The notes under the pieces were generated by a model, which saw nothing but the letters and a program-made list of their open reading frames with translations, was not told the origin of the DNA and searched no databases. The translations under genes and the position numbers were made by a program. A stretch of 32,000 nt of DNA. Source: Clostridia bacterium (GTDB taxonomy: Bacteria; Bacillota; Clostridia; Christensenellales; Aristaeellaceae). The stretch covers positions 4,612-36,611 of the forward strand of contig JAZLIA010000056.1 of assembly GCA_045617125.1 (NCBI GenBank). The letters are read 5' to 3'. Below are positions 1 through 32,000 of this stretch, in pieces (positions within the stretch are counted from its first letter, which is position 1; each line of letters begins with the position of its first letter).

Positions 1-1204
1 GGATAAAGCCGTTCACGATCGCACCGGCTGCCTGTTCGGAAATATCGCCGTCCCGGGCCAGGTCTTTCATCAGCTCAGCCCGGGTGATCGGGTGTTTAAG
101 AAGCTGATACAGATATGCGCCGGTTTCCGTGAGGCGCAGATGACCGCTGTAATCCCGCTGAAGCTCCGGGGACAAAGCCACCATGTTTATCTTTCCCGTA
201 CGGATCAGACGAGTCCCCTCTTTCAGGCACAGCACGGCATCCTCTGCAAAATGTTCGGGACACCGTTTGGCTGCCTTTTCCGCTTCCTCATTCATCCGGT
301 ATTCTTCCTGCATCTGCTCCGTCTTTTGCTTCGAGCTTTGCTGCTGCTGCAGATAAAGCGAATACTGCTTCTGTGCTTCCCTGATCCCCGCCTGCAAGAC
401 CCGATACTCAGGAAAATCCGCGGCATATTTCCAGAATTCATCACCGAAAGGACGCACATAGGAAAACTTCCACGGTTTTCTGCTTCCGCACCAATGCAGG
501 ATGAGCGTTTCATCCGGGAGCGCTTCTTCTTCCCCAAGGGTAAACTCTTCCAGATTGAAGCGGCGGCTTTCGCATATTCTCACCTGGCGGTAAAACGCCA
601 GGTTCAAAATATCCTGATCGCCAAGCAGCAATCTGTCGCCAAAGCCGTCCGCAATCTGACGGTAGAGATCGGGGGCCAGCTTTTCCCGCTGGGCTTTCAG
701 GTCAAACAGGAGCACACCGGCATTGAAATACACCACATCCTCCGGGAAAATGCCCTGACAGAGGCGGTTATATTTCGTTGTCTCCGAGCCAAGCTCACAG
801 CGGCACGCGGCCATCAGGTTTCCTTCCAGGTCCTGATGGTAAAATTCCTCCAGATCTCCGCGGATCACGAGATCCCCGTCCAGATACAGCACTCTTTCCA
901 CATCGGGCGGCAGAAGCTGAGCGGCAAACAGGCGAAAATAGGTCTCTCCCGTGATCCACGGACAACGCAGCGGCGGAGCACAGGGATCTTCTTCCGTGAC
1001 ATGGATCCATTCCACTTTTGCATGTCCGCTTTTTTCCGCGTCAGCGTTCAAAAGCGCCTTCGCGGTCTGATTCAGTTCGCGGAACATGACAAAAAGGCGC
1101 ACAGGACAGTTATTGTGCGCCAGAAAAGAATGAAACATGACCCTGGTGGGCATAAAATAGTCGTTGTTGACCGCAACTAACAGGTTCAACCATTCCTCTT
1201 TCAT
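1..1204 (-). CDS. GT8-family glycosyltransferase fused to a C-terminal PqqD-like RiPP recognition element (partial; C-terminus lies beyond the window start)
   Basis: Absent from the ORF track because no stop codon lies in the window. Hand translation of the minus strand from ATG 1204-1202 (GGAGGG at 1216-1211, 6 nt spacer) stays open for 401 codons to base 2. GT8 signature blocks: MKEEWLNLLVAVNNDYFMPTRVMFHSFLAHN, YFRLFAAQLLP, VLYLDGDLVIRGDL (DxD), YFNAGVLLFDL, GDQDILN, ILHWCGSRKPW. A Q/E-rich linker follows, then HLRLTETGAYLYQLLKHPITRAELMKDLARDGDISEQAAGAIVNGFI, which reads like a PqqD/RRE winged-helix domain. The + strand ORF 92..1180 is its antisense shadow. Confidence 0.8.
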   Translation of the reverse strand, partial: MKEEWLNLLVAVNNDYFMPTRVMFHSFLAHNNCPVRLFVMFRELNQTAKALLNADAEKSGHAKVEWIHVTEEDPCAPPLRCPWITGETYFRLFAAQLLPPDVERVLYLDGDLVIRGDLEEFYHQDLEGNLMAACRCELGSETTKYNRLCQGIFPEDVVYFNAGVLLFDLKAQREKLAPDLYRQIADGFGDRLLLGDQDILNLAFYRQVRICESRRFNLEEFTLGEEEALPDETLILHWCGSRKPWKFSYVRPFGDEFWKYAADFPEYRVLQAGIREAQKQYSLYLQQQQSSKQKTEQMQEEYRMNEEAEKAAKRCPEHFAEDAVLCLKEGTRLIRTGKINMVALSPELQRDYSGHLRLTETGAYLYQLLKHPITRAELMKDLARDGDISEQAAGAIVNGFI

Positions 1205-1232
1205 CAGAATCCCTCCGGTATTGATGATGTTA

Positions 1233-1265
1233 CCGCCCCGGAACGCATTCCGCTTTCCGGGGCGG
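1233..1265 (-). promoter_or_regulatory. GC-rich stem-loop between the last precursor gene and the glycosyltransferase gene (no U-tract; candidate attenuator or mRNA-processing/stability element)
   Basis: Perfect 10 bp inverted repeat, ccgccccgga (1233-1242) and tccggggcgg (1256-1265), with a 13 nt loop. It sits in the 112 nt gap between the stop at 1317 and the ATG at 1204. No T-run follows on either strand. Confidence 0.55.
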
Positions 1266-1316
1266 ATCTGACATTTCCAGCTGCTGCCTTTCTACGCCGG
1301 GATCAATGCGTTATGT

Positions 1317-1499
1317 TTACTGATCATCAAGATGACAATAATTGGACGGTATAAAACGTAACTGTTTCATTTTGTTGTTATTCGTAAAGATAGCGCCCCC
1401 GCTTACCTGCTCCAGTTCTTCTTCCGTCAGCTCCGCAAGCTTAACCTTCAATGCATGAAGTTCTTCCTTAAGGGCATCCAGTTCCTGCCTGGTTTTCAT
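1317..1499 (-). CDS. RiPP/bacteriocin-like precursor peptide P1 (60 aa; double-glycine leader 1499..1395, core AIFTNNNKMKQLRFIPSNYCHLDDQ)
   Basis: ORF track peptide MKTRQELDALKEELHALKVKLAELTEEELEQVSGG|AIFTNNN... GGAGGAA RBS at 1512-1506. The leader is near-identical to the two upstream paralogs and the core is unrelated. ELxxEELEQVSGG matches the double-glycine leader consensus. Confidence 0.8.
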   Translation of the reverse strand: MKTRQELDALKEELHALKVKLAELTEEELEQVSGGAIFTNNNKMKQLRFIPSNYCHLDDQ

Positions 1500-1517
1500 T
1501 GTTCATTCCTCCATCAA

Positions 1518-1700
1518 TCAAAGATATCTGAATTTTCCCTCTTCAACTATGCCTTTTATGTCTTTCACGCTCTTGCCCGTGAAGACAGCGCCTCCGCTCA
1601 CCTGCTCCAGTTCCTCTTCCGTCAGCTCCGCGAGCTTATCCTTCAATGCATAAAGTTCTTCCTTAAGGGCATCCAGTTCCTGCTTTGTCTGCATCATCAT
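1518..1700 (-). CDS. RiPP/bacteriocin-like precursor peptide P2 (60 aa; leader 1700..1590, core AVFTGKSVKDIKGIVEEGKFRYL)
   Basis: MMMQTKQELDALKEELYALKDKLAELTEEELEQVSGG|AVFTGKS... GGAGGAATG context directly upstream. It shares a 111 nt stretch, identical by manual comparison, with P3 that covers the leader plus AVFTG. Only 18 nt separate it from the P1 start. Confidence 0.8.
   Translation of the reverse strand: MMMQTKQELDALKEELYALKDKLAELTEEELEQVSGGAVFTGKSVKDIKGIVEEGKFRYL
1573..1683 (-). repeat. 111 nt direct repeat, copy A (leader-coding part of P2)
   Basis: The string ttgcccgtgaagacagcgcctccgctcacctgctccag...catccagttcctgc is identical base for base, by manual comparison, to 1952-2062. A diverged third copy lies at about 1393-1499 in P1, with a handful of substitutions. 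Confidence 0.9.
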
Positions 1701-1815
1701 TCCTCCATCCTGTTTTTATGGTCCATCTGCATATACGAAAATGATCCTCATGGCGGCCAGTCGGATATGAAGAATGATGATTTTTTCTTCCCGAAGGTCT
1801 TCCGCCCCGATCTTA

Positions 1816-2073
1816 TCATCTTTTTATAAACTCATTTTCATCCGTGCCCTCAAGCTTATTATTCAGCTTTCCCTTTGCATTAGGCTCGATCAGCTCATCT
1901 TCAAGATAAAGAAAACCGAGCGGGCCCGCAAGGAGATTTTTTATTCTGGTATTGCCCGTGAAGACAGCGCCTCCGCTCACCTGCTCCAGTTCCTCTTCCG
2001 TCAGCTCCGCGAGCTTATCCTTCAATGCATAAAGTTCTTCCTTAAGGGCATCCAGTTCCTGCCTGGTCTTCAT
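1816..2073 (-). CDS. RiPP/bacteriocin-like precursor peptide P3 (85 aa; leader 2073..1969, 50-aa core AVFTGNTRIKNLLAGPLGFLYLEDELIEPNAKGKLNNKLEGTDENEFIKR)
   Basis: MKTRQELDALKEELYALKDKLAELTEEELEQVSGG|AVFTGNT... AAAGGAGGAA RBS at 2090-2081. It is the first gene downstream of a near-consensus promoter at 2236-2208. Confidence 0.8.
   Translation of the reverse strand: MKTRQELDALKEELYALKDKLAELTEEELEQVSGGAVFTGNTRIKNLLAGPLGFLYLEDELIEPNAKGKLNNKLEGTDENEFIKR
1952..2062 (-). repeat. 111 nt direct repeat, copy B (leader-coding part of P3)
   Basis: Identical to 1573-1683. Identity stops 2 nt after the AVFTG codons on one side and at leader codon 4 on the other. Weaker homology, roughly 70% by eye, continues about 80 nt upstream of both genes (1701-1780 versus 2074-2150). 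Confidence 0.9.
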
Positions 2074-2207
2074 CGTTCATTCCTCCTTTAAATATCATTG
2101 TGGTCCCATGATATATACGAAGATGGTTGATAGGATGGCTGATCGGTATAAAACTTTTTTCAGGATCATGTTCTTTTCCGTTTTTCCGCACCGATCATTC
2201 CGCCTTG

Positions 2208-2236
2208 ATTATACCACTTATATTTCCCCATTGCAA
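2208..2236 (-). promoter_or_regulatory. Sigma-A type promoter driving the precursor array (-35 TTGCAA, 17 nt spacer, extended -10 TGGTATAAT)
   Basis: The minus strand reads gcaTTTGCAAtggggaaatataagtggTATAATcaagg. The -35 is at 2236-2231 and the -10 at 2213-2208. The ROK stop codon (2220-2218) lies inside the spacer. The predicted 5' UTR to the P3 ATG is about 125 nt. Confidence 0.55.
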
Positions 2237-3363
2237 ATGCCGCTCATATACCTGCGGGTCAGATAAATGCCCGCGCCGATCGCGGCAGAATCATCCGTAT
2301 ACAGGCTGGTTCTGATCCTGACCTTTTCGCAGTCGAACGGGCATTCCGCCTGCACCATCCTTTCAAGCAATTCCACATCCGAAGGGAGCATATAGCGAAG
2401 CAGATACCCGCACAGCACATATTCCGTGTCCATCAGCATGCGGATGTTGCTGATGGTCAGCGCCAGATCATGCAGATATCTATTCCACACCGCCGCAGCC
2501 TTCTTATCCCCCGCACGCAGCTTGATAAAAAAATCCCGCAGCTTTTCTCCGGCATTCCTCTGCAGGGCATAGGCGGAGCAGTACGCCTCTATGCAGCCTT
2601 TTTTTCCGCAATAGCACTTTTCGCCGCCGGGATACAGGCACATGTGCTCGATCACGCTGCTGCTCAGCTCAATGCCCTGATATACCTTTCCGTTCACAAT
2701 GACCGCGCCGCCGAAATACCGGTTCAGATACAGCAGTACGGCATCCTTCATATCCTTCTGGATCCACGATTCCGCAAGCGCGGATGCCTCCGTATCATGC
2801 ATCATGGAGCAGGGATACGGGATGCAGCGTTCAAACTTCTCCAACAGCCTTTCTCCGCTGCATTCGAGGATCCTGCCGAACAGGAGCGAACCGCCGTCCC
2901 TGGAAACCAGCCCCTGTATCGCTATAGACACGCCCAGCACCTGCCCTTTTTCCGGATGAAGCTGCAAAAGCTGGCTCTCCGTCACTTCCGCGATCCTTTC
3001 GAAATAATCGTCCGTGCAGGAAAACATCCTCTGCTCATCAAAGGATCGCAGGGGCTTTCCGTACAGATCCACCACGACCACATGAAAGTATTCTTTTTGT
3101 ACGGCAATGCCCACAGCCACTTTTTTCGCAGCGGCAAACTGATACACCCTTGCTTTTCTGCCGCCGGTGGAATGATACATCCCCGTGCGCAGGATCATTC
3201 CCTGTTCCTCCCACAGCTTCAGGTTTTGGCTCACCGTGGGAAGGCTCATTTTCAGTTCCTGCGCGATCTGCTGTTTGGAAACCCCTTCCGATCCATACAC
3301 ATATCTGAGCAGCCGCAGCGAGTTTTGCTCTCTGACATCGGCGGTGGACAGTGTCTCCCCCAT
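2218..3363 (-). CDS. ROK-family transcriptional regulator (NagC/XylR-like)
   Basis: 381 aa. N-terminal wHTH (VSKQQIAQELKMSLPTVSQNLKLWEEQGMI), a sugar-kinase-like fold, and the ROK zinc motif CYCGKKGCIEAYCS. Confidence 0.85.
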   Translation of the reverse strand: MGETLSTADVREQNSLRLLRYVYGSEGVSKQQIAQELKMSLPTVSQNLKLWEEQGMILRTGMYHSTGGRKARVYQFAAAKKVAVGIAVQKEYFHVVVVDLYGKPLRSFDEQRMFSCTDDYFERIAEVTESQLLQLHPEKGQVLGVSIAIQGLVSRDGGSLLFGRILECSGERLLEKFERCIPYPCSMMHDTEASALAESWIQKDMKDAVLLYLNRYFGGAVIVNGKVYQGIELSSSVIEHMCLYPGGEKCYCGKKGCIEAYCSAYALQRNAGEKLRDFFIKLRAGDKKAAAVWNRYLHDLALTISNIRMLMDTEYVLCGYLLRYMLPSDVELLERMVQAECPFDCEKVRIRTSLYTDDSAAIGAGIYLTRRYMSGICNGEI

Positions 3364-3467
3364 GCGCTACCCCATCCCTTATATCATATTCTTTGTTTAA
3401 TCTATCATATTTCTATAAGAAAGACAAGCCGTAATGACGCATCTGAAACAGAAACGCGAAATGACTC

Positions 3468-3497
3468 TTGACTTTTTCCAAATTTCAGTGATATGAT
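3468..3497 (+). promoter_or_regulatory. Candidate sigma-A promoter for the dehydrogenase pair (-35 TTGACT, 18 nt spacer, extended -10 TGATATGAT)
   Basis: TTGACT at 3468-3473 and TATGAT at 3492-3497, preceded by TGA. It lies in the divergent intergenic region between the ROK gene and the first dehydrogenase. Confidence 0.45.
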
Positions 3498-3562
3498 AGT
3501 TTAGATTTGAAAAGCATTTTTACAAAAGTTCTTGCTTTGCCAGTTTGAAAGGAGACCCTATC

Positions 3563-4597
3563 ATGTTACAGCAGGTGATGACAGCCCCCGGAAAGATCCT
3601 TTTCAGAGAGATCGAAAAGCCCCAGCCCGCAGCGGACGAGGTGGTCGTCCGGATCATGAAGATCGGCGTATGCGGAAGCGACATCCATGTTTATCACGGA
3701 AAACACCCCTTCACCAAATATCCGGTCACGCAGGGACACGAAGTTTCCGGAAAGATCGAAGCTCTCGGCAGCGCCGTCACCGAATTCCGGATCGGTCAGA
3801 AGGTCACGATCGAGCCTCAGGTCTATTGCGGAAAGTGCTATCCCTGCACGCACGGCAAGTATAACCTGTGTGAGGAGCTGAAAGTGATGGGGTTCCAGAC
3901 CACCGGCACCGCCAGCAAATATTTCGCCGTGAAAGCGTCCAAGGTGACGCCTCTTCCTGAAAGCATGACCTATAACGAAGGCGCGATGATCGAGCCACTG
4001 GCCGTCACGGTCCACGCAGCCAAACGGGCCGGCGACATAAAGGACAAAAAGATCGCCGTGCTGGGCGCGGGCCCCATCGGCATCCTGCTTGCGCAAAGCG
4101 TAAAAGCGCTCGGGGCAAAGGAAGTGCTGATCACCGATATCAGCCCCTTCCGTCTGCAGCTTGCGAAGACCTGCGGAGCCGATCATGCCGTGAACACGCG
4201 TGAAGAGGATTTCGGCGAGGCGCTCATCCGCTGCTTCGGTCCTGACAAGGCTGATGTGATCTACGACTGTGCGGGCAACGACATCACCATCAACCAGGCG
4301 ATCCGCTGTGCAAGAAAGGGCAGCACCATTATTCTGGTCGCAGTCTTCGCAGACATGGCAAAAGCGGACATGGCCGTGCTCAACGATCATGAGCTGGACC
4401 TGAACAGCAGCATGATGTACCGCCATGAAGACTATGTTGAAGCCATCCGCCTTGTTAATGAGGGCAGGATCCAGCTGAAACCGCTTATGAGCAAGCACTT
4501 TGCATTTGCTGATTACGCGAAGGCATATCAGTTTATCGACGCTAACCGTGAAACCACCATGAAGGTGCTCATCGACGTTGATGACAGTGAAGAATAA
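3563..4597 (+). CDS. Zn-dependent alcohol/polyol dehydrogenase (MDR family, sorbitol/threonine dehydrogenase-like)
   Basis: GVCGSDIHVYHG, GHEVSGKIEALG, structural-Zn lobe CGKCYPCTHGKYNLC, NAD fold VLGAGPIGIL. I prefer ATG 3563 (AAAGGAG 8 nt upstream) over the TTG at 3545 used by the track. Confidence 0.85.
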   Translation: MLQQVMTAPGKILFREIEKPQPAADEVVVRIMKIGVCGSDIHVYHGKHPFTKYPVTQGHEVSGKIEALGSAVTEFRIGQKVTIEPQVYCGKCYPCTHGKYNLCEELKVMGFQTTGTASKYFAVKASKVTPLPESMTYNEGAMIEPLAVTVHAAKRAGDIKDKKIAVLGAGPIGILLAQSVKALGAKEVLITDISPFRLQLAKTCGADHAVNTREEDFGEALIRCFGPDKADVIYDCAGNDITINQAIRCARKGSTIILVAVFADMAKADMAVLNDHELDLNSSMMYRHEDYVEAIRLVNEGRIQLKPLMSKHFAFADYAKAYQFIDANRETTMKVLIDVDDSEE

Positions 4598-4656
4598 AAA
4601 TAAATCAGCAGGACCGCAAGACCGCATGCAAACGCATGCTGAAAGGAGATGCTCCC

Positions 4657-5685
4657 ATGAGAAGCTGCTACTATCTTGGAAACAGGCAGTTTGAGGTGCG
4701 TGAAGAGCCCGTTCCTGCCCCCGGGGCGGAGGAAGTGCTGGTAAAGGTGGATTCCTGCGGCGTCTGCGGCACTGATGTTCACATTTATCACGGCGATAAG
4801 GGCTCTGCCGAGGTGATCCCTCCCGTGGTGCTGGGACACGAGTTTGCCGGCACGGTAGTGAGCGTAGGAAGCCGGGTAACCGGCTTGAAAGCAGGGGATC
4901 ATGTGACGGTGGATCCCAACATCTACTGCGGAAAATGTCACTATTGCCGCATCGGCAAAAAACAGCTGTGTGAAAATCTGTACGCCATCGGCGTCAACCG
5001 CAACGGAGGCTTCGCGGAATACTGCGTTGCCCCGGAGACCCAGTGTTACCTTCTTTCCCCCGAAGTGCCCCTCGAATACGGCGCCATGGCAGAACCCCTC
5101 GCCTGCTGCCTGCACGGTATCGAACAGGCAGGCATCTGCCCCGGCAGCACGGTATGCGTGCTGGGCGGCGGCGCGATCGGCCTGATCATGGTGCAATTGG
5201 CCCGCCTTTCCGGCGCGTCAAAAGTGATTCTGAGCGAACCGGTGGAAATGCGAAGGAACATCGGGCTTGAATTGGGAGCCGACGCGGCGGTCGATCCCAT
5301 CCATGAGGATCTGCCCGCCCGTGTGCGGGAATTGCTCGGCACGCCAGGCCCCGATGTGGTGATCGAGTGCGTCGGCAACCCTGCCGCTGCACAGCAGGCC
5401 CTGAGCATCGTAAAGCGTGGCACCGCCGTGCTCCTGTTCAGCGTGCCCCAGGCCGGGACCTCGGTTTCCCTTTCGCTGGACGATGTGTACCACAAGGAGC
5501 TGAAGATCACAGGCTCCCTCATCAATCCCGACACTCATGGCCGTGCCGCCGCGCTGATCAACAGCGGATGCATCCGCCTGGACTGCATCGAGACGCATAC
5601 TTTTCCCATTGAAAAGCTGGAAGACGCGATTTTGATGCAGCAAAGCAACGAATCGCTGAAGGTTCTGGTAAAACCCGGCCTCTGA
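4657..5685 (+). CDS. Zn-dependent alcohol/polyol dehydrogenase (MDR family), paralog of the preceding gene
   Basis: GVCGTDVHIYHG, GHEFAGTVVSVG, CGKCHYCRIGKKQLC, VLGGGAIGLI. ATG 4657 has GAAAGGAG upstream; the track start at 4636 lacks an RBS. Confidence 0.85.
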   Translation: MRSCYYLGNRQFEVREEPVPAPGAEEVLVKVDSCGVCGTDVHIYHGDKGSAEVIPPVVLGHEFAGTVVSVGSRVTGLKAGDHVTVDPNIYCGKCHYCRIGKKQLCENLYAIGVNRNGGFAEYCVAPETQCYLLSPEVPLEYGAMAEPLACCLHGIEQAGICPGSTVCVLGGGAIGLIMVQLARLSGASKVILSEPVEMRRNIGLELGADAAVDPIHEDLPARVRELLGTPGPDVVIECVGNPAAAQQALSIVKRGTAVLLFSVPQAGTSVSLSLDDVYHKELKITGSLINPDTHGRAAALINSGCIRLDCIETHTFPIEKLEDAILMQQSNESLKVLVKPGL

Positions 5686-5695
5686 TAACATAAGC

Positions 5696-5739
5696 AAAAA
5701 CCGTCGGCCCCTCTGTTTGCAGGCACGACGGCTTTTTTT
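5696..5739. terminator. Probable bidirectional intrinsic terminator between convergent genes
   Basis: aaaaaCCGTCGgcccctctgtttgcaggcaCGACGGcttttttt: an A-run, a 6 bp outer stem (5701-5706 / 5726-5731) with possible inner pairing, then T7. The stem is short, so confidence is moderate. Confidence 0.5.
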
Positions 5740-8116
5740 ATTCGATCCACCTCAGCTTCAGTTTTTCCGGGTCCACCGCCCGGTCCGCCGTGATCACACG
5801 CGCTTCTCCGGGATAAAGGCTGAACCAGTTATCCGAAAAGCGGGTCTCTCCCGCATCCAGCTCCACACCCAGGCAGAAGGCATCGGAAGAAACCGTGACC
5901 GTGTTTCCTTCGCAGCAGGCATTCACATGGGGCACAGTGAAACGGAAATGCTTGGGAAGCGCATTCAGCGCCTCATTTTCACTCACGGTTTTGCCCGCTC
6001 CGTCCGTAAGCACACAGCGTACCACAGGCAATTCTTCCCCAGCCCCTGGCATCACGGAAGCGGCCACAGAGGAGGAAAGCGCACAGCAGCTCACCTTCTG
6101 CCGGGTTTCCCTCAGGATGCTTCCCCGCTCATCACACACCCGCAGGATCAGCTCGCCCGAAAAAGGCTCGCGGGTCTCGTTGGCGATCACGGCTTTCCAG
6201 CCCTTTCCATCCGGCTGCAGGCTGATCATCACAGGGGCGAAAAACCTGGCGGCCTTATATTGCAGCGCCTTCAATCGCCCCAGGCTATCCACACTGGACC
6301 AGCTTGCCACCGGCCAGCAGTCATTCAGCTGCCAGTAGATCGCCCCCATGCAGCGGCCGCGATTCCGCCGCCAGTGCTCCACACCGGCCCGCATGGCCTC
6401 CGCCTGCAGATACTGGGTGGCATGCACTAGCTTTTCCATTGAGAAAGGATAGCGGAGCGTCTGCGACAGATAAAACAGCATCGTCGCATTTCCGCTCAGG
6501 CATTTCTGATGGGATTCCATCACTTTGGAAAAGGGGTTCATTTCCTTTTCATCATGGATAAAGGTGTTCAGCGTGTCCATACAGGGGAAGGATTCAAAGC
6601 CGAATTCCGAGCAGAAACGGGGATAACGCTCCGAATAGTCCGAGAAAGGACGGCGGCCGTGCCACACGGACCAGTCATGCACATCGCCCCGCGCAAGGTC
6701 ATTCGGGTCATCAAAGCCGCCGCCGGAAGAAGGAGAAGACGGCCAATAGAAGGAATCCGGCGCTTCCTTTACACACACTTCCTTCAATACCTTTTCAAAC
6801 TGCAGAGTATACTGATTTTTCAGTTCCTCCGATTCCGATGCCACGCTATCCCAATCCAGCCAGCCTTCCTCCATCTCATTATTGCCGCAGATAAGGCCCA
6901 GGCAGGCATGGTGACGAACACGGCGCAGGTTATCCTCCGTTTCCCGAACGATGTTTTCCCGGAAGGCATCGGTCATCTTGTATACATTGCAGGCATACAT
7001 CAGATCCATCCACACGACCAGACCCATTTCATCGCACAGGTCAAGGAAATCCTCTCCGGGATAAATGCCGCCGCCCCACACACGAATGCTGTTGAAATGG
7101 GAATCCCTGCAGATCTGAAGCAGCTTCCGCGTCTTTTCACGGTTAAGCCGGGTAAGCAAATTATCCTCCGGGATATAATCGGCCCCCATTGCGAAGAAAC
7201 GAACGCCATTGACGCAGAACGCAAACTCGCTGCCCCATTCATCCCTGTCCGTTTTCACCGTCATGGTTCTCAGGCCAATGCGCATCGTTTTTTCATCCCG
7301 GATCTCATTTTCGTCCAGCGCCTGCACCGTGAGGGTATAGAGCGGCTGATCCCCCAGGCCGTTCGGCCACCAGAGCCTCGGCTCCATCACCCGGATGCAG
7401 GCCGTTTCACCCGCGGGAACGGTGATTCCGGTCAGTTCTTTTCCATCCGGATCGGAAAGGGCAGTCCGAAGCAGCTTTGCCCCGGTATCCGCCTGAACAG
7501 AAAGCTCAACGATCCCGTCATGATGCTCCTGATGAACGCAAACCTGCTCAACACGCACATCATAAGCCTCCATATACACCTCCCGCCAGATCCCCGCATC
7601 CGGAAGGCGGGGGCCCCAGTCCCAGCCAAACATGTAATGAGCCTTTCTCAAAGCGCCGGTCCACTTCAGGTCGCTCCCGCCCTCATAGGTCACATCCGGG
7701 TTTTCCTCCGCTGCCTTTTTTACGAAGGGAACTGCGGGATAAAACGTGATCTTCAGATGATTGGCTCCCACCCTGGCTTGATCCCGGATGGAAAATCTCC
7801 AGGTCCTGTGCATATTCTCGGTGTGGGCAAGAAACACGCCGTTCAACTCAATATCCGTGATCGTGTCAATGCCCTCAAAAACCAGATCAAGATGGGACAA
7901 AAGAAGATCCTCTTTAGTCAGCAGGATCTCCCGTTCAAACGTATACACCTTATCGAGCATCGCACACACGCTTTGCTCGTTCATTTCATCAAAGGGGTCC
8001 GGGATCTCTCCCTGACAAAGCAATGTCGAAAGCACCGTTCCGGGCACCTGAGCAGGCCAGGAGCGTCCTTCCTCATTCGTCATGAGCCAGGATCCGCCAA
8101 GATCCGTCTTTTTCAT
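5738..8116 (-). CDS. Glycoside hydrolase family 2, beta-mannosidase-like
   Basis: 792 aa. N-terminus GSWLMTNEEGRSWPAQVPGTVLSTLLCQGEIPDPF, acid/base region CGNNEMEEGW and nucleophile region FCSEFGFESFP are typical of GH2 beta-mannosidases. No signal peptide. RBS GGGAGG upstream. Confidence 0.8.
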   Translation of the reverse strand: MKKTDLGGSWLMTNEEGRSWPAQVPGTVLSTLLCQGEIPDPFDEMNEQSVCAMLDKVYTFEREILLTKEDLLLSHLDLVFEGIDTITDIELNGVFLAHTENMHRTWRFSIRDQARVGANHLKITFYPAVPFVKKAAEENPDVTYEGGSDLKWTGALRKAHYMFGWDWGPRLPDAGIWREVYMEAYDVRVEQVCVHQEHHDGIVELSVQADTGAKLLRTALSDPDGKELTGITVPAGETACIRVMEPRLWWPNGLGDQPLYTLTVQALDENEIRDEKTMRIGLRTMTVKTDRDEWGSEFAFCVNGVRFFAMGADYIPEDNLLTRLNREKTRKLLQICRDSHFNSIRVWGGGIYPGEDFLDLCDEMGLVVWMDLMYACNVYKMTDAFRENIVRETEDNLRRVRHHACLGLICGNNEMEEGWLDWDSVASESEELKNQYTLQFEKVLKEVCVKEAPDSFYWPSSPSSGGGFDDPNDLARGDVHDWSVWHGRRPFSDYSERYPRFCSEFGFESFPCMDTLNTFIHDEKEMNPFSKVMESHQKCLSGNATMLFYLSQTLRYPFSMEKLVHATQYLQAEAMRAGVEHWRRNRGRCMGAIYWQLNDCWPVASWSSVDSLGRLKALQYKAARFFAPVMISLQPDGKGWKAVIANETREPFSGELILRVCDERGSILRETRQKVSCCALSSSVAASVMPGAGEELPVVRCVLTDGAGKTVSENEALNALPKHFRFTVPHVNACCEGNTVTVSSDAFCLGVELDAGETRFSDNWFSLYPGEARVITADRAVDPEKLKLRWIE

Positions 8117-8327
8117 ATAAGCTGCCTCCCGTTTTTTATTTCAGGGTCAACATGATCCATGCACCGTTTGCAAAGGTATATCCTTATTATAATTATTACA
8201 TTTTTATCACCAAAAGGAATTAGTCTATCAAATCCTGAATAAAAGGAGATGATAAAGATAACAGCCCTATCTTCTTTGCTCCGGAAAAGATAAGTGCAGG
8301 GAATCTCGGCGGGCGGCAGCACGCTTT

Positions 8328-9599
8328 CTACGCATTCAGCCAGTTTTTCCTGTGATAATCTTCCGCCTCAAAGCCTTCTTTATCGATCACGGTATACGGA
8401 AAGGATAAGTCTTTCAAAGCATCCAGAAAAAAGGAAAAAGCCTCATCCGTTTTCAATATATTGCTAAGACTCAATATGCATTTGTCCTTTATACAATAGC
8501 TGACCAGGTAAAGCCCGGTTGCTCCTCTTGCACCGCAGTAAGTATCAAAATTCTCTATATACGGAGCAATATCTCCTAAGTTCAGCACTCTCTGATAGGT
8601 CAGCGTCGGCGTAGAATTGCGTCCGACGGCATAAGCGGTTTTGATATCTTCGATGGTATCGGCTTGCCGCACAATGCACTCAAAATCGGTTTTTTTCTTT
8701 TCCATCACCTGAAGCAGGTATTCTTCCGATATCTGCAGCTTCAGCATTTCTTTCAAACAGCTTAACTGCCGGGCCAACGGCATATTCTGAAATGTCATGG
8801 GATAAACGAATCTGGCATCGGTACAGCAATTCTGCAAGGTGTCCTTACAGCCGAGTATGATGCGCATATCGACGGGGCAATTGACTATAAAAGGCCTGTC
8901 TTCGGAGGGATACAATTTCCGTATCGTTCGGATCAGGATCATCGCCAGCACAGAGGAAACGCTGCTTTGGGCTTCTGTGCTGAGCGACAGGATCTCTCTT
9001 GCGGGAATATAAACACGCAGCCTGCGGGATCGCACTCCAATCTTTTCTTTCTCAAAGAAAAAGCCGTCAGAGAGGGGCATGGAATGCTTCTCATCCACAG
9101 AAACGGCATATCGATAAGGATTTACATATTCATTCGCACCCGGTTTGCTGCCAGGGCACAGTTCTCCCGGAACATGCAATTCTTTTCCCGTTGCTCTGCG
9201 AAGGTATTCCGCTGCCAGTGACAGTGTAAAACGAACGGCTCCTACCGCATCCGTCAGTGCATGATGGATAGAAACATATACCGTATCGCCGCCGTACGCT
9301 ATCAGTAAAAGGAAACCGCAGTTCCTTTCATCGTTGAAAAGTACGTAGCCTTCATTTTGAAGAACGGGAAAAGTATCTTTCGTCTGCCTCAAAGCATAGA
9401 TGCCGTTTCTGATCTCCCTCTTTCTGATAAAATACGGGCAGCGTTCCGCCATCGCATCTGCAGCGGCGCGAAGATGTGCGGAGCTGATCATTTCTTTTGT
9501 GGAAAAGCATTGGAAAATATGCACCGTTTCGTCTTCATAATACAGGAATCTGTCACCCGGAGACGGGACAGGATCATTGATCAAATGAGATTTATTCAT
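8328..9599 (-). CDS. Stand-alone condensation-domain-like / HHxxxD acyltransferase superfamily protein (function unknown)
   Basis: 423 aa, the size of one NRPS C-domain or PapA5/WS-DGAT-type enzyme. Contains IHHALTDAVG (residues 111-120, coordinates 9269-9240), resembling the HHxxxDG catalytic motif. GGAGAA RBS. The gene and its flanks are visibly more AT-rich than the neighbours. Confidence 0.5.
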   Translation of the reverse strand: MNKSHLINDPVPSPGDRFLYYEDETVHIFQCFSTKEMISSAHLRAAADAMAERCPYFIRKREIRNGIYALRQTKDTFPVLQNEGYVLFNDERNCGFLLLIAYGGDTVYVSIHHALTDAVGAVRFTLSLAAEYLRRATGKELHVPGELCPGSKPGANEYVNPYRYAVSVDEKHSMPLSDGFFFEKEKIGVRSRRLRVYIPAREILSLSTEAQSSVSSVLAMILIRTIRKLYPSEDRPFIVNCPVDMRIILGCKDTLQNCCTDARFVYPMTFQNMPLARQLSCLKEMLKLQISEEYLLQVMEKKKTDFECIVRQADTIEDIKTAYAVGRNSTPTLTYQRVLNLGDIAPYIENFDTYCGARGATGLYLVSYCIKDKCILSLSNILKTDEAFSFFLDALKDLSFPYTVIDKEGFEAEDYHRKNWLNA

Positions 9600-9777
9600 G
9601 GTATCGGTTATTCTCCAGTCACATCAAAATAGGGTATCTTATTGTGAAAGTTCCGAGTGAAACAACCAGATCAGACAAACTTGACTTTCATTTATTGTGG
9701 CGATCCATTTTCGGAGCATGGGGATTTAGCATTAAATAAGATGACCCTTTATTTATCAGATATTCCATGATCCCGCG

Positions 9778-10980
9778 TCAATGCATTTTCTCCCTCTGCA
9801 GGCGGAAGGTGACTGACTGGGTCAGATATTTCAGGTATTCCTCATCCCGGCACATCGCCTTTTCCGGGCTGTCCGACAGCTTGGCCACCGGCCGGCCGTT
9901 CACATACATCAGCTTGATCACGATATTGAGCGGCGGTTCACAGGTATCATTGGAGCAGAAGGTGCCGATCCCGAAGGAGACCTTCGCTCGATCCCGAAAA
10001 TAATCAAAAAGCGCCTGAGCCCGGTCAAAATCCAGGCTGTCACTGAAAAGCAGCTGTTTGCTGCGGGGGTCCACCCCGTATTTTTCATAGTGGGCGATCA
10101 TTTTTTCACCCCAAGCGTAGGGGTCTCCGCTGTCATGGCGCACACCGGTGTAGTTGTTCACCATGGAACGGTTGAAATCCAGCAAAAACAGATCTGTCGT
10201 CACCGTATCGGTAAGGGCGGTGCCGTTATCGCCGTCATACTCGGCATACCAATCCCGCATCGCATAATGGTTGGTGTAAGCCAGAGGAATGGAATCGACC
10301 CCCTGATACATCTGCACAAACTCATGGGCATAGGTGCCAATGGGCTTCATGTCATATTTCATCGCAAAGTACACATTGGACGTGCCCACACAATTGGGCA
10401 GGTCCTTTTTCATACGCGCCAGCATCTCCCCCTCCCAGGCCCTTGAAAGACGGCGGCGGCAGCCAAACTCTGCAAAATTGAACGTGTATTTTCCCATGCG
10501 GAACGAGCTGATCTTTTCATCCAGCCGTTCCCGGGCGCTGCGAAGCAGGGTTTCATAATCATACTGCATGCGGAAATACACTTCATTCACGATCTCCAGC
10601 AGATAGATCTCAAACTGCATCGCGGAAAACAGCGGCCCGTTCACCGTAATGCCCAGTTCGCCTTCCCCGGAAAGGGAAACAGTCACATATTCCCGTATGG
10701 GATGCCACAGGCGCAGAAATTCCACATAGTCGGGCTTGATAAAGCGGATGGAACGAAGATAATCCAGTTCCTCCTTCCGGAAGGAAAGGGAACAGAGATG
10801 ATCGATCTGCGCACAGATCTCTTCCTGCATTTCCCGGGTGAAACGCACATCCCGGCTGCGGCATTTGAAAAAATACTCTCCGCACAGGTCGGTATGCCGG
10901 TGGAAGATGACCTGATTCATATTGAACTTATACAGATCCGTATCCAGCAATGAAACAACGATCGGTTCCAGCTTCATCAT
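9778..10980 (-). CDS. pncB: Nicotinate phosphoribosyltransferase
   Basis: MMKLEPIVVSLLDTDLYKFNMNQV..., GTYAHEFV, FGIGT. Start moved to ATG 10980 (GAAAGGAAG RBS). The track start at 11109 would overlap the upstream gene by 113 nt. Confidence 0.85.
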   Translation of the reverse strand: MMKLEPIVVSLLDTDLYKFNMNQVIFHRHTDLCGEYFFKCRSRDVRFTREMQEEICAQIDHLCSLSFRKEELDYLRSIRFIKPDYVEFLRLWHPIREYVTVSLSGEGELGITVNGPLFSAMQFEIYLLEIVNEVYFRMQYDYETLLRSARERLDEKISSFRMGKYTFNFAEFGCRRRLSRAWEGEMLARMKKDLPNCVGTSNVYFAMKYDMKPIGTYAHEFVQMYQGVDSIPLAYTNHYAMRDWYAEYDGDNGTALTDTVTTDLFLLDFNRSMVNNYTGVRHDSGDPYAWGEKMIAHYEKYGVDPRSKQLLFSDSLDFDRAQALFDYFRDRAKVSFGIGTFCSNDTCEPPLNIVIKLMYVNGRPVAKLSDSPEKAMCRDEEYLKYLTQSVTFRLQREKMH

Positions 10981-10996
10981 ATTCAGCCGCTTCCTT

Positions 10997-11554
10997 TCAA
11001 ATGCTGTCGGTGTAGGTATTCCCCTGGGCTGCCAGCACCGTGCTGCGCAAAACATCATATCGATCCCACAAGGCTTGCGGCGTATAGCGCTGCCAGCCTT
11101 CCCGATCATTCCTCACAAGCGCTTCCCGCATCGCTGTAGCCGACACTGGGATCGCCTTGGGGATCCTGAGCTCCGCGATCCTGATGCCATCCTGGCTGGT
11201 AAACCAGCCTTCCCGGCGCTGTTCCTTGCCGGAAAGCACCAGATCCGGCAGGTCGCCGGTGTGCTCCCGGCATTTATTCAGCACATACTGCCCCCACAGG
11301 GCATTGTTGCCCAGGCCCGCATCCGGGATGGGAAACAAAAGCATCTCCTTCTCCGGAAACACAGCTTTTAGCATCTCCAGCCGCTGTTCATAGGAAAAAG
11401 GATTTTTTTCGGTACCGCACTCCTGAGAAGACCCCACCAGCACACACACCCGGTCGCACAGCCGAAGGCCCTGTCTGATCATATCGGTATGCCCAGTATG
11501 GAGCACCTGGAAACGTCCCACAACAAGGCCCAGGCGATAAGGTTTTTCTCTCAT
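10997..11554 (-). CDS. Nicotinamide/nicotinate-mononucleotide adenylyltransferase (NadM/NadR-type cytidylyltransferase fold)
   Basis: GRFQVLHTGH ((H/T)xGH motif) and VSATAMREAL (ISSTxxR-like motif). Lies between nadE and pncB. The start is ambiguous: ATG 11554, or TTG 11575 overlapping the nadE stop. Confidence 0.75.
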   Translation of the reverse strand: MREKPYRLGLVVGRFQVLHTGHTDMIRQGLRLCDRVCVLVGSSQECGTEKNPFSYEQRLEMLKAVFPEKEMLLFPIPDAGLGNNALWGQYVLNKCREHTGDLPDLVLSGKEQRREGWFTSQDGIRIAELRIPKAIPVSATAMREALVRNDREGWQRYTPQALWDRYDVLRSTVLAAQGNTYTDSI

Positions 11555-11571
11555 TCCGATTCTCTTTTCTA

Positions 11572-12297
11572 TCAAATATCCGGTTCAAAGCAGGGCATCA
11601 GCTGCAATTTGAACAGGTTCTGGCGATGCCTCCGGTCGATCAGAGCCTGATGCTCCCTGTTTTCGATCTCCCCGGTACGGATATACCGGTCCAGCTCCGC
11701 ATAGGTAAAGCCCAGATTTTCCTCATCGGTGCGTCCGCAAAGCCCATCGGTGGGCGCCTTGTCCACCAGCTCGGAGGGCAAATGCAGCGCCCGTCCCACC
11801 TGCTTTACTTCCTCCACCGTAAGACGGGAGCAGGGGCTGAAATCCCCCACGCTGTCCCCGTAGCGGGTGGAATAGCCCACCCAGTCCTCTGAAAGATTGC
11901 AGGTGTTGGCCACCCTGCCGTTATGGCTCTGGCTCACCGCGTACAGCGTAGCCATGCGGATGCGGGGAGAAAGGTTCTGTGTGGTTTGGGCAGTGCATTC
12001 AAAAGGCAGTTCCTTCATCACAGCTTGGACCGCGTTTTCAATGTTGATCTCATAAGAGCGAATCCCCAACGTGCTCACCAGCAGGCGCGCCATATCGATA
12101 TCCGGCTGCACGCCGCAGGGCATCAGAACGCCGATCACCCGTTCCTTCCCGAGGGCTTCCGCGCACAAGGCCGCGACCACCGAGCTGTCTTTTCCCCCGG
12201 AGATCCCCACCACCGCGTTGCAGCCGGGGCCGTTCTGCTCAAAAAAATCCCGGATCCACCGGACACATTCATTTTTGATTTTTTCCGTTTTAAACAT
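11572..12297 (-). CDS. nadE: NH3-dependent NAD+ synthetase
   Basis: 241 aa. PP-loop GISGGKDSSVVAALC. Size and context fit the short NadE form. Confidence 0.85.
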   Translation of the reverse strand: MFKTEKIKNECVRWIRDFFEQNGPGCNAVVGISGGKDSSVVAALCAEALGKERVIGVLMPCGVQPDIDMARLLVSTLGIRSYEINIENAVQAVMKELPFECTAQTTQNLSPRIRMATLYAVSQSHNGRVANTCNLSEDWVGYSTRYGDSVGDFSPCSRLTVEEVKQVGRALHLPSELVDKAPTDGLCGRTDEENLGFTYAELDRYIRTGEIENREHQALIDRRHRQNLFKLQLMPCFEPDI

Positions 12298-12346
12298 GCT
12301 TATCCTTTCCGATCAAGGTCTCAAACCTTTCTGTCCAGTTCTATCA

Positions 12347-12374
12347 TTGTCATACGAAACCTGCCGTATGTCAA
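12347..12374. promoter_or_regulatory. Imperfect inverted repeat overlapping the putative nadE promoter (candidate repressor operator)
   Basis: The minus strand reads TTGACATACG-gcaggttt-CGTATGACAA, matching 9 of 10 arm positions. TTGACA doubles as a perfect -35, and GACAAT sits 17 nt downstream as a weak -10. Confidence 0.4.
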
Positions 12375-12421
12375 TAGCAAAATCGAACGAAAAACTGCTC
12401 GCCCCGAACAGCATGAAACGG

Positions 12422-12450
12422 TTGTATTTGTTCATCCGCGGGTATACAAT
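12422..12450 (+). promoter_or_regulatory. Candidate sigma-A promoter for the MFS transporter gene (-35 TTGTAT, 17 nt spacer, -10 TACAAT)
   Basis: TTGTAT at 12422-12427 and TACAAT at 12445-12450, about 33 nt upstream of ATG 12483. Confidence 0.4.
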
Positions 12451-12482
12451 AGTCCCATCTTTTTCAGTAAGGACTGTATCTG

Positions 12483-13724
12483 ATGAACACCCGCTTCACT
12501 TCATTGCAGAAACGCCTGATCGCAGGCGCGGTGCTGGCCTATACGCTGCTGTATCTGGACCGGCTCAACCTTTCCGCCGCTTTGCCAAACCTGATCGCCG
12601 GTTTTCACATCGACGCTGCCCGTTCCGGCCTGATGCCGCTTTGCTTTTCCGTTTCCTATGCCTGCGGGCAGATGCTGAGCGGTCTTCTGGCGGATCGGGT
12701 GCGTCCCGTGCGCATGATCCTGACCGGCCTGTCAGGAAGCCTGATCGTGAACCTGATCATGGGACTGACCTGCGTTTTTTCCGTTCTGCCTGCGCTGTGT
12801 CTGGTAAACGGCGTTTTCCAGTCCATGCTGTGGACGCCCATCGTGAAAATGGTCTCCGTTGCCTTTCCAGAAAAAGAAAAACAGGAAAAAGCTCATTTTC
12901 TTCTTTCCTTCACCCTGGTGATCGGCCATTTTGCGGGATGGGGACTGTCGGGTCTTTCCGGCGCCTATCTGGGCTGGCGTTATTCCTTCATTCTTCCGGC
13001 GGGAATCAACCTGCTTCTGCTGCCTCTGGTGATGTTTCTGCTCCGGGATGCAAAACAGATAGGCAGCACAAAGGCAGAAAAACACGCAAGTCCCTCCCAA
13101 AGCGGAAAAGAAACAGGAAAGCTGCTCCTTTCCACCGGCTTTGTGTGGATCGTACTCGCATCCGTTTTTTACGGCTTCGTCAAGGACGGTATCGTCACCT
13201 GGACACCGGAACTGCTGAGCCGGTCGGGCAGCGGTGTTTCCGCCGTGATATCCTCTCTTTTGCTTCCGGCGCTTGAGCTTATAGGCATTTTATTGGGGTT
13301 TTTCCTTCGTTTCCGCATCAAGGGCGGGGTAAGAAGGATCATCTTCCTTATGATGCCCGCCGCGGCGATCTTCTGTGTTCCGCTCTTTTTTGTGACCAGT
13401 CTGCCTGTCAAGGCGGTGTTTCTCGGCTTTTCCTGCGCGGTCTGCTTCGGGGTGAACCCGCTGCTCACCTCCCTGGTGCCTATGGAATACGCCCTCTTTG
13501 GCTGCACGGGCTTTACAGCGGGGCTTTGTGACTGCGCGGTATACATCGGCTCCGCACTTGCAGGCGCGGTCGGCGGAACGGTGTCGGAGGTGCTCTGCGG
13601 GAACGGGCTGTATCTTTGCTGGATCCTGGCCGCCCTTCTGTCCGCTGTGATGTGCCTCGTTTCCTCCCGCCGCAGGTTTGATGCCGCCCTGCAGGACCGA
13701 TTCCAAAACCCATCTGCATTCTGA
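12483..13724 (+). CDS. MFS transporter (substrate unknown; divergent from the NAD salvage operon)
   Basis: 413 aa and highly hydrophobic, with about 12 predicted TM segments and a central loop. N-terminal MFS-like region LDRLNLSAALPNLIAGFHIDAARSGLM...GQMLSGLLADRV. Confidence 0.8.
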   Translation: MNTRFTSLQKRLIAGAVLAYTLLYLDRLNLSAALPNLIAGFHIDAARSGLMPLCFSVSYACGQMLSGLLADRVRPVRMILTGLSGSLIVNLIMGLTCVFSVLPALCLVNGVFQSMLWTPIVKMVSVAFPEKEKQEKAHFLLSFTLVIGHFAGWGLSGLSGAYLGWRYSFILPAGINLLLLPLVMFLLRDAKQIGSTKAEKHASPSQSGKETGKLLLSTGFVWIVLASVFYGFVKDGIVTWTPELLSRSGSGVSAVISSLLLPALELIGILLGFFLRFRIKGGVRRIIFLMMPAAAIFCVPLFFVTSLPVKAVFLGFSCAVCFGVNPLLTSLVPMEYALFGCTGFTAGLCDCAVYIGSALAGAVGGTVSEVLCGNGLYLCWILAALLSAVMCLVSSRRRFDAALQDRFQNPSAF

Positions 13725-13740
13725 ACCGCCGAAAATAAAA

Positions 13741-13783
13741 ACAGATCCTTCTCCGTTTTTTCGTGACAAGGATCTGTTTTTTT
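13741..13783. terminator. Bidirectional intrinsic terminator
   Basis: A perfect 10 bp stem, acagatcctt (13741-13750) / aaggatctgt (13768-13777), flanked by aaaataaaaa upstream and T7 downstream. It sits between the convergent MFS and DUF4340-like genes. Confidence 0.85.
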
Positions 13784-15199
13784 CTATTCAGCCAGTTCCC
13801 GAACCAGCCCAACGATCGCGTCCAGCTTGCTCTTTGCGATCACCATCAGGCTTTCCCCATCCCGCTCGATACGGTATCGGTAGGGATCTGAAGTGAGAAA
13901 CCGCACCCTGTATGGCTGATCCCTTCCGGAAAGCACGTAGGTGAAGCACAATCTCTCCTCCTCTTCCTCCGTGCTGCCGGCAGCCGTATCATCCGCGGTA
14001 AGCCCGCTCAGCTCCAGCCAGAACATACGAAACGCCGTGCTTTCAACGCGTTTTCCGTTTACAAAATATCCATCCTCCCGGTTTTCCAGCAGCCACTTAT
14101 CTTCTCCGGAACGGATTTCCAAGCTCTTCACCTTATCCAAAGCGATCAGAGCCGCAAAGCGATCTGCCAGGGAAGCCGGGTCCAGTCTGGATAGAAAGAG
14201 CAGAGCCGAGGCATCGACCGCATACATTTCACTTTCCCCGTTAAAGAAAACCCGGGGTGAGGTTTGTCCGTCGTTCATAACATCCAGGAGCATTTCGACC
14301 GAAGCGCCCGTACTGTCCTGAAGGGTAAGGCGATAACCGGAAACGGCGGTATCCGGATTTTCATTTTCCCTTCCAAGATACGCGGTCGCTTTGATCGAAC
14401 TGAAGGCGGTGATCAGCGCTGCTGTCTGCTCGGCATCGGTCTCATAAGCAAAGGGAAAAGTAAAACGATAGCCGCTTCCGTTGAGCACAGGGTTTTCCTG
14501 CTTCACGATCTCCATGATTTCCGTGAACTGCCCCTTTTCCGCTCTTTCCACCATCATGCGAGTGGGAGACATGGGTTCACGAAGCTCAGGAGTAACCACC
14601 GTGTGCAGGCTGTTTAAGCCAGTAAACACCGTGCGAACCACGCTTTCCGGAATAAGCTCCACCTGATCCCTGACGGATACACAGGCATAGCGGCCTCCGA
14701 CCGGAGAAGCATTCCCCACTGTCATCGTAACCTTCTGCCCGTCTGTATAGGTGAGGGTCAATTGATCCAATGCATCTGCAAAGCCGTAATCCGTATTCGC
14801 ATCCGCTCCGCTTTCCGTGACCGGAGTGCCGCTCACCGAGGTGCATTGGACCATCACCCTCCCAGCCAAGGTCTGATCCAGATATGCGTCCGGAATAAGG
14901 TCGCAGTGCCAGATCTCACGATCCCTTGAAAGCGTGTATTTTTCTCCGTCCGATACGAATTCCGCCTTCAGGATCTCTCCAGTGGGACGGGATAGCAGGG
15001 ACACCCTCTCCGCTTTGGACGCGGAGGCACGAGGCGCTGTTTCATGGGACGGGATCAAAAGCAGCACAGTCCCCACAAGGCAGAGAACGATCGCAGCTGT
15101 CGCTGAAATGCGTCCCCATGGCAATTTCCTGTGCTTGGTCTTGATCAGCTTTTCCGGGGGATCCAGAACGAAACGCCGCTCCTTCGGTTCCCTGTCCAT
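13784..15199 (-). CDS. DUF4340-like membrane-anchored protein (last gene of the ABC-2/GldG-like module)
   Basis: One N-terminal TM helix (ISATAAIVLCLVGTVLLLI) followed by a large extracytoplasmic domain, in the position usual for DUF4340 after GldG-like genes. I chose ATG 15199 (AAAGGAGG 7 nt upstream; TGATG overlap with the upstream stop) rather than the track start at 15280. Confidence 0.6.
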   Translation of the reverse strand: MDREPKERRFVLDPPEKLIKTKHRKLPWGRISATAAIVLCLVGTVLLLIPSHETAPRASASKAERVSLLSRPTGEILKAEFVSDGEKYTLSRDREIWHCDLIPDAYLDQTLAGRVMVQCTSVSGTPVTESGADANTDYGFADALDQLTLTYTDGQKVTMTVGNASPVGGRYACVSVRDQVELIPESVVRTVFTGLNSLHTVVTPELREPMSPTRMMVERAEKGQFTEIMEIVKQENPVLNGSGYRFTFPFAYETDAEQTAALITAFSSIKATAYLGRENENPDTAVSGYRLTLQDSTGASVEMLLDVMNDGQTSPRVFFNGESEMYAVDASALLFLSRLDPASLADRFAALIALDKVKSLEIRSGEDKWLLENREDGYFVNGKRVESTAFRMFWLELSGLTADDTAAGSTEEEEERLCFTYVLSGRDQPYRVRFLTSDPYRYRIERDGESLMVIAKSKLDAIVGLVRELAE

Positions 15200-16692
15200 C
15201 ACCTGCGCCTCCTTTTCCGCCATACGAGCAAGCCTAACGTAACACAGGCCAGCGGTAAAACCCCGATCAAAGCCACACACAGCAGCTGATACACCCGGTT
15301 ATTCGGAATCATCAGCCTGTCGGCTCCCATGCTCCGCCCGGCAGCATGGCTTTTTTCTTCCCTTCCTGCCAGCCAGTTCACCGGAGTAAGCAAGAGCTTG
15401 TCATTGCTGTAGGCTTCAAACATGGCGTCATTCGTTAAAAACAGTGCGTTTCCGATCACAAACACGCGCATGGTTCCAGCCTTCTTTTCATACTCTGCCG
15501 CAGTGGCCACCGAAAAGCTTCCCATCTCATCCTTTTTGGACTGCTGCAGGCCTTCATCGGCATTCAGTTCACTCTTGACATACGAATAAGGCGAAGTCAT
15601 GAGCAGATCCCACATCTGCAGACCTGCAGGGCGGATCCCCACCCGGCGAACAGCGCGGCTTTGAGGCAGGACCACATAATCCGTCCCGTCGAAGCTATGA
15701 TCGAACGGGCTGTTCTCCCCGTCAGTTTCCATATGGATATTCGGCATTAGGTACAGTTGATTCCGGTAGTAATACCCTGCGGAACCCACATTTTCAATAA
15801 GAAGGCCGGGATCGGCTTTCAGGCAGAAACCGGAAAGCAGCGCGTCAAACCGCTCAAGCCCCCGGGAACCGTAGCTGCAGGCATAATAAAGACTGCCGCC
15901 GTTTTCCAAGAATGCATGAAGCAGCTCGAATTCCTCTTTCGAAAGGTCCCGCGTGGGCTCGATCACCAGAAGAACGTTTCCGTTTCCAGGTTCAGGCGTG
16001 CTTTGCGAAAGGAGCAGCTCGGACACGATAAAATTCTGCTCCTCCAAAGCAGCCAGAGCGCTGCGCATCTGCTCTGTACCCGCTTCACCGTGCCCCTGAA
16101 GAAGATACAGCCGGGTTCCTTCCGTGCCGGTCACCTGGTATATGGCCGTGTTGACCGCCTGCTCCCCCACAAAATCATAACGGGTGAATTCCTGGGTAAC
16201 AGGGTCCACCTCATATTCAAACAGCCGTGCGCCCGGGATCACCCTGAAGCGTCGATCATCCCCGGAGGCCACAATGACCGAATTGGTGGAAAGCTCCGTT
16301 CCCTCTGTGCGGAAACGCGCTGCCGAAGCAGGATTCGCAACGATATCCAGATTTTTCACGGTCACGTTTCCGCCAGCCGCGTAACGGGTAAGCATTTCCG
16401 TCACGATCAAACGAAGATCAGACTGTACATTCTCCTGAAACAGGGTATAGATATGAACCGGTTCTTCCAGTCTGGAAAGCATTTTACGGGTATCCTCTGT
16501 AATGGAAAAACGTCCGTTCCGGCTCAGATCCAGCTTGAGAGCATATTTGTCCTCCACGCCGGTCATGATCCGGTTAAGTGCAAACACCAGGGCAATCACC
16601 GCAAGCGTAAGTGCGATATTGCGGATCGTATGCCCCGCTTTTTCCAATAAACACCGTTTTTTCCTGTCAGGCTCATGCGTTTTTTTCATCAT
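15199..16692 (-). CDS. GldG-like ABC-transporter auxiliary protein (ABC_transp_aux family)
   Basis: N- and C-terminal TM anchors (IALTLAVIALVFAL; LLCVALIGVLPLACVTLGLLVW) flank a large external domain. The gene follows an ABC-2 permease. Start chosen at ATGATG 16692 with GAGGAAG upstream. Confidence 0.6.
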   Translation of the reverse strand: MMKKTHEPDRKKRCLLEKAGHTIRNIALTLAVIALVFALNRIMTGVEDKYALKLDLSRNGRFSITEDTRKMLSRLEEPVHIYTLFQENVQSDLRLIVTEMLTRYAAGGNVTVKNLDIVANPASAARFRTEGTELSTNSVIVASGDDRRFRVIPGARLFEYEVDPVTQEFTRYDFVGEQAVNTAIYQVTGTEGTRLYLLQGHGEAGTEQMRSALAALEEQNFIVSELLLSQSTPEPGNGNVLLVIEPTRDLSKEEFELLHAFLENGGSLYYACSYGSRGLERFDALLSGFCLKADPGLLIENVGSAGYYYRNQLYLMPNIHMETDGENSPFDHSFDGTDYVVLPQSRAVRRVGIRPAGLQMWDLLMTSPYSYVKSELNADEGLQQSKKDEMGSFSVATAAEYEKKAGTMRVFVIGNALFLTNDAMFEAYSNDKLLLTPVNWLAGREEKSHAAGRSMGADRLMIPNNRVYQLLCVALIGVLPLACVTLGLLVWRKRRRR

Positions 16693-16705
16693 CTTCCCCG
16701 CTTCC

Positions 16706-17428
16706 TCACTGATCGGCATAACGCCGTCTGTCAAGCACGCGCACTGTGAGGAACAGCATCACAAAGCACACAGAGCAAAAATACAGCACGTTGGAGGGGC
16801 TGAGCAGTCCAGCTGCAAAATCACTGTTCCGGTCATTGAGACTGAGCCAGCCAAAGAGCCTGCCGAGCCAGAAAAACCAGCTGCCGGAGGAAAGCATCTG
16901 CGGCACATTCTCCAGCACCTGCAGCATGATGTTCACCACCAATGTGGCGACCGCCGCGGTAATCTGATTTTCGCAAAGCGAGCTGATCAGAATGCCCACA
17001 GAAAGGTACACACAGCCCAGAAGAAAACAACCGATATAGTTTGTGATCACGCTGCCCACCGCCAGCGTGCCAAAGAGCGCAATGATCACGGGATAAACAA
17101 GGGTCACCGCAAGCGTGACCGCCAGTGCCGCGGCTGCCGCGAAAAACTTGCCCGCGGCAATTGCCGCTAACGTCACCGGAGCGGTCAGGATCAGTTGATC
17201 GGTGCGGCTGCGCTTTTCTTCGGTAAAAAGGCGCATGGTAAGAATGGGCGTGAAAAGGGTGAGAATATACACCACGCGGTTAAAAAAACTGCCCATGTCT
17301 GAGGAACCCGGAGAAAGATTATAGCCCCAGAAGAAAAAACCGCTCACCAGCAGAAAAAAAGCCATGAAAACATAGCCGACCGGGGTAAAAAACAAGGCTT
17401 TCAGTTCCTTTTTGAAAATTGCTTTCAC
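16706..17428 (-). CDS. ABC-2 type transporter permease
   Basis: 240 aa with about 6 TM segments. The GTG start overlaps the ATPase stop (GTGA). Confidence 0.75.
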   Translation of the reverse strand: MKAIFKKELKALFFTPVGYVFMAFFLLVSGFFFWGYNLSPGSSDMGSFFNRVVYILTLFTPILTMRLFTEEKRSRTDQLILTAPVTLAAIAAGKFFAAAAALAVTLAVTLVYPVIIALFGTLAVGSVITNYIGCFLLGCVYLSVGILISSLCENQITAAVATLVVNIMLQVLENVPQMLSSGSWFFWLGRLFGWLSLNDRNSDFAAGLLSPSNVLYFCSVCFVMLFLTVRVLDRRRYADQ

Positions 17429-18384
17429 GCTTTTTCCTCCCTCCCCGTTTCCATCTCTTCGCTGCTGAACAGATCGTCCCTTGTGATCCTGAGGAAACGT
17501 TCCTCCAGGCTCTCCTGTTCAGGCGAAAGCAGGAGCAGCGAACACTTCCGTTCACTCAGATACCAGAAGAGACGCTCCGCGCTGTCCTTTTCGGATCCCA
17601 TCGTGATGCGGAAAAGCCCGTCAGGTTCCTTCTCCGTCCGCATCACCTCCGGGCAGGCTGAGAGAATGCAGAAGGCCGTTTCCTCATCCGCCCCGACCCG
17701 CACGCGGAACGAACCTCTGTTTTCTCCGCGCAGGCCTTCCATGGTGTCCTCCAGCACGATGCGTCCCTGATTGAGGATCACCACCCGGGTGCACACCTCC
17801 TCGATCTCGCTGAGGATATGGCTGGAAAGGATCACGGTGTGATCCTCCCTCAGATCCCGTACCAATTGTCTGATCCCGATCATCTGCGTTGGATCAAGGC
17901 CCACCGTGGGCTCATCCAGAATGATCACATCCGGGTTGCCCGCCAGGGCCTGAGCAATTCCGGTACGCTGCTTATATCCCTTGGAAAGATTGCGGATCAG
18001 GCGGGAACGCATGTCGTGAAGGCCGGTCAGCTCCAGCAGATCATTTACATGCTTTGTGCGCATGCTTTTGCGCACATGCCTGAGCTCACAGCAGAAGCGC
18101 AGATATTCTTCCACCGTCATATCCATATACAGCGGCGGAATCTCCGGCAGATATCCGACGCGCTGACGACATTCGAAGGGATCCTTCACCACATCGTAAT
18201 CATCCAGCGTGATGGTTCCCTCCGTGATCGGAATATAGCCGGTGATCATATTCATGGTGGTGGATTTACCCGCGCCATTCCGCCCAAGAAATCCCAGCAC
18301 GTCCCCCTTCCGGGCGGAAAAACTGATCCCCTTCACCGCGTATTTCGCACCGTATCGTTTTGTAACATTCCGGATCTCGATCAT
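17425..18384 (-). CDS. ABC transporter ATP-binding protein
   Basis: Walker A GRNGAGKST, signature LSKGYKQR, Walker B IILDEPTVGLD. AAAGGAGA RBS. Confidence 0.9.
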   Translation of the reverse strand: MIEIRNVTKRYGAKYAVKGISFSARKGDVLGFLGRNGAGKSTTMNMITGYIPITEGTITLDDYDVVKDPFECRQRVGYLPEIPPLYMDMTVEEYLRFCCELRHVRKSMRTKHVNDLLELTGLHDMRSRLIRNLSKGYKQRTGIAQALAGNPDVIILDEPTVGLDPTQMIGIRQLVRDLREDHTVILSSHILSEIEEVCTRVVILNQGRIVLEDTMEGLRGENRGSFRVRVGADEETAFCILSACPEVMRTEKEPDGLFRITMGSEKDSAERLFWYLSERKCSLLLLSPEQESLEERFLRITRDDLFSSEEMETGREEKA

Positions 18385-18412
18385 TCGGAATCTGAGTCTC
18401 CTTTCCTAAACG

Positions 18413-18438
18413 CAAAAAGGGCAGCGCTATCCTGCCCT
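18413..18438 (-). terminator. Intrinsic terminator ending the long sugar/CoA operon
   Basis: The minus strand reads AGGGCAG-gatagcg-CTGCCCT followed by TTTTTGCGTTT. The 7 bp stem is at 18418-18424 / 18432-18438, directly after the stop at 18444. Confidence 0.7.
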
Positions 18439-18443
18439 CCTGT

Positions 18444-19214
18444 TTACGGATGTTGATATGCAGAAAAACTGAACATGGGTTCCCGGTTCGCCAGTGCGAT
18501 CCATTCTCTGAGAGAGGAAAGCTGCTCCGCGCTTCCCACGCACTGGAAAAACGCTCCGCCTTCACAGCCACACACCCCGCCTCCGGCCACCAGATGCGGC
18601 TCGCAGCCTGTGAGAGAATGGATCGCGTCCAATTCTGTAAACACCGTGCCAAAGGACGGCGCCAGCCTTTCCCCCACCGCATCCGGTGAATTACATAACA
18701 GACAAAGCCGGGAAATGGGTTCGTATACCCGTTTCTCCACGCCCACCGGAGTAATGAGCTTTGCACGCCTTCCCACCACGGCCCGGTAGATCACGCCCAT
18801 CGTGCCGGAGGTGGGGTTGCCTGCCAGCACGGCGGCTTCACCGGTTTGCAGATTGACCGCGTTGGCCCCCTTGAAAATCAGGTCTCCCTCCTGCAGGGCA
18901 TCGCCCACATCATGGATCGTGGCTCCCTTCTGCCACACACCGTGATCAATGACCACATCGCCCTTCACTCTTTTGAGGCTCCCGGGGATCGCTTCCCGCC
19001 GGATGATACCCCGGAAAAAGCCGTGGATATCAAAATCCCCTTCCCCGATCTGATGCAGAAGTTCCTCGGCCAAATATGCGTTCGTTGTGCCTGCGACCAC
19101 CACCACCCGGCGGTTTTTCATCGCATTCAAAACTTCCTCCTGCCTGGAAAGAGCCAGTGCGATCAGCCTTTTTCCGCCAGCCGGGGTAAGAAACACCTGC
19201 TTGGATTCCGTCAT
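18444..19214 (-). CDS. Hypothetical protein (256 aa), translationally coupled to the biotin carrier gene
   Basis: ATGA start/stop overlap with the upstream gene (19214-19211). I recognise no family. It has a Rossmann-like stretch RRVVVVAGTTNAYLAEELL and a Gly/Cys-rich stretch VAGGGVCGCEGGAFF. Confidence 0.6.
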   Translation of the reverse strand: MTESKQVFLTPAGGKRLIALALSRQEEVLNAMKNRRVVVVAGTTNAYLAEELLHQIGEGDFDIHGFFRGIIRREAIPGSLKRVKGDVVIDHGVWQKGATIHDVGDALQEGDLIFKGANAVNLQTGEAAVLAGNPTSGTMGVIYRAVVGRRAKLITPVGVEKRVYEPISRLCLLCNSPDAVGERLAPSFGTVFTELDAIHSLTGCEPHLVAGGGVCGCEGGAFFQCVGSAEQLSSLREWIALANREPMFSFSAYQHP

Positions 19215-19531
19215 TCTTCATCACCTCTGATTTTCATCAGCAGCGCCTTTGCCGGCACTGTATCTCCCGGGGCTACCAGCACCTGTTCCGTGATCCCGTC
19301 AAAGGGCGCGGTAATCTCGTTTTCCATCTTCATGGCTTCCACCACCGCCATTAGATCACCTTTCCTGACTTTCTGACCCTCTGCGGCATTCACAAGAATC
19401 ACCCTCCCCGGCAGAGGCGATACAATGTTTCCGTCCTCCTTCATGGGAGGAAGCGGGCGGGGAATATAGGTGTATGCCGGCTGCAGCCCGGAAGAGGAGC
19501 CACCCTTCTGCTCCGATCGCTTTTCCGTCAT
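19211..19531 (-). CDS. Biotin carboxyl carrier / biotinyl-domain protein
   Basis: 106 aa with the biotinylation motif VEAMKMENEI in a C-terminal lipoyl/biotinyl fold. GGGAGGA RBS. Confidence 0.85.
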   Translation of the reverse strand: MTEKRSEQKGGSSSGLQPAYTYIPRPLPPMKEDGNIVSPLPGRVILVNAAEGQKVRKGDLMAVVEAMKMENEITAPFDGITEQVLVAPGDTVPAKALLMKIRGDEE

Positions 19532-19543
19532 TTTGTCCTCCCT

Positions 19544-21085
19544 TTACACCGGCATGTTGCCGTGCTTTTTGGGCAATGCTTCTTCATGCTTGTTTTCCAG
19601 CGCACTCAGGCACCGGATCAGCACCCTCCTGGTTTCGTTTGGCAGTATCACGATATCCGTGTATTCCCGCGCCGCCTTTTTCCAGGGATTGCAGAATTCC
19701 GCTTCATAAAAAGCAGTCAGTTCCTTCTTTTTCTGTTCAGGATCCTCCGCCGCTGCGATCTCCTTGCGGAACACGATGCTTGCCGCTCCCTGTGCCCCCA
19801 TGACGGCAGATTCGGCGGTAGGCCAGCTCAGCACCACATCCGGCCCCATTCCCTTCTCACACATGCAGGCGGAAGCGCCGCCATACATTTTGCGCAGGGT
19901 AAGGGCGATCTTGGGCACGGTGGCATTTCCCACGGCATACACCATTTTGGCCCCGTGGCGCAATATGCCGGCATATTCCTGTTCCGTTCCGGGAAGGCAG
20001 CCCGGCACATCGCTCAAAAACACCAGGGAGATCCCGAAGGCATCGCAGAGATTCACGAACGCGGCGCCCTTGTCTGCAGCATCGCGGTCCATACTTCCGG
20101 CCTTGCAAAGCGGCTGATTGGCAACAAAGCCCACGCTTTTTCCGTTCAGCCGTCCCAGGGCAGTCACCAGATTCGGGGCAAACTCGGGTCGGATCTCATA
20201 ATAGAACCCGTCATCCGCAACGCTGCCGATCACCCGGCGCACATCGTAGACCTTTTCATGTTTTTCAGGGATCAGATTGTCCAATTCAGGAACAAACCGC
20301 CCGGGATCATCCTCCGTTCGGTAGACCGGCGGTTTTTCAAGACAGTTATCCGGAAGGAAGCTCAGCATCAGCTTCAGTTGTTCAATACAATCCCAGTCAT
20401 CTGCGGCCACCCGGTGGCACACACCGGAAACCCGGGCATGCATCCTGGCGCCGCCCAGGGTTTCGTCATCCACCGTTTCCCCGGTCACGCTTTTCACCAC
20501 ATTGGGGCCGGTAACAAACATGCGGCTGTTTCCGTCCACACAGATCACAAAATCGGTAAGACAGGGAGAATAGGCTCCGCCGCCTGCGCAGGGACCCATC
20601 ACCGCGCTGATCTGAGGAATATAACCCGAAGCTTTCACATTGAGACGGAAAATATCCAGATAAAGCTTGGTATCCACGCCTTCCTGGATACGGGCCCCGC
20701 CGCTGTCGTTCAGAGCAATCAGCGGCTTTCCTGCCCGGATCGCTTCTTCCATCAGCCTCACGATCTTGATGCCGTGCATTTCTCCCAGGGAGCCGCCCAC
20801 CACGGTGGCATCCTGAGCATAGGCATACACCGTGCGGCCGTTCACAGTGCCAAAGCCGGTGACCACACCGTCTCCCGGCGCCTTCACCTTATCCATCCCG
20901 AAGGCGGAAGCCCTGTGCTCCACAAACAGACCGTACTCCGTAAAGCTGCCTTCGTCAAAAAGAAGCTCCAGCCGCTCCCTTGCGGTCAGTTTTCCCTTAG
21001 CATGCTGTTTTTCGATCTTTTCCGGTCCTCCGCCCTGCATGAGCAGGGCACGTTTTTTTACAAGCTCCTCATTCAGGGTGTTCAT
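19544..21085 (-). CDS. Acyl-CoA carboxyltransferase subunit (methylmalonyl-CoA decarboxylase alpha / propionyl-CoA carboxylase beta family)
   Basis: 513 aa. KGKLTARERLELLFDEGSFTE, VVTGFGTVNGRTVYAYAQDATVVGGSLGE and LNDSGGARIQEG are typical of the crotonase-like carboxyltransferase family. Confidence 0.85.
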   Translation of the reverse strand: MNTLNEELVKKRALLMQGGGPEKIEKQHAKGKLTARERLELLFDEGSFTEYGLFVEHRASAFGMDKVKAPGDGVVTGFGTVNGRTVYAYAQDATVVGGSLGEMHGIKIVRLMEEAIRAGKPLIALNDSGGARIQEGVDTKLYLDIFRLNVKASGYIPQISAVMGPCAGGGAYSPCLTDFVICVDGNSRMFVTGPNVVKSVTGETVDDETLGGARMHARVSGVCHRVAADDWDCIEQLKLMLSFLPDNCLEKPPVYRTEDDPGRFVPELDNLIPEKHEKVYDVRRVIGSVADDGFYYEIRPEFAPNLVTALGRLNGKSVGFVANQPLCKAGSMDRDAADKGAAFVNLCDAFGISLVFLSDVPGCLPGTEQEYAGILRHGAKMVYAVGNATVPKIALTLRKMYGGASACMCEKGMGPDVVLSWPTAESAVMGAQGAASIVFRKEIAAAEDPEQKKKELTAFYEAEFCNPWKKAAREYTDIVILPNETRRVLIRCLSALENKHEEALPKKHGNMPV

Positions 21086-21096
21086 ATTCCCCTCCG

Positions 21097-22275
21097 TTAT
21101 TCAAAAGCGCAACGGATCTCCTCATCAGTCATGCCAAGCAGCTCACGCAGAATGCTTTCGGTATCCTCTCCCAAGCCCGGAGAACGGAAGGACGCCTGAT
21201 AGGGCACAGAATCCATCTTCAGAGGGAACCCCACAGTGCGGAAATGCTGGTTTTCCGTTCTGTCCTCCACATCGATATACATGTTCCGCGCCCGAAGCTG
21301 CTCATTATCCGCCACATCATTCACCCGGTTGATCTCGCCAAAGGGAAGCGATTCCTTTTCCATCAATGCTGCCGCTTCACGGGTGGTAAGGGCAGCAAAA
21401 ATGGGCTGCATCGCCTTTTCCAGTTCATCCTTATGGGCGTAGCGGTCCTTCTGCTCATGGAAAAGAGGATTTTCATACACCTCGGGATGTCCCAAAACCT
21501 GCATCAGCGCGGAAAACTGCTTGTTGGTGGGGCAGCATACCATGATGCTGCCGTCTTTGGTGGCAAATTCCTGGAACGGAGCAGAGATCGCATGCCGGTT
21601 TCCCTGCGGCACAGGCACAACGCCGTTCATATTGTAGCGGGCGATCTCGTTCACCATTACAGAGGCTGCCATGGAATCGAGCATGGACACATCCACCATC
21701 TGGCCTTCTCCGGTCGCATCCCGGTACCTGAGGGCACTCAGAATGCCGATCACAGCGTACAGGCCAGTGGTAATATCGGCAATCGAAGTTCCGGCTTTAA
21801 CGGGTTTTCCGTTCTTTTCACCGGTCACGCTCATAAAGCCGCTCATCGCCTGCACGGCAATATCCAGCGCGCCCCTTGAGGCATACGGGCCGGTCTGGCC
21901 GAAGCCCGAGATCGCAGCATAGATCACATCCGGTTTCACAGCCTTCATTTCCTCATAGGAAAGACCGAATTTTTTCATCGTGCCGGGCTTGTAGTTTTCC
22001 ACCACCACATCGCTCTTTTTGAGCAGCTGCAGGAAGATCTCCCTTTGACGAATGTTCTTCAGGTTCAGCTCAATGCTTTTTTTACCGCGGTTGCAGCTGA
22101 TAAATTTGGCGCTGGTGCGTCCGCAGGTGGGCGTCTCGTTGCGGGTGTCATCCCCCACGCCCTGACGCTCGATCTTGATCACCTCCGCGCCAAGATCCGC
22201 CAGAGTGAGCGTGCAGAGCGGGCCGGAAACGAACTGTGTCAGGTCCAGCACACGAATTCCTTCAAGTGGTTTCAT
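21097..22275 (-). CDS. Class III CoA-transferase (CaiB/BaiF/formyl-CoA transferase family)
   Basis: 392 aa. N-terminus MKPLEGIRVLDLTQFVSGPLCTLTLADLGAEVIKIE is the family hallmark. ATGA overlap with the upstream kinase gene. Confidence 0.85.
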   Translation of the reverse strand: MKPLEGIRVLDLTQFVSGPLCTLTLADLGAEVIKIERQGVGDDTRNETPTCGRTSAKFISCNRGKKSIELNLKNIRQREIFLQLLKKSDVVVENYKPGTMKKFGLSYEEMKAVKPDVIYAAISGFGQTGPYASRGALDIAVQAMSGFMSVTGEKNGKPVKAGTSIADITTGLYAVIGILSALRYRDATGEGQMVDVSMLDSMAASVMVNEIARYNMNGVVPVPQGNRHAISAPFQEFATKDGSIMVCCPTNKQFSALMQVLGHPEVYENPLFHEQKDRYAHKDELEKAMQPIFAALTTREAAALMEKESLPFGEINRVNDVADNEQLRARNMYIDVEDRTENQHFRTVGFPLKMDSVPYQASFRSPGLGEDTESILRELLGMTDEEIRCAFE

Positions 22276-23780
22276 ACTGCGTCATCCTTTCTTCCGATCC
22301 ATCCGCACAGGCGGTGATCCGTTTTCGTAAGGGCGCTGCGGGCCTCCAGGAAGATCTCCTTCAGCTCCTTATACTGTGCGTTCGCACGTTCATCCGGTTC
22401 AGTCACCGTTTTTCCCGTATGGAATCTCAGTACCTCGTCATAATTGAATGCAAGCCCCACCGCTTTTGCGGCGATCACCGCGATCCCCAGTGCACCGGCA
22501 TGGGAAGACATTTGTGTCGTAATCACATTGAGTCCCGTCACATCAGCGATCACCCGGCGCCAAAGAAGGCTGTCCGCCCCGCCGCCCACGAGAGTGATCC
22601 GGTCCGATCGGATCCCGGGGTTCGCCGCAAGAATGATCTGCCTGATCCTGTCAAGCTGCATCGCAACGCCCTCCGGCACCGCCCTGCAAAGCTGATCCTT
22701 CTCCGTCGCGGAGCTCAGACCCAGGAAGCTTCCCCTGATATCAGGATCCCAGAAGGGAGCTCTTTCCCCCATCAGGTTTGGCAGGAAAAGCACTCCGCCG
22801 GCCCCGGGACCGGCATCAAGCGCCAGCGTATTCATTTCGTCATAACTCAGTCCCAGCACGCGTTTGAGCCAGCTGAAGCTGTAACCGCCGGACTGCATGG
22901 TTCCGCTGTCCCTGAAGCCGCCCAGATAGCGGATCTTGGAAACACTCATGCTTGGATCCGGTTCCGCCAGATCAGTCACTGTACACACCCAGCTGGATGT
23001 GCCAAGACTGATATAGGTGTCGCCCTTCCTGAAGGCGCCGGAACCCAGCGTGGCGGCGCCGCCGTCACCGGTACCCAGCACTACGTACGTTCCGCACGCA
23101 AGGCCGCATTCCTCTGCCGCGTCTTCCTTTACTTCGCCCAGTACCGTTCCGCATGGCAGGATCGGAGGGAGTTTTTCCAGGTCGATCCCCGCGGCAGAAA
23201 GGAGCAGCGGGGACCACTTTCCGCTTTCCAGCTCCGCCGCCTGTGTGAACGCGGCATCCTCTTCATCGGTCACACTCTTCCCGGTCAAACGAAAATCGAT
23301 ATAATCCTTGGCACTCAGGAAACAGTCGGCACGCTCATAAAGGGACGGCTCCTCCTCTTTGAAGCGCATCCATTTTGGCAAAGAATAGTTCGGACTTGGC
23401 CTCATCCCGGTCAGGCGGTAATATTCCCCTGCTCCTACCTTCTCAACAAGCCTCCGGCTCTGAGCACCGGCCCGGCTGTCCGCCCAGATCGCTGCCTTTT
23501 GAAGGGGCTTTCCCTTTTCCAGAGGCAGACATACCATCATCTGCCCGCTCACACACAGTGCCGCGATGTCCTCTTTCTTTATGCCCGTCAGCATTTCCCG
23601 GGTGACCTGACAGAAAGCCTGCCACCACGCCTCCGGATCCTGTTCCGCCTTGCCGGAATTGTCCGTATAAAGAGGATAGGAACGGTTGATGGACAAAAGC
23701 ACCCCCTGATCCATGCTGACCAGCGTGGCCTTCACGCTGGAAGTGCCCAGATCATAAGCGGCAATGATCTTTTTATTCAT
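22272..23780 (-). CDS. FGGY-family carbohydrate kinase (xylulokinase-like)
   Basis: AAYDLGTSSVKATL and the C-terminal TLVGGGADSLLWRRVIADVTG motif. Start is ATG 23780 (MNKKII...) or 23789. The track start at 23864 would overlap the upstream gene. Confidence 0.8.
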   Translation of the reverse strand: MNKKIIAAYDLGTSSVKATLVSMDQGVLLSINRSYPLYTDNSGKAEQDPEAWWQAFCQVTREMLTGIKKEDIAALCVSGQMMVCLPLEKGKPLQKAAIWADSRAGAQSRRLVEKVGAGEYYRLTGMRPSPNYSLPKWMRFKEEEPSLYERADCFLSAKDYIDFRLTGKSVTDEEDAAFTQAAELESGKWSPLLLSAAGIDLEKLPPILPCGTVLGEVKEDAAEECGLACGTYVVLGTGDGGAATLGSGAFRKGDTYISLGTSSWVCTVTDLAEPDPSMSVSKIRYLGGFRDSGTMQSGGYSFSWLKRVLGLSYDEMNTLALDAGPGAGGVLFLPNLMGERAPFWDPDIRGSFLGLSSATEKDQLCRAVPEGVAMQLDRIRQIILAANPGIRSDRITLVGGGADSLLWRRVIADVTGLNVITTQMSSHAGALGIAVIAAKAVGLAFNYDEVLRFHTGKTVTEPDERANAQYKELKEIFLEARSALTKTDHRLCGWIGRKDDAV

Positions 23781-23793
23781 CGCATCCATCCGC

Positions 23794-24819
23794 TCAGAAC
23801 GTGAGCGCCACCTTCGTCGCTTTTTTGCTGTGGGTGAGCTCAAAGCCCTCCCGGAAGTTTTCAACCGGCATCACATGGGATACGAAATCGTCCAGGTCGA
23901 TCTTTCCGGAGCGCACGAATTCGACCACCTCATCATGCACCGCATACTCTTCCGGGAAGGTCGGCTTCTGAACAAACTGGATGCTCCAGTTATAGGGGGC
24001 AGGCTCCCAATCCAGCTCCGCATGGGTTTTGGGAGAAATGCCGTAAACACAGATCTTGCCATTGAAGCTGAGCACCTTAAATCCCGTGTTCATCAGGGCA
24101 TTGATGCCCACCGCGTCAATAAACAGATCCACTCCGCCGAGGAAAATGCGCTTGACCGCGTCGACCACATCCTCTTTTCCGGGGTTCACAACATGATCCG
24201 CCCCGAAATAACGGGCCTTTTCAAGACGCGTGTCATCCATATCGCTGACGATCAGTTCATCCACGCCCATCAGCTTGGCAAACTTCGTCATCGCCTGTCC
24301 TACAGGGCCGCAGCCGTTGATCATCACCTTCAGCCCTGCACGCACGCCGAAACGTTTGAGCGCACTGTAAACTTCCTTCAGGGTAATGATCATCATGGCC
24401 TTCGCGGGGTCGATATCCGGAGGAACGACCTGCTCCGCCATATGAGACACAGGCACATTCTTTTCTCCGTCCTCCACCCGGGCGAAGTAATCGGTCACCA
24501 AAGCACGCTCAGAAAAGCCGCCCCAGCCATGGAAATACTTATCCGTATCCTTCAGTTTGGCACGCAGCACATATTCTCCTACATGGAAATTACGCACCTT
24601 CTCCCCCACCGCAATGATCCTGCCGCAGGCTTCATGGCCCAGCACACAGGGATACGTGTCAAAGCCCTTGAAATGACCTTCGATCACCTTGGTATCGGTG
24701 CCGTTGCAGATGCCGCAGGAAACCACCTGCACCAGTGCGTCATAGGGACCCATTTCAGGCTCCGGTATATCATATACAAGCTCAAGCTCGCCGATCTTCG
24801 GCACAATAAGCCCTTTCAT
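23794..24819 (-). CDS. MDR-family Zn-dependent dehydrogenase
   Basis: 341 aa. CGICNGTDTKVIEGH, GHEACGRIIAVG, NAD fold INGCGPVGQAM. It lacks the four-Cys structural-Zn lobe found in the two dehydrogenases at 3563-5685. Confidence 0.8.
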   Translation of the reverse strand: MKGLIVPKIGELELVYDIPEPEMGPYDALVQVVSCGICNGTDTKVIEGHFKGFDTYPCVLGHEACGRIIAVGEKVRNFHVGEYVLRAKLKDTDKYFHGWGGFSERALVTDYFARVEDGEKNVPVSHMAEQVVPPDIDPAKAMMIITLKEVYSALKRFGVRAGLKVMINGCGPVGQAMTKFAKLMGVDELIVSDMDDTRLEKARYFGADHVVNPGKEDVVDAVKRIFLGGVDLFIDAVGINALMNTGFKVLSFNGKICVYGISPKTHAELDWEPAPYNWSIQFVQKPTFPEEYAVHDEVVEFVRSGKIDLDDFVSHVMPVENFREGFELTHSKKATKVALTF

Positions 24820-25793
24820 TCCGCTTTACTCCTCTCATTTTCCGCCTTTTCATAATCCCGGTGCGCTGCTTCCATAATCAGGAAGAAGCTTTGTCCGTTA
24901 GGTGAAGAACGGGTATAGGGATTTCTGCGGGCACAGTCACGCACGAAGCCGTATTCGTCCACACGGGCATGGAAGGCCGCACGCAGCCGATCCGCCACAG
25001 GAAGATACTTTTCACGTTCGATCAGGCCCTTCTGAAGGAACCGGTAAAGCACGCCTGTCAGAATCAGGGCCCCGTTCATCGCCACATGGGTATTGAGGTC
25101 ATCATAGGTATCCAGAGAAAAACCGTCATCGCCGGTCACCTTCAGCATCCCGTCCGCCACAAGCATCGTGCGCCTTACCAGATCCTGCCGTTCCTTTTCC
25201 ATGTTTTCCGGCAGAAGGAGCGCCACCCTTTCCATTCCCGCGATCGCAAAACCGTTGCAGATGCTGCGGAAATTGGGCCACACCACTTTCTTTTCGCTGT
25301 CATCCCACATCCAGTGCATCAACTGCTTTTCGGGGTCATAAAGCATGTCCCAGAAGCCATCGATCTGATGCAGGGCTTCCCTGTACTCCCCGGCCACTGC
25401 CAGGAACGGAGGCAGCATGTAAAGCGAATCCAGCCAGAACTGAGGCGCTCTGGTGATATGATAAATGATGCCCTTCCGGTTTCGGGGAGCCTGGTTAAGG
25501 GCATAATCCAGCAGCTTGTCATAGGCAATGCGGAATTGCTCATCTCCGGTGTAGCGCCAGGCTGCAAGCAATGCCTCGCCGGCACAGCAGGGATCGGTCA
25601 CCAGATCCTTCTCATCCACATTCTGAATGCACACCCGCCCGTCCGGCAGGCTCATCACGATAGCCTGTCGGGCCATCACGACCAGTTCATCCATCGCCCC
25701 AAACTCATACAGGGCCTGCATGGCTTCCCCATGTTCCCAGCAGCGGCGCTGGAAAGACAAAAGCGCTTTAATGACCTTATCCGTTTCCGGCAT
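24816..25793 (-). CDS. GH88/GH105-like six-hairpin glycosidase (unsaturated glucuronyl/rhamnogalacturonyl hydrolase-like)
   Basis: 325 aa. FWLDSLYMLPPFLAVAG resembles the W-x-D-x-x-Y-M-x-P-P-F block of YteR/UGL-type enzymes. No signal peptide. 4 nt overlap with the downstream gene. Confidence 0.6.
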   Translation of the reverse strand: MPETDKVIKALLSFQRRCWEHGEAMQALYEFGAMDELVVMARQAIVMSLPDGRVCIQNVDEKDLVTDPCCAGEALLAAWRYTGDEQFRIAYDKLLDYALNQAPRNRKGIIYHITRAPQFWLDSLYMLPPFLAVAGEYREALHQIDGFWDMLYDPEKQLMHWMWDDSEKKVVWPNFRSICNGFAIAGMERVALLLPENMEKERQDLVRRTMLVADGMLKVTGDDGFSLDTYDDLNTHVAMNGALILTGVLYRFLQKGLIEREKYLPVADRLRAAFHARVDEYGFVRDCARRNPYTRSSPNGQSFFLIMEAAHRDYEKAENERSKAE

Positions 25794-25807
25794 GACTGTT
25801 TTCCTCC

Positions 25808-26563
25808 TCAGCGATACAGCTCCACGCTGAATTTCACACGATTTCCGCAGTAACGGGAAATGCTGTATTCGATGGCCTCCCCCTCATCCGTGTAGGCGAT
25901 GGTACGCACCAGCGCAATCGCATCATTCGTTGCGATATGCAGCAGCTTCGCCGTCTGAGGCGCGGCATTCCGGGCCTCGATCTCACGGGTGACCCGGGAC
26001 ACATGCAGGCCATAGATCCTTTCCAGGGAGGCATACAGCGTCACCTTGGAAAAATCCTCTTCCAGCAGTTTCCTGAAGCGGTCGTAGGGCAGATAGGTTT
26101 CCTGATACAAAATGGGTTCGTCATCTGCGGAACGGATACGCCTGAGTTCGATCAGCCCGGCATCTCCGCTCAGCCCCAGCTTTTCATTGATCTCTTTTCT
26201 CGGGCCAACGCACATCATGCTCAGCAGCGTGGTGGAAGGCGTCATGCCCTTTTCCTTCATTTCATCGTTGAAGGTTTTAAGCTGGTTCAAAAATTTCGCA
26301 TCGATCTTGGGAAGAGAAACATAGGTCCCCTTCCCCTTGCGCCGCTCAAGATATCCCTCCACCACCAATTCATTCAGGGCCTGACGGACGGTCGGACGGC
26401 TGATACGCAGATAATCCACCAGATCATTCTCCGGAGGGGTCAGATCTCCCTGCACCAGCACGCCGCGGTTGATCAGGTCCTTAAACTGGGTTTTGAGCTG
26501 GAAATAGAGCGGAATGGGAACACTTTTGTCGATAGGCTTAAAATCATTAACAGTGCACGGCAT
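25808..26563 (-). CDS. GntR-family transcriptional regulator, HutC/FarR subfamily (UTRA effector domain)
   Basis: PIPLYFQLKTQFKDLINRGVL...LPPENDLVDYLRISRPTVRQALNELVVEGYLERRKGKGTYV, followed by a UTRA-length C-terminal domain of about 150 aa. Confidence 0.85.
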   Translation of the reverse strand: MPCTVNDFKPIDKSVPIPLYFQLKTQFKDLINRGVLVQGDLTPPENDLVDYLRISRPTVRQALNELVVEGYLERRKGKGTYVSLPKIDAKFLNQLKTFNDEMKEKGMTPSTTLLSMMCVGPRKEINEKLGLSGDAGLIELRRIRSADDEPILYQETYLPYDRFRKLLEEDFSKVTLYASLERIYGLHVSRVTREIEARNAAPQTAKLLHIATNDAIALVRTIAYTDEGEAIEYSISRYCGNRVKFSVELYR

Positions 26564-26578
26564 TTTTCTTCACCTCGG

Positions 26579-27568
26579 TCAGAAAATCTTCAGTTCTGCC
26601 ATCGTTGCAGGCATCTCATGGGCAGTATTGACCTTTCCGGGTCCAACAGAAAGATCAAAGCAGGAGGCGATCAGCTTTCCCTGCCATATGATCGGCTCAC
26701 CGGGCTGATCTAATTCGCCGTTGAAGCCGTCACAGTCAGGGCTCTGGGCAAGGCGCTCCAGCTTTCCATCCGGTGTCATTTTCGCAATAGCATTCACCTT
26801 GAAATCGGCAATATAGCAATTGTCATTTTCATCAAAGATCATTCCGTCCGTGCTGACCAGCTGTTCCGGGTCACGGGCAAAGGCAATATGCTCCCTGACG
26901 CTTCCGTCTTCATTAAACCGGATCCTGCGGATCTCACCGTCACCAAAGTTGCCGACAAACAGCTCGCCCTTGGAATTGAAAGCGATGCCGTCAGCGCCGT
27001 AACGGTTGGAAAGGTTTTGAGTAACGAAGGAAACGAGCAGGTGATCATCTTCCAGAGTGTTCTTCACATGGATATCATGCTCATTCAGTCCGAAACGGTA
27101 TACACCGCTCACCATTCTGCCTTTTTCATCGGGCACACGGGTCATTTTGCTCTCGGTGACATACATATAATCACCCCGGATGCGGATGCCGTTGGGATGT
27201 TCCATTTCATCCGCCACCACTGTGCAGGAAAGGATCTCCCCTTCAGGAGAAGCCTTCACCTTGAGAACCCTTCCCTTGAACTGGGAAGCGTCCTTTCTCC
27301 AGCCCTGATTGTCGCAGATATACAGGTAACCGAACCGGTCAAACTCGATGCCCATGTTCCGGGCCACTCCGGTCTCAGGATGAACAGGCACATCAAACCA
27401 CTTGGAAATGTTCTTATCCTTATCGATACGTACAATGCACCCGGACATGGTATCTTCGGCATAGTTGGGGCAGGAAAGGATCAGGTTGCCCTCCCTGTCG
27501 ATGGCCATGCCGTCCGGGGTGCACACATATTCAGGGGGAAGCAAGGCAAACAATGTTGTATCTTTCAT
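26579..27568 (-). CDS. SMP-30/gluconolactonase/LRE-like beta-propeller protein (sugar lactonase-like)
   Basis: Repeated blade motifs: PDGMAIDREGNL, PNGIRIRGDYMYV, ADGIAFNSKGELFV, TDGMIFDENDNCYIADF. Start moved to ATG 27568 (GAAGGAGAA RBS). Confidence 0.7.
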   Translation of the reverse strand: MKDTTLFALLPPEYVCTPDGMAIDREGNLILSCPNYAEDTMSGCIVRIDKDKNISKWFDVPVHPETGVARNMGIEFDRFGYLYICDNQGWRKDASQFKGRVLKVKASPEGEILSCTVVADEMEHPNGIRIRGDYMYVTESKMTRVPDEKGRMVSGVYRFGLNEHDIHVKNTLEDDHLLVSFVTQNLSNRYGADGIAFNSKGELFVGNFGDGEIRRIRFNEDGSVREHIAFARDPEQLVSTDGMIFDENDNCYIADFKVNAIAKMTPDGKLERLAQSPDCDGFNGELDQPGEPIIWQGKLIASCFDLSVGPGKVNTAHEMPATMAELKIF

Positions 27569-27599
27569 GGCAAATTCTCCTTCAAAACAACATGTGATC

Positions 27600-27611
27600 A
27601 TGTCATGACAT
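27600..27611. promoter_or_regulatory. Perfect 12 bp palindrome ATGTCATGACAT (candidate GntR/HutC operator)
   Basis: Located 32 nt upstream of the lactonase-like ATG, in the only sizeable gap (27569-27706) of the operon. It contains the GT-N-AC core typical of GntR operators. Confidence 0.4.
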
Positions 27612-27706
27612 AAAGATATGATTATTTATAACACAACCTGCCCTGCCTGTCAATTCCGGTGCTGTAATGCCCTGCATCTGTTAATGCTTATGAAAAGCCG
27701 CTGTTT

Positions 27707-28381
27707 TCAGCGCTGATCGGCACGCTCAACGATCGTTTTTGCGGAGCGGTAATTGATGCCGAAACGCTTTACGCCCAGATCCAGCATCCTGTCCACCGTT
27801 TCGATATCGCGGATGCCGCCGGCAGCCTTCACCCACACCTTATCTTTGGCTGCTTTCATGATGGTCTCCACATGATGGATCGTGGTGGGGCCTTCCATAC
27901 CGGAAGCGCTCTTCACGCAGTCGGCTCCGGAAGCGATCACTAGTTCCACCGCATTTTCGATCTCCTCATCCGTCTGCAGCGGGCATTCGATGATCACCTT
28001 AAGGGCATGCTCTCTGCCGATCGCGTCCTTCACCGTGCCGATATCCCGTACCACCTCATCATAAAGGCCGGATTTGAACAGACTCAGGTTCATCACCATA
28101 TCGATTTCCCTGGCGCCCAGATCCACCGCCCATTTGGCAGCCGCGGCTTTGATATGGGTGGGATCCGCACCGGACCAGCGGCAGCAGCCGAAGCCGGGAT
28201 TGGTATCACTGCCCTTCAGGTTTTCCACCAGATAGGGAAAATAACATGCAGGCGCATTGATCGCAAAAAAATGATACTGCTTGGCTTCAGCGATCATCTG
28301 TTCCACCTCCTGCTTTGTCGCAAGGGTGGCCACATCGGTGCTGTCGATCAAGCGCGCCAATTGTTTTCCGTTAAGCTGCAT
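27707..28381 (-). CDS. DeoC/LacD-family class I aldolase (deoxyribose-phosphate aldolase-like)
   Basis: LIDSTDVATLATKQEVEQMIAEAKQYHF, GADCVKSASG (Schiff-base Lys context), VKAAGGIRD. ATG 28381 with GAGGTGA 6 nt upstream is preferred over the GTG at 28390. Confidence 0.75.
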   Translation of the reverse strand: MQLNGKQLARLIDSTDVATLATKQEVEQMIAEAKQYHFFAINAPACYFPYLVENLKGSDTNPGFGCCRWSGADPTHIKAAAAKWAVDLGAREIDMVMNLSLFKSGLYDEVVRDIGTVKDAIGREHALKVIIECPLQTDEEIENAVELVIASGADCVKSASGMEGPTTIHHVETIMKAAKDKVWVKAAGGIRDIETVDRMLDLGVKRFGINYRSAKTIVERADQR

Positions 28382-28402
28382 TTTCTTCACCTCAATTATG
28401 AA

Positions 28403-28882
28403 TTATTCATTCTCTTCAGTCACGATCAGCGGGCCCGCACCCGGTTCAAGATGCCAGGTACGCGCATCGTTTTCCCAGGTCGCGGCTTCGCACAAAATGA
28501 GCACATGCACACTGTCAGCCCCGTAAGGAAACTGACGTCCGTGTACCGTACCGGGATAAAGCTTCACCAAAGTGCCCCTTGGAACGATAAACGCCTCCAG
28601 CTTCTCCGGATCGGGCTCCTCACATTTTTTTCCCACATAGATCACCATATCGGCATCCAGAGGAAGGCGGGTCTCGCTGGTACGTGCATGATACTCATAC
28701 CAGGGAATGCGCATTTCGCAGGCGCAGGCATAGCCCACCGACATTCCCACCTCCGCCAGAGGCTGCCAGGTGATCCTGTCCGGGAAAAAAGCGGATTGTT
28801 TTTCTTCCCCCTGAGACAGGAGATCGCAGAATTCGCCGTAGGGGGCAAAGGCTTCCCGGGTCAGTTTTTTTACCTTGATCAT
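28403..28882 (-). CDS. Ureidoglycolate-lyase-like cupin protein
   Basis: MIKVKKLTREAFAPYGEF... resembles the AllA-family N-terminus, and the size is about 159 aa. Start moved to ATG 28882, just after the upstream stop at 28887. Confidence 0.55.
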   Translation of the reverse strand: MIKVKKLTREAFAPYGEFCDLLSQGEEKQSAFFPDRITWQPLAEVGMSVGYACACEMRIPWYEYHARTSETRLPLDADMVIYVGKKCEEPDPEKLEAFIVPRGTLVKLYPGTVHGRQFPYGADSVHVLILCEAATWENDARTWHLEPGAGPLIVTEENE

Positions 28883-28886
28883 ACTT

Positions 28887-29714
28887 TCACCCCTTGACAG
28901 AACCGGCAGCGATGCCCTTGATGAAGCTCTTGGAGAACACCACATACAGCACCAGCACCGGCAGCACGGCCCATGTAAGGGCTGCCATGCGCCCGCCTAT
29001 ATCAAACCGGAACTCGGAGATCAGGTTGGATACGAACAGCGGGATCGTGAACATATCGTTGTTGTTGACGATCAGCATAGGCAGCATATAGTTGTTCCAG
29101 GACCACATGAAGAGCAATATGGAAATGGTAGACACCGCAGGAACGATGAAGGGCGTGACCAGATTGATCAGGATGCGCATTTCGTTAGCCCCGTCAATGC
29201 GTCCGCTCTCGATGATCTCCGTTGGAACAGAGCCCTTCATAAACTGCATCATGAAGAAAGCAGTGAAGGGATGGGCCAGCCAGGTAAACACCAGCGGCCA
29301 CAGCGAATTGGTAAGGTGAAAAGTACGCATCTCCATGATATAGCCGATGGTGGAGATCTGCCCCGGAAGCATCATCGTGACGATGATGAGGCCCTCCAGG
29401 AACTTACGGCCCCGGAAGCGATATTTTGCCACCGCATAGGAGATAAGCACGCTGTTGATCACGCTGCCCAGAATGGAAAAGACCGTGACAAACACGCTGT
29501 TGGCATAGCAGCGGAGGAAGTTGCCCTCCAGCAGGGTCTTCGTGTTGGCGAAAAAGCTGCTGCCAAACCAGAAGGGCAGCGTTTTCATCAGCTCCTCCGT
29601 AGTGTAAGAGCCCATAACCGGCAGCACGAAAAACGGGAAGAGGCAGAAGAGCGCAAGCAGAAGGATCAGGATCAGGATCAGCATCCGCACAGGGATCTTT
29701 GCAAGCTTTTTCAT
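28887..29714 (-). CDS. Carbohydrate ABC transporter permease (MalG-like)
   Basis: About 6 TM segments and an EAA-like loop IIESGRIDGANEMRILINLVTP. ATG 29714 lies 1 nt after the upstream stop. Confidence 0.85.
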   Translation of the reverse strand: MKKLAKIPVRMLILILILLLALFCLFPFFVLPVMGSYTTEELMKTLPFWFGSSFFANTKTLLEGNFLRCYANSVFVTVFSILGSVINSVLISYAVAKYRFRGRKFLEGLIIVTMMLPGQISTIGYIMEMRTFHLTNSLWPLVFTWLAHPFTAFFMMQFMKGSVPTEIIESGRIDGANEMRILINLVTPFIVPAVSTISILLFMWSWNNYMLPMLIVNNNDMFTIPLFVSNLISEFRFDIGGRMAALTWAVLPVLVLYVVFSKSFIKGIAAGSVKG

Positions 29715-29715
29715 A

Positions 29716-30636
29716 TCAATCCTCCCCCTTTCTGGCCGAGATGGCTTTGGACAGAAGCGAGAAGAACATAATGACGACGAACAGGATGTAGCAAATGGAC
29801 GCGCCATAACCCAGGCGCATCTTCTTACCGAATGCGTCGTTCACGAATTTCCAGATGATGGTGTACGCCGAATAGCCCGGACCGCCCGTAGCCGAAGTGG
29901 TGCCGGCATAGAGCTGCTTGGGGATCTCGTACAATTGCATACCGTTGATGATCGAGGTCATGATCAGGAACACCGTGAGGTTATTGAGCTGAGGCACCGT
30001 GATCCGGGTGAAAAGCTGCCATTCATTAGCGCCGTCGATCCGGGCCGCTTCATAGACATCCTGAGAAATGGAGGTCATACCGGCCAGATAGATGACCATG
30101 CAATAGCCAAAGTGGCGCCACACCTGCATCAGAACGATGATCACACGGGTCATGGCCGGATCCTGCAGATAATAGATCTTATCATTGATCAGGCCCAGTT
30201 TGAGAAGCAGTTCGTTCACATAGCCGTACTGCCAGTCAAACAGGTTGGAAAAGATCGCGCCGATAGCGATAGGGGCAATGATATAAGGAAGGAAGAACAC
30301 CGTTTCACACAGCCGTTTGGTGCGGCGCAGTGAAAATACATAATTGGCCAGCATCAGGCCCAGCACCGTCTGAAGCGGAACGGATACGAGCATGAACAGG
30401 ATCGTGTTCCACATGGAGGTCCAGAACAGAGAATCCTTCGTAAGGACGGAAGTATAATTGCTGATGCCAACGAAGGTCTTGGCCTTGATCCCGTTCCAGT
30501 CAAAGAAGCTGAGATAAAGGGAATAAAAAGTCGGATAAACCGTGAAGATCACAAAGCAGATCACATAGGGCGCTGCCAGCAGATAAGGCCACGCCTTCGT
30601 CATATTCTTCTTTCTGAGGCGAACAGGTCTTTCCAT
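29716..30636 (-). CDS. Carbohydrate ABC transporter permease (MalF-like)
   Basis: EAA loop YEAARIDGANEWQLFTRITVP and 6 TM segments. AAGGAGAA RBS 7 nt upstream of ATG 30636. Confidence 0.85.
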   Translation of the reverse strand: MERPVRLRKKNMTKAWPYLLAAPYVICFVIFTVYPTFYSLYLSFFDWNGIKAKTFVGISNYTSVLTKDSLFWTSMWNTILFMLVSVPLQTVLGLMLANYVFSLRRTKRLCETVFFLPYIIAPIAIGAIFSNLFDWQYGYVNELLLKLGLINDKIYYLQDPAMTRVIIVLMQVWRHFGYCMVIYLAGMTSISQDVYEAARIDGANEWQLFTRITVPQLNNLTVFLIMTSIINGMQLYEIPKQLYAGTTSATGGPGYSAYTIIWKFVNDAFGKKMRLGYGASICYILFVVIMFFSLLSKAISARKGED

Positions 30637-30656
30637 ACATATTTCTCCTTACGGGA

Positions 30657-30686
30657 CCCGGACATGCCCCGAGGGACATGTCCGGG
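30657..30686 (-). promoter_or_regulatory. Intercistronic stem-loop between the binding-protein and permease genes
   Basis: A perfect 10 bp stem, cccggacatg (30657-30666) / catgtccggg (30677-30686), with no U-tract. This arrangement is typical of mRNA-stabilising hairpins downstream of ABC binding-protein genes. Confidence 0.5.
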
Positions 30687-30695
30687 CGGGATTGA

Positions 30696-32000
30696 TCAGA
30701 ACACGTTCGCAGTGGGTTCAAGGAGCCTGACGTTTTCGATCACATAGTTGATCAGGTCCTGAGCAGTAAGGGAAGGATTCAACATCATCTGCAGACGGGC
30801 ATCCTTCACAACATCGGTCACCGTGGTGGAATACTCGGTGAAGGTTTCGTAGGGAGCCACGTTGGTGCCGATGGAATCATAGATGTAGGAGCAGATATTC
30901 TGTCCGTTGTACCAGGAGGAATACAGGAAGTCGCCGTTCAGAGGAGAAGTCTCGTCCTCATAGAAGGTCTTGAAGCTGGGGATCCAGCCGATCTTGGTGT
31001 AGATGGAGGAATAGCCCTCGGTGGTTCCCTTGAAATACTTGATGAAGGCCCAGGCCGCTTCCTTGTTCTCGCTGCCTACATAGATACCCTGAGAGGTGCC
31101 GCCGTTGAGCCAGCTGGTCTCGGGGCAGTTGCAAAAACGCCACAGACCCTCGGTGGTCTTTTCAGAGTCGTTGGAGGCGATGCAGCTGTTAGTGGACCAG
31201 GAAGCATGGTTGAAGAAGATCACGGAGCCGTTGGTGTAAGCGGCATTCCAGGAGGTGCTGTTCTTTTCGTTGGAGCCGAAGGGAACACCGGCATCCTGGA
31301 TCATCTTGGCAGTTTCGAAGGCCTTCAGATAACGGCCGGTCACATCGATGTTGTCACCGTCGATGAATTCGGCAGCCGTCTGTCCGCAGATCATTTCAGT
31401 GAGATCCGCCACGGATTCCATCATGTACACGCCGTCGCCCGCAACATCCTTCAGCTTGAGGCCGGTCGCGATGAAGCTGTCCCAATCCTTGATCAGGGCA
31501 TACACATCTTCAGGCTCGGTCACGCCGAAATACTTTTCGGTGAGGTCCACACGATACACGAAGCCGGAGGGGCAATACTGGTTGTCCAGAGACACCAGAC
31601 GGCCCTGGGAATCCACCAGACCGGGCAGTACGCAATCGAAGATCTCGCTGCGGTCATAGTTGTAGGGATCCGCTTCCAGGTCTTCCAGAATATCCATGGC
31701 AAACAGGGCGCCGCGGTTGGACACTTCGCAGCTGATGATGTCGGGCACATCCAGGTTGGACGCCACGGCAGCCTGCAGCTTGGTGAGGAAATCGTTGTTG
31801 TTGACCAGAACGTAATCATACTCCACATTGGGGAACACTTCGGGCACGATGCTCTTTTCGTGCTTCATCACCTTTTCACCCTGACTCCACTCAATGAGCT
31901 TACCGGAGGGATTGGCGCCGAATTCTTCCGCGGCAGCGACACTGCACAGCAATATCATGGTTGCGAGCAGGCAGGCAACGAATTTCATACCGTTCTTCAT
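30696..32000 (-). CDS. Extracellular solute-binding protein of a carbohydrate ABC importer
   Basis: 434 aa. N-terminal signal/lipoprotein-like sequence MKNGMKFVACLLATMILLCSVAAA. Size and position fit a family-1 SBP. The ATG is exactly at the window end, so the promoter is outside the window. Confidence 0.8.
   Translation of the reverse strand: MKNGMKFVACLLATMILLCSVAAAEEFGANPSGKLIEWSQGEKVMKHEKSIVPEVFPNVEYDYVLVNNNDFLTKLQAAVASNLDVPDIISCEVSNRGALFAMDILEDLEADPYNYDRSEIFDCVLPGLVDSQGRLVSLDNQYCPSGFVYRVDLTEKYFGVTEPEDVYALIKDWDSFIATGLKLKDVAGDGVYMMESVADLTEMICGQTAAEFIDGDNIDVTGRYLKAFETAKMIQDAGVPFGSNEKNSTSWNAAYTNGSVIFFNHASWSTNSCIASNDSEKTTEGLWRFCNCPETSWLNGGTSQGIYVGSENKEAAWAFIKYFKGTTEGYSSIYTKIGWIPSFKTFYEDETSPLNGDFLYSSWYNGQNICSYIYDSIGTNVAPYETFTEYSTTVTDVVKDARLQMMLNPSLTAQDLINYVIENVRLLEPTANVF

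What the first reader, a model, noticed from the sequence alone, without database searches (positions are those of the whole stretch)
1..2236. Candidate undescribed RiPP system: three double-glycine precursor peptides followed by a GT8 glycosyltransferase-RRE fusion
Reading the minus strand from 2236 to 1 gives a near-consensus promoter and then three small genes of 85, 60 and 60 aa, each with a GGAGGA RBS. Their first 35-37 residues are almost identical (MKTRQELDALKEELYALKDKLAELTEEELEQVSGG), while the remaining 23-50 residues are unrelated to one another. A GC hairpin follows, and then a GT8 glycosyltransferase whose C-terminus looks like a PqqD-type leader-binding domain. The combination of conserved leader, hypervariable core and RRE-bearing tailoring enzyme is the defining logic of a RiPP cluster. 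The glycosylated RiPPs I know of (glycocins such as sublancin and glycocin F) use GT2 enzymes and Cys-rich hairpin cores. I am not aware of a class built on a retaining GT8 with an in-cis RRE, and these cores carry zero or one Cys. An alternative reading is glycosylated signalling peptides rather than bacteriocins.
Basis: partly seen in the sequence, partly recalled or inferred. Interest (0 to 1): 0.92.

Follow-up and report, generated by a model that had tools for sequence, protein, structure and literature searches.

The report
Peptide genes beside GT8–RRE glycosyltransferase
Three small secreted-peptide genes sit in one operon with a very rare enzyme that fuses a sugar-adding domain to a peptide-leader-binding domain, so this is probably a new way bacteria make sugar-decorated peptides, though the link between these peptides and the enzyme is untested.

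Summary
The minus strand carries a near-consensus promoter, three double-glycine (GG) leader peptide genes with nearly identical leaders, a hairpin, and a 415-aa protein that runs 14 codons past the window edge. The protein is an intact GT8 glycosyltransferase fused to a PqqD-type RiPP recognition element (RRE). The RRE passes Pfam's threshold on the full-length protein, and its model matches solved RRE structures.

The fusion is extremely rare: 7 clusters among 5.8 billion. Every locus I recovered has GG-leader peptide genes beside it. Its closest GT8 and RRE relatives lie in clusters like the recently described linear polyphosphorylated peptide (LPP) clusters, where the two are separate adjacent genes, so it looks like a gene fusion.

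Two caveats:
- **Leader not specific.** The window's leader type belongs to a family of at least 2,407 hypervariable peptides that almost never neighbour this enzyme.
- **Different precursor in the sister clade.** There the enzyme gene overlaps or closely follows a precursor with a different leader and a Ser-rich core (28–48% Ser/Thr). The window's cores have 6–9%.

So "RiPP-tailoring peptide glycosyltransferase" is well supported. "These three peptides are its substrates" is plausible, at about 0.5. I found no published GT8 RiPP enzyme. I rate it a new variant of a known kind, interest 0.6.

The parts
2208..2236 (-). Sigma-70-type promoter TTGCAA-17-TATAAT with extended -10 TG. It overlaps the 3' end of the upstream ROK regulator gene.
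   Evidence: 10 of 12 matches; the only minus-strand site in 1-2400; sequence
1816..2073 (-). pepA, 85 aa. Double-glycine leader MKTRQELDALKEELYALKDKLAELTEEELEQVSGG plus a 50-aa core.
   Evidence: TIGR01847 17.9 bits against cut-off 15.7; leader HMM E 5e-25
1518..1700 (-). pepB, a 60-aa ORF. The probable start is the third ATG at 1694, giving the 58 aa of database entry P0270. Same leader, 23-aa core.
   Evidence: TIGR01847 17.7 bits
1317..1499 (-). pepC, 60 aa (= P0269). Same leader with 2 substitutions, 25-aa core with one Cys.
   Evidence: TIGR01847 16.8 bits
1233..1265 (-). G+C-rich hairpin (11-bp stem) between pepC and the enzyme gene, with no U-tract. Probably a partial attenuator or transcript-stabilising structure, not a full terminator.
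   Evidence: fold; not called as terminator; two uncompensated mismatches in L017
1..1204 (-). GT8-RRE fusion gene: 401 of 415 codons, with the last 14 beyond the window edge. Own RBS GGAGGG at 1216-1211.
467..1183 (-). GT8 catalytic domain (residues 8-246). DxD motif D109/D111 at 872-880. The NAGV, GDQD and H237-x2-G-x2-KPW motifs align with LgtC.
275..412 (-). Predicted long linker helix (residues 265-310) between the two domains, rich in Gln, Glu and Lys.
   Evidence: DSSP of the model; pLDDT about 52-63, so tentative
1..247 (-). PqqD-type RRE domain (residues about 320-415, cut at residue 401 by the window edge). Three beta-strands, then a short extra strand and three helices.

Best explanation
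This is a minimal RiPP-type operon. One promoter drives an array of three double-glycine-leader precursor peptides and, by read-through of a leaky hairpin, a bifunctional tailoring enzyme.

Proposed mechanism:
1. The enzyme's C-terminal PqqD-type RRE binds the leader of a precursor.
2. The RRE presents the core to the N-terminal GT8 domain.
3. The GT8 domain transfers a hexose from a UDP-sugar, with retention of configuration, onto a hydroxyl side chain. The Thr at core position 4, shared by all three peptides, is the obvious candidate.
4. A C39-peptidase ABC transporter encoded elsewhere then cleaves after the GG and exports the glycopeptide.

The enzyme arose by fusing a GT8 gene to the RRE gene that follows it in LPP-like clusters of gut Clostridia, and was then recruited to GG-leader peptides.

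Shown here: the gene anatomy, the GT8 and RRE identities, the intact catalytic motifs, the rarity of the fusion, its constant adjacency to GG peptides, and its kinship to LPP-like clusters.

Inferred: co-transcription, leader binding, the acceptor residue, the sugar, and cleavage and export. The biological role (antimicrobial or signal) is unknown.
For: **Enzyme identity**
- GT8 domain: Pfam E 6e-32. PDB relatives are 3tzt, LgtC and GlyE. The DxD, NAGV, DQD and HxxGxxKPW motifs are all conserved.
- RRE: 7 of 7 family members hit PqqD (best E 3e-9). The model has pLDDT 72-93 over residues 320-415. Foldseek matches TbiB1 with leader (TM 0.79), PqqD (0.75), lasso B1 (0.77), and the RREs of PbtF, ThcOx and MibB.
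- A profile of the C-terminal domain searched against 1.84 billion proteins found only the two fusion clusters below E 1e-10. The other listed hits are mostly roughly 65-130-aa proteins; the eight of these I scanned are all PqqD.

**Association with peptides**
- All eight recovered loci of the fusion (seven distinct), plus the window, have GG-leader peptide genes adjacent. The window's leader type occurs in 4 of the 7 distinct fusion loci when the window is counted and near-duplicates are merged. It occurs 0 times in about 160 kb of related control loci and 0 times in the other 30 kb of the window.
- The same peptide-intergenic-enzyme layout is kept in the 89%-identical relative L017, which has a completely different core.

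**Operon and selection**
- The only promoter-like site lies upstream of pepA, and no terminator was called before the enzyme gene.
- dN/dS between window and L017 is 0.29 overall and 0.43 for the RRE, so the enzyme is under selection in the clade that has only this leader type.

**Origin**
- The next-best GT8 relatives lie beside discrete PqqD genes, or fused to a ScmC/HprK-like domain, in clusters with NTP_transf_5, an S26-like peptidase and peptides bearing the LPP motif (PMC13381572).
- Those discrete RREs score as high against the fused-RRE profile as the best hits in the whole library.

**Export**
- A family member of the peptides lies 2.7 kb from a C39-peptidase ABC transporter pair, which supports GG cleavage and export.
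Against: - The leader family is at least 300 times more common than the enzyme (at least 2,407 clusters against 7). Sampled contexts (L022, L032, L033) have no GT8-RRE, so these peptides normally function without it.
- In the sister clade (P0003-P0007) the precursor directly upstream of the enzyme gene has a different leader (K-x-LNEV-x-x-G...) and a core with 28-48% Ser/Thr. Its gene overlaps the enzyme gene's start in L001 and L019-L021 and ends about 25 nt before it in L002/L003 and L018. The window's cores have 6-9%, against a family background of 10%. The natural substrate type of this GT8 lineage may therefore be Ser-rich and missing here.
- No C39 transporter or other leader peptidase lies in the 30 kb of window upstream, nor in the 1.9 kb recovered downstream of the closest relative's enzyme gene.
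- The enzyme gene is separated from pepC by 112 nt and a strong hairpin, rather than overlapping or closely following its precursor as in the sister clade.
- No expression, binding or mass data exist. The GT8 part of the structural model is poor because the alignment is shallow.
Confidence: 0.5

Rival explanations
1. The GT8-RRE is a genuine RiPP glycosyltransferase, but its true substrate is a Ser-rich precursor of the LNEV-leader type, encoded elsewhere in this genome or lost. On this reading the three window peptides are unmodified, class-II-bacteriocin-like or pheromone-like GG peptides. They belong to a large independent family that merely shares 'peptide islands' with the enzyme.
For: - The leader family has at least 2,407 clusters, nearly all without the enzyme.
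- The sister clade always has an LNEV-leader, Ser-rich precursor directly upstream of the enzyme gene, overlapping its start or ending about 25 nt before it.
- Relatives in LPP-like clusters also have Ser/Thr/Pro-rich cores (27-32%), against 6-9% here.
- MKT-type and LNEV-type peptides coexist in L001 and L021, so co-location does not require a shared enzyme.
Against: - In the window and in L017 no LNEV-type gene lies beside the enzyme. Even so, the enzyme, including its RRE, is intact and under purifying selection.
- The only promoter found drives the peptides and the enzyme together.
- The RRE has diverged more between clades than the GT8 domain (35-40% against 51-54% identity), as expected after a change of leader partner.
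- 4 of 7 fusion loci carry MKT-type peptides within about 1.3 kb, against 0 in about 190 kb of control DNA.
Confidence: 0.33
2. The protein is an ordinary GT8 working on a non-peptide acceptor such as a cell-surface polysaccharide or a glycan primer. Its C-terminal winged-helix domain serves something other than leader binding, and its adjacency to the peptides is a coincidence.
For: - Most GT8 enzymes act on glycans: LgtC, RfaI/J and WbbM were the sequence hits.
- GlyE-type GT8s extend glycans on serine-rich proteins rather than start them (established knowledge).
- The surrounding genes are sugar-metabolic: a ROK regulator, dehydrogenases and a GH2.
Against: - The C-terminal domain passes the PqqD threshold and matches leader-bound RRE structures.
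- Every fused homologue is next to GG peptides, and every close unfused homologue whose context I could recover sits in a RiPP-type cluster with a discrete RRE.
- No polysaccharide-synthesis genes are nearby.
Confidence: 0.05
3. The small ORFs are not real genes. On this reading they are chance ORFs or decayed copies.
For: - pepA is not recorded as a called gene in the protein collection.
- One family member in L001 is frameshifted.
Against: - The ORFs have strong RBSs and intact reading frames.
- Two of the three are annotated in the NCBI record (P0269, P0270).
- Thousands of homologues share a conserved leader and the GG site.
- All three pass TIGR01847.
Confidence: 0.02

Closest known systems
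Glycocins (sublancin/SunS, glycocin F/GccA, thurandacin/ThuS, enterocin F4-9/EntS)
   Same: They are ribosomal peptides with double-glycine leaders that are glycosylated by a dedicated enzyme encoded beside the precursor, then cleaved and exported by a C39 ABC transporter. This is the nearest analogue for how the window's system would work.
   Different: - Glycocin enzymes are predicted GT2 (PMC11912497), which would make them inverting, and I know of none reported with an RRE. Here the enzyme is GT8, a retaining family, with a fused PqqD-type RRE.
- Glycocin cores are helix-loop-helix peptides with two disulfides and are often S-glycosylated on Cys. The cores here have 0-1 Cys and no such pattern.
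- No transporter or thiol-disulfide genes are adjacent.
Linear polyphosphorylated peptide (LPP) clusters (Popov et al. 2026, PMC13381572) and paeninodin-type lasso clusters
   Same: The closest relatives of both the GT8 domain and the RRE lie in LPP-like clusters of Clostridia. These contain NTP_transf_5, an HprK/ScmC-like kinase, a discrete PqqD, an S26-like peptidase, and peptides with the Y-x-x-P...I-x-F-E-T leader motif. The gene order GT8 then PqqD matches the domain order of the fusion.
   Different: - The window has no kinase, NTP transferase, signal-peptidase-like protease or MsbA-type transporter.
- Its leaders are GG-type and lack the YxxP motif.
- The published LPP analysis lists 'Glycos_transf' neighbours but not GT8.
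RRE-glycosyltransferase fusions flagged by RRE-Finder (PMC7470986; PMC12710340)
   Same: They share the design idea of an RRE fused in cis to a glycosyltransferase, predicted from sequence only.
   Different: The family named in the 2025 paper is PF00535 (GT2). Neither paper names a GT8 fusion, a precursor family or a product.
GT8 enzymes that glycosylate proteins: glycogenin, and GlyE/Gly-type enzymes of serine-rich-repeat adhesins
   Same: They share the GT8 fold and motifs, and GlyE (5gvv) is a detectable PDB relative. They show that GT8 chemistry can operate on protein-linked acceptors. Their Ser-rich substrates resemble the Ser-rich cores of the sister clade.
   Different: Glycogenin glucosylates itself on Tyr. 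GlyE extends an existing O-GlcNAc-primed glycan. Neither uses a leader peptide or an RRE. These points rest on established knowledge and were not tested here.
Class II (unmodified) double-glycine bacteriocins and peptide pheromones (ComC, plantaricins, lactococcin G)
   Same: The leader ends in the canonical L-x-x-E-L-x-x-V-x-GG motif and passes TIGR01847. A family member lies near a C39 ABC transporter pair.
   Different: - The leader is unusually long, with a conserved, apparently helical 20-residue N-terminal extension.
- The cores are short (median 21 aa), acidic and hydrophilic, not cationic and amphipathic.
- No immunity gene is apparent.

Membership tests
Glycosyltransferase family 8 (Pfam PF01501 / CAZy GT8) | Profile match above the curated threshold | tested here: met
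   111.6 bits against gathering score 24.3, residues 8-246. PDB relatives 3tzt at E 2e-31 and LgtC at E 6e-28 with the family profile.
Glycosyltransferase family 8 (Pfam PF01501 / CAZy GT8) | DxD metal/UDP-sugar motif and the C-terminal H-x2-G-x2-K-P-W motif aligned with LgtC D103/D105 and H244 | tested here: met
   YLDGDLV aligns with YLDIDVL, YFNAGVLL with YFNAGVLL, GDQDILN with QDQDILN, and HWCGSRKPW with HYCGPAKPW. These positions are invariant in all 7 fusion proteins.
Glycosyltransferase family 8 (Pfam PF01501 / CAZy GT8) | Retaining transfer from a UDP-hexose | not testable with these tools
   Needs enzymology and NMR of the product.
RiPP recognition element (PqqD-like, PF05402) | Profile match above the curated threshold | tested here: met
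   Full-length P0001 scores 24.8 bits against 23.4. The window-truncated copy scores only 18.9. All 7 family members match, best E 3.2e-9.
RiPP recognition element (PqqD-like, PF05402) | Winged-helix fold of three beta-strands followed by three helices | tested here: met
   The AF2 model has pLDDT 72-93 over residues 320-415, with strands 324-327, 331-336 and 339-344, a short extra strand at 356-358, and helices 360-368, 375-386 and 390-406. Foldseek: TbiB1 5v1v TM 0.79, PqqD 5sxy 0.75, lasso B1 6jx3 0.77, PbtF RRE 8t19 0.65.
RiPP recognition element (PqqD-like, PF05402) | Binds the leader of a cognate precursor | not testable with these tools
Needs AF-Multimer/AF3 or a binding assay.
RiPP biosynthetic gene cluster (general definition) | Precursor genes with a conserved leader and a variable core, beside a tailoring enzyme on the same strand | tested here: met
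   The same adjacency holds in all recovered fusion loci.
RiPP biosynthetic gene cluster (general definition) | The enzyme modifies these precursors | not testable with these tools
   Indirect evidence points both ways. For: the association. Against: the leader family is at least 300 times commoner than the enzyme and the cores are Ser/Thr-poor.
RiPP biosynthetic gene cluster (general definition) | Leader peptidase or exporter in the cluster | tested here: not met
   No Peptidase_C39/ABC gene lies among the 20 ORFs scanned between 3.5 and 26.5 kb of the window, nor in the 1.9 kb recovered downstream of L017's enzyme gene. The five ORFs beyond 26.5 kb were not scanned. One is present near a peptide-family member in L033.
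Glycocins | SunS-like GT2 glycosyltransferase | tested here: not met
   The enzyme is GT8, with no PF00535 hit.
Glycocins | Core with two nested disulfides (four Cys) in a helix-loop-helix | tested here: not met
   The cores have 0, 0 and 1 Cys.
Linear polyphosphorylated peptides (LPP) | Core set of SpI-like peptidase, discrete RRE, HprK-like kinase, NTP transferase and MsbA-like transporter | tested here: not met
   None of these was found among the window ORFs scanned, up to 26.5 kb. They are present in relatives L004-L009 and L011-L016.
Linear polyphosphorylated peptides (LPP) | Leader motif YxxPxVLxHQxIxFETxxS | tested here: not met
   The window leaders contain no Pro and no FET. The motif is present in the L004 peptide MQEYKKPEAEVVIFETVDVVATSG.
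Double-glycine 'bacteriocin-type' leader peptides (NCBIfam TIGR01847) | Domain model match above the curated cut-off | tested here: met
   17.9, 17.7 and 16.8 bits against 15.7.

The most novel reading that the evidence does not exclude
A previously undescribed RiPP class. A retaining GT8 glycosyltransferase acquired an in-cis RRE by fusing with the neighbouring PqqD gene of an LPP-type cluster. It now O-glycosylates linear double-glycine-leader peptides. In this lineage it decorates members of a very large, hypervariable and so far uncharacterised family of secreted peptides of gut Clostridia. It would be the first GT8 known to start glycosylation on a ribosomal peptide under leader control.
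Probability: 0.4. Interest if true: 0.75.

Novelty: new variant of a known kind. Interest (0 to 1): 0.6.

Why it matters
- **New enzymology.** Known RiPP glycosyltransferases are few and mostly GT2. A leader-guided retaining GT8 would add new chemistry (alpha-linked O-hexose) and a compact, two-gene, leader-programmable tool for making glycopeptides.
- **Evolution of RiPP pathways.** The link found here shows a discrete RRE being captured by a tailoring enzyme and re-targeted to a different leader family. That is a concrete example of how RiPP pathways diversify.
- **The peptide family.** The peptides belong to a family of thousands of hypervariable double-glycine peptides in gut Clostridia. 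I found no description of this family, and its function (antagonism or signalling) is open.

Tried and rejected
- **Exact-sequence look-ups.** Look-ups of pepA, pepB, the ROK gene and P0001 found no contig. I therefore could not read the roughly 5 kb of the source contig that the window omits, on whichever side it lies. I used the 89%-identical L017 as a proxy instead.
- **Species-representative genomes.** The scan did not contain the window's own genome.
- **Full-length model.** It had a poor GT8 domain because the alignment has only 7 sequences. I relied on profile matches and motif alignment for that domain.
- **Phage origin, rejected.** No relatives of the enzyme or the leader occur in IMG/VR.
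- **Riboswitch or known RNA in the 5' UTR and intergenic regions, rejected.** No Rfam match at E up to 1.
- **Hairpin as a conserved terminator, rejected.** It has no U-tract, and L017 has uncompensated mismatches.
- **The shared 'AVFTG' as a recognition motif, set aside.** The DNA identity simply extends 15 nt past the GG, which points to a recent duplication or gene conversion. The motif is absent from L017 and from the wider family.
- **Literature.** Searches for GT8 with RiPP, RRE with O-glycosyltransferase, and the leader sequence strings found nothing relevant. The library lacks most subscription journals.

Full report
**1. The observation**

- A sigma-70-type promoter, TTGCAA-17-TATAAT with an extended -10 TG, lies at 2236-2208. 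It is the only such site on this strand in 1-2400.
- Three small ORFs follow, at 2073-1816 (85 aa), 1700-1518 and 1499-1317 (60 aa each). Each has a GGAGGA ribosome-binding site.
- The middle gene most likely starts at its third ATG, giving 58 aa, as in database entry P0270.
- At the DNA level the leaders are 95-100% identical over about 110 nt. The sequences then become unalignable. Identity at synonymous sites points to recent duplication or gene conversion, not selection alone.
- The identity runs 4-5 codons past the Gly-Gly (AVFTG, AVFTG, AIFTN), so the cores are not unrelated from their first residue.
- All three peptides exceed the curated cut-off of NCBIfam TIGR01847, the double-glycine bacteriocin-type signal.
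- An 11-bp G+C hairpin at 1265-1233 follows pepC. It has no U-tract and was not called a terminator.
- The enzyme gene starts at 1204 with its own GGAGGG site and runs off the window. The complete protein is in the public collection as P0001, 415 aa, from a 36,959-bp NCBI contig.

**2. The enzyme**

The N-terminal domain (residues 8-246) is a GT8.
- Pfam gives E 6e-32.
- A family profile finds the solved GT8 structures 3tzt, LgtC and GlyE.
- The residues that bind Mn2+ and UDP-sugar in LgtC are conserved. These are the DxD, NAGV and DQD motifs and the His of HxxGxxKPW. They are invariant in all seven members of the fusion family.

The C-terminal domain is an RRE.
- It falls just under Pfam's PqqD threshold on the window-truncated protein (18.9 bits). 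It passes on the full-length protein (24.8 against 23.4 bits). All seven family members match, best E 3e-9.
- An AlphaFold2 model built on the 7-sequence alignment is poor for the GT8 part. It is confident (pLDDT 72-93) for residues 320-415, which form three beta-strands, a short extra strand and three helices.
- Foldseek against the PDB aligns this domain with leader-bound TbiB1 (TM 0.79), PqqD (0.75), lasso-peptide B1 (0.77), and the RREs of PbtF, ThcOx and MibB.

**3. Rarity and relatives**

- Among 5.8 billion 90%-identity clusters, only seven proteins have this GT8-RRE architecture. They are P0001 and P0002 (89% identical to each other) and P0003-P0007 (45-49% identical to P0001).
- A profile of the RRE domain alone was searched against 1.84 billion representatives. 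It found only the two fusion clusters below E 1e-10. The other listed hits are mostly roughly 65-130-aa proteins, and the eight of these I scanned are all PqqD.
- The next-closest GT8 domains (36-42% identity) lie in clusters of uncultured Clostridia/Oscillospiraceae. Those clusters carry an NTP_transf_5 nucleotidyltransferase, an HprK/ScmC-like kinase (separate, or fused to the GT8 as in P0008), a discrete PqqD immediately after or before the GT8, an S26-like peptidase, and a small peptide.
- The peptide in L004 reads MQEYKKPEAEVVIFETVDVVATSG|SANPLPPTSNP. It matches the YxxP...IxFET leader motif of the linear polyphosphorylated peptides (LPP) described in 2026 (PMC13381572).
- The discrete RREs of these clusters score 43-54 bits against the fused-RRE profile. 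The best of them (L004 at 53.7, L013 at 50.0) equal the best discrete hits in the whole library.
- The gene order GT8 then PqqD in L011-L016 is collinear with the fusion.

I conclude that the fusion arose from such a cluster. The LPP paper lists 'Glycos_transf' neighbours but not GT8.

**4. Peptides beside the fusion in other genomes**

Every recovered locus of a fused homologue has double-glycine peptide genes adjacent to it. Two leader types recur.

*Type 1 is the window's 'MKT' leader.*
- It occurs in the window (three copies), L017 (the 89% relative), L001 (two intact copies and one frameshifted) and L021.
- A leader HMM finds it in 4 of the 7 distinct fusion loci, counting the window and merging near-duplicates. 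It finds it nowhere in about 160 kb of LPP-like GT8 loci, nor in the other 30 kb of the window.

*Type 2 is found only in the P0003-P0007 clade.*
- Its leader is K-x-LNEV-(I/V)-x-G-x-x-D-T-E-N-L-M-V-E-V...GG.
- Its gene lies directly upstream of the enzyme gene. It overlaps the enzyme gene's start in L001 and L019-L021, and ends about 25 nt before it in L002/L003 and L018.
- Its core has 28-48% Ser/Thr.
- The LPP-like cores are also 27-32% Ser/Thr. The window's cores have 6-9%, like the MKT family background of 10%.

**5. The MKT-type peptide family**

- A profile of the leader retrieves at least 2,407 distinct clusters, and the candidate list was saturated. These are 40-70-aa peptides with 65-80% identical leaders. 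In the 119 top hits I parsed, the cores are hypervariable, short (median 21 aa) and mildly acidic. One source calls a member 'bacteriocin-like protein'.
- The sampled contexts differ. L032 is an array of three next to the primase and sigA genes. L022 lies among small ORFs, an NlpC/P60 protein and an AAT-like protein. L033 is 2.7 kb upstream of a C39-peptidase ABC transporter pair.
- None of these contexts has a GT8-RRE.
- I found no paper containing these leader strings.
- The family therefore normally operates without this enzyme, and the leader's conservation cannot be credited to this RRE.

**6. Operon and selection**

- No promoter-like site lies between pepC and the enzyme gene, and no terminator was called there. 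Co-transcription from the pepA promoter is the simplest reading, but it is an inference.
- The same peptide, about 120 nt of intergenic sequence, then the enzyme, is kept in L017. There the core is entirely different while the enzyme is 89% identical. The hairpin carries two uncompensated mismatches there.
- dN/dS between the two enzymes is 0.29 overall, 0.31 for GT8 and 0.43 for the RRE. Both domains are therefore maintained in the clade that has only MKT-type neighbours.
- Between the two clades the RRE is 35-40% identical and the GT8 domain 51-54%. This fits a change of leader partner but does not prove one.
- Downstream of the L017 enzyme gene are a cupin-nitroreductase fusion and what looks like a glycoside hydrolase gene, not a transporter.
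- The 20 other window ORFs I scanned, up to about 26.5 kb, are sugar and central metabolism genes. They include a ROK regulator, Zn dehydrogenases, a GH2, NAD salvage genes, an ABC-2 transporter, methylmalonyl-CoA carboxyltransferase, a FGGY kinase and a GH88, with no C39 transporter.
- The organism is an uncultured member of the Clostridia. The best named relatives of the carboxyltransferase, at 56-58% identity, are Clostridia MAGs. The one fused homologue found in a species-representative genome is from 'Candidatus Limivicinus'.

**7. Most likely mechanism**

I think this is a minimal RiPP-type operon.
1. The RRE binds the precursor leader.
2. The GT8 domain transfers a hexose from a UDP-sugar, with retention, onto a hydroxyl residue of the core. 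The shared Thr at core position 4 is the obvious candidate.
3. A C39 ABC transporter encoded elsewhere removes the leader and exports the product.

Confidence differs by step.
- That the protein is a leader-dependent peptide glycosyltransferase: about 0.9.
- That the three window peptides are its substrates: about 0.5.
- The main rival, at about 0.33: the lineage's real substrate is the Ser-rich LNEV-type precursor, which is absent here or elsewhere in the genome, and the MKT peptides are unmodified secreted peptides that share the locus.
- An ordinary glycan-directed GT8: about 0.05.
- Spurious ORFs: about 0.02.

Whether the products are antimicrobial or signals cannot be decided. The hydrophilic, acidic cores are unlike typical class II bacteriocins.

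**8. Comparison with what is known**

- Functionally, the closest analogue is the glycocins. The defining features of glycocins (a GT2 SunS-like enzyme and a four-Cys hairpin core) were tested and are not met.
- Evolutionarily, the closest are LPP-like clusters. None of the LPP core genes, nor the LPP leader motif, is present in the window.
- RRE-glycosyltransferase fusions have been noted in passing by RRE-Finder studies (PMC7470986; PMC12710340, which names PF00535/GT2). Neither paper names GT8, a precursor family or a product.
- A 2025 survey of RiPP glycosyltransferases lists only a few characterised enzymes and names no GT8 (PMC11912497).
- In the held library I found no GT8 RiPP enzyme. 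That library lacks most subscription journals.

**9. Verdict**

This is a new variant of a known kind: a RiPP cluster with an RRE-guided tailoring enzyme, in which the enzyme family, the fusion architecture and possibly the substrate family are new.
- Glycosylated RiPPs and RRE-GT fusions are established concepts.
- The enzyme-substrate link for these particular peptides is uncertain.
- The system is known only from a handful of metagenomic contigs.

Noticed in passing
window 1317-2073 (-); relatives P0271-P0388, L022, L032, L033: The leader MKTKEELNALKEEVETLNKKLAELTEEELEQVSGG defines a very large family. It has at least 2,407 clusters at 90% identity. In the 119 top hits I parsed, the cores are short (median 21 aa), hypervariable and mildly acidic. 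Members often occur in arrays. I found no Pfam or NCBIfam family for the whole leader and no paper containing the sequence. One relative (P0333) carries a precomputed hit to PF28158, which my Pfam copy could not resolve.
   Followed up: partly
L004-L009 (about 1556-8059) and L011-L016 (for example L011 4114-9255): LPP-like RiPP clusters of uncultured Clostridia contain a GT8. It is either fused to a ScmC/HprK-like domain (P0008, 543 aa) or stands alone next to a discrete PqqD. The clusters also carry NTP_transf_5, an S26-like peptidase and a PMT_2-like membrane glycosyltransferase or a GT2. Their peptides have Ser/Thr/Pro-rich cores. GT8 is not among the neighbours listed in the LPP paper. It could be the 'missing partner' that paper postulates for the NTP transferase.
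   Followed up: partly
L001 1237-1464; L002 3932-4201; L018 2259-2567; L019 97-447; L021 1-213: A second precursor family has the leader K-x-LNEV-x-x-G-x-x-DTENLMVEV...GG and cores with 28-48% Ser/Thr. It always lies directly upstream of the GT8-RRE of the P0003-P0007 clade. It overlaps the enzyme gene's start in L001 and L019-L021, and ends about 25 nt before it in L002 and L018. It is absent from the window.
   Followed up: partly
L019 1728-1958 (longest ORF from 1692): A 4Fe-4S ferredoxin-like protein begins with what looks like a double-glycine leader (MRENEMNDEMLGLVTGG...). It lies directly downstream of a GT8-RRE gene.
   Followed up: no
L001/L010 850-1141: One MKT-type peptide gene is split by a frameshift into two ORFs (868-978 and 980-1141). 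This is either a pseudogene or an assembly error.
   Followed up: no
window about 2095-2125 (-) and about 1715-1745 (-): A shared element, TTCGTATAT-N6-GGACCA, lies about 25-45 nt upstream of the ribosome-binding sites of pepA and pepB. It is absent upstream of pepC. It may be part of a duplicated cassette or a regulatory site.
   Followed up: no
P0162 (362 aa, from the profile search): This is another RRE fusion. An HprK/ScmC-like P-loop domain (by eye) is fused to a C-terminal PqqD domain (Pfam E 1.8e-14).
   Followed up: no
window 8328-9599 (-) and 18444-19214 (-): Two long ORFs (423 aa and 256 aa) have no Pfam match at E up to 1e-5. The second lies between the biotin-carrier gene of a methylmalonyl-CoA decarboxylase-like operon and an ABC-2 transporter.
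   Followed up: no
L022 8869-9222 and 11002-12282: Next to an MKT-type peptide array there is a 117-aa protein that joins an ABC ATPase fragment to sigma-70 region 4. There is also a 426-aa predicted secreted protein with a weak AAT (C45-like) match. Prophage genes follow a few kb downstream.
   Followed up: no

Follow-up and report, generated by a model that had tools for sequence, protein, structure and literature searches.

What does an enzyme that joins a GT8 glycosyltransferase to a PqqD-type RRE act upon, and do the peptide genes beside it supply the substrates? We investigated this question on the minus strand at the left edge of a 32-kb stretch of DNA (the window), for which a preliminary description, made from the sequence alone, had claimed (i) an unannotated frame, open from ATG 1204 to the window edge and encoding the fusion, on an ORF track showing only a 362-aa plus-strand ORF (92..1180), and (ii) leader-guided glycosylation of peptides, probably with retention of anomeric configuration.

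The fusion gene is real and intact

The minus-strand frame comprises 401 open codons (1204..2), as claimed, and an identical public protein, P0001, is 415 aa long, with 401 of its 415 codons inside the window; the last 14 residues and the stop therefore lie to the left of the window, and the gene is intact rather than a pseudogene. An interruption of the frame just left of the window, which would have refuted the preliminary description, is thereby excluded, and the flanking contig sequence that it deemed necessary for a full-length check shrinks to 14 residues only. As to the label "unannotated", the enzyme and the three peptides are already among the predictions of a public gene caller. The plus-strand ORF does exist, and it matches no Pfam family. 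When the window gene is compared with an 89%-identical ortholog (L004), the differences number 30, 23, and 51 at minus-frame codon positions 1, 2, and 3, respectively, and 38 of the 84 altered codons are synonymous in the minus frame, a pattern that fits minus-strand coding. The plus-strand ORF was therefore rejected as a gene, and the GT8-RRE fusion gene is real and intact.

The left flank was inferred from L004, in which the fusion gene is followed by a cupin/nitroreductase and then by what we take to be, judging the family by eye from the translation, a probable GH42 enzyme. Scanning P0001 against genome contigs and JGI metagenomes gave no match, and a tRNA and Rfam search of the window likewise returned none. 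The named relatives are Ca. Limivicinus and Clostridia/Oscillospiraceae MAGs.

Table 1. Coordinates of the features assigned to the window, with the basis or content of each.
Feature	Position	Strand	Basis or content
Sigma-70-like promoter, TTGCAA-17-TATAAT with TG extension	2208..2237	-	Upstream of peptide 1; 10/12 consensus
Precursor peptide 1, 85 aa	1816..2073	-	Leader 1969..2073; 50-aa core begins AVFTGNTRIKNLL
Precursor peptide 2, 60 aa from first ATG	1518..1700	-	Leader GG end at 1590; core AVFTGKSVKDIKGIVEEGKFRYL
Precursor peptide 3, 60 aa	1317..1499	-	Leader residues 1-35 (1395..1499), GG end; core AIFTNNNKMKQLRFIPSNYCHLDDQ
GC-rich hairpin, 11-bp stem, no T-run	1233..1265	-	Between last peptide gene and enzyme gene
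GT8-RRE fusion gene	1..1204	-	Open frame; identical P0001; GGAGG Shine-Dalgarno 8 nt upstream of ATG 1204
GT8 (GT-A fold) catalytic domain, residues 8-246	467..1183	-	PF01501 match; PDB sequence matches
Gln/Glu/Lys-rich linker, residues ~265-310	275..412	-	AF2: one long helix
PqqD-type RRE, residues ~320-401 of 415 in window	2..247	-	PF05402, hhalign, AF2, Foldseek

The enzyme combines a GT8 domain with a C-terminal PqqD-type RRE

The N-terminal domain matches PF01501 (Glyco_transf_8) with an E value of 5.7e-32 and 111.7 bits over profile positions 2-250 of 253, which meets the curated cut-off for GT8 membership (24.3 bits). Its motifs are NNDYFMP (13-19), YFRLFAAQLLP (89-99), YLDGD (107-111, with D109 and D111 as the DXD), FNAGVLL (160-166), DQDILN (196-201, with D196-Q197-D198), and HWCGSRKPW (237-245, with H237...K243-P-W). 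Among PDB sequences, 3tzt (E 1.2e-20) and LgtC (1g9r; E 7e-15) were matched, and the motifs align with both residue for residue, such that YLDGD corresponds to YLDID, GDQDILN to QDQDILN, and HWCGSRKPW to HYCGPAKPW of LgtC. The motif residues (DXD, FNAGVLL, DQD, and H..KPW) are invariant in all seven family members, and in structural alignments P0001 is ~20% identical to LgtC, 3tzt, and GlyE. All motifs quoted in the preliminary description are present, except that its H-x-x-G-x-KPW is in fact H-x-x-G-x-x-KPW, one residue longer, and the GT8 assignment itself holds on profile and structure-based alignment evidence. GT8 is a retaining CAZy family; the claim that anomeric configuration is probably retained is inferred solely from this membership.

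No other part of the protein is as poorly conserved as the linker that follows (27-40% identity between the clades described below). The AF2 helix of this linker (H265-310) is of low confidence (pLDDT ~50-63), and the Gln/Glu-rich stretch previously placed at ~268-305 falls within it.

Because the window edge cuts the C-terminal domain (~320-415 in the full-length protein, with the C-terminal 14 residues outside), the window fragment scores under the PF05402 threshold (18.9 versus 23.4 bits); full-length P0001 passes it barely (24.8 bits, E 2.8e-5). Moreover, the PqqD profile is matched by all seven family members (best E 3.2e-9), hhalign against a stand-alone PqqD gave 98% probability (E 1.7e-13), and the nearest sequence relatives of the domain are more than 200 stand-alone PqqD proteins of ~88 aa. 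A PDB sequence profile search with this domain yielded nonsignificant matches only (lasso PqqD 9x90_B, E 0.83; TfuB1, E 0.96); hhalign and the structure comparison took its place as evidence.

The AF2 model of the RRE domain alone (pLDDT 91.5, pTM 0.83) is a winged helix-turn-helix with three main strands (E10-13, E17-22, and E25-30), a short fourth strand (E42-44) before helix 1, and three helices (H46-54, H61-72, and H76-92). Its top Foldseek matches were TbiB1 with leader, PqqD, TfuB1, and the PbtF RRE (TM 0.66-0.80, rmsd 2.3-3.3 Å). Almost all PDB matches were RRE-containing RiPP proteins (TbiB1, PqqD, TfuB1, PbtF, ThcOx, TglHI, McbBCD, MibB, MccB, and LynD), several of them solved with leader bound, and the matches were specific to PqqD/RRE structures rather than to DNA-binding winged helix-turn-helix proteins. 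The three-strand, three-helix fold that the preliminary description had proposed to look for was thus found, the unrelated fold that would have refuted it was not, and its RRE claim holds on the full-length protein by profile, profile-profile, and structure tests. As the GT8 part of the full-length AF2 model (7-sequence alignment) is poor (pLDDT 30-50), the relative geometry and packing of the two domains could not be derived. The fusion of a GT8 domain to a C-terminal PqqD-type RRE is hence shown, whereas leader binding and catalysis are inferred.

Three GG-leader peptide genes precede the enzyme gene

Directly upstream of the enzyme gene, on the same strand, lie three tandem small genes that had been overlooked, each preceded by a GGAGG ribosome-binding site. 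The gene caller gave peptide 2 as 58 aa (P0280), and the exact sequence of peptide 3 was found in a public protein collection. The peptides share a common 35-residue leader (MKTRQELDALKEELYALKDKLAELTEEELEQVSGG), and all three pass the 15.7-bit cut-off of TIGR01847 (bacteriocin_sig, the NCBIfam double-glycine leader model), with peptides 1, 2, and 3 scoring 17.9, 17.7, and 16.8 bits, respectively. When these paralogs are compared, the leaders agree at 31-33 of 35 residues, but the first 22 residues of the cores at only 3-8. Each gene has its ribosome-binding site and leader covered by one of the three copies of a 153-nt direct repeat.

The window cores contain 6-9% Ser+Thr and 0, 0, and 1 Cys. 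An A(V/I)FT(G/N) motif stands right after the GG site of the window peptides. This FTG motif recurs after GG in one L001 peptide, which makes two independent occurrences only, and no FT motif is present in the L004 peptide core; we therefore rejected it as an established acceptor and treat it merely as a hint.

The promoter is the sole strong minus-strand promoter-like site in 1..3600, on consensus match only. The intergenic region that holds the hairpin has a folding energy of -39.4 kcal/mol (z = -2.2), and the hairpin is retained in the centroid fold; this hairpin might be an mRNA stabilizer or an attenuator setting the peptide:enzyme ratio, a function that is only inferred. No C39 peptidase or ABC_membrane exporter was found among the scanned ORFs of the 32-kb window, whose only ABC system is of the ABC-2/auxiliary type (15.2-18.4 kb), and no immunity gene or other tailoring gene was found in the window. 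The gene for a C39-type exporter could lie in another part of the genome.

Peptide genes adjoin the enzyme at every fusion locus examined

The fusion enzyme is rare, with seven clusters at 90% identity and two representatives at 50% identity among 1.84 billion. We compared seven sequence-distinct fusion loci (the window, L001, L002/L003, L004, L005, L019/L020, and L021), all of which carry one to five GG-leader peptide genes adjacent to, upstream of, and on the same strand as the enzyme gene; in L001, L019, and L021, a peptide gene overlaps the enzyme start codon. The loci fall into two clades that differ in the leader type adjoining the enzyme. In clade A (the window and L004), the sole adjacent peptides carry the window-type (type-1) leader and lie no more than ~110-120 nt from the enzyme start, apparently in one operon with it, whereas the clade B peptide that abuts the enzyme gene carries another leader, of a rare kind (type-2), together with a Ser-rich core. 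Identity between the clades is 34-39% in the RRE domain versus 51-55% in the GT8 domain; this greater divergence of the RRE, together with the differing leader types, fits RRE-leader co-evolution.

The closest unfused GT8 relatives, P0008 (42% identity) and the P0009 type (36%), adjoin a separate PqqD gene, which constitutes split-gene (Rosetta-stone) evidence. Besides tailoring genes and an ABC transporter, their RiPP-like clusters encode a small S/T/P-rich peptide, and an HPr-kinase-like (ScmC) protein, a nucleotidyltransferase (NTP_transf_5), and a GT2 are always present; P0008 itself is a GT8-ScmC fusion. No ScmC, NTP_transf_5, or GT2 partners occur in the window, L001, L002, L004, L005, L019, or L021. 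In clade B and the unfused relatives, the core of the enzyme-adjacent peptide is 25-48% Ser+Thr, which fits O-glycosylation. GT8s at ≤34% identity occur in ordinary polysaccharide contexts without PqqD.

The type-1 leader family comprises at least 4000 clusters, and its peptides usually form tandem arrays with no enzyme nearby. The contrast between this huge family and the rare enzyme indicates that such peptides generally do not need the fusion enzyme, and the adjacency of peptides and enzyme could in part reflect insertion into an existing peptide array. The leader sequence was not found in the literature searched. Our analysis also brings to light a very large family of GG-leader peptides with hypervariable cores in gut-associated Clostridia, which apparently has not been described.

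Proposed mechanism

We consider it likely, at a probability of about 0.68, that the locus is a minimal RiPP-type operon in which the RRE recognizes the leader while the core is glycosylated by the GT8 domain; binding and glycosylation are inferred, without biochemical evidence. The operon would run from the promoter through three precursor genes and the hairpin to one gene for a bifunctional enzyme. The C-terminal RRE is predicted to bind the conserved 35-residue leader, which would join it as an added strand at beta3/alpha3, the mode expected of RREs, while the helical linker of ~45 residues would tether the N-terminal GT8 domain, which would transfer a sugar from a nucleotide-sugar donor, in a Mn2+/DXD-dependent manner, onto the variable core. 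The acceptor would most likely be a Ser/Thr hydroxyl, with the Thr of A(V/I)FT(G/N) after GG as a candidate, and the linkage would be alpha if the anomeric configuration is retained. The leader would then be cut off at the GG site by a C39-type peptidase/exporter whose gene would lie outside the locus. Leader binding, glycosyl transfer to these particular peptides, the acceptor, the sugar, the stereochemistry, and the processing are all inferences. Since the window cores are poor in Ser/Thr and the L004 core lacks the FT motif, the acceptor site is uncertain. The leader-guided peptide glycosylation claimed in the preliminary description is supported by the GG-leader neighbors, their conserved linkage to the enzyme, and the PqqD genes beside unfused GT8s, and it still rests on inference.

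A bolder reading, which we hold only as a possibility, is that one promiscuous, RRE-tethered retaining glycosyltransferase acts on many precursors with the shared 35-residue leader and generates a combinatorial library of alpha-O-glycosylated peptides. If true, GT8 glycopeptides would form a new class of RiPPs, and the two-component, leader-programmable system that makes them could be used for peptide glyco-engineering.

Alternative explanations

The enzyme could be a leader-guided glycosyltransferase whose true substrate lies elsewhere in the genome (e.g., a Ser-rich peptide with a type-2 leader), its gene merely ending a common array. In favor of this are the abundance of type-1 leader peptides, mostly unlinked to any enzyme; the rare leader and Ser-rich core of the peptide that touches the clade B enzyme; and the Ser/Thr-poor window cores. 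However, the clade A loci have type-1 peptides only, at close spacing and apparently in one operon with the enzyme, the genes downstream of the L004 ortholog are unrelated, and the strong divergence between the RREs of clades A and B is what a leader switch in clade A would be expected to produce; we regard this explanation as unlikely. Similarly improbable, in our view, is that the GT8 domain extends a group (a phosphate or a first sugar) installed by an enzyme encoded elsewhere. On serine-rich repeat adhesins, GT8 enzymes lengthen existing glycans in this way; a further precedent is the kinase/nucleotidyltransferase tailoring of Firmicutes lasso peptides (PMC8498205), and in pseudomycoidin a sugar is joined to phosphoserine (PMC8498205). 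Further support comes from the constant ScmC-like, NTP_transf_5, and GT2 partners of the unfused relatives, including the GT8-ScmC fusion P0008, and from GlyE (5gvv, a Streptococcus pneumoniae GT8), which is among both the sequence and the structure matches and whose role is glycan extension. Against it, the partner genes are missing from the window and from the six other loci listed above, and an operon of peptides and one enzyme is most simply read as direct modification.

The explanation to which we give least credence, and which we judge very unlikely, is that of an ordinary polysaccharide or cell-envelope GT8 with a winged helix-turn-helix for dimerization, regulation, or DNA binding, the peptides being coincidental. 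Most GT8 homologs found carry lipopolysaccharide-type transferase annotation, the best NCBIfam match is a lipopolysaccharide galactosyltransferase model (far under its cut-off), and the winged helix-turn-helix is a widespread fold that is not confined to RiPP pathways. However, the domain matches PqqD/RRE structures and not DNA-binding ones, its nearest sequence relatives are stand-alone PqqD proteins, GG-leader peptides stand beside the enzyme at 7/7 loci, in some overlapping its start codon, and the fusion genes, in contrast to P0010, have no polysaccharide genes beside them. Direct, leader-guided glycosylation of the adjacent peptides remains our preferred reading.

Comparison with known systems

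Glycocins are O- and/or S-glycosylated RiPPs (PMC12457901), and their enzymes (SunS, GccA, ThuS, and EntS, of the sublancin/glycocin F type) likewise comprise a single glycosyltransferase beside a GG-leader precursor, yielding a glycosylated peptide. Glycocin glycosyltransferases are inverting GT2 enzymes that form beta linkages and are not known to carry a PqqD-type RRE; the cores are Cys-stapled helical hairpins, and the clusters carry a peptidase-transporter and thiol-disulfide oxidoreductases. In contrast, the window enzyme has no PF00535 match, belongs to GT8 (a retaining family), and carries a fused RRE, the peptide cores have 0-1 Cys, and the window contains no transporter-peptidase or oxidoreductase. 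Lacking a SunS-like GT2 and paired Cys in the cores, the system was rejected as a glycocin.

PqqD and the lasso B1 proteins (TbiB1, 5v1v; TfuB1, 6jx3) share the fold and Pfam family of the window RRE. The latter differs, however, in being fused C-terminally to a glycosyltransferase through a long helical linker and in being paired with a helical GG leader instead of a lasso or PqqA leader, and the window locus has no lasso cyclase, protease, or radical SAM partner. A module of PqqD, an HPr-kinase homolog, and NTP_transf_5 has been described for the lasso peptides paeninodin and pseudomycoidin (PMC7533575, PMC8498205). Its three components, with an ABC transporter, occur in the unfused sister GT8 clusters, whereas the window operon retains the PqqD element only, as a fused domain. 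No lasso cyclase was seen at any related locus, and membership in this tailoring group was rejected because the kinase-like and nucleotidyltransferase partners are missing from the window and the other fusion loci.

LgtC (1g9r), the Anaerococcus GT8 3tzt, and GlyE (5gvv) share the catalytic family and motifs of the window GT8. These enzymes act on lipooligosaccharide or protein-attached glycans, and none of the three is known to have a peptide-recognition domain. Prochlorosin-type systems pair one enzyme with numerous precursors that share a leader but differ widely in the core, and the window system resembles them in its conserved leader, hypervariable cores, paralogous precursors, and double-glycine processing. 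Its chemistry would be glycosylation, not lanthionine formation, and enzyme promiscuity is backed by no data.

The closest architectural parallels are the RRE-glycosyltransferase proteins of which RRE-Finder, in exploratory mode, listed 56, such as Hassallia byssoidea KIF29242.1 (PMC7470986), and the recorded RRE fusions to PF00535/GT2 (PMC12710340). Both sets embody the same idea and were flagged as candidate new RiPP chemistry, as bioinformatic lists without characterization in which GT2 (PF00535) is the sole family named; GT8/PF01501 is not mentioned in the text or supplements that we searched, nor did any paper in the literature searched connect GT8 to RREs or RiPPs. RRE-glycosyltransferase fusions are thus already known bioinformatically, and only the GT8 version was not found in the literature searched. 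To our knowledge, no GT8 is among the RiPP glycosyltransferases studied, and the best-studied glycocin enzymes, which are GT2 (inverting), are not known to use an RRE. The window operon is probably a compact, uncharacterized system for sugar-decorated peptides in a gut Clostridia-type bacterium; with its precursors and one enzyme it is unusually compact, which makes it amenable to co-expression testing, and a leader tag might serve as a tool to program site-selective peptide glycosylation. By comparison with the systems above, its GT8 domain and RRE in one chain would make it the first candidate for leader-directed retaining (alpha) glycosylation of ribosomal peptides.

The enzyme gene and its GT8 domain

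The minus strand is open for 401 codons from the ATG at 1204 to the window edge, and its product matches Pfam Glyco_transf_8 (PF01501; E 5.7e-32, residues 8-246), with a plus-strand ORF lying over the same gene. Relative to the 89%-identical orthologue at locus L004 (P0002), the minus frame carries 30, 23, and 51 nucleotide differences at codon positions 1, 2, and 3, respectively, and 38 of its 84 changed codons are synonymous. This substitution pattern identifies the minus frame as the gene and the plus-strand ORF as its antisense shadow; the latter matched no Pfam family, and it was ruled out as a gene on both grounds. The same artefact occurs a second time in the window, where a 353-aa minus-strand ORF without a family match overlies a real alcohol dehydrogenase gene. 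P0001, a public 415-aa protein, is identical across all 401 window residues, so that no more than the last 14 residues and the stop codon fall outside the window. The preliminary description had read a minus-strand gene hidden behind an antisense ORF, which held; its reservation that the frame might break just left of the window, indicating a pseudogene, did not, as P0001 is full length.

Every GT8 motif that it had listed was found. Among PDB sequences, phmmer matched an Anaerococcus GT8 (3tzt; E 1.2e-20) and LgtC (E 7e-15), and the enzyme motifs aligned with both: YLDGD with the DXD motif of LgtC (YLDID), GDQDILN with QDQDILN, and HWCGSRKPW with HYCGPAKPW, while FNAGVLL is the same in both aligned sequences. 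As no motif residue varies among the seven fusion family members either, the GT8 domain is likely to be catalytically competent, its activity being inferred. Retention of anomeric configuration, previously called probable, is inferred solely from GT8 being a retaining CAZy family.

The C-terminal domain

The C-terminal domain is a PqqD-type RRE (PF05402) by profile, hhalign, and predicted structure. The truncated window fragment scored 18.9 bits against Pfam PqqD, under the 23.4-bit threshold, whereas full-length P0001 scored 24.8 bits, and 7/7 fusion family members matched (best E 3.2e-9). Searched against 1.84 billion representative proteins, the domain profile retrieved two fusion representatives and then more than 200 stand-alone proteins of ~88 aa, eight ordinary examples of which matched PqqD at E 1e-11 to 1e-19; hhalign aligned it with the stand-alone PqqD beside the closest unfused GT8 over 82 columns (98% probability, E 1.7e-13). 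Searching the PDB with a profile of this domain by sequence alone gave nothing significant. AlphaFold2 modelled the domain alone (pLDDT 91.5, pTM 0.83) as three main strands followed by a fourth, short one and then three helices. Its best Foldseek matches in the PDB were TbiB1 with bound leader (TM 0.71/0.80), PqqD, TfuB1 with bound leader, and the PbtF RRE, followed by ThcOx, TglHI, McbBCD, MibB, MccB, and LynD; this list (the full-length model was searched too) consists essentially of solved RRE-containing RiPP proteins. The PqqD-like assignment of the preliminary description thus held in Pfam on the full-length protein, hhalign, AlphaFold2, and Foldseek, and the three-strand, three-helix arrangement that it named is present in the model, plus the additional strand.

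Two other proteins retrieved from the representative set, namely P0158 (362 aa; E 1.8e-14) and P0176 (214 aa; E 2.1e-16), carry a C-terminal PqqD match behind N-terminal regions of ~270 and ~125 residues, respectively, without a Pfam match, and may be further uncharacterised RRE fusions.

Precursor peptides and the type-1 leader

Directly upstream of the enzyme gene, on the same strand, are three small genes that were absent from the preliminary description (peptides 1 to 3, numbered from the farthest upstream), each preceded by a GGAGG ribosome-binding site. Their products share the 35-aa double-glycine (GG) leader MKTRQELDALKEELYALKDKLAELTEEELEQVSGG, termed type-1, and all three exceed the 15.7-bit cut-off of the NCBIfam double-glycine leader model TIGR01847 (17.9, 17.7, and 16.8 bits). 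Paralogue pairs are identical at 31-33 of 35 leader residues and, over the first 22 residues of the core, at just 3-8; the peptide 3 leader differences are mostly synonymous in one of two comparisons, and three copies of a 153-nt direct repeat span the ribosome-binding site and leader. One strong sigma-70-like site precedes peptide 1, a ROK-family regulator lies upstream of the operon, and the hairpin ahead of the enzyme gene could act in mRNA processing, stability, or attenuation. The remainder of the window encodes sugar and central metabolism, and a scan of ORFs in these 32 kb turned up neither a C39 peptidase-exporter nor an immunity gene nor any additional tailoring gene. Two sizeable ORFs had no Pfam match at E <= 0.001.

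Features of the window and of retrieved loci (L)
Feature	Locus	Coordinates	Strand	Remarks
Antisense shadow ORF	window	92..1180	+	over enzyme gene
Hairpin	window	1265..1233	-	GC-rich, 11-bp stem, no T-run; between last peptide gene and enzyme gene
Peptide 3 gene	window	1317..1499	-	ORF, 60 aa
Peptide 2 gene	window	1518..1700	-	ORF, 60 aa
Peptide 1 gene	window	1816..2073	-	ORF, 85 aa
Sigma-70-like site	window	2237..2208	-	TTGCAA-17 nt-TATAAT with TG extension; upstream of peptide 1
Zn-dependent alcohol dehydrogenase gene	window	3545..4597	+	beneath shadow ORF
Antisense shadow ORF	window	3566..4627	-	353 aa
Second Zn-dependent alcohol dehydrogenase gene	window	4636..5685	+	follows the first
ORF without Pfam match	window	8328-9599	-	423 aa
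ORF without Pfam match	window	18444-19214	-	256 aa
Peptides at P0002	L004			one type-1
Peptides at P0003 (Candidatus Limivicinus MAG)	L001/L012			two intact type-1, one split over two frames, one type-2
Peptides at P0004	L005			five
Peptides at P0005	L002/L003			one
Peptides at P0006	L021			one overlapping enzyme start codon; two more GG-leader peptide genes downstream
Peptides at P0007	L019/L020			one, overlapping enzyme start codon
Sister-clade adjacent peptide	L001	1237-1464
Sister-clade adjacent peptide	L002	3932-4201
Sister-clade adjacent peptide	L005	2259-2567
Sister-clade adjacent peptide	L019	97-447
Sister-clade adjacent peptide	L021	1-213
Type-1 arrays	L022	4506-6416 and 9376-9672
Type-1 array	L024	301-3627

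Proteins sharing the type-1 leader (consensus MKTKEELNALKEEVETLNKKLAELTEEELEQVSGG; window 1317-2073) are small, have hypervariable cores, and make up a very large, uncharacterised family that comprises at least 4000 clusters at E <= 0.01 and was brought to light by the window operon; the leader sequence was in no paper of the literature searched. On other contigs, housekeeping genes surround tandem arrays of 7-9 such peptide genes, and no enzyme or transporter gene was found within 8 kb. Because the leader family is enormous and its arrays are mostly enzyme-free, the enzyme is an occasional add-on to type-1 peptides and not a general requirement. Some members hold two leader-GG units within one ORF (P0281, P0290, P0310; L021 1510-1683). 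GRRYW or GREYW closely follows the GG site in unrelated samples (P0282, P0286, P0293, P0335), with a looser GRRFRYW in P0310, and this recurrence suggests conserved sub-families inside the hypervariable cores.

The fusion family and its unfused relatives

The fusion family comprises seven clusters at 90% identity and, at 50% identity, two representatives among 1.84 billion proteins. GG-leader peptide genes lie directly upstream, on the same strand, at every retrieved fusion locus. In the sister clade (P0003-P0007), the adjacent peptide has a distinct and rare type-2 leader, KKVLNEVVNGTxDTENLMVEVNEL..GG (2 clusters found, no more), and a core of 28-48% Ser+Thr; the gene of this peptide overlaps the enzyme start codon in three of the clade's loci (L001, L019, and L021). 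Between this clade and clade A (the window and L004), identity is 51-55% in the GT8 domain and 34-39% in the RRE, consistent with an RRE that diverged along with its leader. At L001 868-1141, a type-1 leader peptide gene appears to be split between two reading frames, MKTKEELNALKKDVDTVKKTP then MTEEELEQVMGG..., through either a frameshift that left a pseudogene or an error in the assembly.

Outside the family, the closest GT8 relatives adjoin a separate PqqD gene. Ahead of P0008 (42% identical), a GT8-ScmC/HPr-kinase-like fusion, lie genes for a 35-aa peptide and an 87-aa PqqD; after it come genes for a 149-aa protein, an NTP_transf_5 nucleotidyltransferase, an ABC transporter, and a GT2. All six loci retrieved from Clostridia/Oscillospiraceae MAGs (L013-L018; GT8 36-37% identical) share the order ABC-2 transporter genes (where the contig extends), NTP_transf_5, ScmC-like gene, and GT8, with a PqqD gene identified directly downstream in L015, L016, and L018 (Pfam E 3e-15 in L015). 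Only in L015 and L018 were the genes further downstream read, and both loci encode a protein of ~152 aa and a small S/T/P-rich peptide; L015 additionally has a GT2 gene and a membrane protein that matches GT87 below threshold. Since these relatives adjoin PqqD, whereas GT8 homologues of <=34% identity have surroundings that are unrelated or typical of polysaccharide loci, with no PqqD, we infer a distinct GT8 clade with a functional link to RREs and small peptides. In the window's lineage, the GT8 and PqqD genes have fused.

The combination of PqqD with a kinase and a nucleotidyltransferase has been described in the tailoring of Firmicutes lasso peptides (paeninodin and pseudomycoidin; PMC7533575, PMC8498205). 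The unfused clusters (L006-L011 and L013-L018, e.g. L015 6544-12944; downstream part read in L006-L011, L015, and L018 only) combine GT8 and a separate PqqD with ABC transporter genes, NTP_transf_5, a ScmC/HPr-kinase-like protein (part of the GT8 protein in P0008), a small S/T/P-rich peptide, and a ~150-aa protein; a GT2 was present where checked (L006-L009 and L015), and no lasso cyclase was seen in their examined parts. They look like an undescribed glyco-RiPP cluster type borrowing the lasso-peptide tailoring module. Their ~150-aa protein has a GDSMEP motif in the L006 copy.

Proposed function and alternatives

The analysis shows which families the two domains belong to, that the catalytic motifs are intact, and that the enzyme gene has precursor-type genes beside it in a linkage that is conserved; we consider leader-guided glycosylation of the adjacent peptides the likely explanation of these findings (probability about 0.68), with all biochemistry inferred. 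The RRE would bind the leader of the precursor, and a helical linker (residues ~265-310, modelled at low confidence) would tether the GT8 domain, which would glycosylate the core, probably on Ser/Thr in alpha linkage, using a nucleotide sugar donor and a divalent metal; the leader would then be cut off by a double-glycine peptidase/exporter encoded elsewhere. The preliminary description had proposed leader-guided peptide glycosylation, which is supported, and to which the precursor genes and split-gene relatives lend added strength.

A weak point of this mechanism is that the window cores are poor in Ser/Thr (6-9%); another is that most of the enormous type-1 family has no such enzyme nearby. 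Immediately past the GG site, the A(V/I)FT(G/N) motif of the window peptides holds a conserved Thr, which one L001 peptide shares and the L004 peptide lacks. That the enzyme has a different, dedicated substrate is unlikely, although the sister-clade adjacent peptide, with its other leader and Ser/Thr-rich core, speaks for it. We also regard as improbable that the GT8 domain extends a pre-installed group instead of glycosylating the core directly. Least plausible, at very low likelihood, is an acceptor that is not a peptide, against which stand the GG-leader genes upstream at every retrieved fusion locus.

Relation to known systems

RRE-glycosyltransferase fusions were flagged by RRE-Finder, whose exploratory mode gave 56 proteins with a cyanobacterial example (PMC7470986), and PF00535/GT2 fusions with an RRE were named in a 2025 survey (PMC12710340); both are uncharacterised lists. 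GT8 together with an RRE or RiPP had no mention in the literature searched, which is not proof of its absence from the literature overall; the architectural idea was listed before, and its GT8 version was not found in that search. The proposed product, a glycosylated, GG-leader-processed peptide, would resemble glycocins, but the catalytic domain is GT8 and not GT2, the core is not Cys-stapled, and transporter and oxidoreductase genes are absent from the cluster, and we therefore rejected glycocin membership. By analogy, the system would work like RRE-dependent RiPP tailoring enzymes and, with all chemistry untested, offers a compact, directly testable candidate for leader-guided retaining glycosylation.

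Follow-up and report, generated by a model that had tools for sequence, protein, structure and literature searches.

Comparison with described peptide systems

Natural and engineered peptide libraries build on conserved leaders beside hypervariable cores. The prochlorosins (ProcA, ProcM) of marine picocyanobacteria are encoded by many paralogs per genome, often located away from the modifying enzyme, and combine a conserved Nif11-type leader with a GG end with hypervariable cores (bioRxiv 10.1101/2020.03.09.984088; PMC2887384). Their diversity lies precisely on the core-coding segment, with the leader and the downstream intergenic DNA conserved, and the mechanism behind it is still debated (bioRxiv 10.1101/2020.03.09.984088; PMC2887384). 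In the PatE-type cyanobactins, near-identical recognition sequences around hypervariable cores form a natural combinatorial library (PMC13500794).

We analysed a 32-kb stretch of DNA (the window) that carries three paralogous precursor genes, P1, P2 and P3, beside a gene for a GT8 glycosyltransferase fused to a RiPP recognition element (GT8-RRE). Even for the prochlorosins, the way in which cores are renewed is not settled, and the locus is a compact example that combines three paralogs, one putative and datable conversion patch, and one ortholog (locus L001) whose core appears to have been replaced. By analogy, P1-P3 are not unprecedented. Conserved leaders with hypervariable cores are a known evolutionary pattern, in which P1-P3 resemble the prochlorosins and the cyanobactins. 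Indeed, the comparison of the window with L001 gives the same picture as in the prochlorosins, namely a variable core with a conserved leader and conserved intergenic DNA. However, the P1-P3 leader is unrelated to that of the prochlorosins (no NCBIfam or Pfam match to Nif11 or NHLP leader models at E<=1) and the host has a gut Clostridia-type genome. Also unlike the prochlorosins, the window locus has no lanthipeptide synthetase, its cores lack a Cys/Ser/Thr pattern, and a GT8-RRE gene adjoins. The cyanobactins differ in having several cores per precursor and other enzymes, whereas P1-P3 have one core and their own leader each.

The double-glycine leaders of class II bacteriocins and pheromones (for example in blp/com loci), which peptidase-containing ABC transporters export, are similar in another respect. 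The P1-P3 leader ends in …ELxxVxGG and scores above the cutoff of the double-glycine signal model TIGR01847 (16.8, 17.7 and 17.9 bits for P1, P2 and P3; cutoff 15.7), and tandem multi-gene arrays of small peptides are typical of such loci. Yet, at 35 aa, the P1-P3 leader is long and has a further conserved helical part at its N-terminus, and an RRE-bearing enzyme, which class II bacteriocins do not need, lies beside P1-P3.

Glycocins (sublancin with SunS, glycocin F) are ribosomal peptides with a GG-type leader on which a dedicated cytoplasmic glycosyltransferase acts before export. Their cores contain two nested disulfides (four cysteines) in a helix-loop-helix. To our knowledge, glycocin enzymes belong to the GT2 family and lack a PqqD-type RRE. 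The window enzyme is GT8 plus RRE and not SunS-like GT2, and its neighbouring cores have no more than one cysteine (1, 0 and 0 in the three cores). The GT8 enzymes of serine-rich repeat adhesins (GlyE of S. pneumoniae) and LgtC share with it the GT8 fold/family domain and the DxD motif. The GlyE type also finds a parallel in distant GT8-RRE loci, which have Ser-rich precursors as putative substrates. Unlike the window enzyme, GlyE and LgtC have no RRE, and they target large proteins or lipooligosaccharide (LOS) rather than leader-tagged peptides.

Fusions of an RRE with a glycosyltransferase have been flagged by genome mining as uncharacterised candidates (PMC7470986; PMC12710340, in which the glycosyltransferase is PF00535). 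The fusions in this literature are of the GT2 type, and we found none described as GT8. Relatives of the protein P0008 combine GT8 plus an HprK-like domain with a discrete PqqD, an SpI-like peptidase, NTP_transf_5 and an ABC transporter, ScmC being the HprK-like domain of TIGR04249, and they resemble the LPP (paeninodin-type) clusters of PMC13381572. At the window locus, no kinase, peptidase or transporter was found.

Organization of the precursor locus

P3, P2 and P1 are tandem minus-strand genes (Table 1), and each consists of a 35-aa double-glycine leader (…KLAELTEEELEQVSGG) and a different core. The P2 stop codon is followed after 18 nt by the P1 start, and P2 has alternative in-frame ATGs at 1697 and 1700. 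No intrinsic terminator was found between the genes, and the RNA fold of the P3-P2 spacer was no better than that of shuffled sequence. The intergenic region between P1 and the GT gene folds with z=-2.2. Its stem-loop, which is partially conserved in L001, is possibly an attenuator or mRNA stabiliser. Judging from their alignment, the P2 and P3 upstream regions are diverged paralogous 5' flanks.

Table 1. Coordinates of features in and around the P1-P3 array (positions in the window).
Feature	Position	Strand	Details and basis
GT8 glycosyltransferase with C-terminal PqqD-type RRE (fusion)	1..1204	-	Pfam, AF2, Foldseek
11-bp GC-rich stem-loop between P1 and GT gene, without U-tract	1233..1265	-	RNA fold
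P1, 60-aa precursor gene	1317..1499	-	ORF list; P0122
P1 core (25 aa, AIFTN start)	1394-1320
P1 leader	1499-1395
P1 segment homologous to the 111-nt block, unconverted	1378..1488	-	alignment with the block (see text)
P1 RBS GGAGGA	1512-1507	-
P2, 58-aa precursor gene	1518..1694	-	58-aa form is the annotated one (P0123)
P2 core (23 aa, AVFTG start)	1589-1521
P2 leader	1694-1590
Exact 111-nt block, P2 copy	1573..1683	-	maximal exact identity with 1952-2062
P2 RBS GGAGGA	1706-1701	-
P2 upstream region	1716..1743	-	71% identical to 2098-2125 upstream of P3 (repeat family D2, alignment)
P3, 85-aa precursor gene	1816..2073	-	ORF list; identical protein annotated on NCBI contig (P0121)
P3 stop codon	1818-1816
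P3 core (50 aa, AVFTG start)	1968-1819
P3 leader (35 aa, GG end)	2073-1969
Exact 111-nt block, P3 copy	1952..2062	-	putative gene-conversion tract (mosaic test)
P3 RBS GGAGGA	2086-2081	-
Promoter-like site TTGCAA, 17 nt spacer, TG-TATAAT	2208..2237	-	consensus scan only; ~135 nt upstream of P3

The best explanation overall, which we consider rather probable, is that three double-glycine precursors beside the GT8-RRE gene share a leader, that P2 and P3 carry a conversion patch within it, and that this leader guides glycosylation and export. The RRE domain would bind the leader and the GT8 domain would put a sugar on a Ser or Thr of the core. A candidate position is the Thr of the common A(V/I)FT motif; no other hydroxyl residue is conserved across the three cores. 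An ABC exporter with a peptidase domain, encoded elsewhere, would then cut after GG and secrete the peptides. Near P1-P3 we found no immunity gene, regulator or C39/ABC exporter, and Peptidase_C39 had no match in the 20 larger window ORFs scanned.

The GT8-RRE enzyme and its predicted substrates

The full enzyme (P0001) has 415 aa, the last 14 codons of which lie beyond the window edge. Pfam searches with the full-length protein matched Glyco_transf_8 (PF01501; 6e-32) and PqqD (24.8 bits; cutoff 23.4), and both models matched 7/7 members of the GT8-RRE family. PF00535 (GT2) gave no match in the enzyme. The DxD motif (D109/D111) is invariant, and the Foldseek matches include 3tzt, LgtC and GlyE. 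The C-terminal domain was modelled by AF2 with a pLDDT of 78-93 and matched TbiB1 (TM 0.79), 6jx3 (0.77) and PqqD (0.75) in Foldseek. With only 7 sequences available, AF2 modelled the GT domain poorly, and the RRE part alone was used. The GT8-RRE gene begins 113 nt downstream of P1 in the same orientation, which places an RRE next to a precursor, and it is under purifying selection compared to its 89% ortholog (dS 0.21, dN 0.06, dN/dS 0.28). A gene for a GG-leader peptide lies immediately upstream, on the same strand, at every GT8-RRE locus examined (window, L001, L008/9, L045, L046, L047/48 and L049). The rare GT8-RRE is a probable peptide glycosyltransferase guided by the leader. Should leader-tagged peptides prove to be its substrates, peptide glycosylation would gain a new and portable tool.

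The relatives with 45-48% identity have a different adjacent precursor upstream, which is Ser-rich and carries another leader (…LNEVVNGTDTENLMVEV…GG). Hence, P1-P3 could be neighbours of the enzyme rather than its substrates. In that case P1-P3 would be unmodified class II-type peptides (bacteriocins or signals) and the GT8-RRE would have lost its own Ser-rich substrate or act on a substrate encoded elsewhere, while the conversion would stand. This alternative, which concerns function only, deserves serious weight, even though we think it the less probable one. The P1-P3 cores are not Ser-rich and contain few hydroxyl residues, and the MKTKEEL-type leader occurs in 33 other loci of the leader family from which the GT8-RRE is absent. 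However, both the window and L001 have an intact enzyme under purifying selection and an MKT-type precursor 113-119 nt upstream on the same strand, and neither has a Ser-rich precursor. Moreover, the leaders of the Ser-rich precursors and of P1-P3 are similar over their final 13 residues (NELTDKEVEQVVGG and AELTEEELEQVSGG, respectively). MKTKEEL-type peptides are also found elsewhere in the loci of some GT8-RRE relatives: in L045 they lie further upstream, and in L049 they follow the enzyme.

The 111-nt block and the mosaic structure of P3

The initial annotation described a leader segment that P2 and P3 share base for base. Our alignment confirmed this identity, which is maximal at both ends, as it extends by not one base more. 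The 111-nt block is the sole repeat of at least 35 nt within the 32-kb window, which excludes chance as its cause. Read on the minus strand, it runs from the third base of codon 4 and, as had been claimed, stops 2 nt past the AVFTG codons; it contains leader codons 4-35, the five core codons for AVFTG and 2 nt. Beyond it, P2 and P3 agree in an ungapped comparison at 9/40 positions towards low coordinates (core side) and at 20/40 towards high coordinates (5' side). The core lengths given earlier, 23 versus 50 aa, are correct when counted from GG, and the few substitutions noted in the P1 copy amount to 100/111 matching positions. AVFTG had been taken as part of the leader, but the conserved leader stops at the double glycine, so that AVFTG is the start of the core. 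The divergence boundary falls 5 codons inside the core and not at the leader/core junction.

Past AVFTG, no similarity of the P2 and P3 cores was detectable (shuffle p=0.74), in agreement with the earlier observation, and the core comparison shows P2 to be unrelated to P3 beyond the first five residues. In the leader, dS between P2 and P3 is 0.047, with the lone synonymous difference located outside the block, while dS is saturated in the core after AVFTG. P1 and P3 have homologous cores (58% nucleotide identity; local-alignment shuffle p=0.001). For this pair dS is similar in leader and core (0.26 and 0.47), whereas dN rises from 0.025 in the leader to 0.60 in the core, which gives dN/dS values of about 0.1 and about 1.3, respectively. 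These rates show P1 and P3 to be ordinary diverged duplicates, with a leader under purifying selection and a core that is unconstrained or diversifying. At leader positions, P1 differs from P3 at 7 sites and from P2 at 10.

At informative sites P3 equals P2 at 11/11 inside the block and P1 at 42/55 in both flanks, a split of 0:11 versus 42:13 (Fisher p=2.3e-6). In its RBS and first codons, P3 matches P1 at 26/33 sites and P2 at 16/33. By these alignments P3 is a mosaic, with an RBS, first codons and core like those of P1 and a leader block identical to that of P2. The 111-nt identity is likewise shown by alignment to be a patch inside diverged paralogous sequence, ending on both sides where the homology of P2 and P3 ends. 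An identity patch that is discordant from both flanks is what marks a gene-conversion tract, and the significant mosaic of P3 is best explained by a short patch of recent gene conversion. A single recent non-reciprocal homologous exchange between P2 and P3 would suffice to produce it, and either direction is possible. The sequence from which we infer this conversion comes from one contig.

The initial annotation had preferred recombination to duplication followed by drift. This view stands for P2 and P3, in line with their leader dS and the mosaic test, but not for P1 and P3, whose similar dS in leader and core is the pattern of duplication and subsequent divergence.

Core replacement and other origins of the block

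It had also been suggested that cores are swapped as cassettes. For P2 and P3, this would mean a very recent duplication of the whole gene, after which one core was replaced from a family member by way of the 5' anchor in the leader. The unrelated cores beyond AVFTG fit such an event, and thousands of family members with conserved leaders are potential donors. After a recent whole-gene duplication, however, the 5' end and flanks of P2 and P3 should be identical, and they are not. The identity also stops on the 5' side, at codon 4; P3 resembles P1 in its RBS and first codons, and the promoter-proximal flanks are only ~71% alike. Furthermore, the likeness of the P3 flanks to P1 is old (79% and 54% identity), which implies that the block, rather than the core, is the young segment. 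The signature in the mosaic test is that of a short gene-conversion patch instead, and we consider a cassette swap at P2/P3 unlikely.

Some support for the replacement of whole cores does come from L001. Identity between the window and L001 is 84% in the leader, 80% in the 3' intergenic region and 95% at the start of the GT gene, and only 35% in the core, where third codon positions agree at the random level (7/26) although frame and length are kept. Yet the leader has a higher synonymous divergence than the GT gene (pS 0.48 versus 0.18), which suggests replacement of the entire precursor gene rather than of the core alone. Scans of genome contigs with the GT protein, and of metagenome contigs with the GT8-RRE profile and the window-type leader pattern, gave no match, and L001 thus remains the sole ortholog found.

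A short-read metagenome assembly may have made the leader copies identical, or mis-joined them, at a repeat or among mixed strains. The assembly is indeed of the metagenome style, and the proteins of the contig are singletons on one contig of 36,959 bp. Even so, we regard an artefact as very unlikely. At 111 nt, the repeat is below the length of typical reads and final k-mers, the window has no other repeats, and tandem arrays are the rule for the leader family in 33 independent assemblies. A mis-join at the repeat would also separate the two flanks of P3, which are congruently P1-like. Finally, a functional mRNA or DNA element (a structure or regulatory site) that keeps the leader identical without recombination, as the striking conservation of the leader protein across thousands of genes might suggest, was rejected as highly improbable: across the family the nucleotide identity of the leader (0.72-0.74, within and between genomes) is not above its amino-acid identity (0.73-0.75), leader peptides that are 97-100% identical still differ at about 10% of leader nucleotides, and P1 differs from P2 and P3 at the same locus by 5-6 synonymous changes.

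A diversity-generating retroelement was also considered and rejected, because the scanned window ORFs contain no RT domain and the sole repeat covers the conserved, not the variable, part.

The leader family

P1-P3 belong to a leader family with thousands of members, all of them uncharacterised peptides of gut bacteria. The family is defined by the 35-aa leader (consensus MKTKEELNALKEEVETLNKKLAELTEEELEQVSGG) with hypervariable C-terminal parts, and comprises 4,176 representative clusters at E<=1e-3, mostly from MAGs of gut Clostridia, with about 80 word-index matches. The double glycine is invariant in 59 aligned relatives, and arrays reach up to 10 genes (33 genome loci). A general homogenisation of leaders, as proposed in the initial annotation, was not borne out: among 70 family members, leader nucleotide identity within a genome (0.739) is close to that between genomes (0.718). 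P2 and P3 of the window are the top within-genome pair among the 132 compared. Since leaders within a genome show no excess likeness, the homogenisation of P2 and P3 would be a local event rather than a mechanism of the family.

No radical SAM or other RiPP enzyme was found near the 33 other arrays, where no neighbour family is enriched, and more than 100 neighbours of other leader-family arrays included no Peptidase_C39/ABC exporter. ABC exporters with an unassigned N-terminal extension of ~190 aa are present in L020 and L038.

A wider interpretation is that the GT8-RRE and the MKT(K/R)(E/Q)EL…ELTEEELEQVSGG peptides form an as yet undescribed class, in which a leader guides the O-glycosylation of peptides of gut Clostridia. 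One leader would then serve as a universal tag for modification and export of thousands of hypervariable cargoes, and leader-anchored recombination would replace or re-pair the cores, as in a prochlorosin-like combinatorial library. We put this forward tentatively and think it doubtful.

The leader also gives weak matches to the leaders of Bacteriocin_IIc, ComC and cerein 7B. Those to NF038167 (CTB family bacteriocin; 18-21.8 bits, cutoff 32) and TIGR03949 (cerein 7B/lactobin A; 19.8-21.1 bits, cutoff 21.5) remain below the cutoffs, and their alignments cover the GG-proximal leader segment only.

Origin of the identical block

P1, P2 and P3 are three tandem small genes for peptide precursors with a double-glycine leader. 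Positions 1573-1683 (in P2) and 1952-2062 (in P3) are identical base for base over 111 nt, as the initial annotation had claimed. This block is maximal, with not one further base matching at either end; beyond it, ungapped comparison of P2 and P3 matches at only 9 of 40 positions towards the core and at 20 of 40 towards the 5' end. It is the sole repeat of at least 35 nt within the 32-kb window, and a third, diverged copy lies in P1 (1378-1488; 100 of 111 positions matching). The block runs through leader codons 4-35 and on through core codons 1-5 (AVFTG), ending 2 nt later. The coordinates and the core lengths of 23 and 50 aa in the initial annotation were also correct, and identity does stop 2 nt past AVFTG. 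However, AVFTG follows the double glycine and therefore opens the core rather than, as had been assumed, forming part of the leader.

In an alignment of the P1, P2 and P3 units, which spanned the ribosome-binding site (RBS) through the P1 core, we classed each informative site. Within the block, P3 agreed with P2 at 11/11 sites, whereas in the flanks (33 nt before the block, comprising the RBS and codons 1-4, and 61 nt after it) P3 agreed with P1 at 42/55 sites (Fisher p=2.3e-6). The cores of P1 and P3 align without gaps at 58% nucleotide identity, and their similarity past residue 5 is significant (p=0.001); that of the P2 and P3 cores is not (p=0.74). Between P1 and P3, the Nei-Gojobori dS was 0.26 for the leader and 0.47 for the core, and dN was 0.025 and 0.60, respectively. 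The similar synonymous divergence of both parts, combined with a 24-fold higher non-synonymous rate in the core, marks P1 and P3 as ordinary duplicates, in which the leader is constrained and the core is free or diversifying. Duplication followed by divergence, which had been ruled out initially, hence fits this pair. For P2 and P3, the leader dS was 0.047, with a single synonymous change outside the block, and the core past AVFTG was saturated.

The simplest history for this mosaic pattern is that gene conversion recently placed a patch of one of the two genes P2 and P3 onto the other. This patch is exactly the stretch in which P2 and P3 are still homologous, which explains its abrupt ends. 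An alternative explanation is a recent whole-gene duplication yielding P2 and P3, followed by a core swap. This fits less well, because the 5' end of P3 resembles P1, and because P2 and P3 are only ~71% alike in their promoter-proximal flanks. A mis-join at the 111-nt repeat is argued against by the congruence of the two flanks of P3. The initial interpretation is supported in part: the recombination proposed earlier is retained as a conversion patch, but not as a general cassette mechanism, and its boundary lies inside the core.

Features of the window and of related loci
Feature	Locus	Position	Strand	Remarks
Promoter-like site	window	2237-2208	minus	upstream of P3
P3	window	2073-1816	minus	small ORF, 85 aa
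P2	window	1694-1518	minus	small ORF, 58 aa
P1	window	1499-1317	minus	small ORF, 60 aa
Stem-loop	window	1233-1265	minus	GC-rich, 11-bp, without U-tract; between P1 and GT gene
GT8-RRE gene	window	1204 to below position 1	minus	113 nt downstream of P1, same strand
Example arrays of the MKTKEEL…GG leader family (L010-L044)	L015	485-5451
	L013	241-1713
	L029	378-2172
Ser-rich precursors with …LNEVVNGTDTENLMVEV…GG leader	L008	3932-4201
	L045	1237-1464
	L046	2259-2567
	L047	97-447
	L049	1-213

Each precursor gene has a GGAGGA RBS 6-7 nt 5' of the ATG, and starts with a 35-aa leader, MKT(R/K)QELDALKEEL(Y/H)ALK(D/V)KLAELTEEELEQVSGG, of which P2 has the variant MQT…. The leaders scored 16.8-17.9 bits against the double-glycine signal model TIGR01847 (curated cutoff 15.7). 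Matches to other bacteriocin and lantibiotic leader models were all below cutoff, and the Nif11 and NHLP models gave no match. The GC content of the array (1200-2250) is 43-47%, and that of the flanking genes 52-60%.

Core turnover between orthologous loci

Comparison of P1 and its surroundings with the orthologous locus L001 gave identities of 84% in the leader, 35% in the core, 80% in the 3' intergenic region and 95% at the start of the GT gene, with no indel required. A second in-frame TAA two codons past the TAA stop of P1 (1311-1319) aligns with the stop of the L001 precursor, so the core slot is equally long in both loci, though its sequences are unrelated. Third codon positions matched at 7/26 in the core versus 24/34 in the leader (p=0.0015), arguing that the core was replaced and not merely mutated. 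Since synonymous divergence is greater in the leader (pS 0.48) than in the GT gene (pS 0.18), the whole precursor gene may have been substituted from another paralog. This turnover parallels the prochlorosins, where the leader and the region downstream of the core are conserved and diversity is concentrated in the core itself (bioRxiv 10.1101/2020.03.09.984088). The combination of a conserved leader and hypervariable cores is already known; the leader family and its GT8-RRE partner appear undescribed so far.

The leader family

A word-index search found ~80 peptides with a near-identical leader (consensus MKTKEELNALKEEVETLNKKLAELTEEELEQVSGG) and wholly different C-terminal parts. With a degenerate DNA pattern of the leader, 33 genuine loci were recovered from species-representative genomes, which were MAGs in every case and mostly Clostridia (Oscillospiraceae, Lachnospiraceae, Anaerovoracaceae and others), with arrays of up to 10 leader genes. 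A profile built from 59 members, searched against 1.84 billion representatives, matched 4,176 clusters at E<=1e-3, of which 2,586 reached E<=1e-10. A literature search for the leader motif found no matching paper.

Among 70 leaders, mean nucleotide identity was 0.739 within genomes (132 pairs) and 0.718 between genomes (2,283 pairs), and amino-acid identity was about the same as nucleotide identity. Leader homogenisation, as proposed initially, is thus not borne out as a family-wide mechanism. The leader is kept by purifying selection on the peptide, to which the window locus would add a local conversion event. P2 and P3 are the most similar of all pairs, save the true ortholog pair L011/L013. 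Constraint at the nucleotide level (RNA or DNA) was rejected, because even leader peptides that are 97-100% identical to each other are encoded by DNA differing at ~10% of nucleotides.

L011 (2794-3170) and L013 (1337-1713) have two leader genes, their cores and an adjacent AMP-binding/PP-binding gene in common. Their leader-coding DNA is identical and their MAGs are labelled Lachnospiraceae and Ca. Limivicinus, indicating horizontal transfer or, alternatively, a binning error.

The cargo behind the leader can be as small as an 8-aa peptide or as large as a domain of ~90 aa, and some of it is Zn-ribbon-like. CxxC…CxxC cargo of this kind or small domains of 60-90 aa (P0163, P0189, P0193, P0204, P0130, P0267, P0314) suggest that the GG leader may export mini-proteins besides peptides. 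Some members (P0201, P0202) have a leader whose N-terminal heptad part is duplicated internally 2-4 times, a sign of slippage or of unequal recombination in the leader-coding DNA.

The >100 ORFs neighbouring the arrays were heterogeneous, with no family enriched and no C39 peptidase, radical SAM enzyme or RiPP recognition element (RRE) among them. ABC exporters adjoin leader genes at L020 (285-2597 and 3478-5754) and L038 (338-2548). Their N-terminal extension of ~190 aa matched no Pfam family, C39 included, and may be a divergent leader-processing domain.

The adjacent GT8-RRE enzyme

The gene downstream of P1 encodes a GT8 glycosyltransferase fused to a PqqD-type RRE. The full protein (P0001) has 415 aa, of which the last 14 lie beyond the window edge. 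Its GT8 domain (PF01501, 6e-32) has invariant DxD residues (D109/D111), and its C-terminal PqqD domain scored 24.8 bits (cutoff 23.4). The GT part of the AlphaFold model was poor, because the alignment contained only 7 sequences; residues ~320-415 were confident (pLDDT 78-93) and form three strands and three helices. In Foldseek, this domain resembled leader-bound RREs (TbiB1 5v1v, TM 0.79; PqqD 5sxy, 0.75; 6jx3; 8t19), and the N-terminal part resembled the GT8 structures 3tzt, LgtC, UGGT and GlyE. The fusion is rare, with only seven 90%-identity clusters among 5.8 billion proteins. Earlier RRE-glycosyltransferase fusions, flagged by genome mining only, were GT2-type (PMC7470986, PMC12710340), in contrast to the GT8 fusion described here. 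Comparison with the 89% ortholog in L001 gave dS 0.21 and dN 0.06; therefore, the enzyme is maintained by selection.

In every GT8-RRE locus fetched, a GG-leader peptide gene lies directly upstream on the same strand. The upstream peptide of L001 has an MKT-type leader. The enzymes of L008/9, L045, L046, L047/48 and L049 are more distant relatives (45-48% identity), and here the upstream leader differs (…LNEVVNGTDTENLMVEV…GG) and the cores are Ser-rich; MKT-type peptides occur elsewhere in L045 and L049 too. The Ser-rich precursors, which matched no NCBIfam model at cutoff, are likely the true substrates of these distant enzymes.

The architecture of the genes and of the GT8-RRE enzyme, the family membership, the mosaic and the selection regimes are shown by the analyses above. 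In the mechanism that we propose, transcription would start from the promoter-like site, and the stem-loop may modulate read-through. The RRE would bind the leader, the GT8 domain would O-glycosylate a core Ser or Thr, and the product would be cleaved after GG and exported via a transporter encoded elsewhere. The main functional doubt is that P1-P3 may be neighbours of the enzyme rather than its substrates, because its distant relatives are paired with Ser-rich precursors.

The stem-loop is only partially conserved in L001. The remaining window genes belong to an ABC-2 system or to the metabolism of sugars and NAD, and include no peptidase-domain exporter, reverse transcriptase or transposase. 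In L002-L007 (e.g. L002 1556-8059), GT8 is fused to an HprK-like 'ScmC' domain, in a cluster that also contains a 35-aa peptide, a discrete PqqD, a 149-aa peptidase-like protein, NTP_transf_5, an ABC exporter and a GT2, and that resembles the LPP clusters of PMC13381572.

Follow-up and report, generated by a model that had tools for sequence, protein, structure and literature searches.

The three double-glycine peptides P1-P3 encoded in the 32,000-nucleotide stretch of clostridial DNA analysed here (the window) are, with a probability that we put at roughly 0.55, generic exporter cargo that was recruited as substrate by a previously undescribed peptide glycosyltransferase, a GT8 enzyme carrying a fused C-terminal RRE (GT8-RRE). 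This reading builds on the arrangement of the genes, the family membership of the peptides, the domain identities of the enzyme and the regular association of such enzymes with GG-leader peptides, all of which were observed directly.

The precursor genes lie in tandem on the minus strand, each behind a GGAGG, and the GT8-RRE gene begins 112 nt downstream of P1 in the same orientation (Table 1). P1 consists of the leader MKTRQELDALKEELHALKVKLAELTEEELEQVSGG and the core AIFTNNNKMKQLRFIPSNYCHLDDQ, the leader of P2 ends in ...QTKQELDALKEELYALKDKLAELTEEELEQVSGG and is followed by the core AVFTGKSVKDIKGIVEEGKFRYL, and P3 consists of the leader MKTRQELDALKEELYALKDKLAELTEEELEQVSGG and the core AVFTGNTRIKNLLAGPLGFLYLEDELIEPNAKGKLNNKLEGTDENEFIKR. 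For P2, the third ATG at 1694 is the more likely start because of its RBS spacing; it would give a protein of 58 aa, the form in which P2 is held in the database (P0001). The possibility that P1-P3 are chance open reading frames was excluded by the RBS in front of each, by purifying selection on the leader across the family and by thousands of homologues. Judged by sequence, they belong as three paralogues to a very large Clostridial family of secreted double-glycine peptides.

Table 1 Features of the P1-P3/GT8-RRE locus, in window coordinates
Feature	Position	Strand	Details
GT8 glycosyltransferase with C-terminal PqqD-type RRE	1-1204	minus	Pfam Glyco_transf_8 5.7e-32; PqqD 24.8 bits
Stem-loop CCGCCCCGGAA ... 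UUCCGGGGCGG	1233-1265	minus	in the 112-nt P1/GT8-RRE spacer; no U-tract
P1 precursor	1317-1499	minus	60 aa; leader 1395-1499; core 1320-1394; AIFTN 1380-1394
P2 precursor	1518-1700	minus	60 aa from first ATG; core 1521-1589; AVFTG 1575-1589
111-nt identical tract	P2 1573-1683 = P3 1952-2062	minus	duplication or gene-conversion tract
P3 precursor	1816-2073	minus	85 aa; leader 1969-2073; 50-residue core 1819-1968; AVFTG 1954-1968
Sigma-70-like promoter match	2208-2237	minus	TTGCAA, 17 nt spacer, TATAAT, extended TG

All three leaders are 35 residues long and end in a canonical double-glycine motif. The residues assigned to it by the first-pass annotation (L-12, E-8, L-7, V-4 and GG at -2/-1) were confirmed, together with L-15, and the TIGR01847 model 'bacteriocin_sig' scored 16.8, 17.7 and 17.9 bits for P1, P2 and P3, above its curated cut-off of 15.7 bits. 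Leucines at -29, -26, -22, -19, -15 and -12 follow a 3-4-3-4-3 a/d heptad pattern, and the helical hydrophobic moment is 0.31 (0.16 +/- 0.08 in shuffles, 4.4% of which reach 0.31). For P3, AlphaFold2 with a 94-sequence alignment predicted one unbroken helix over residues 4-30 (pLDDT 76-81 over residues 1-20), followed by disorder beyond residue 30, core included. The amphipathic, heptad-like segment that had been described at this place is thus borne out by heptad, moment and predicted helix, except that the segment quoted as 20 residues has 18.

A profile search with the full 35-residue leader returned 4,117 clusters at E<=1e-3, of which 2,445 reach E<=1e-10. Relatives were found in Lachnospiraceae, Oscillospiraceae, Anaerovoracaceae and Ca. 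Limivicinus metagenome-assembled genomes, and within Clostridia genomes of this origin the family genes form arrays of 1-10. The leader is near-invariant at all 35 positions, and the cores joined to it are unrelated. Conservation of the leader as DNA, whether as a recombination site or as an RNA element, was excluded since third codon positions vary freely (entropy of 1.10 bits, against 0.43 and 0.29 bits at first and second positions). Neither Pfam nor NCBIfam holds a model dedicated to the family, and a literature search with fragments of the leader sequence found nothing. Core hypervariability of this kind could in principle be signal-type diversification of ComC/BlpC-type pheromones. P1-P3 do show weak, sub-threshold similarity to ComC/pheromone models across the GG region, and the replacement of cores between conserved flanks resembles allelic variation of pheromone genes; however, no histidine kinase/response regulator pair or exporter adjoins them within the window, and a general secretion tag agrees better with arrays of up to ten different cores per locus and with family cores that include Zn-ribbon-like mini-domains and an NlpC/P60 enzyme. 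We regard a pheromone function as very improbable.

Seen from the leader side, the association with GT8-RRE is rare. The enzyme was present at only one of 40 leader-carrying genome loci within the flanks surveyed (up to 10 kb per side, much less on short contigs), no recurrent partner emerged among the 94 neighbouring proteins of these loci, and at least 2,445 leader clusters stand against 7 enzyme clusters, so that the leader family is not specific to the RRE enzyme. The helix had been proposed as an RRE docking feature; since it is conserved in thousands of peptides and 39 of the 40 leader loci have no GT8-RRE in the flanks surveyed, it is not a docking element specific to this enzyme. The best reading of these sequences is that the family as a whole shares this leader with its helix as a generic feature, one that is used in trans and was not built for GT8-RRE.

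The window covers the first 401 of the 415 residues of the enzyme (full protein, P0100), which is laid out as a GT8 domain (~8-260), a predicted helical linker (~265-310) and the RRE (~320-415). Its YLDGD and HWCGSRKPW motifs, of the DxD and HxxGxxKPW types that mark the GT8 family, are conserved in all 7 homologues with the exception of P0105, which has LDCD, and PDB sequence matches of the GT8 domain include 3tzt (1.2e-20), LgtC (about 4-7e-15) and GlyE. Confirmation at the level of fold is weak because this domain was poorly modelled by AlphaFold2 (pLDDT <50 over much of it; mean of 57.7 for the full enzyme), and from the structure model the RRE part alone was used as evidence. Residues 320-415 were modelled with pLDDT 72-93 in a beta-beta-beta-alpha-alpha-alpha topology, and Foldseek matched them to TbiB1 (TM 0.79), a lasso B1 protein (0.77) and PqqD (0.75; all target-normalised). 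The PqqD score of the full-length enzyme likewise exceeds the cut-off of 23.4 bits. The enzyme is hence a biosynthetic protein with a PqqD-like RRE, the nearest structural relatives of which are lasso-type RREs.

Only 7 of 5.8 billion clusters contain the GT8-RRE fusion, which makes it very rare, and a scan of GTDB species representatives with the GT8-RRE fragment gave no confirmed relative. Its nearest non-fused GT8 relative, P0107 (41% identity), lies in a RiPP-like cluster with NTP_transf_5, an ABC transporter, a GT2, a discrete PqqD and a YxxP-bearing precursor. The homology of the fused RRE to this discrete PqqD (27% identity, E = 5e-6) suggests that GT8 and RRE form an evolutionary module. 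The literature searched for GT8 or 'family 8' with RiPPs contained nothing specific, that for 'ScmC' nothing relevant, and no RiPP precedent for direct glycosylation of a peptide by GT8 was found in the literature checked. In the literature consulted, RRE-glycosyltransferase fusions received a bioinformatic mention only, and the sole named Pfam family was PF00535, a GT2; PF01501 was absent from one supplementary file of PMC12710340.

Seen from the enzyme side, the association is regular. Six distinct GT8-RRE loci were recovered (the window, L008, L009, L010/L011, L012 and L013/L014), on contigs that, other than that of the window, are short (2.5-5.5 kb), and in all six a co-oriented gene for a GG-leader peptide lies directly upstream of the enzyme. 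The first-pass annotation had counted leader homologues away from GT8 genes as evidence against its proposal; this is largely what the leader side shows (39 of 40 loci), and the association from the enzyme side stands (6 of 6). Members of the helix-leader family are present in three of the six loci, which fall into two clades. In clade A (the window and L008, the enzyme of which is 88-89% identical to that of the window) the gene immediately upstream encodes a helix-leader peptide, and no peptide of a second type is found. In the four loci of clade B the gene just before the enzyme always encodes a peptide with a second leader type and a strikingly Ser-rich core, such as VSGIMSSQSSNLSPSSYSSQSSYSSQSS; this gene overlaps the enzyme start in L009 and abuts the enzyme in L013, and the helix-leader peptides of L009 lie farther upstream than it does. 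The Ser-rich cores point to O-glycosylation chemistry. A homologue search with the second leader type returned no candidates. Between the clades, which differ in the type of leader directly upstream, identity is 34-39% for the RRE and 52-55% for the GT8 domain, and it is possible from these comparisons that leader specificity was switched.

The same comparison bears on a simpler account, namely that P1-P3 are ordinary, unmodified exporter cargo, class II bacteriocin-like or other, that merely sits beside a GT8-RRE which is idle or has another target. The dedicated substrate would then be a peptide of the second leader type with a Ser-rich core, lost from the window lineage or encoded elsewhere in it. 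Such peptides immediately precede the enzyme in clade B, Ser and Thr are scarce in the window cores (6-9%), and the leader evidently works without GT8-RRE and without any recurrent modifying enzyme, so that co-location in the window could be secondary. Against this, in clade A it is the helix-leader gene that lies immediately upstream, with spacer, hairpin and RBS conserved and the second peptide type absent; divergence between the clades is greater in the RRE than in the GT8 domain, as expected if leader specificity changed; and adjacency by chance in three of six independent enzyme loci is very unlikely, given that arrays occur only a few times per genome. We consider ordinary cargo rather unlikely, and prefer recruitment of P1-P3 by GT8-RRE.

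The cores offer more than one candidate for the residue that would then receive the sugar. A(V/I)FT(G/N) does follow GG directly in all three peptides, as had been stated, yet its apparent invariance rests on three non-independent paralogues. In P2 and P3 it lies inside the 111-nt identical tract, which begins in leader codon 4-5 and ends two bases into core codon 6. Compared with P2/P3, P1 has 2 differences in the 12 nt of the first four core codons and 6 in the 105 nt of the leader, and the first four core residues are therefore no better conserved than the leader. Thr4 had been called the only hydroxyl residue shared by all cores, which is correct for alignable positions only, since each core also has one Tyr (Y19, Y22 and Y21 in P1, P2 and P3) and at least one additional Ser or Thr. 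In the orthologous L008 locus, the leader and the 3' flank are shared with P1 and homology ends exactly at GG; the core beside the L008 enzyme, VGIRKDDLSNINGLRKRDDGSLKIEES, has nothing in common with that of P1 and contains neither AVFTG nor any Thr, so that no acceptor context is conserved.

These findings weigh on the model of the first-pass annotation, in which the N-terminal helix docks on the RRE and the Thr of A(V/I)FT(G/N) is the single O-glycosylation site. AVFTG is limited to the window locus, each core offers Tyr and further Ser/Thr, and the helix is carried by thousands of peptides whose sampled loci have no RRE nearby. Lasso-type RREs, the structural neighbours of the RRE in question, bind short extended YxxP-type strands and not long helices. 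In favour of the model, the clade A RRE has diverged from that of clade B, and of 215 family cores just four contain FT(G/N), every one of them at a GT8-RRE locus: within the first 8 core residues it is found in P1-P3 and in an independent L009 peptide (DWSGFTGKQN), and in none of the other ~211 cores. On a rough, post hoc estimate the chance of this is about 0.01-0.05, and the restriction weakly favours Thr4 as an acceptor independently of the paralogues. We judge helix docking combined with a single Thr4 site to be unlikely.

Family members combine a near-invariant 35-residue leader, which forms one long leucine-zipper-like helix leading up to the LTEEELEQVSGG cleavage motif, with a hypervariable, cassette-like core. 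For recruitment of P1-P3 as GT8-RRE substrates we infer the following route. The RRE would tether the precursor through a portion of the leader or of its junction with the core, and the GT8 domain, a retaining GT-A transferase with both motifs intact, would move a sugar from a UDP-sugar to a core side chain, most likely of Ser or Thr; candidates include the Thr of FT(G/N), and Tyr is also possible. An ABC exporter with a C39 peptidase, encoded elsewhere in the genome, would cut after GG and export the product. A bolder version, which we entertain only tentatively and at clearly less than even odds, is that GT8-RRE founds an undescribed class of O-glycosylated linear ribosomal peptides, with its RRE re-specialised to the captured leader or junction and the FT(G/N) Thr as acceptor.

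Several known systems share parts of this arrangement. As a rule, to which glycogenin is the exception, GT8 enzymes elongate pre-attached sugars. GlyE (S. pneumoniae, PDB 5gvv) and LgtC have a GT8 catalytic domain like that of the window enzyme, and the serine-rich repeat adhesin substrates resemble the Ser-rich cores of clade B. Such enzymes, however, have no RRE and extend a sugar attached by another transferase, whereas GT8-RRE is the only transferase at its locus and would for that reason have to act directly on the peptide. The leaders of class II bacteriocins and competence pheromones (C39 substrates; TIGR01847/PF03412) likewise combine GG (in some GA or GS), hydrophobic residues at -4/-7/-12/-15, acidic residues around -8 and an amphipathic helix. 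In contrast to these, the window leader has 35 residues with a helix that extends to -29 as a Leu a/d heptad, its family is near-invariant across thousands of unrelated cores, and the genes are mostly scattered, with no exporter or immunity gene adjoining.

Glycocin cores are Cys-rich helical hairpins (helix-loop-helix) with two nested disulfides and S- or O-linked sugars, carried by a Cys, Ser or Thr of the loop or tail. Sublancin, glycocin F, thurandacin, enterocin F4-9 and pallidocin resemble P1-P3 in their GG-type leader and adjoining glycosyltransferase gene, and by analogy export through a C39-domain transporter would be expected for both. Glycocin transferases are GT2 enzymes without RRE (Sun et al. 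2025, PMC11912497), and the few known RiPP glycosyltransferases are mostly of this kind (PMC11912497), whereas the window enzyme matches GT8 (PF01501) with a fused RRE and has no GT2 match. The earlier observation that Cys is confined to P1 proved correct (one in its core, none in those of P2 and P3), as did the argument from it against a glycocin type: there is no disulfide-hairpin core, and glycocin identity was excluded by the transferase family and the absence of Cys pairs.

The Nif11/NHLP precursors (prochlorosin-type; Haft et al. 2010, PMC2887384) are alike in their long conserved leader ending in GG, hypervariable cores and many scattered precursor genes with processing in trans. Their Nif11 and nitrile hydratase leaders are unrelated in sequence to the window leader, a single predicted 27-residue helix, and no lanthionine synthetase or other common modifying enzyme was found near window-family genes. 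By analogy with prochlorosins, the leader family as a whole may be an unrecognised trans-acting system of peptide secretion and diversification. Paeninodin-type lasso peptides and the linear polyphosphorylated peptides (LPPs), which are predicted to be phosphorylated and glycosylated (Popov et al. 2026, PMC13381572), resemble the P0107 cluster in discrete PqqD, NTP_transf_5, ABC transporter and YxxP precursor. They differ from the window, where the leader is GG-type without YxxP or WxxP motif and the locus has no kinase, nucleotidyltransferase, signal-peptidase-like protease or lasso cyclase.

If recruitment by GT8-RRE is correct, an RRE-tethered retaining GT8 would be a new RiPP enzyme family, probably with a new linkage stereochemistry, and could serve as a leader-guided tool for peptide glycoengineering. 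The thousands of gut-Clostridia peptides form a large unstudied secreted pool with in-trans processing and a core diversification that looks cassette-like. For genome mining, the lesson is that what is conserved in a precursor may be a generic export tag which a rare tailoring enzyme has borrowed, so that an association should be tested from the peptide side and the enzyme side both.

No C39 exporter was found in the window, either among the open reading frames scanned for Peptidase_C39 or by tblastn with a C39 domain, and the precursors are thus not encoded together with a cognate one there. The 1.9 kb downstream of the L008 GT8-RRE gene likewise contain no exporter; a cupin-nitroreductase and GH42 are encoded there. 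A complete C39-ABC exporter in cis was found at one of the 40 related loci (L053). No canonical terminator was called between peptides and enzyme. The spacer between them has a minimum free energy of -39.4 kcal/mol (z = -2.2 vs shuffles) and includes a stable hairpin that may be an attenuator or an mRNA-stabilising element; the spacer, most of its hairpin and the RBS are conserved in the orthologous L008 locus. For the P3-P2 spacer, folding was no stronger than in shuffled sequences. Lastly, 135 nt ahead of the P3 start lies the promoter match, which by consensus only is a candidate for driving P3-P2-P1-GT8.

The three precursor genes of the window, P1, P2 and P3, are arranged head to tail (table below) and share a 35-residue leader of the pattern MKTRQELDALKEEL(Y/H)ALK(D/V)KLAELTEEELEQVSGG, followed by the cores AIFTNNNKMKQLRFIPSNYCHLDDQ, AVFTGKSVKDIKGIVEEGKFRYL and AVFTGNTRIKNLLAGPLGFLYLEDELIEPNAKGKLNNKLEGTDENEFIKR, respectively. 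From its first ATG P2 would begin MMMQTKQ; the spacing of the ribosome-binding site makes the third ATG (1694) the more likely start, in line with the 58-aa database entry P0001. The leader positions given in the first-pass annotation (L at -12, E at -8, L at -7, V at -4 and GG at -2/-1) were all right, and TIGR01847, the generic double-glycine model, recognised all three peptides above its curated cut-off. The segment upstream has the helical, heptad-like character described, with Leu at -29, -26, -22, -19, -15 and -12 and a helical hydrophobic moment of 0.31 vs 0.16 +/- 0.08 in shuffles. AlphaFold2 with a 94-sequence family alignment predicted one unbroken helix spanning residues 4-30 and disorder after it; the "N-extension" is thus not a separate module but a continuation of the amphipathic helix of double-glycine leaders.

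Coordinates of features in the window and in the loci compared with it
Locus	Feature	Position	Strand	Remarks
Window	P3 small ORF	2073-1816	minus	preceded by GGAGG
Window	P2 small ORF	1700-1518	minus	preceded by GGAGG
Window	P1 small ORF	1499-1317	minus	preceded by GGAGG
Window	GC-rich stem-loop	1233-1265		between P1 and GT8-RRE start; 11-bp stem, no U-tract
Window	GT8-RRE gene	starts 1204, runs past window start	same as P1	112 nt downstream of P1
Window	sigma-70-like promoter match	2237-2208		upstream of P3
Window	ROK-family regulator	3363-2218		upstream of the peptide genes
Window	423-aa ORF	8328-9599	minus	HHxxxD-type motif
L009	second-type leader gene	1237-1464		overlaps enzyme start
L010	second-type leader gene	3842-4201
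L012	second-type leader gene	2223-2567
L013	second-type leader gene	97-447		abuts enzyme start
L001	NlpC/P60-domain protein	9285-9692		shorter GG leader
L015	RiPP-like cluster	1481-8059		one of L015-L018
L034	array of ten family genes	464-5400		single 7.4-kb contig
L053	family peptides to C39-ABC exporter	10001-19326		Lachnospiraceae MAG, horse faeces

The motif A(V/I)FT(G/N), previously called invariant, does follow GG in all three peptides, but these are paralogues that do not count as three independent observations. P2 and P3 are 100% identical over a 111-nt tract (1573-1683 = 1952-2062) which begins at leader codon 4-5 and stops two bases into core codon 6, with no similarity beyond, while P1 departs from them at 6 nucleotides of the 105 in the leader and at 2 of the 12 in core codons 1-4. 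AVFTG is thus where a duplicated or gene-converted block ends, and its conservation does not exceed that of the leader. Over the stretch between the starts of P1 and GT8, an alignment of the window with the orthologous locus L008 showed ~88% identity through the leader, which collapsed at the first codon after GG, resumed at the stop codon and extended over the spacer, its stable stem-loop and the ribosome-binding site. The boundary in this true orthologue is therefore exactly at GG, AVFT not being retained, and the core is a replaced cassette between conserved flanks. The P1-to-GT8 spacer has a fold z of -2.2, and its stem-loop, mostly conserved in L008, might set the ratio of peptide to enzyme transcript.

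The Thr of this motif (Thr4) had been put forward as a candidate sugar site. FT(G/N) occurs in 4 of 215 distinct family cores (7,158 residues), namely the three window peptides and DWSGFTGKQN of locus L009, and all four lie in GT8-RRE loci with the motif no more than 8 residues from the core start. The chance of an independent FT(G/N) in one of the remaining three cores linked to an enzyme is ~0.01-0.05, a rough, post hoc, composition-based figure, and we treat the distribution as a lead, not evidence, for Thr4 as acceptor. The L008 core has no Thr; besides Thr4, every window core contains a single Tyr and one or more other Ser/Thr residues, all of them possible acceptors. The closest AVFTG match outside the window is the core VFTRGYN... 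of P0354, on a 733-nt contig (L059) from sample ERZ27247234; L013, a GT8-RRE contig, comes from the same sample, both contigs being too short to show linkage.

A search with P2 returned 99 peptides, every one bearing MKTKEELNALKEEVE(T/A)(L/V)(N/S)(K/R)KL(A/H)ELTEEELEQVSGG and then unrelated sequence. Against 1.84 billion cluster representatives, a profile made from 94 of these peptides hit 4,117 at E<=1e-3 and 2,445 at E<=1e-10. Among the 135 top-scoring new matches nearly all 35 leader positions were >90% identical, with nothing common to the cores. Across 66 distinct leader-coding DNAs the entropy was 1.10 bits at third codon positions vs 0.43 and 0.29 at positions 1 and 2; third positions vary freely, so the whole leader, N-terminal helix included, is held by protein-level selection. 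Pfam and NCBIfam have no model for this leader beyond the generic GG motif, and a literature search found no occurrence of the leader fragments tried. Many cores (P0036, P0057, P0059, P0074, P0075, P0091, P0092, L025/L027) are Zn-ribbon-like CxxC...CxxC mini-domains, and others are Pro-rich or strongly acidic, a cargo diversity atypical of membrane-active bacteriocins. In locus L001 an NlpC/P60-domain protein with the shorter GG leader MENRKELSEKELEQIVGG sits inside an array of family peptides, so GG-leader export there is not limited to small peptides. The L034 array consists of ~105-nt conserved leader-coding repeats with unrelated core cassettes between them, which should make recombination and the shuffling of cassettes easier.

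A scan of GTDB species genomes gave 40 leader-family loci, often several per genome, in arrays of 1 to 10 genes. The hosts were MAGs of Lachnospiraceae, Oscillospiraceae, Anaerovoracaceae, Ca. Limivicinus and other Clostridia; horse faeces were named as the source of some, and several bore genus names typical of gut bacteria of animals. A GT8-RRE homologue was present at one of the 40 (L051, on the same contig as L009; flanks of up to 10 kb per side, far less on short contigs). Of the 94 proteins encoded nearby at 27 loci, no family was present more than four times and none was a RiPP-tailoring enzyme. A C39-ABC exporter lay near family genes only in L053, 7 kb away; GT8, RRE and exporter were all not found in the metagenomic loci L001-L007. 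These neighbourhoods give the picture of a generic leader for secretion whose processing takes place in trans, a logic comparable to that of Nif11/NHLP-leader systems. This context argues against the helix existing to dock the RRE of GT8-RRE, and the proposed docking role is left unsupported. RREs bind extended strands, so that a long helix is no obvious ligand; a no less plausible one is the leader-core junction (QVSGGAVFT).

The enzyme comprises a GT8 glycosyltransferase domain (PF01501, 5.7e-32) and a C-terminal PqqD-like domain, scoring 24.8 bits (cut-off 23.4) in the full 415-aa protein, P0100. This fusion is rare: alignments covering at least 92% of the query were limited to P0101 (88-89% identity in BLAST and in the alignment) and P0102-P0106 (45-49%), and four of these six carry PqqD in precomputed Pfam. 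The LDGD and HxxGxxKPW catalytic motifs are conserved in the homologues, and the PDB sequence neighbours are 3tzt, LgtC and GlyE. The AlphaFold2 model was poor for the GT8 part and confident for residues 320-415, whose beta-beta-beta-alpha-alpha-alpha topology gave target-normalised TM values of 0.75-0.79 to the lasso RREs TbiB1 and B1 and to PqqD.

All six distinct GT8-RRE loci recovered had a co-oriented GG-leader peptide immediately upstream of the enzyme, and three of the six contained the window's leader family. L008 (enzyme P0101) has ...KTKQELDALREEFHALRNKLAELTEEELEQVSGG / VGIRKDDLSNINGLRKRDDGSLKIEES; L009 has two intact helix-leader peptides, one frameshifted copy and a fourth peptide with a different leader. 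L010/L011, L012 and L013/L014 have only this second leader type, K(V/K)LNEV(V/I)(N/D)G..DTENLMVEVNEL.D.E.E.V(A/V)GG, the gene for which always directly precedes GT8-RRE. Its cores are very Ser-rich (e.g. VSGIMSSQSSNLSPSSYSSQSSYSSQSS), with SSQSSYSSQSS-like repeats, and this apparently rare type looks like the precursor of a miniature serine-rich-repeat glycopeptide. The main rival explanation is that such precursors are the true substrates and P1-P3 unmodified cargo; we consider it less likely than glycosylation of P1-P3. Between clade A (window and L008 enzymes) and clade B (the remaining loci) identity is 34-39% in the RRE and 52-55% in the GT8 domain, and this greater divergence of the RRE fits a changed leader specificity.

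We favour glycosylation of P1-P3 by the window GT8-RRE, at a probability of roughly 0.55. P1-P3 would be leader-family members recruited as substrates, the RRE tethering the precursor, the GT8 domain attaching sugar to a core hydroxyl and a distal C39 exporter cutting after GG. Although P1-P3 have the sequence features that define double-glycine leaders, no C39 peptidase or exporter in cis was found anywhere in the window by ORF domain scans and tblastn. The earlier argument against a glycocin holds: Cys is confined to P1 among the three peptides, and the GT2 enzyme and disulfide hairpin that define glycocins are both absent. RRE-glycosyltransferase fusions have been noted in the literature in silico only, GT2 being the sole family named; a 2025 survey of RiPP glycosyltransferases (PMC11912497) lists no GT8, and a literature search on GT family 8 together with RiPP precursors found no paper. 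The window system would be leader-guided peptide glycosylation, a kind already known, with a new enzyme architecture and a leader family that is large and uncharacterised.

In front of P0107, the closest GT8 without a fused RRE (41% identical), lies a separate PqqD protein with homology to the RRE of the fusion (27% identity, E = 5e-6). The P0107 locus has the appearance of a RiPP cluster, in which an NTP_transf_5 protein, an ABC transporter, a GT2 and a small peptide with a YxxP motif are also encoded, and GT8 plus RRE is thus an evolutionary module used in peptide tailoring. This arrangement, like that of L015-L018, resembles the clusters for phosphorylated and glycosylated peptides in Popov et al. 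2026 (PMC13381572). L015-L018, a RiPP-like cluster with 332 member sequences, contain a 35-aa YxxP peptide MQEYKKPEAEVVIFETVDVVATSGSANPLPPTSNP, a discrete PqqD, a GT8 fused to a P-loop "ScmC" domain, an NTP_transf_5 protein, an ABC transporter and a GT2.

The remaining window genes encode sugar metabolism, NAD metabolism and unrelated ABC transporters. The 423-aa ORF had no Pfam match; its motif VSIHHALTDAVG is reminiscent of condensation/acyltransferase active sites. Behind the family peptides in L053 come a MurT-like ligase, a GT2, an ABC transporter, a transglycosylase and a complete C39-ABC exporter, perhaps a second setting in which this leader family is tailored, here with a GT2. Four loci (L048, L050, L052 and L057) of the family, which is Clostridial elsewhere, fall in one assembly labelled Sphaerochaetaceae, a spirochaete family, reflecting either horizontal transfer or a binning error.
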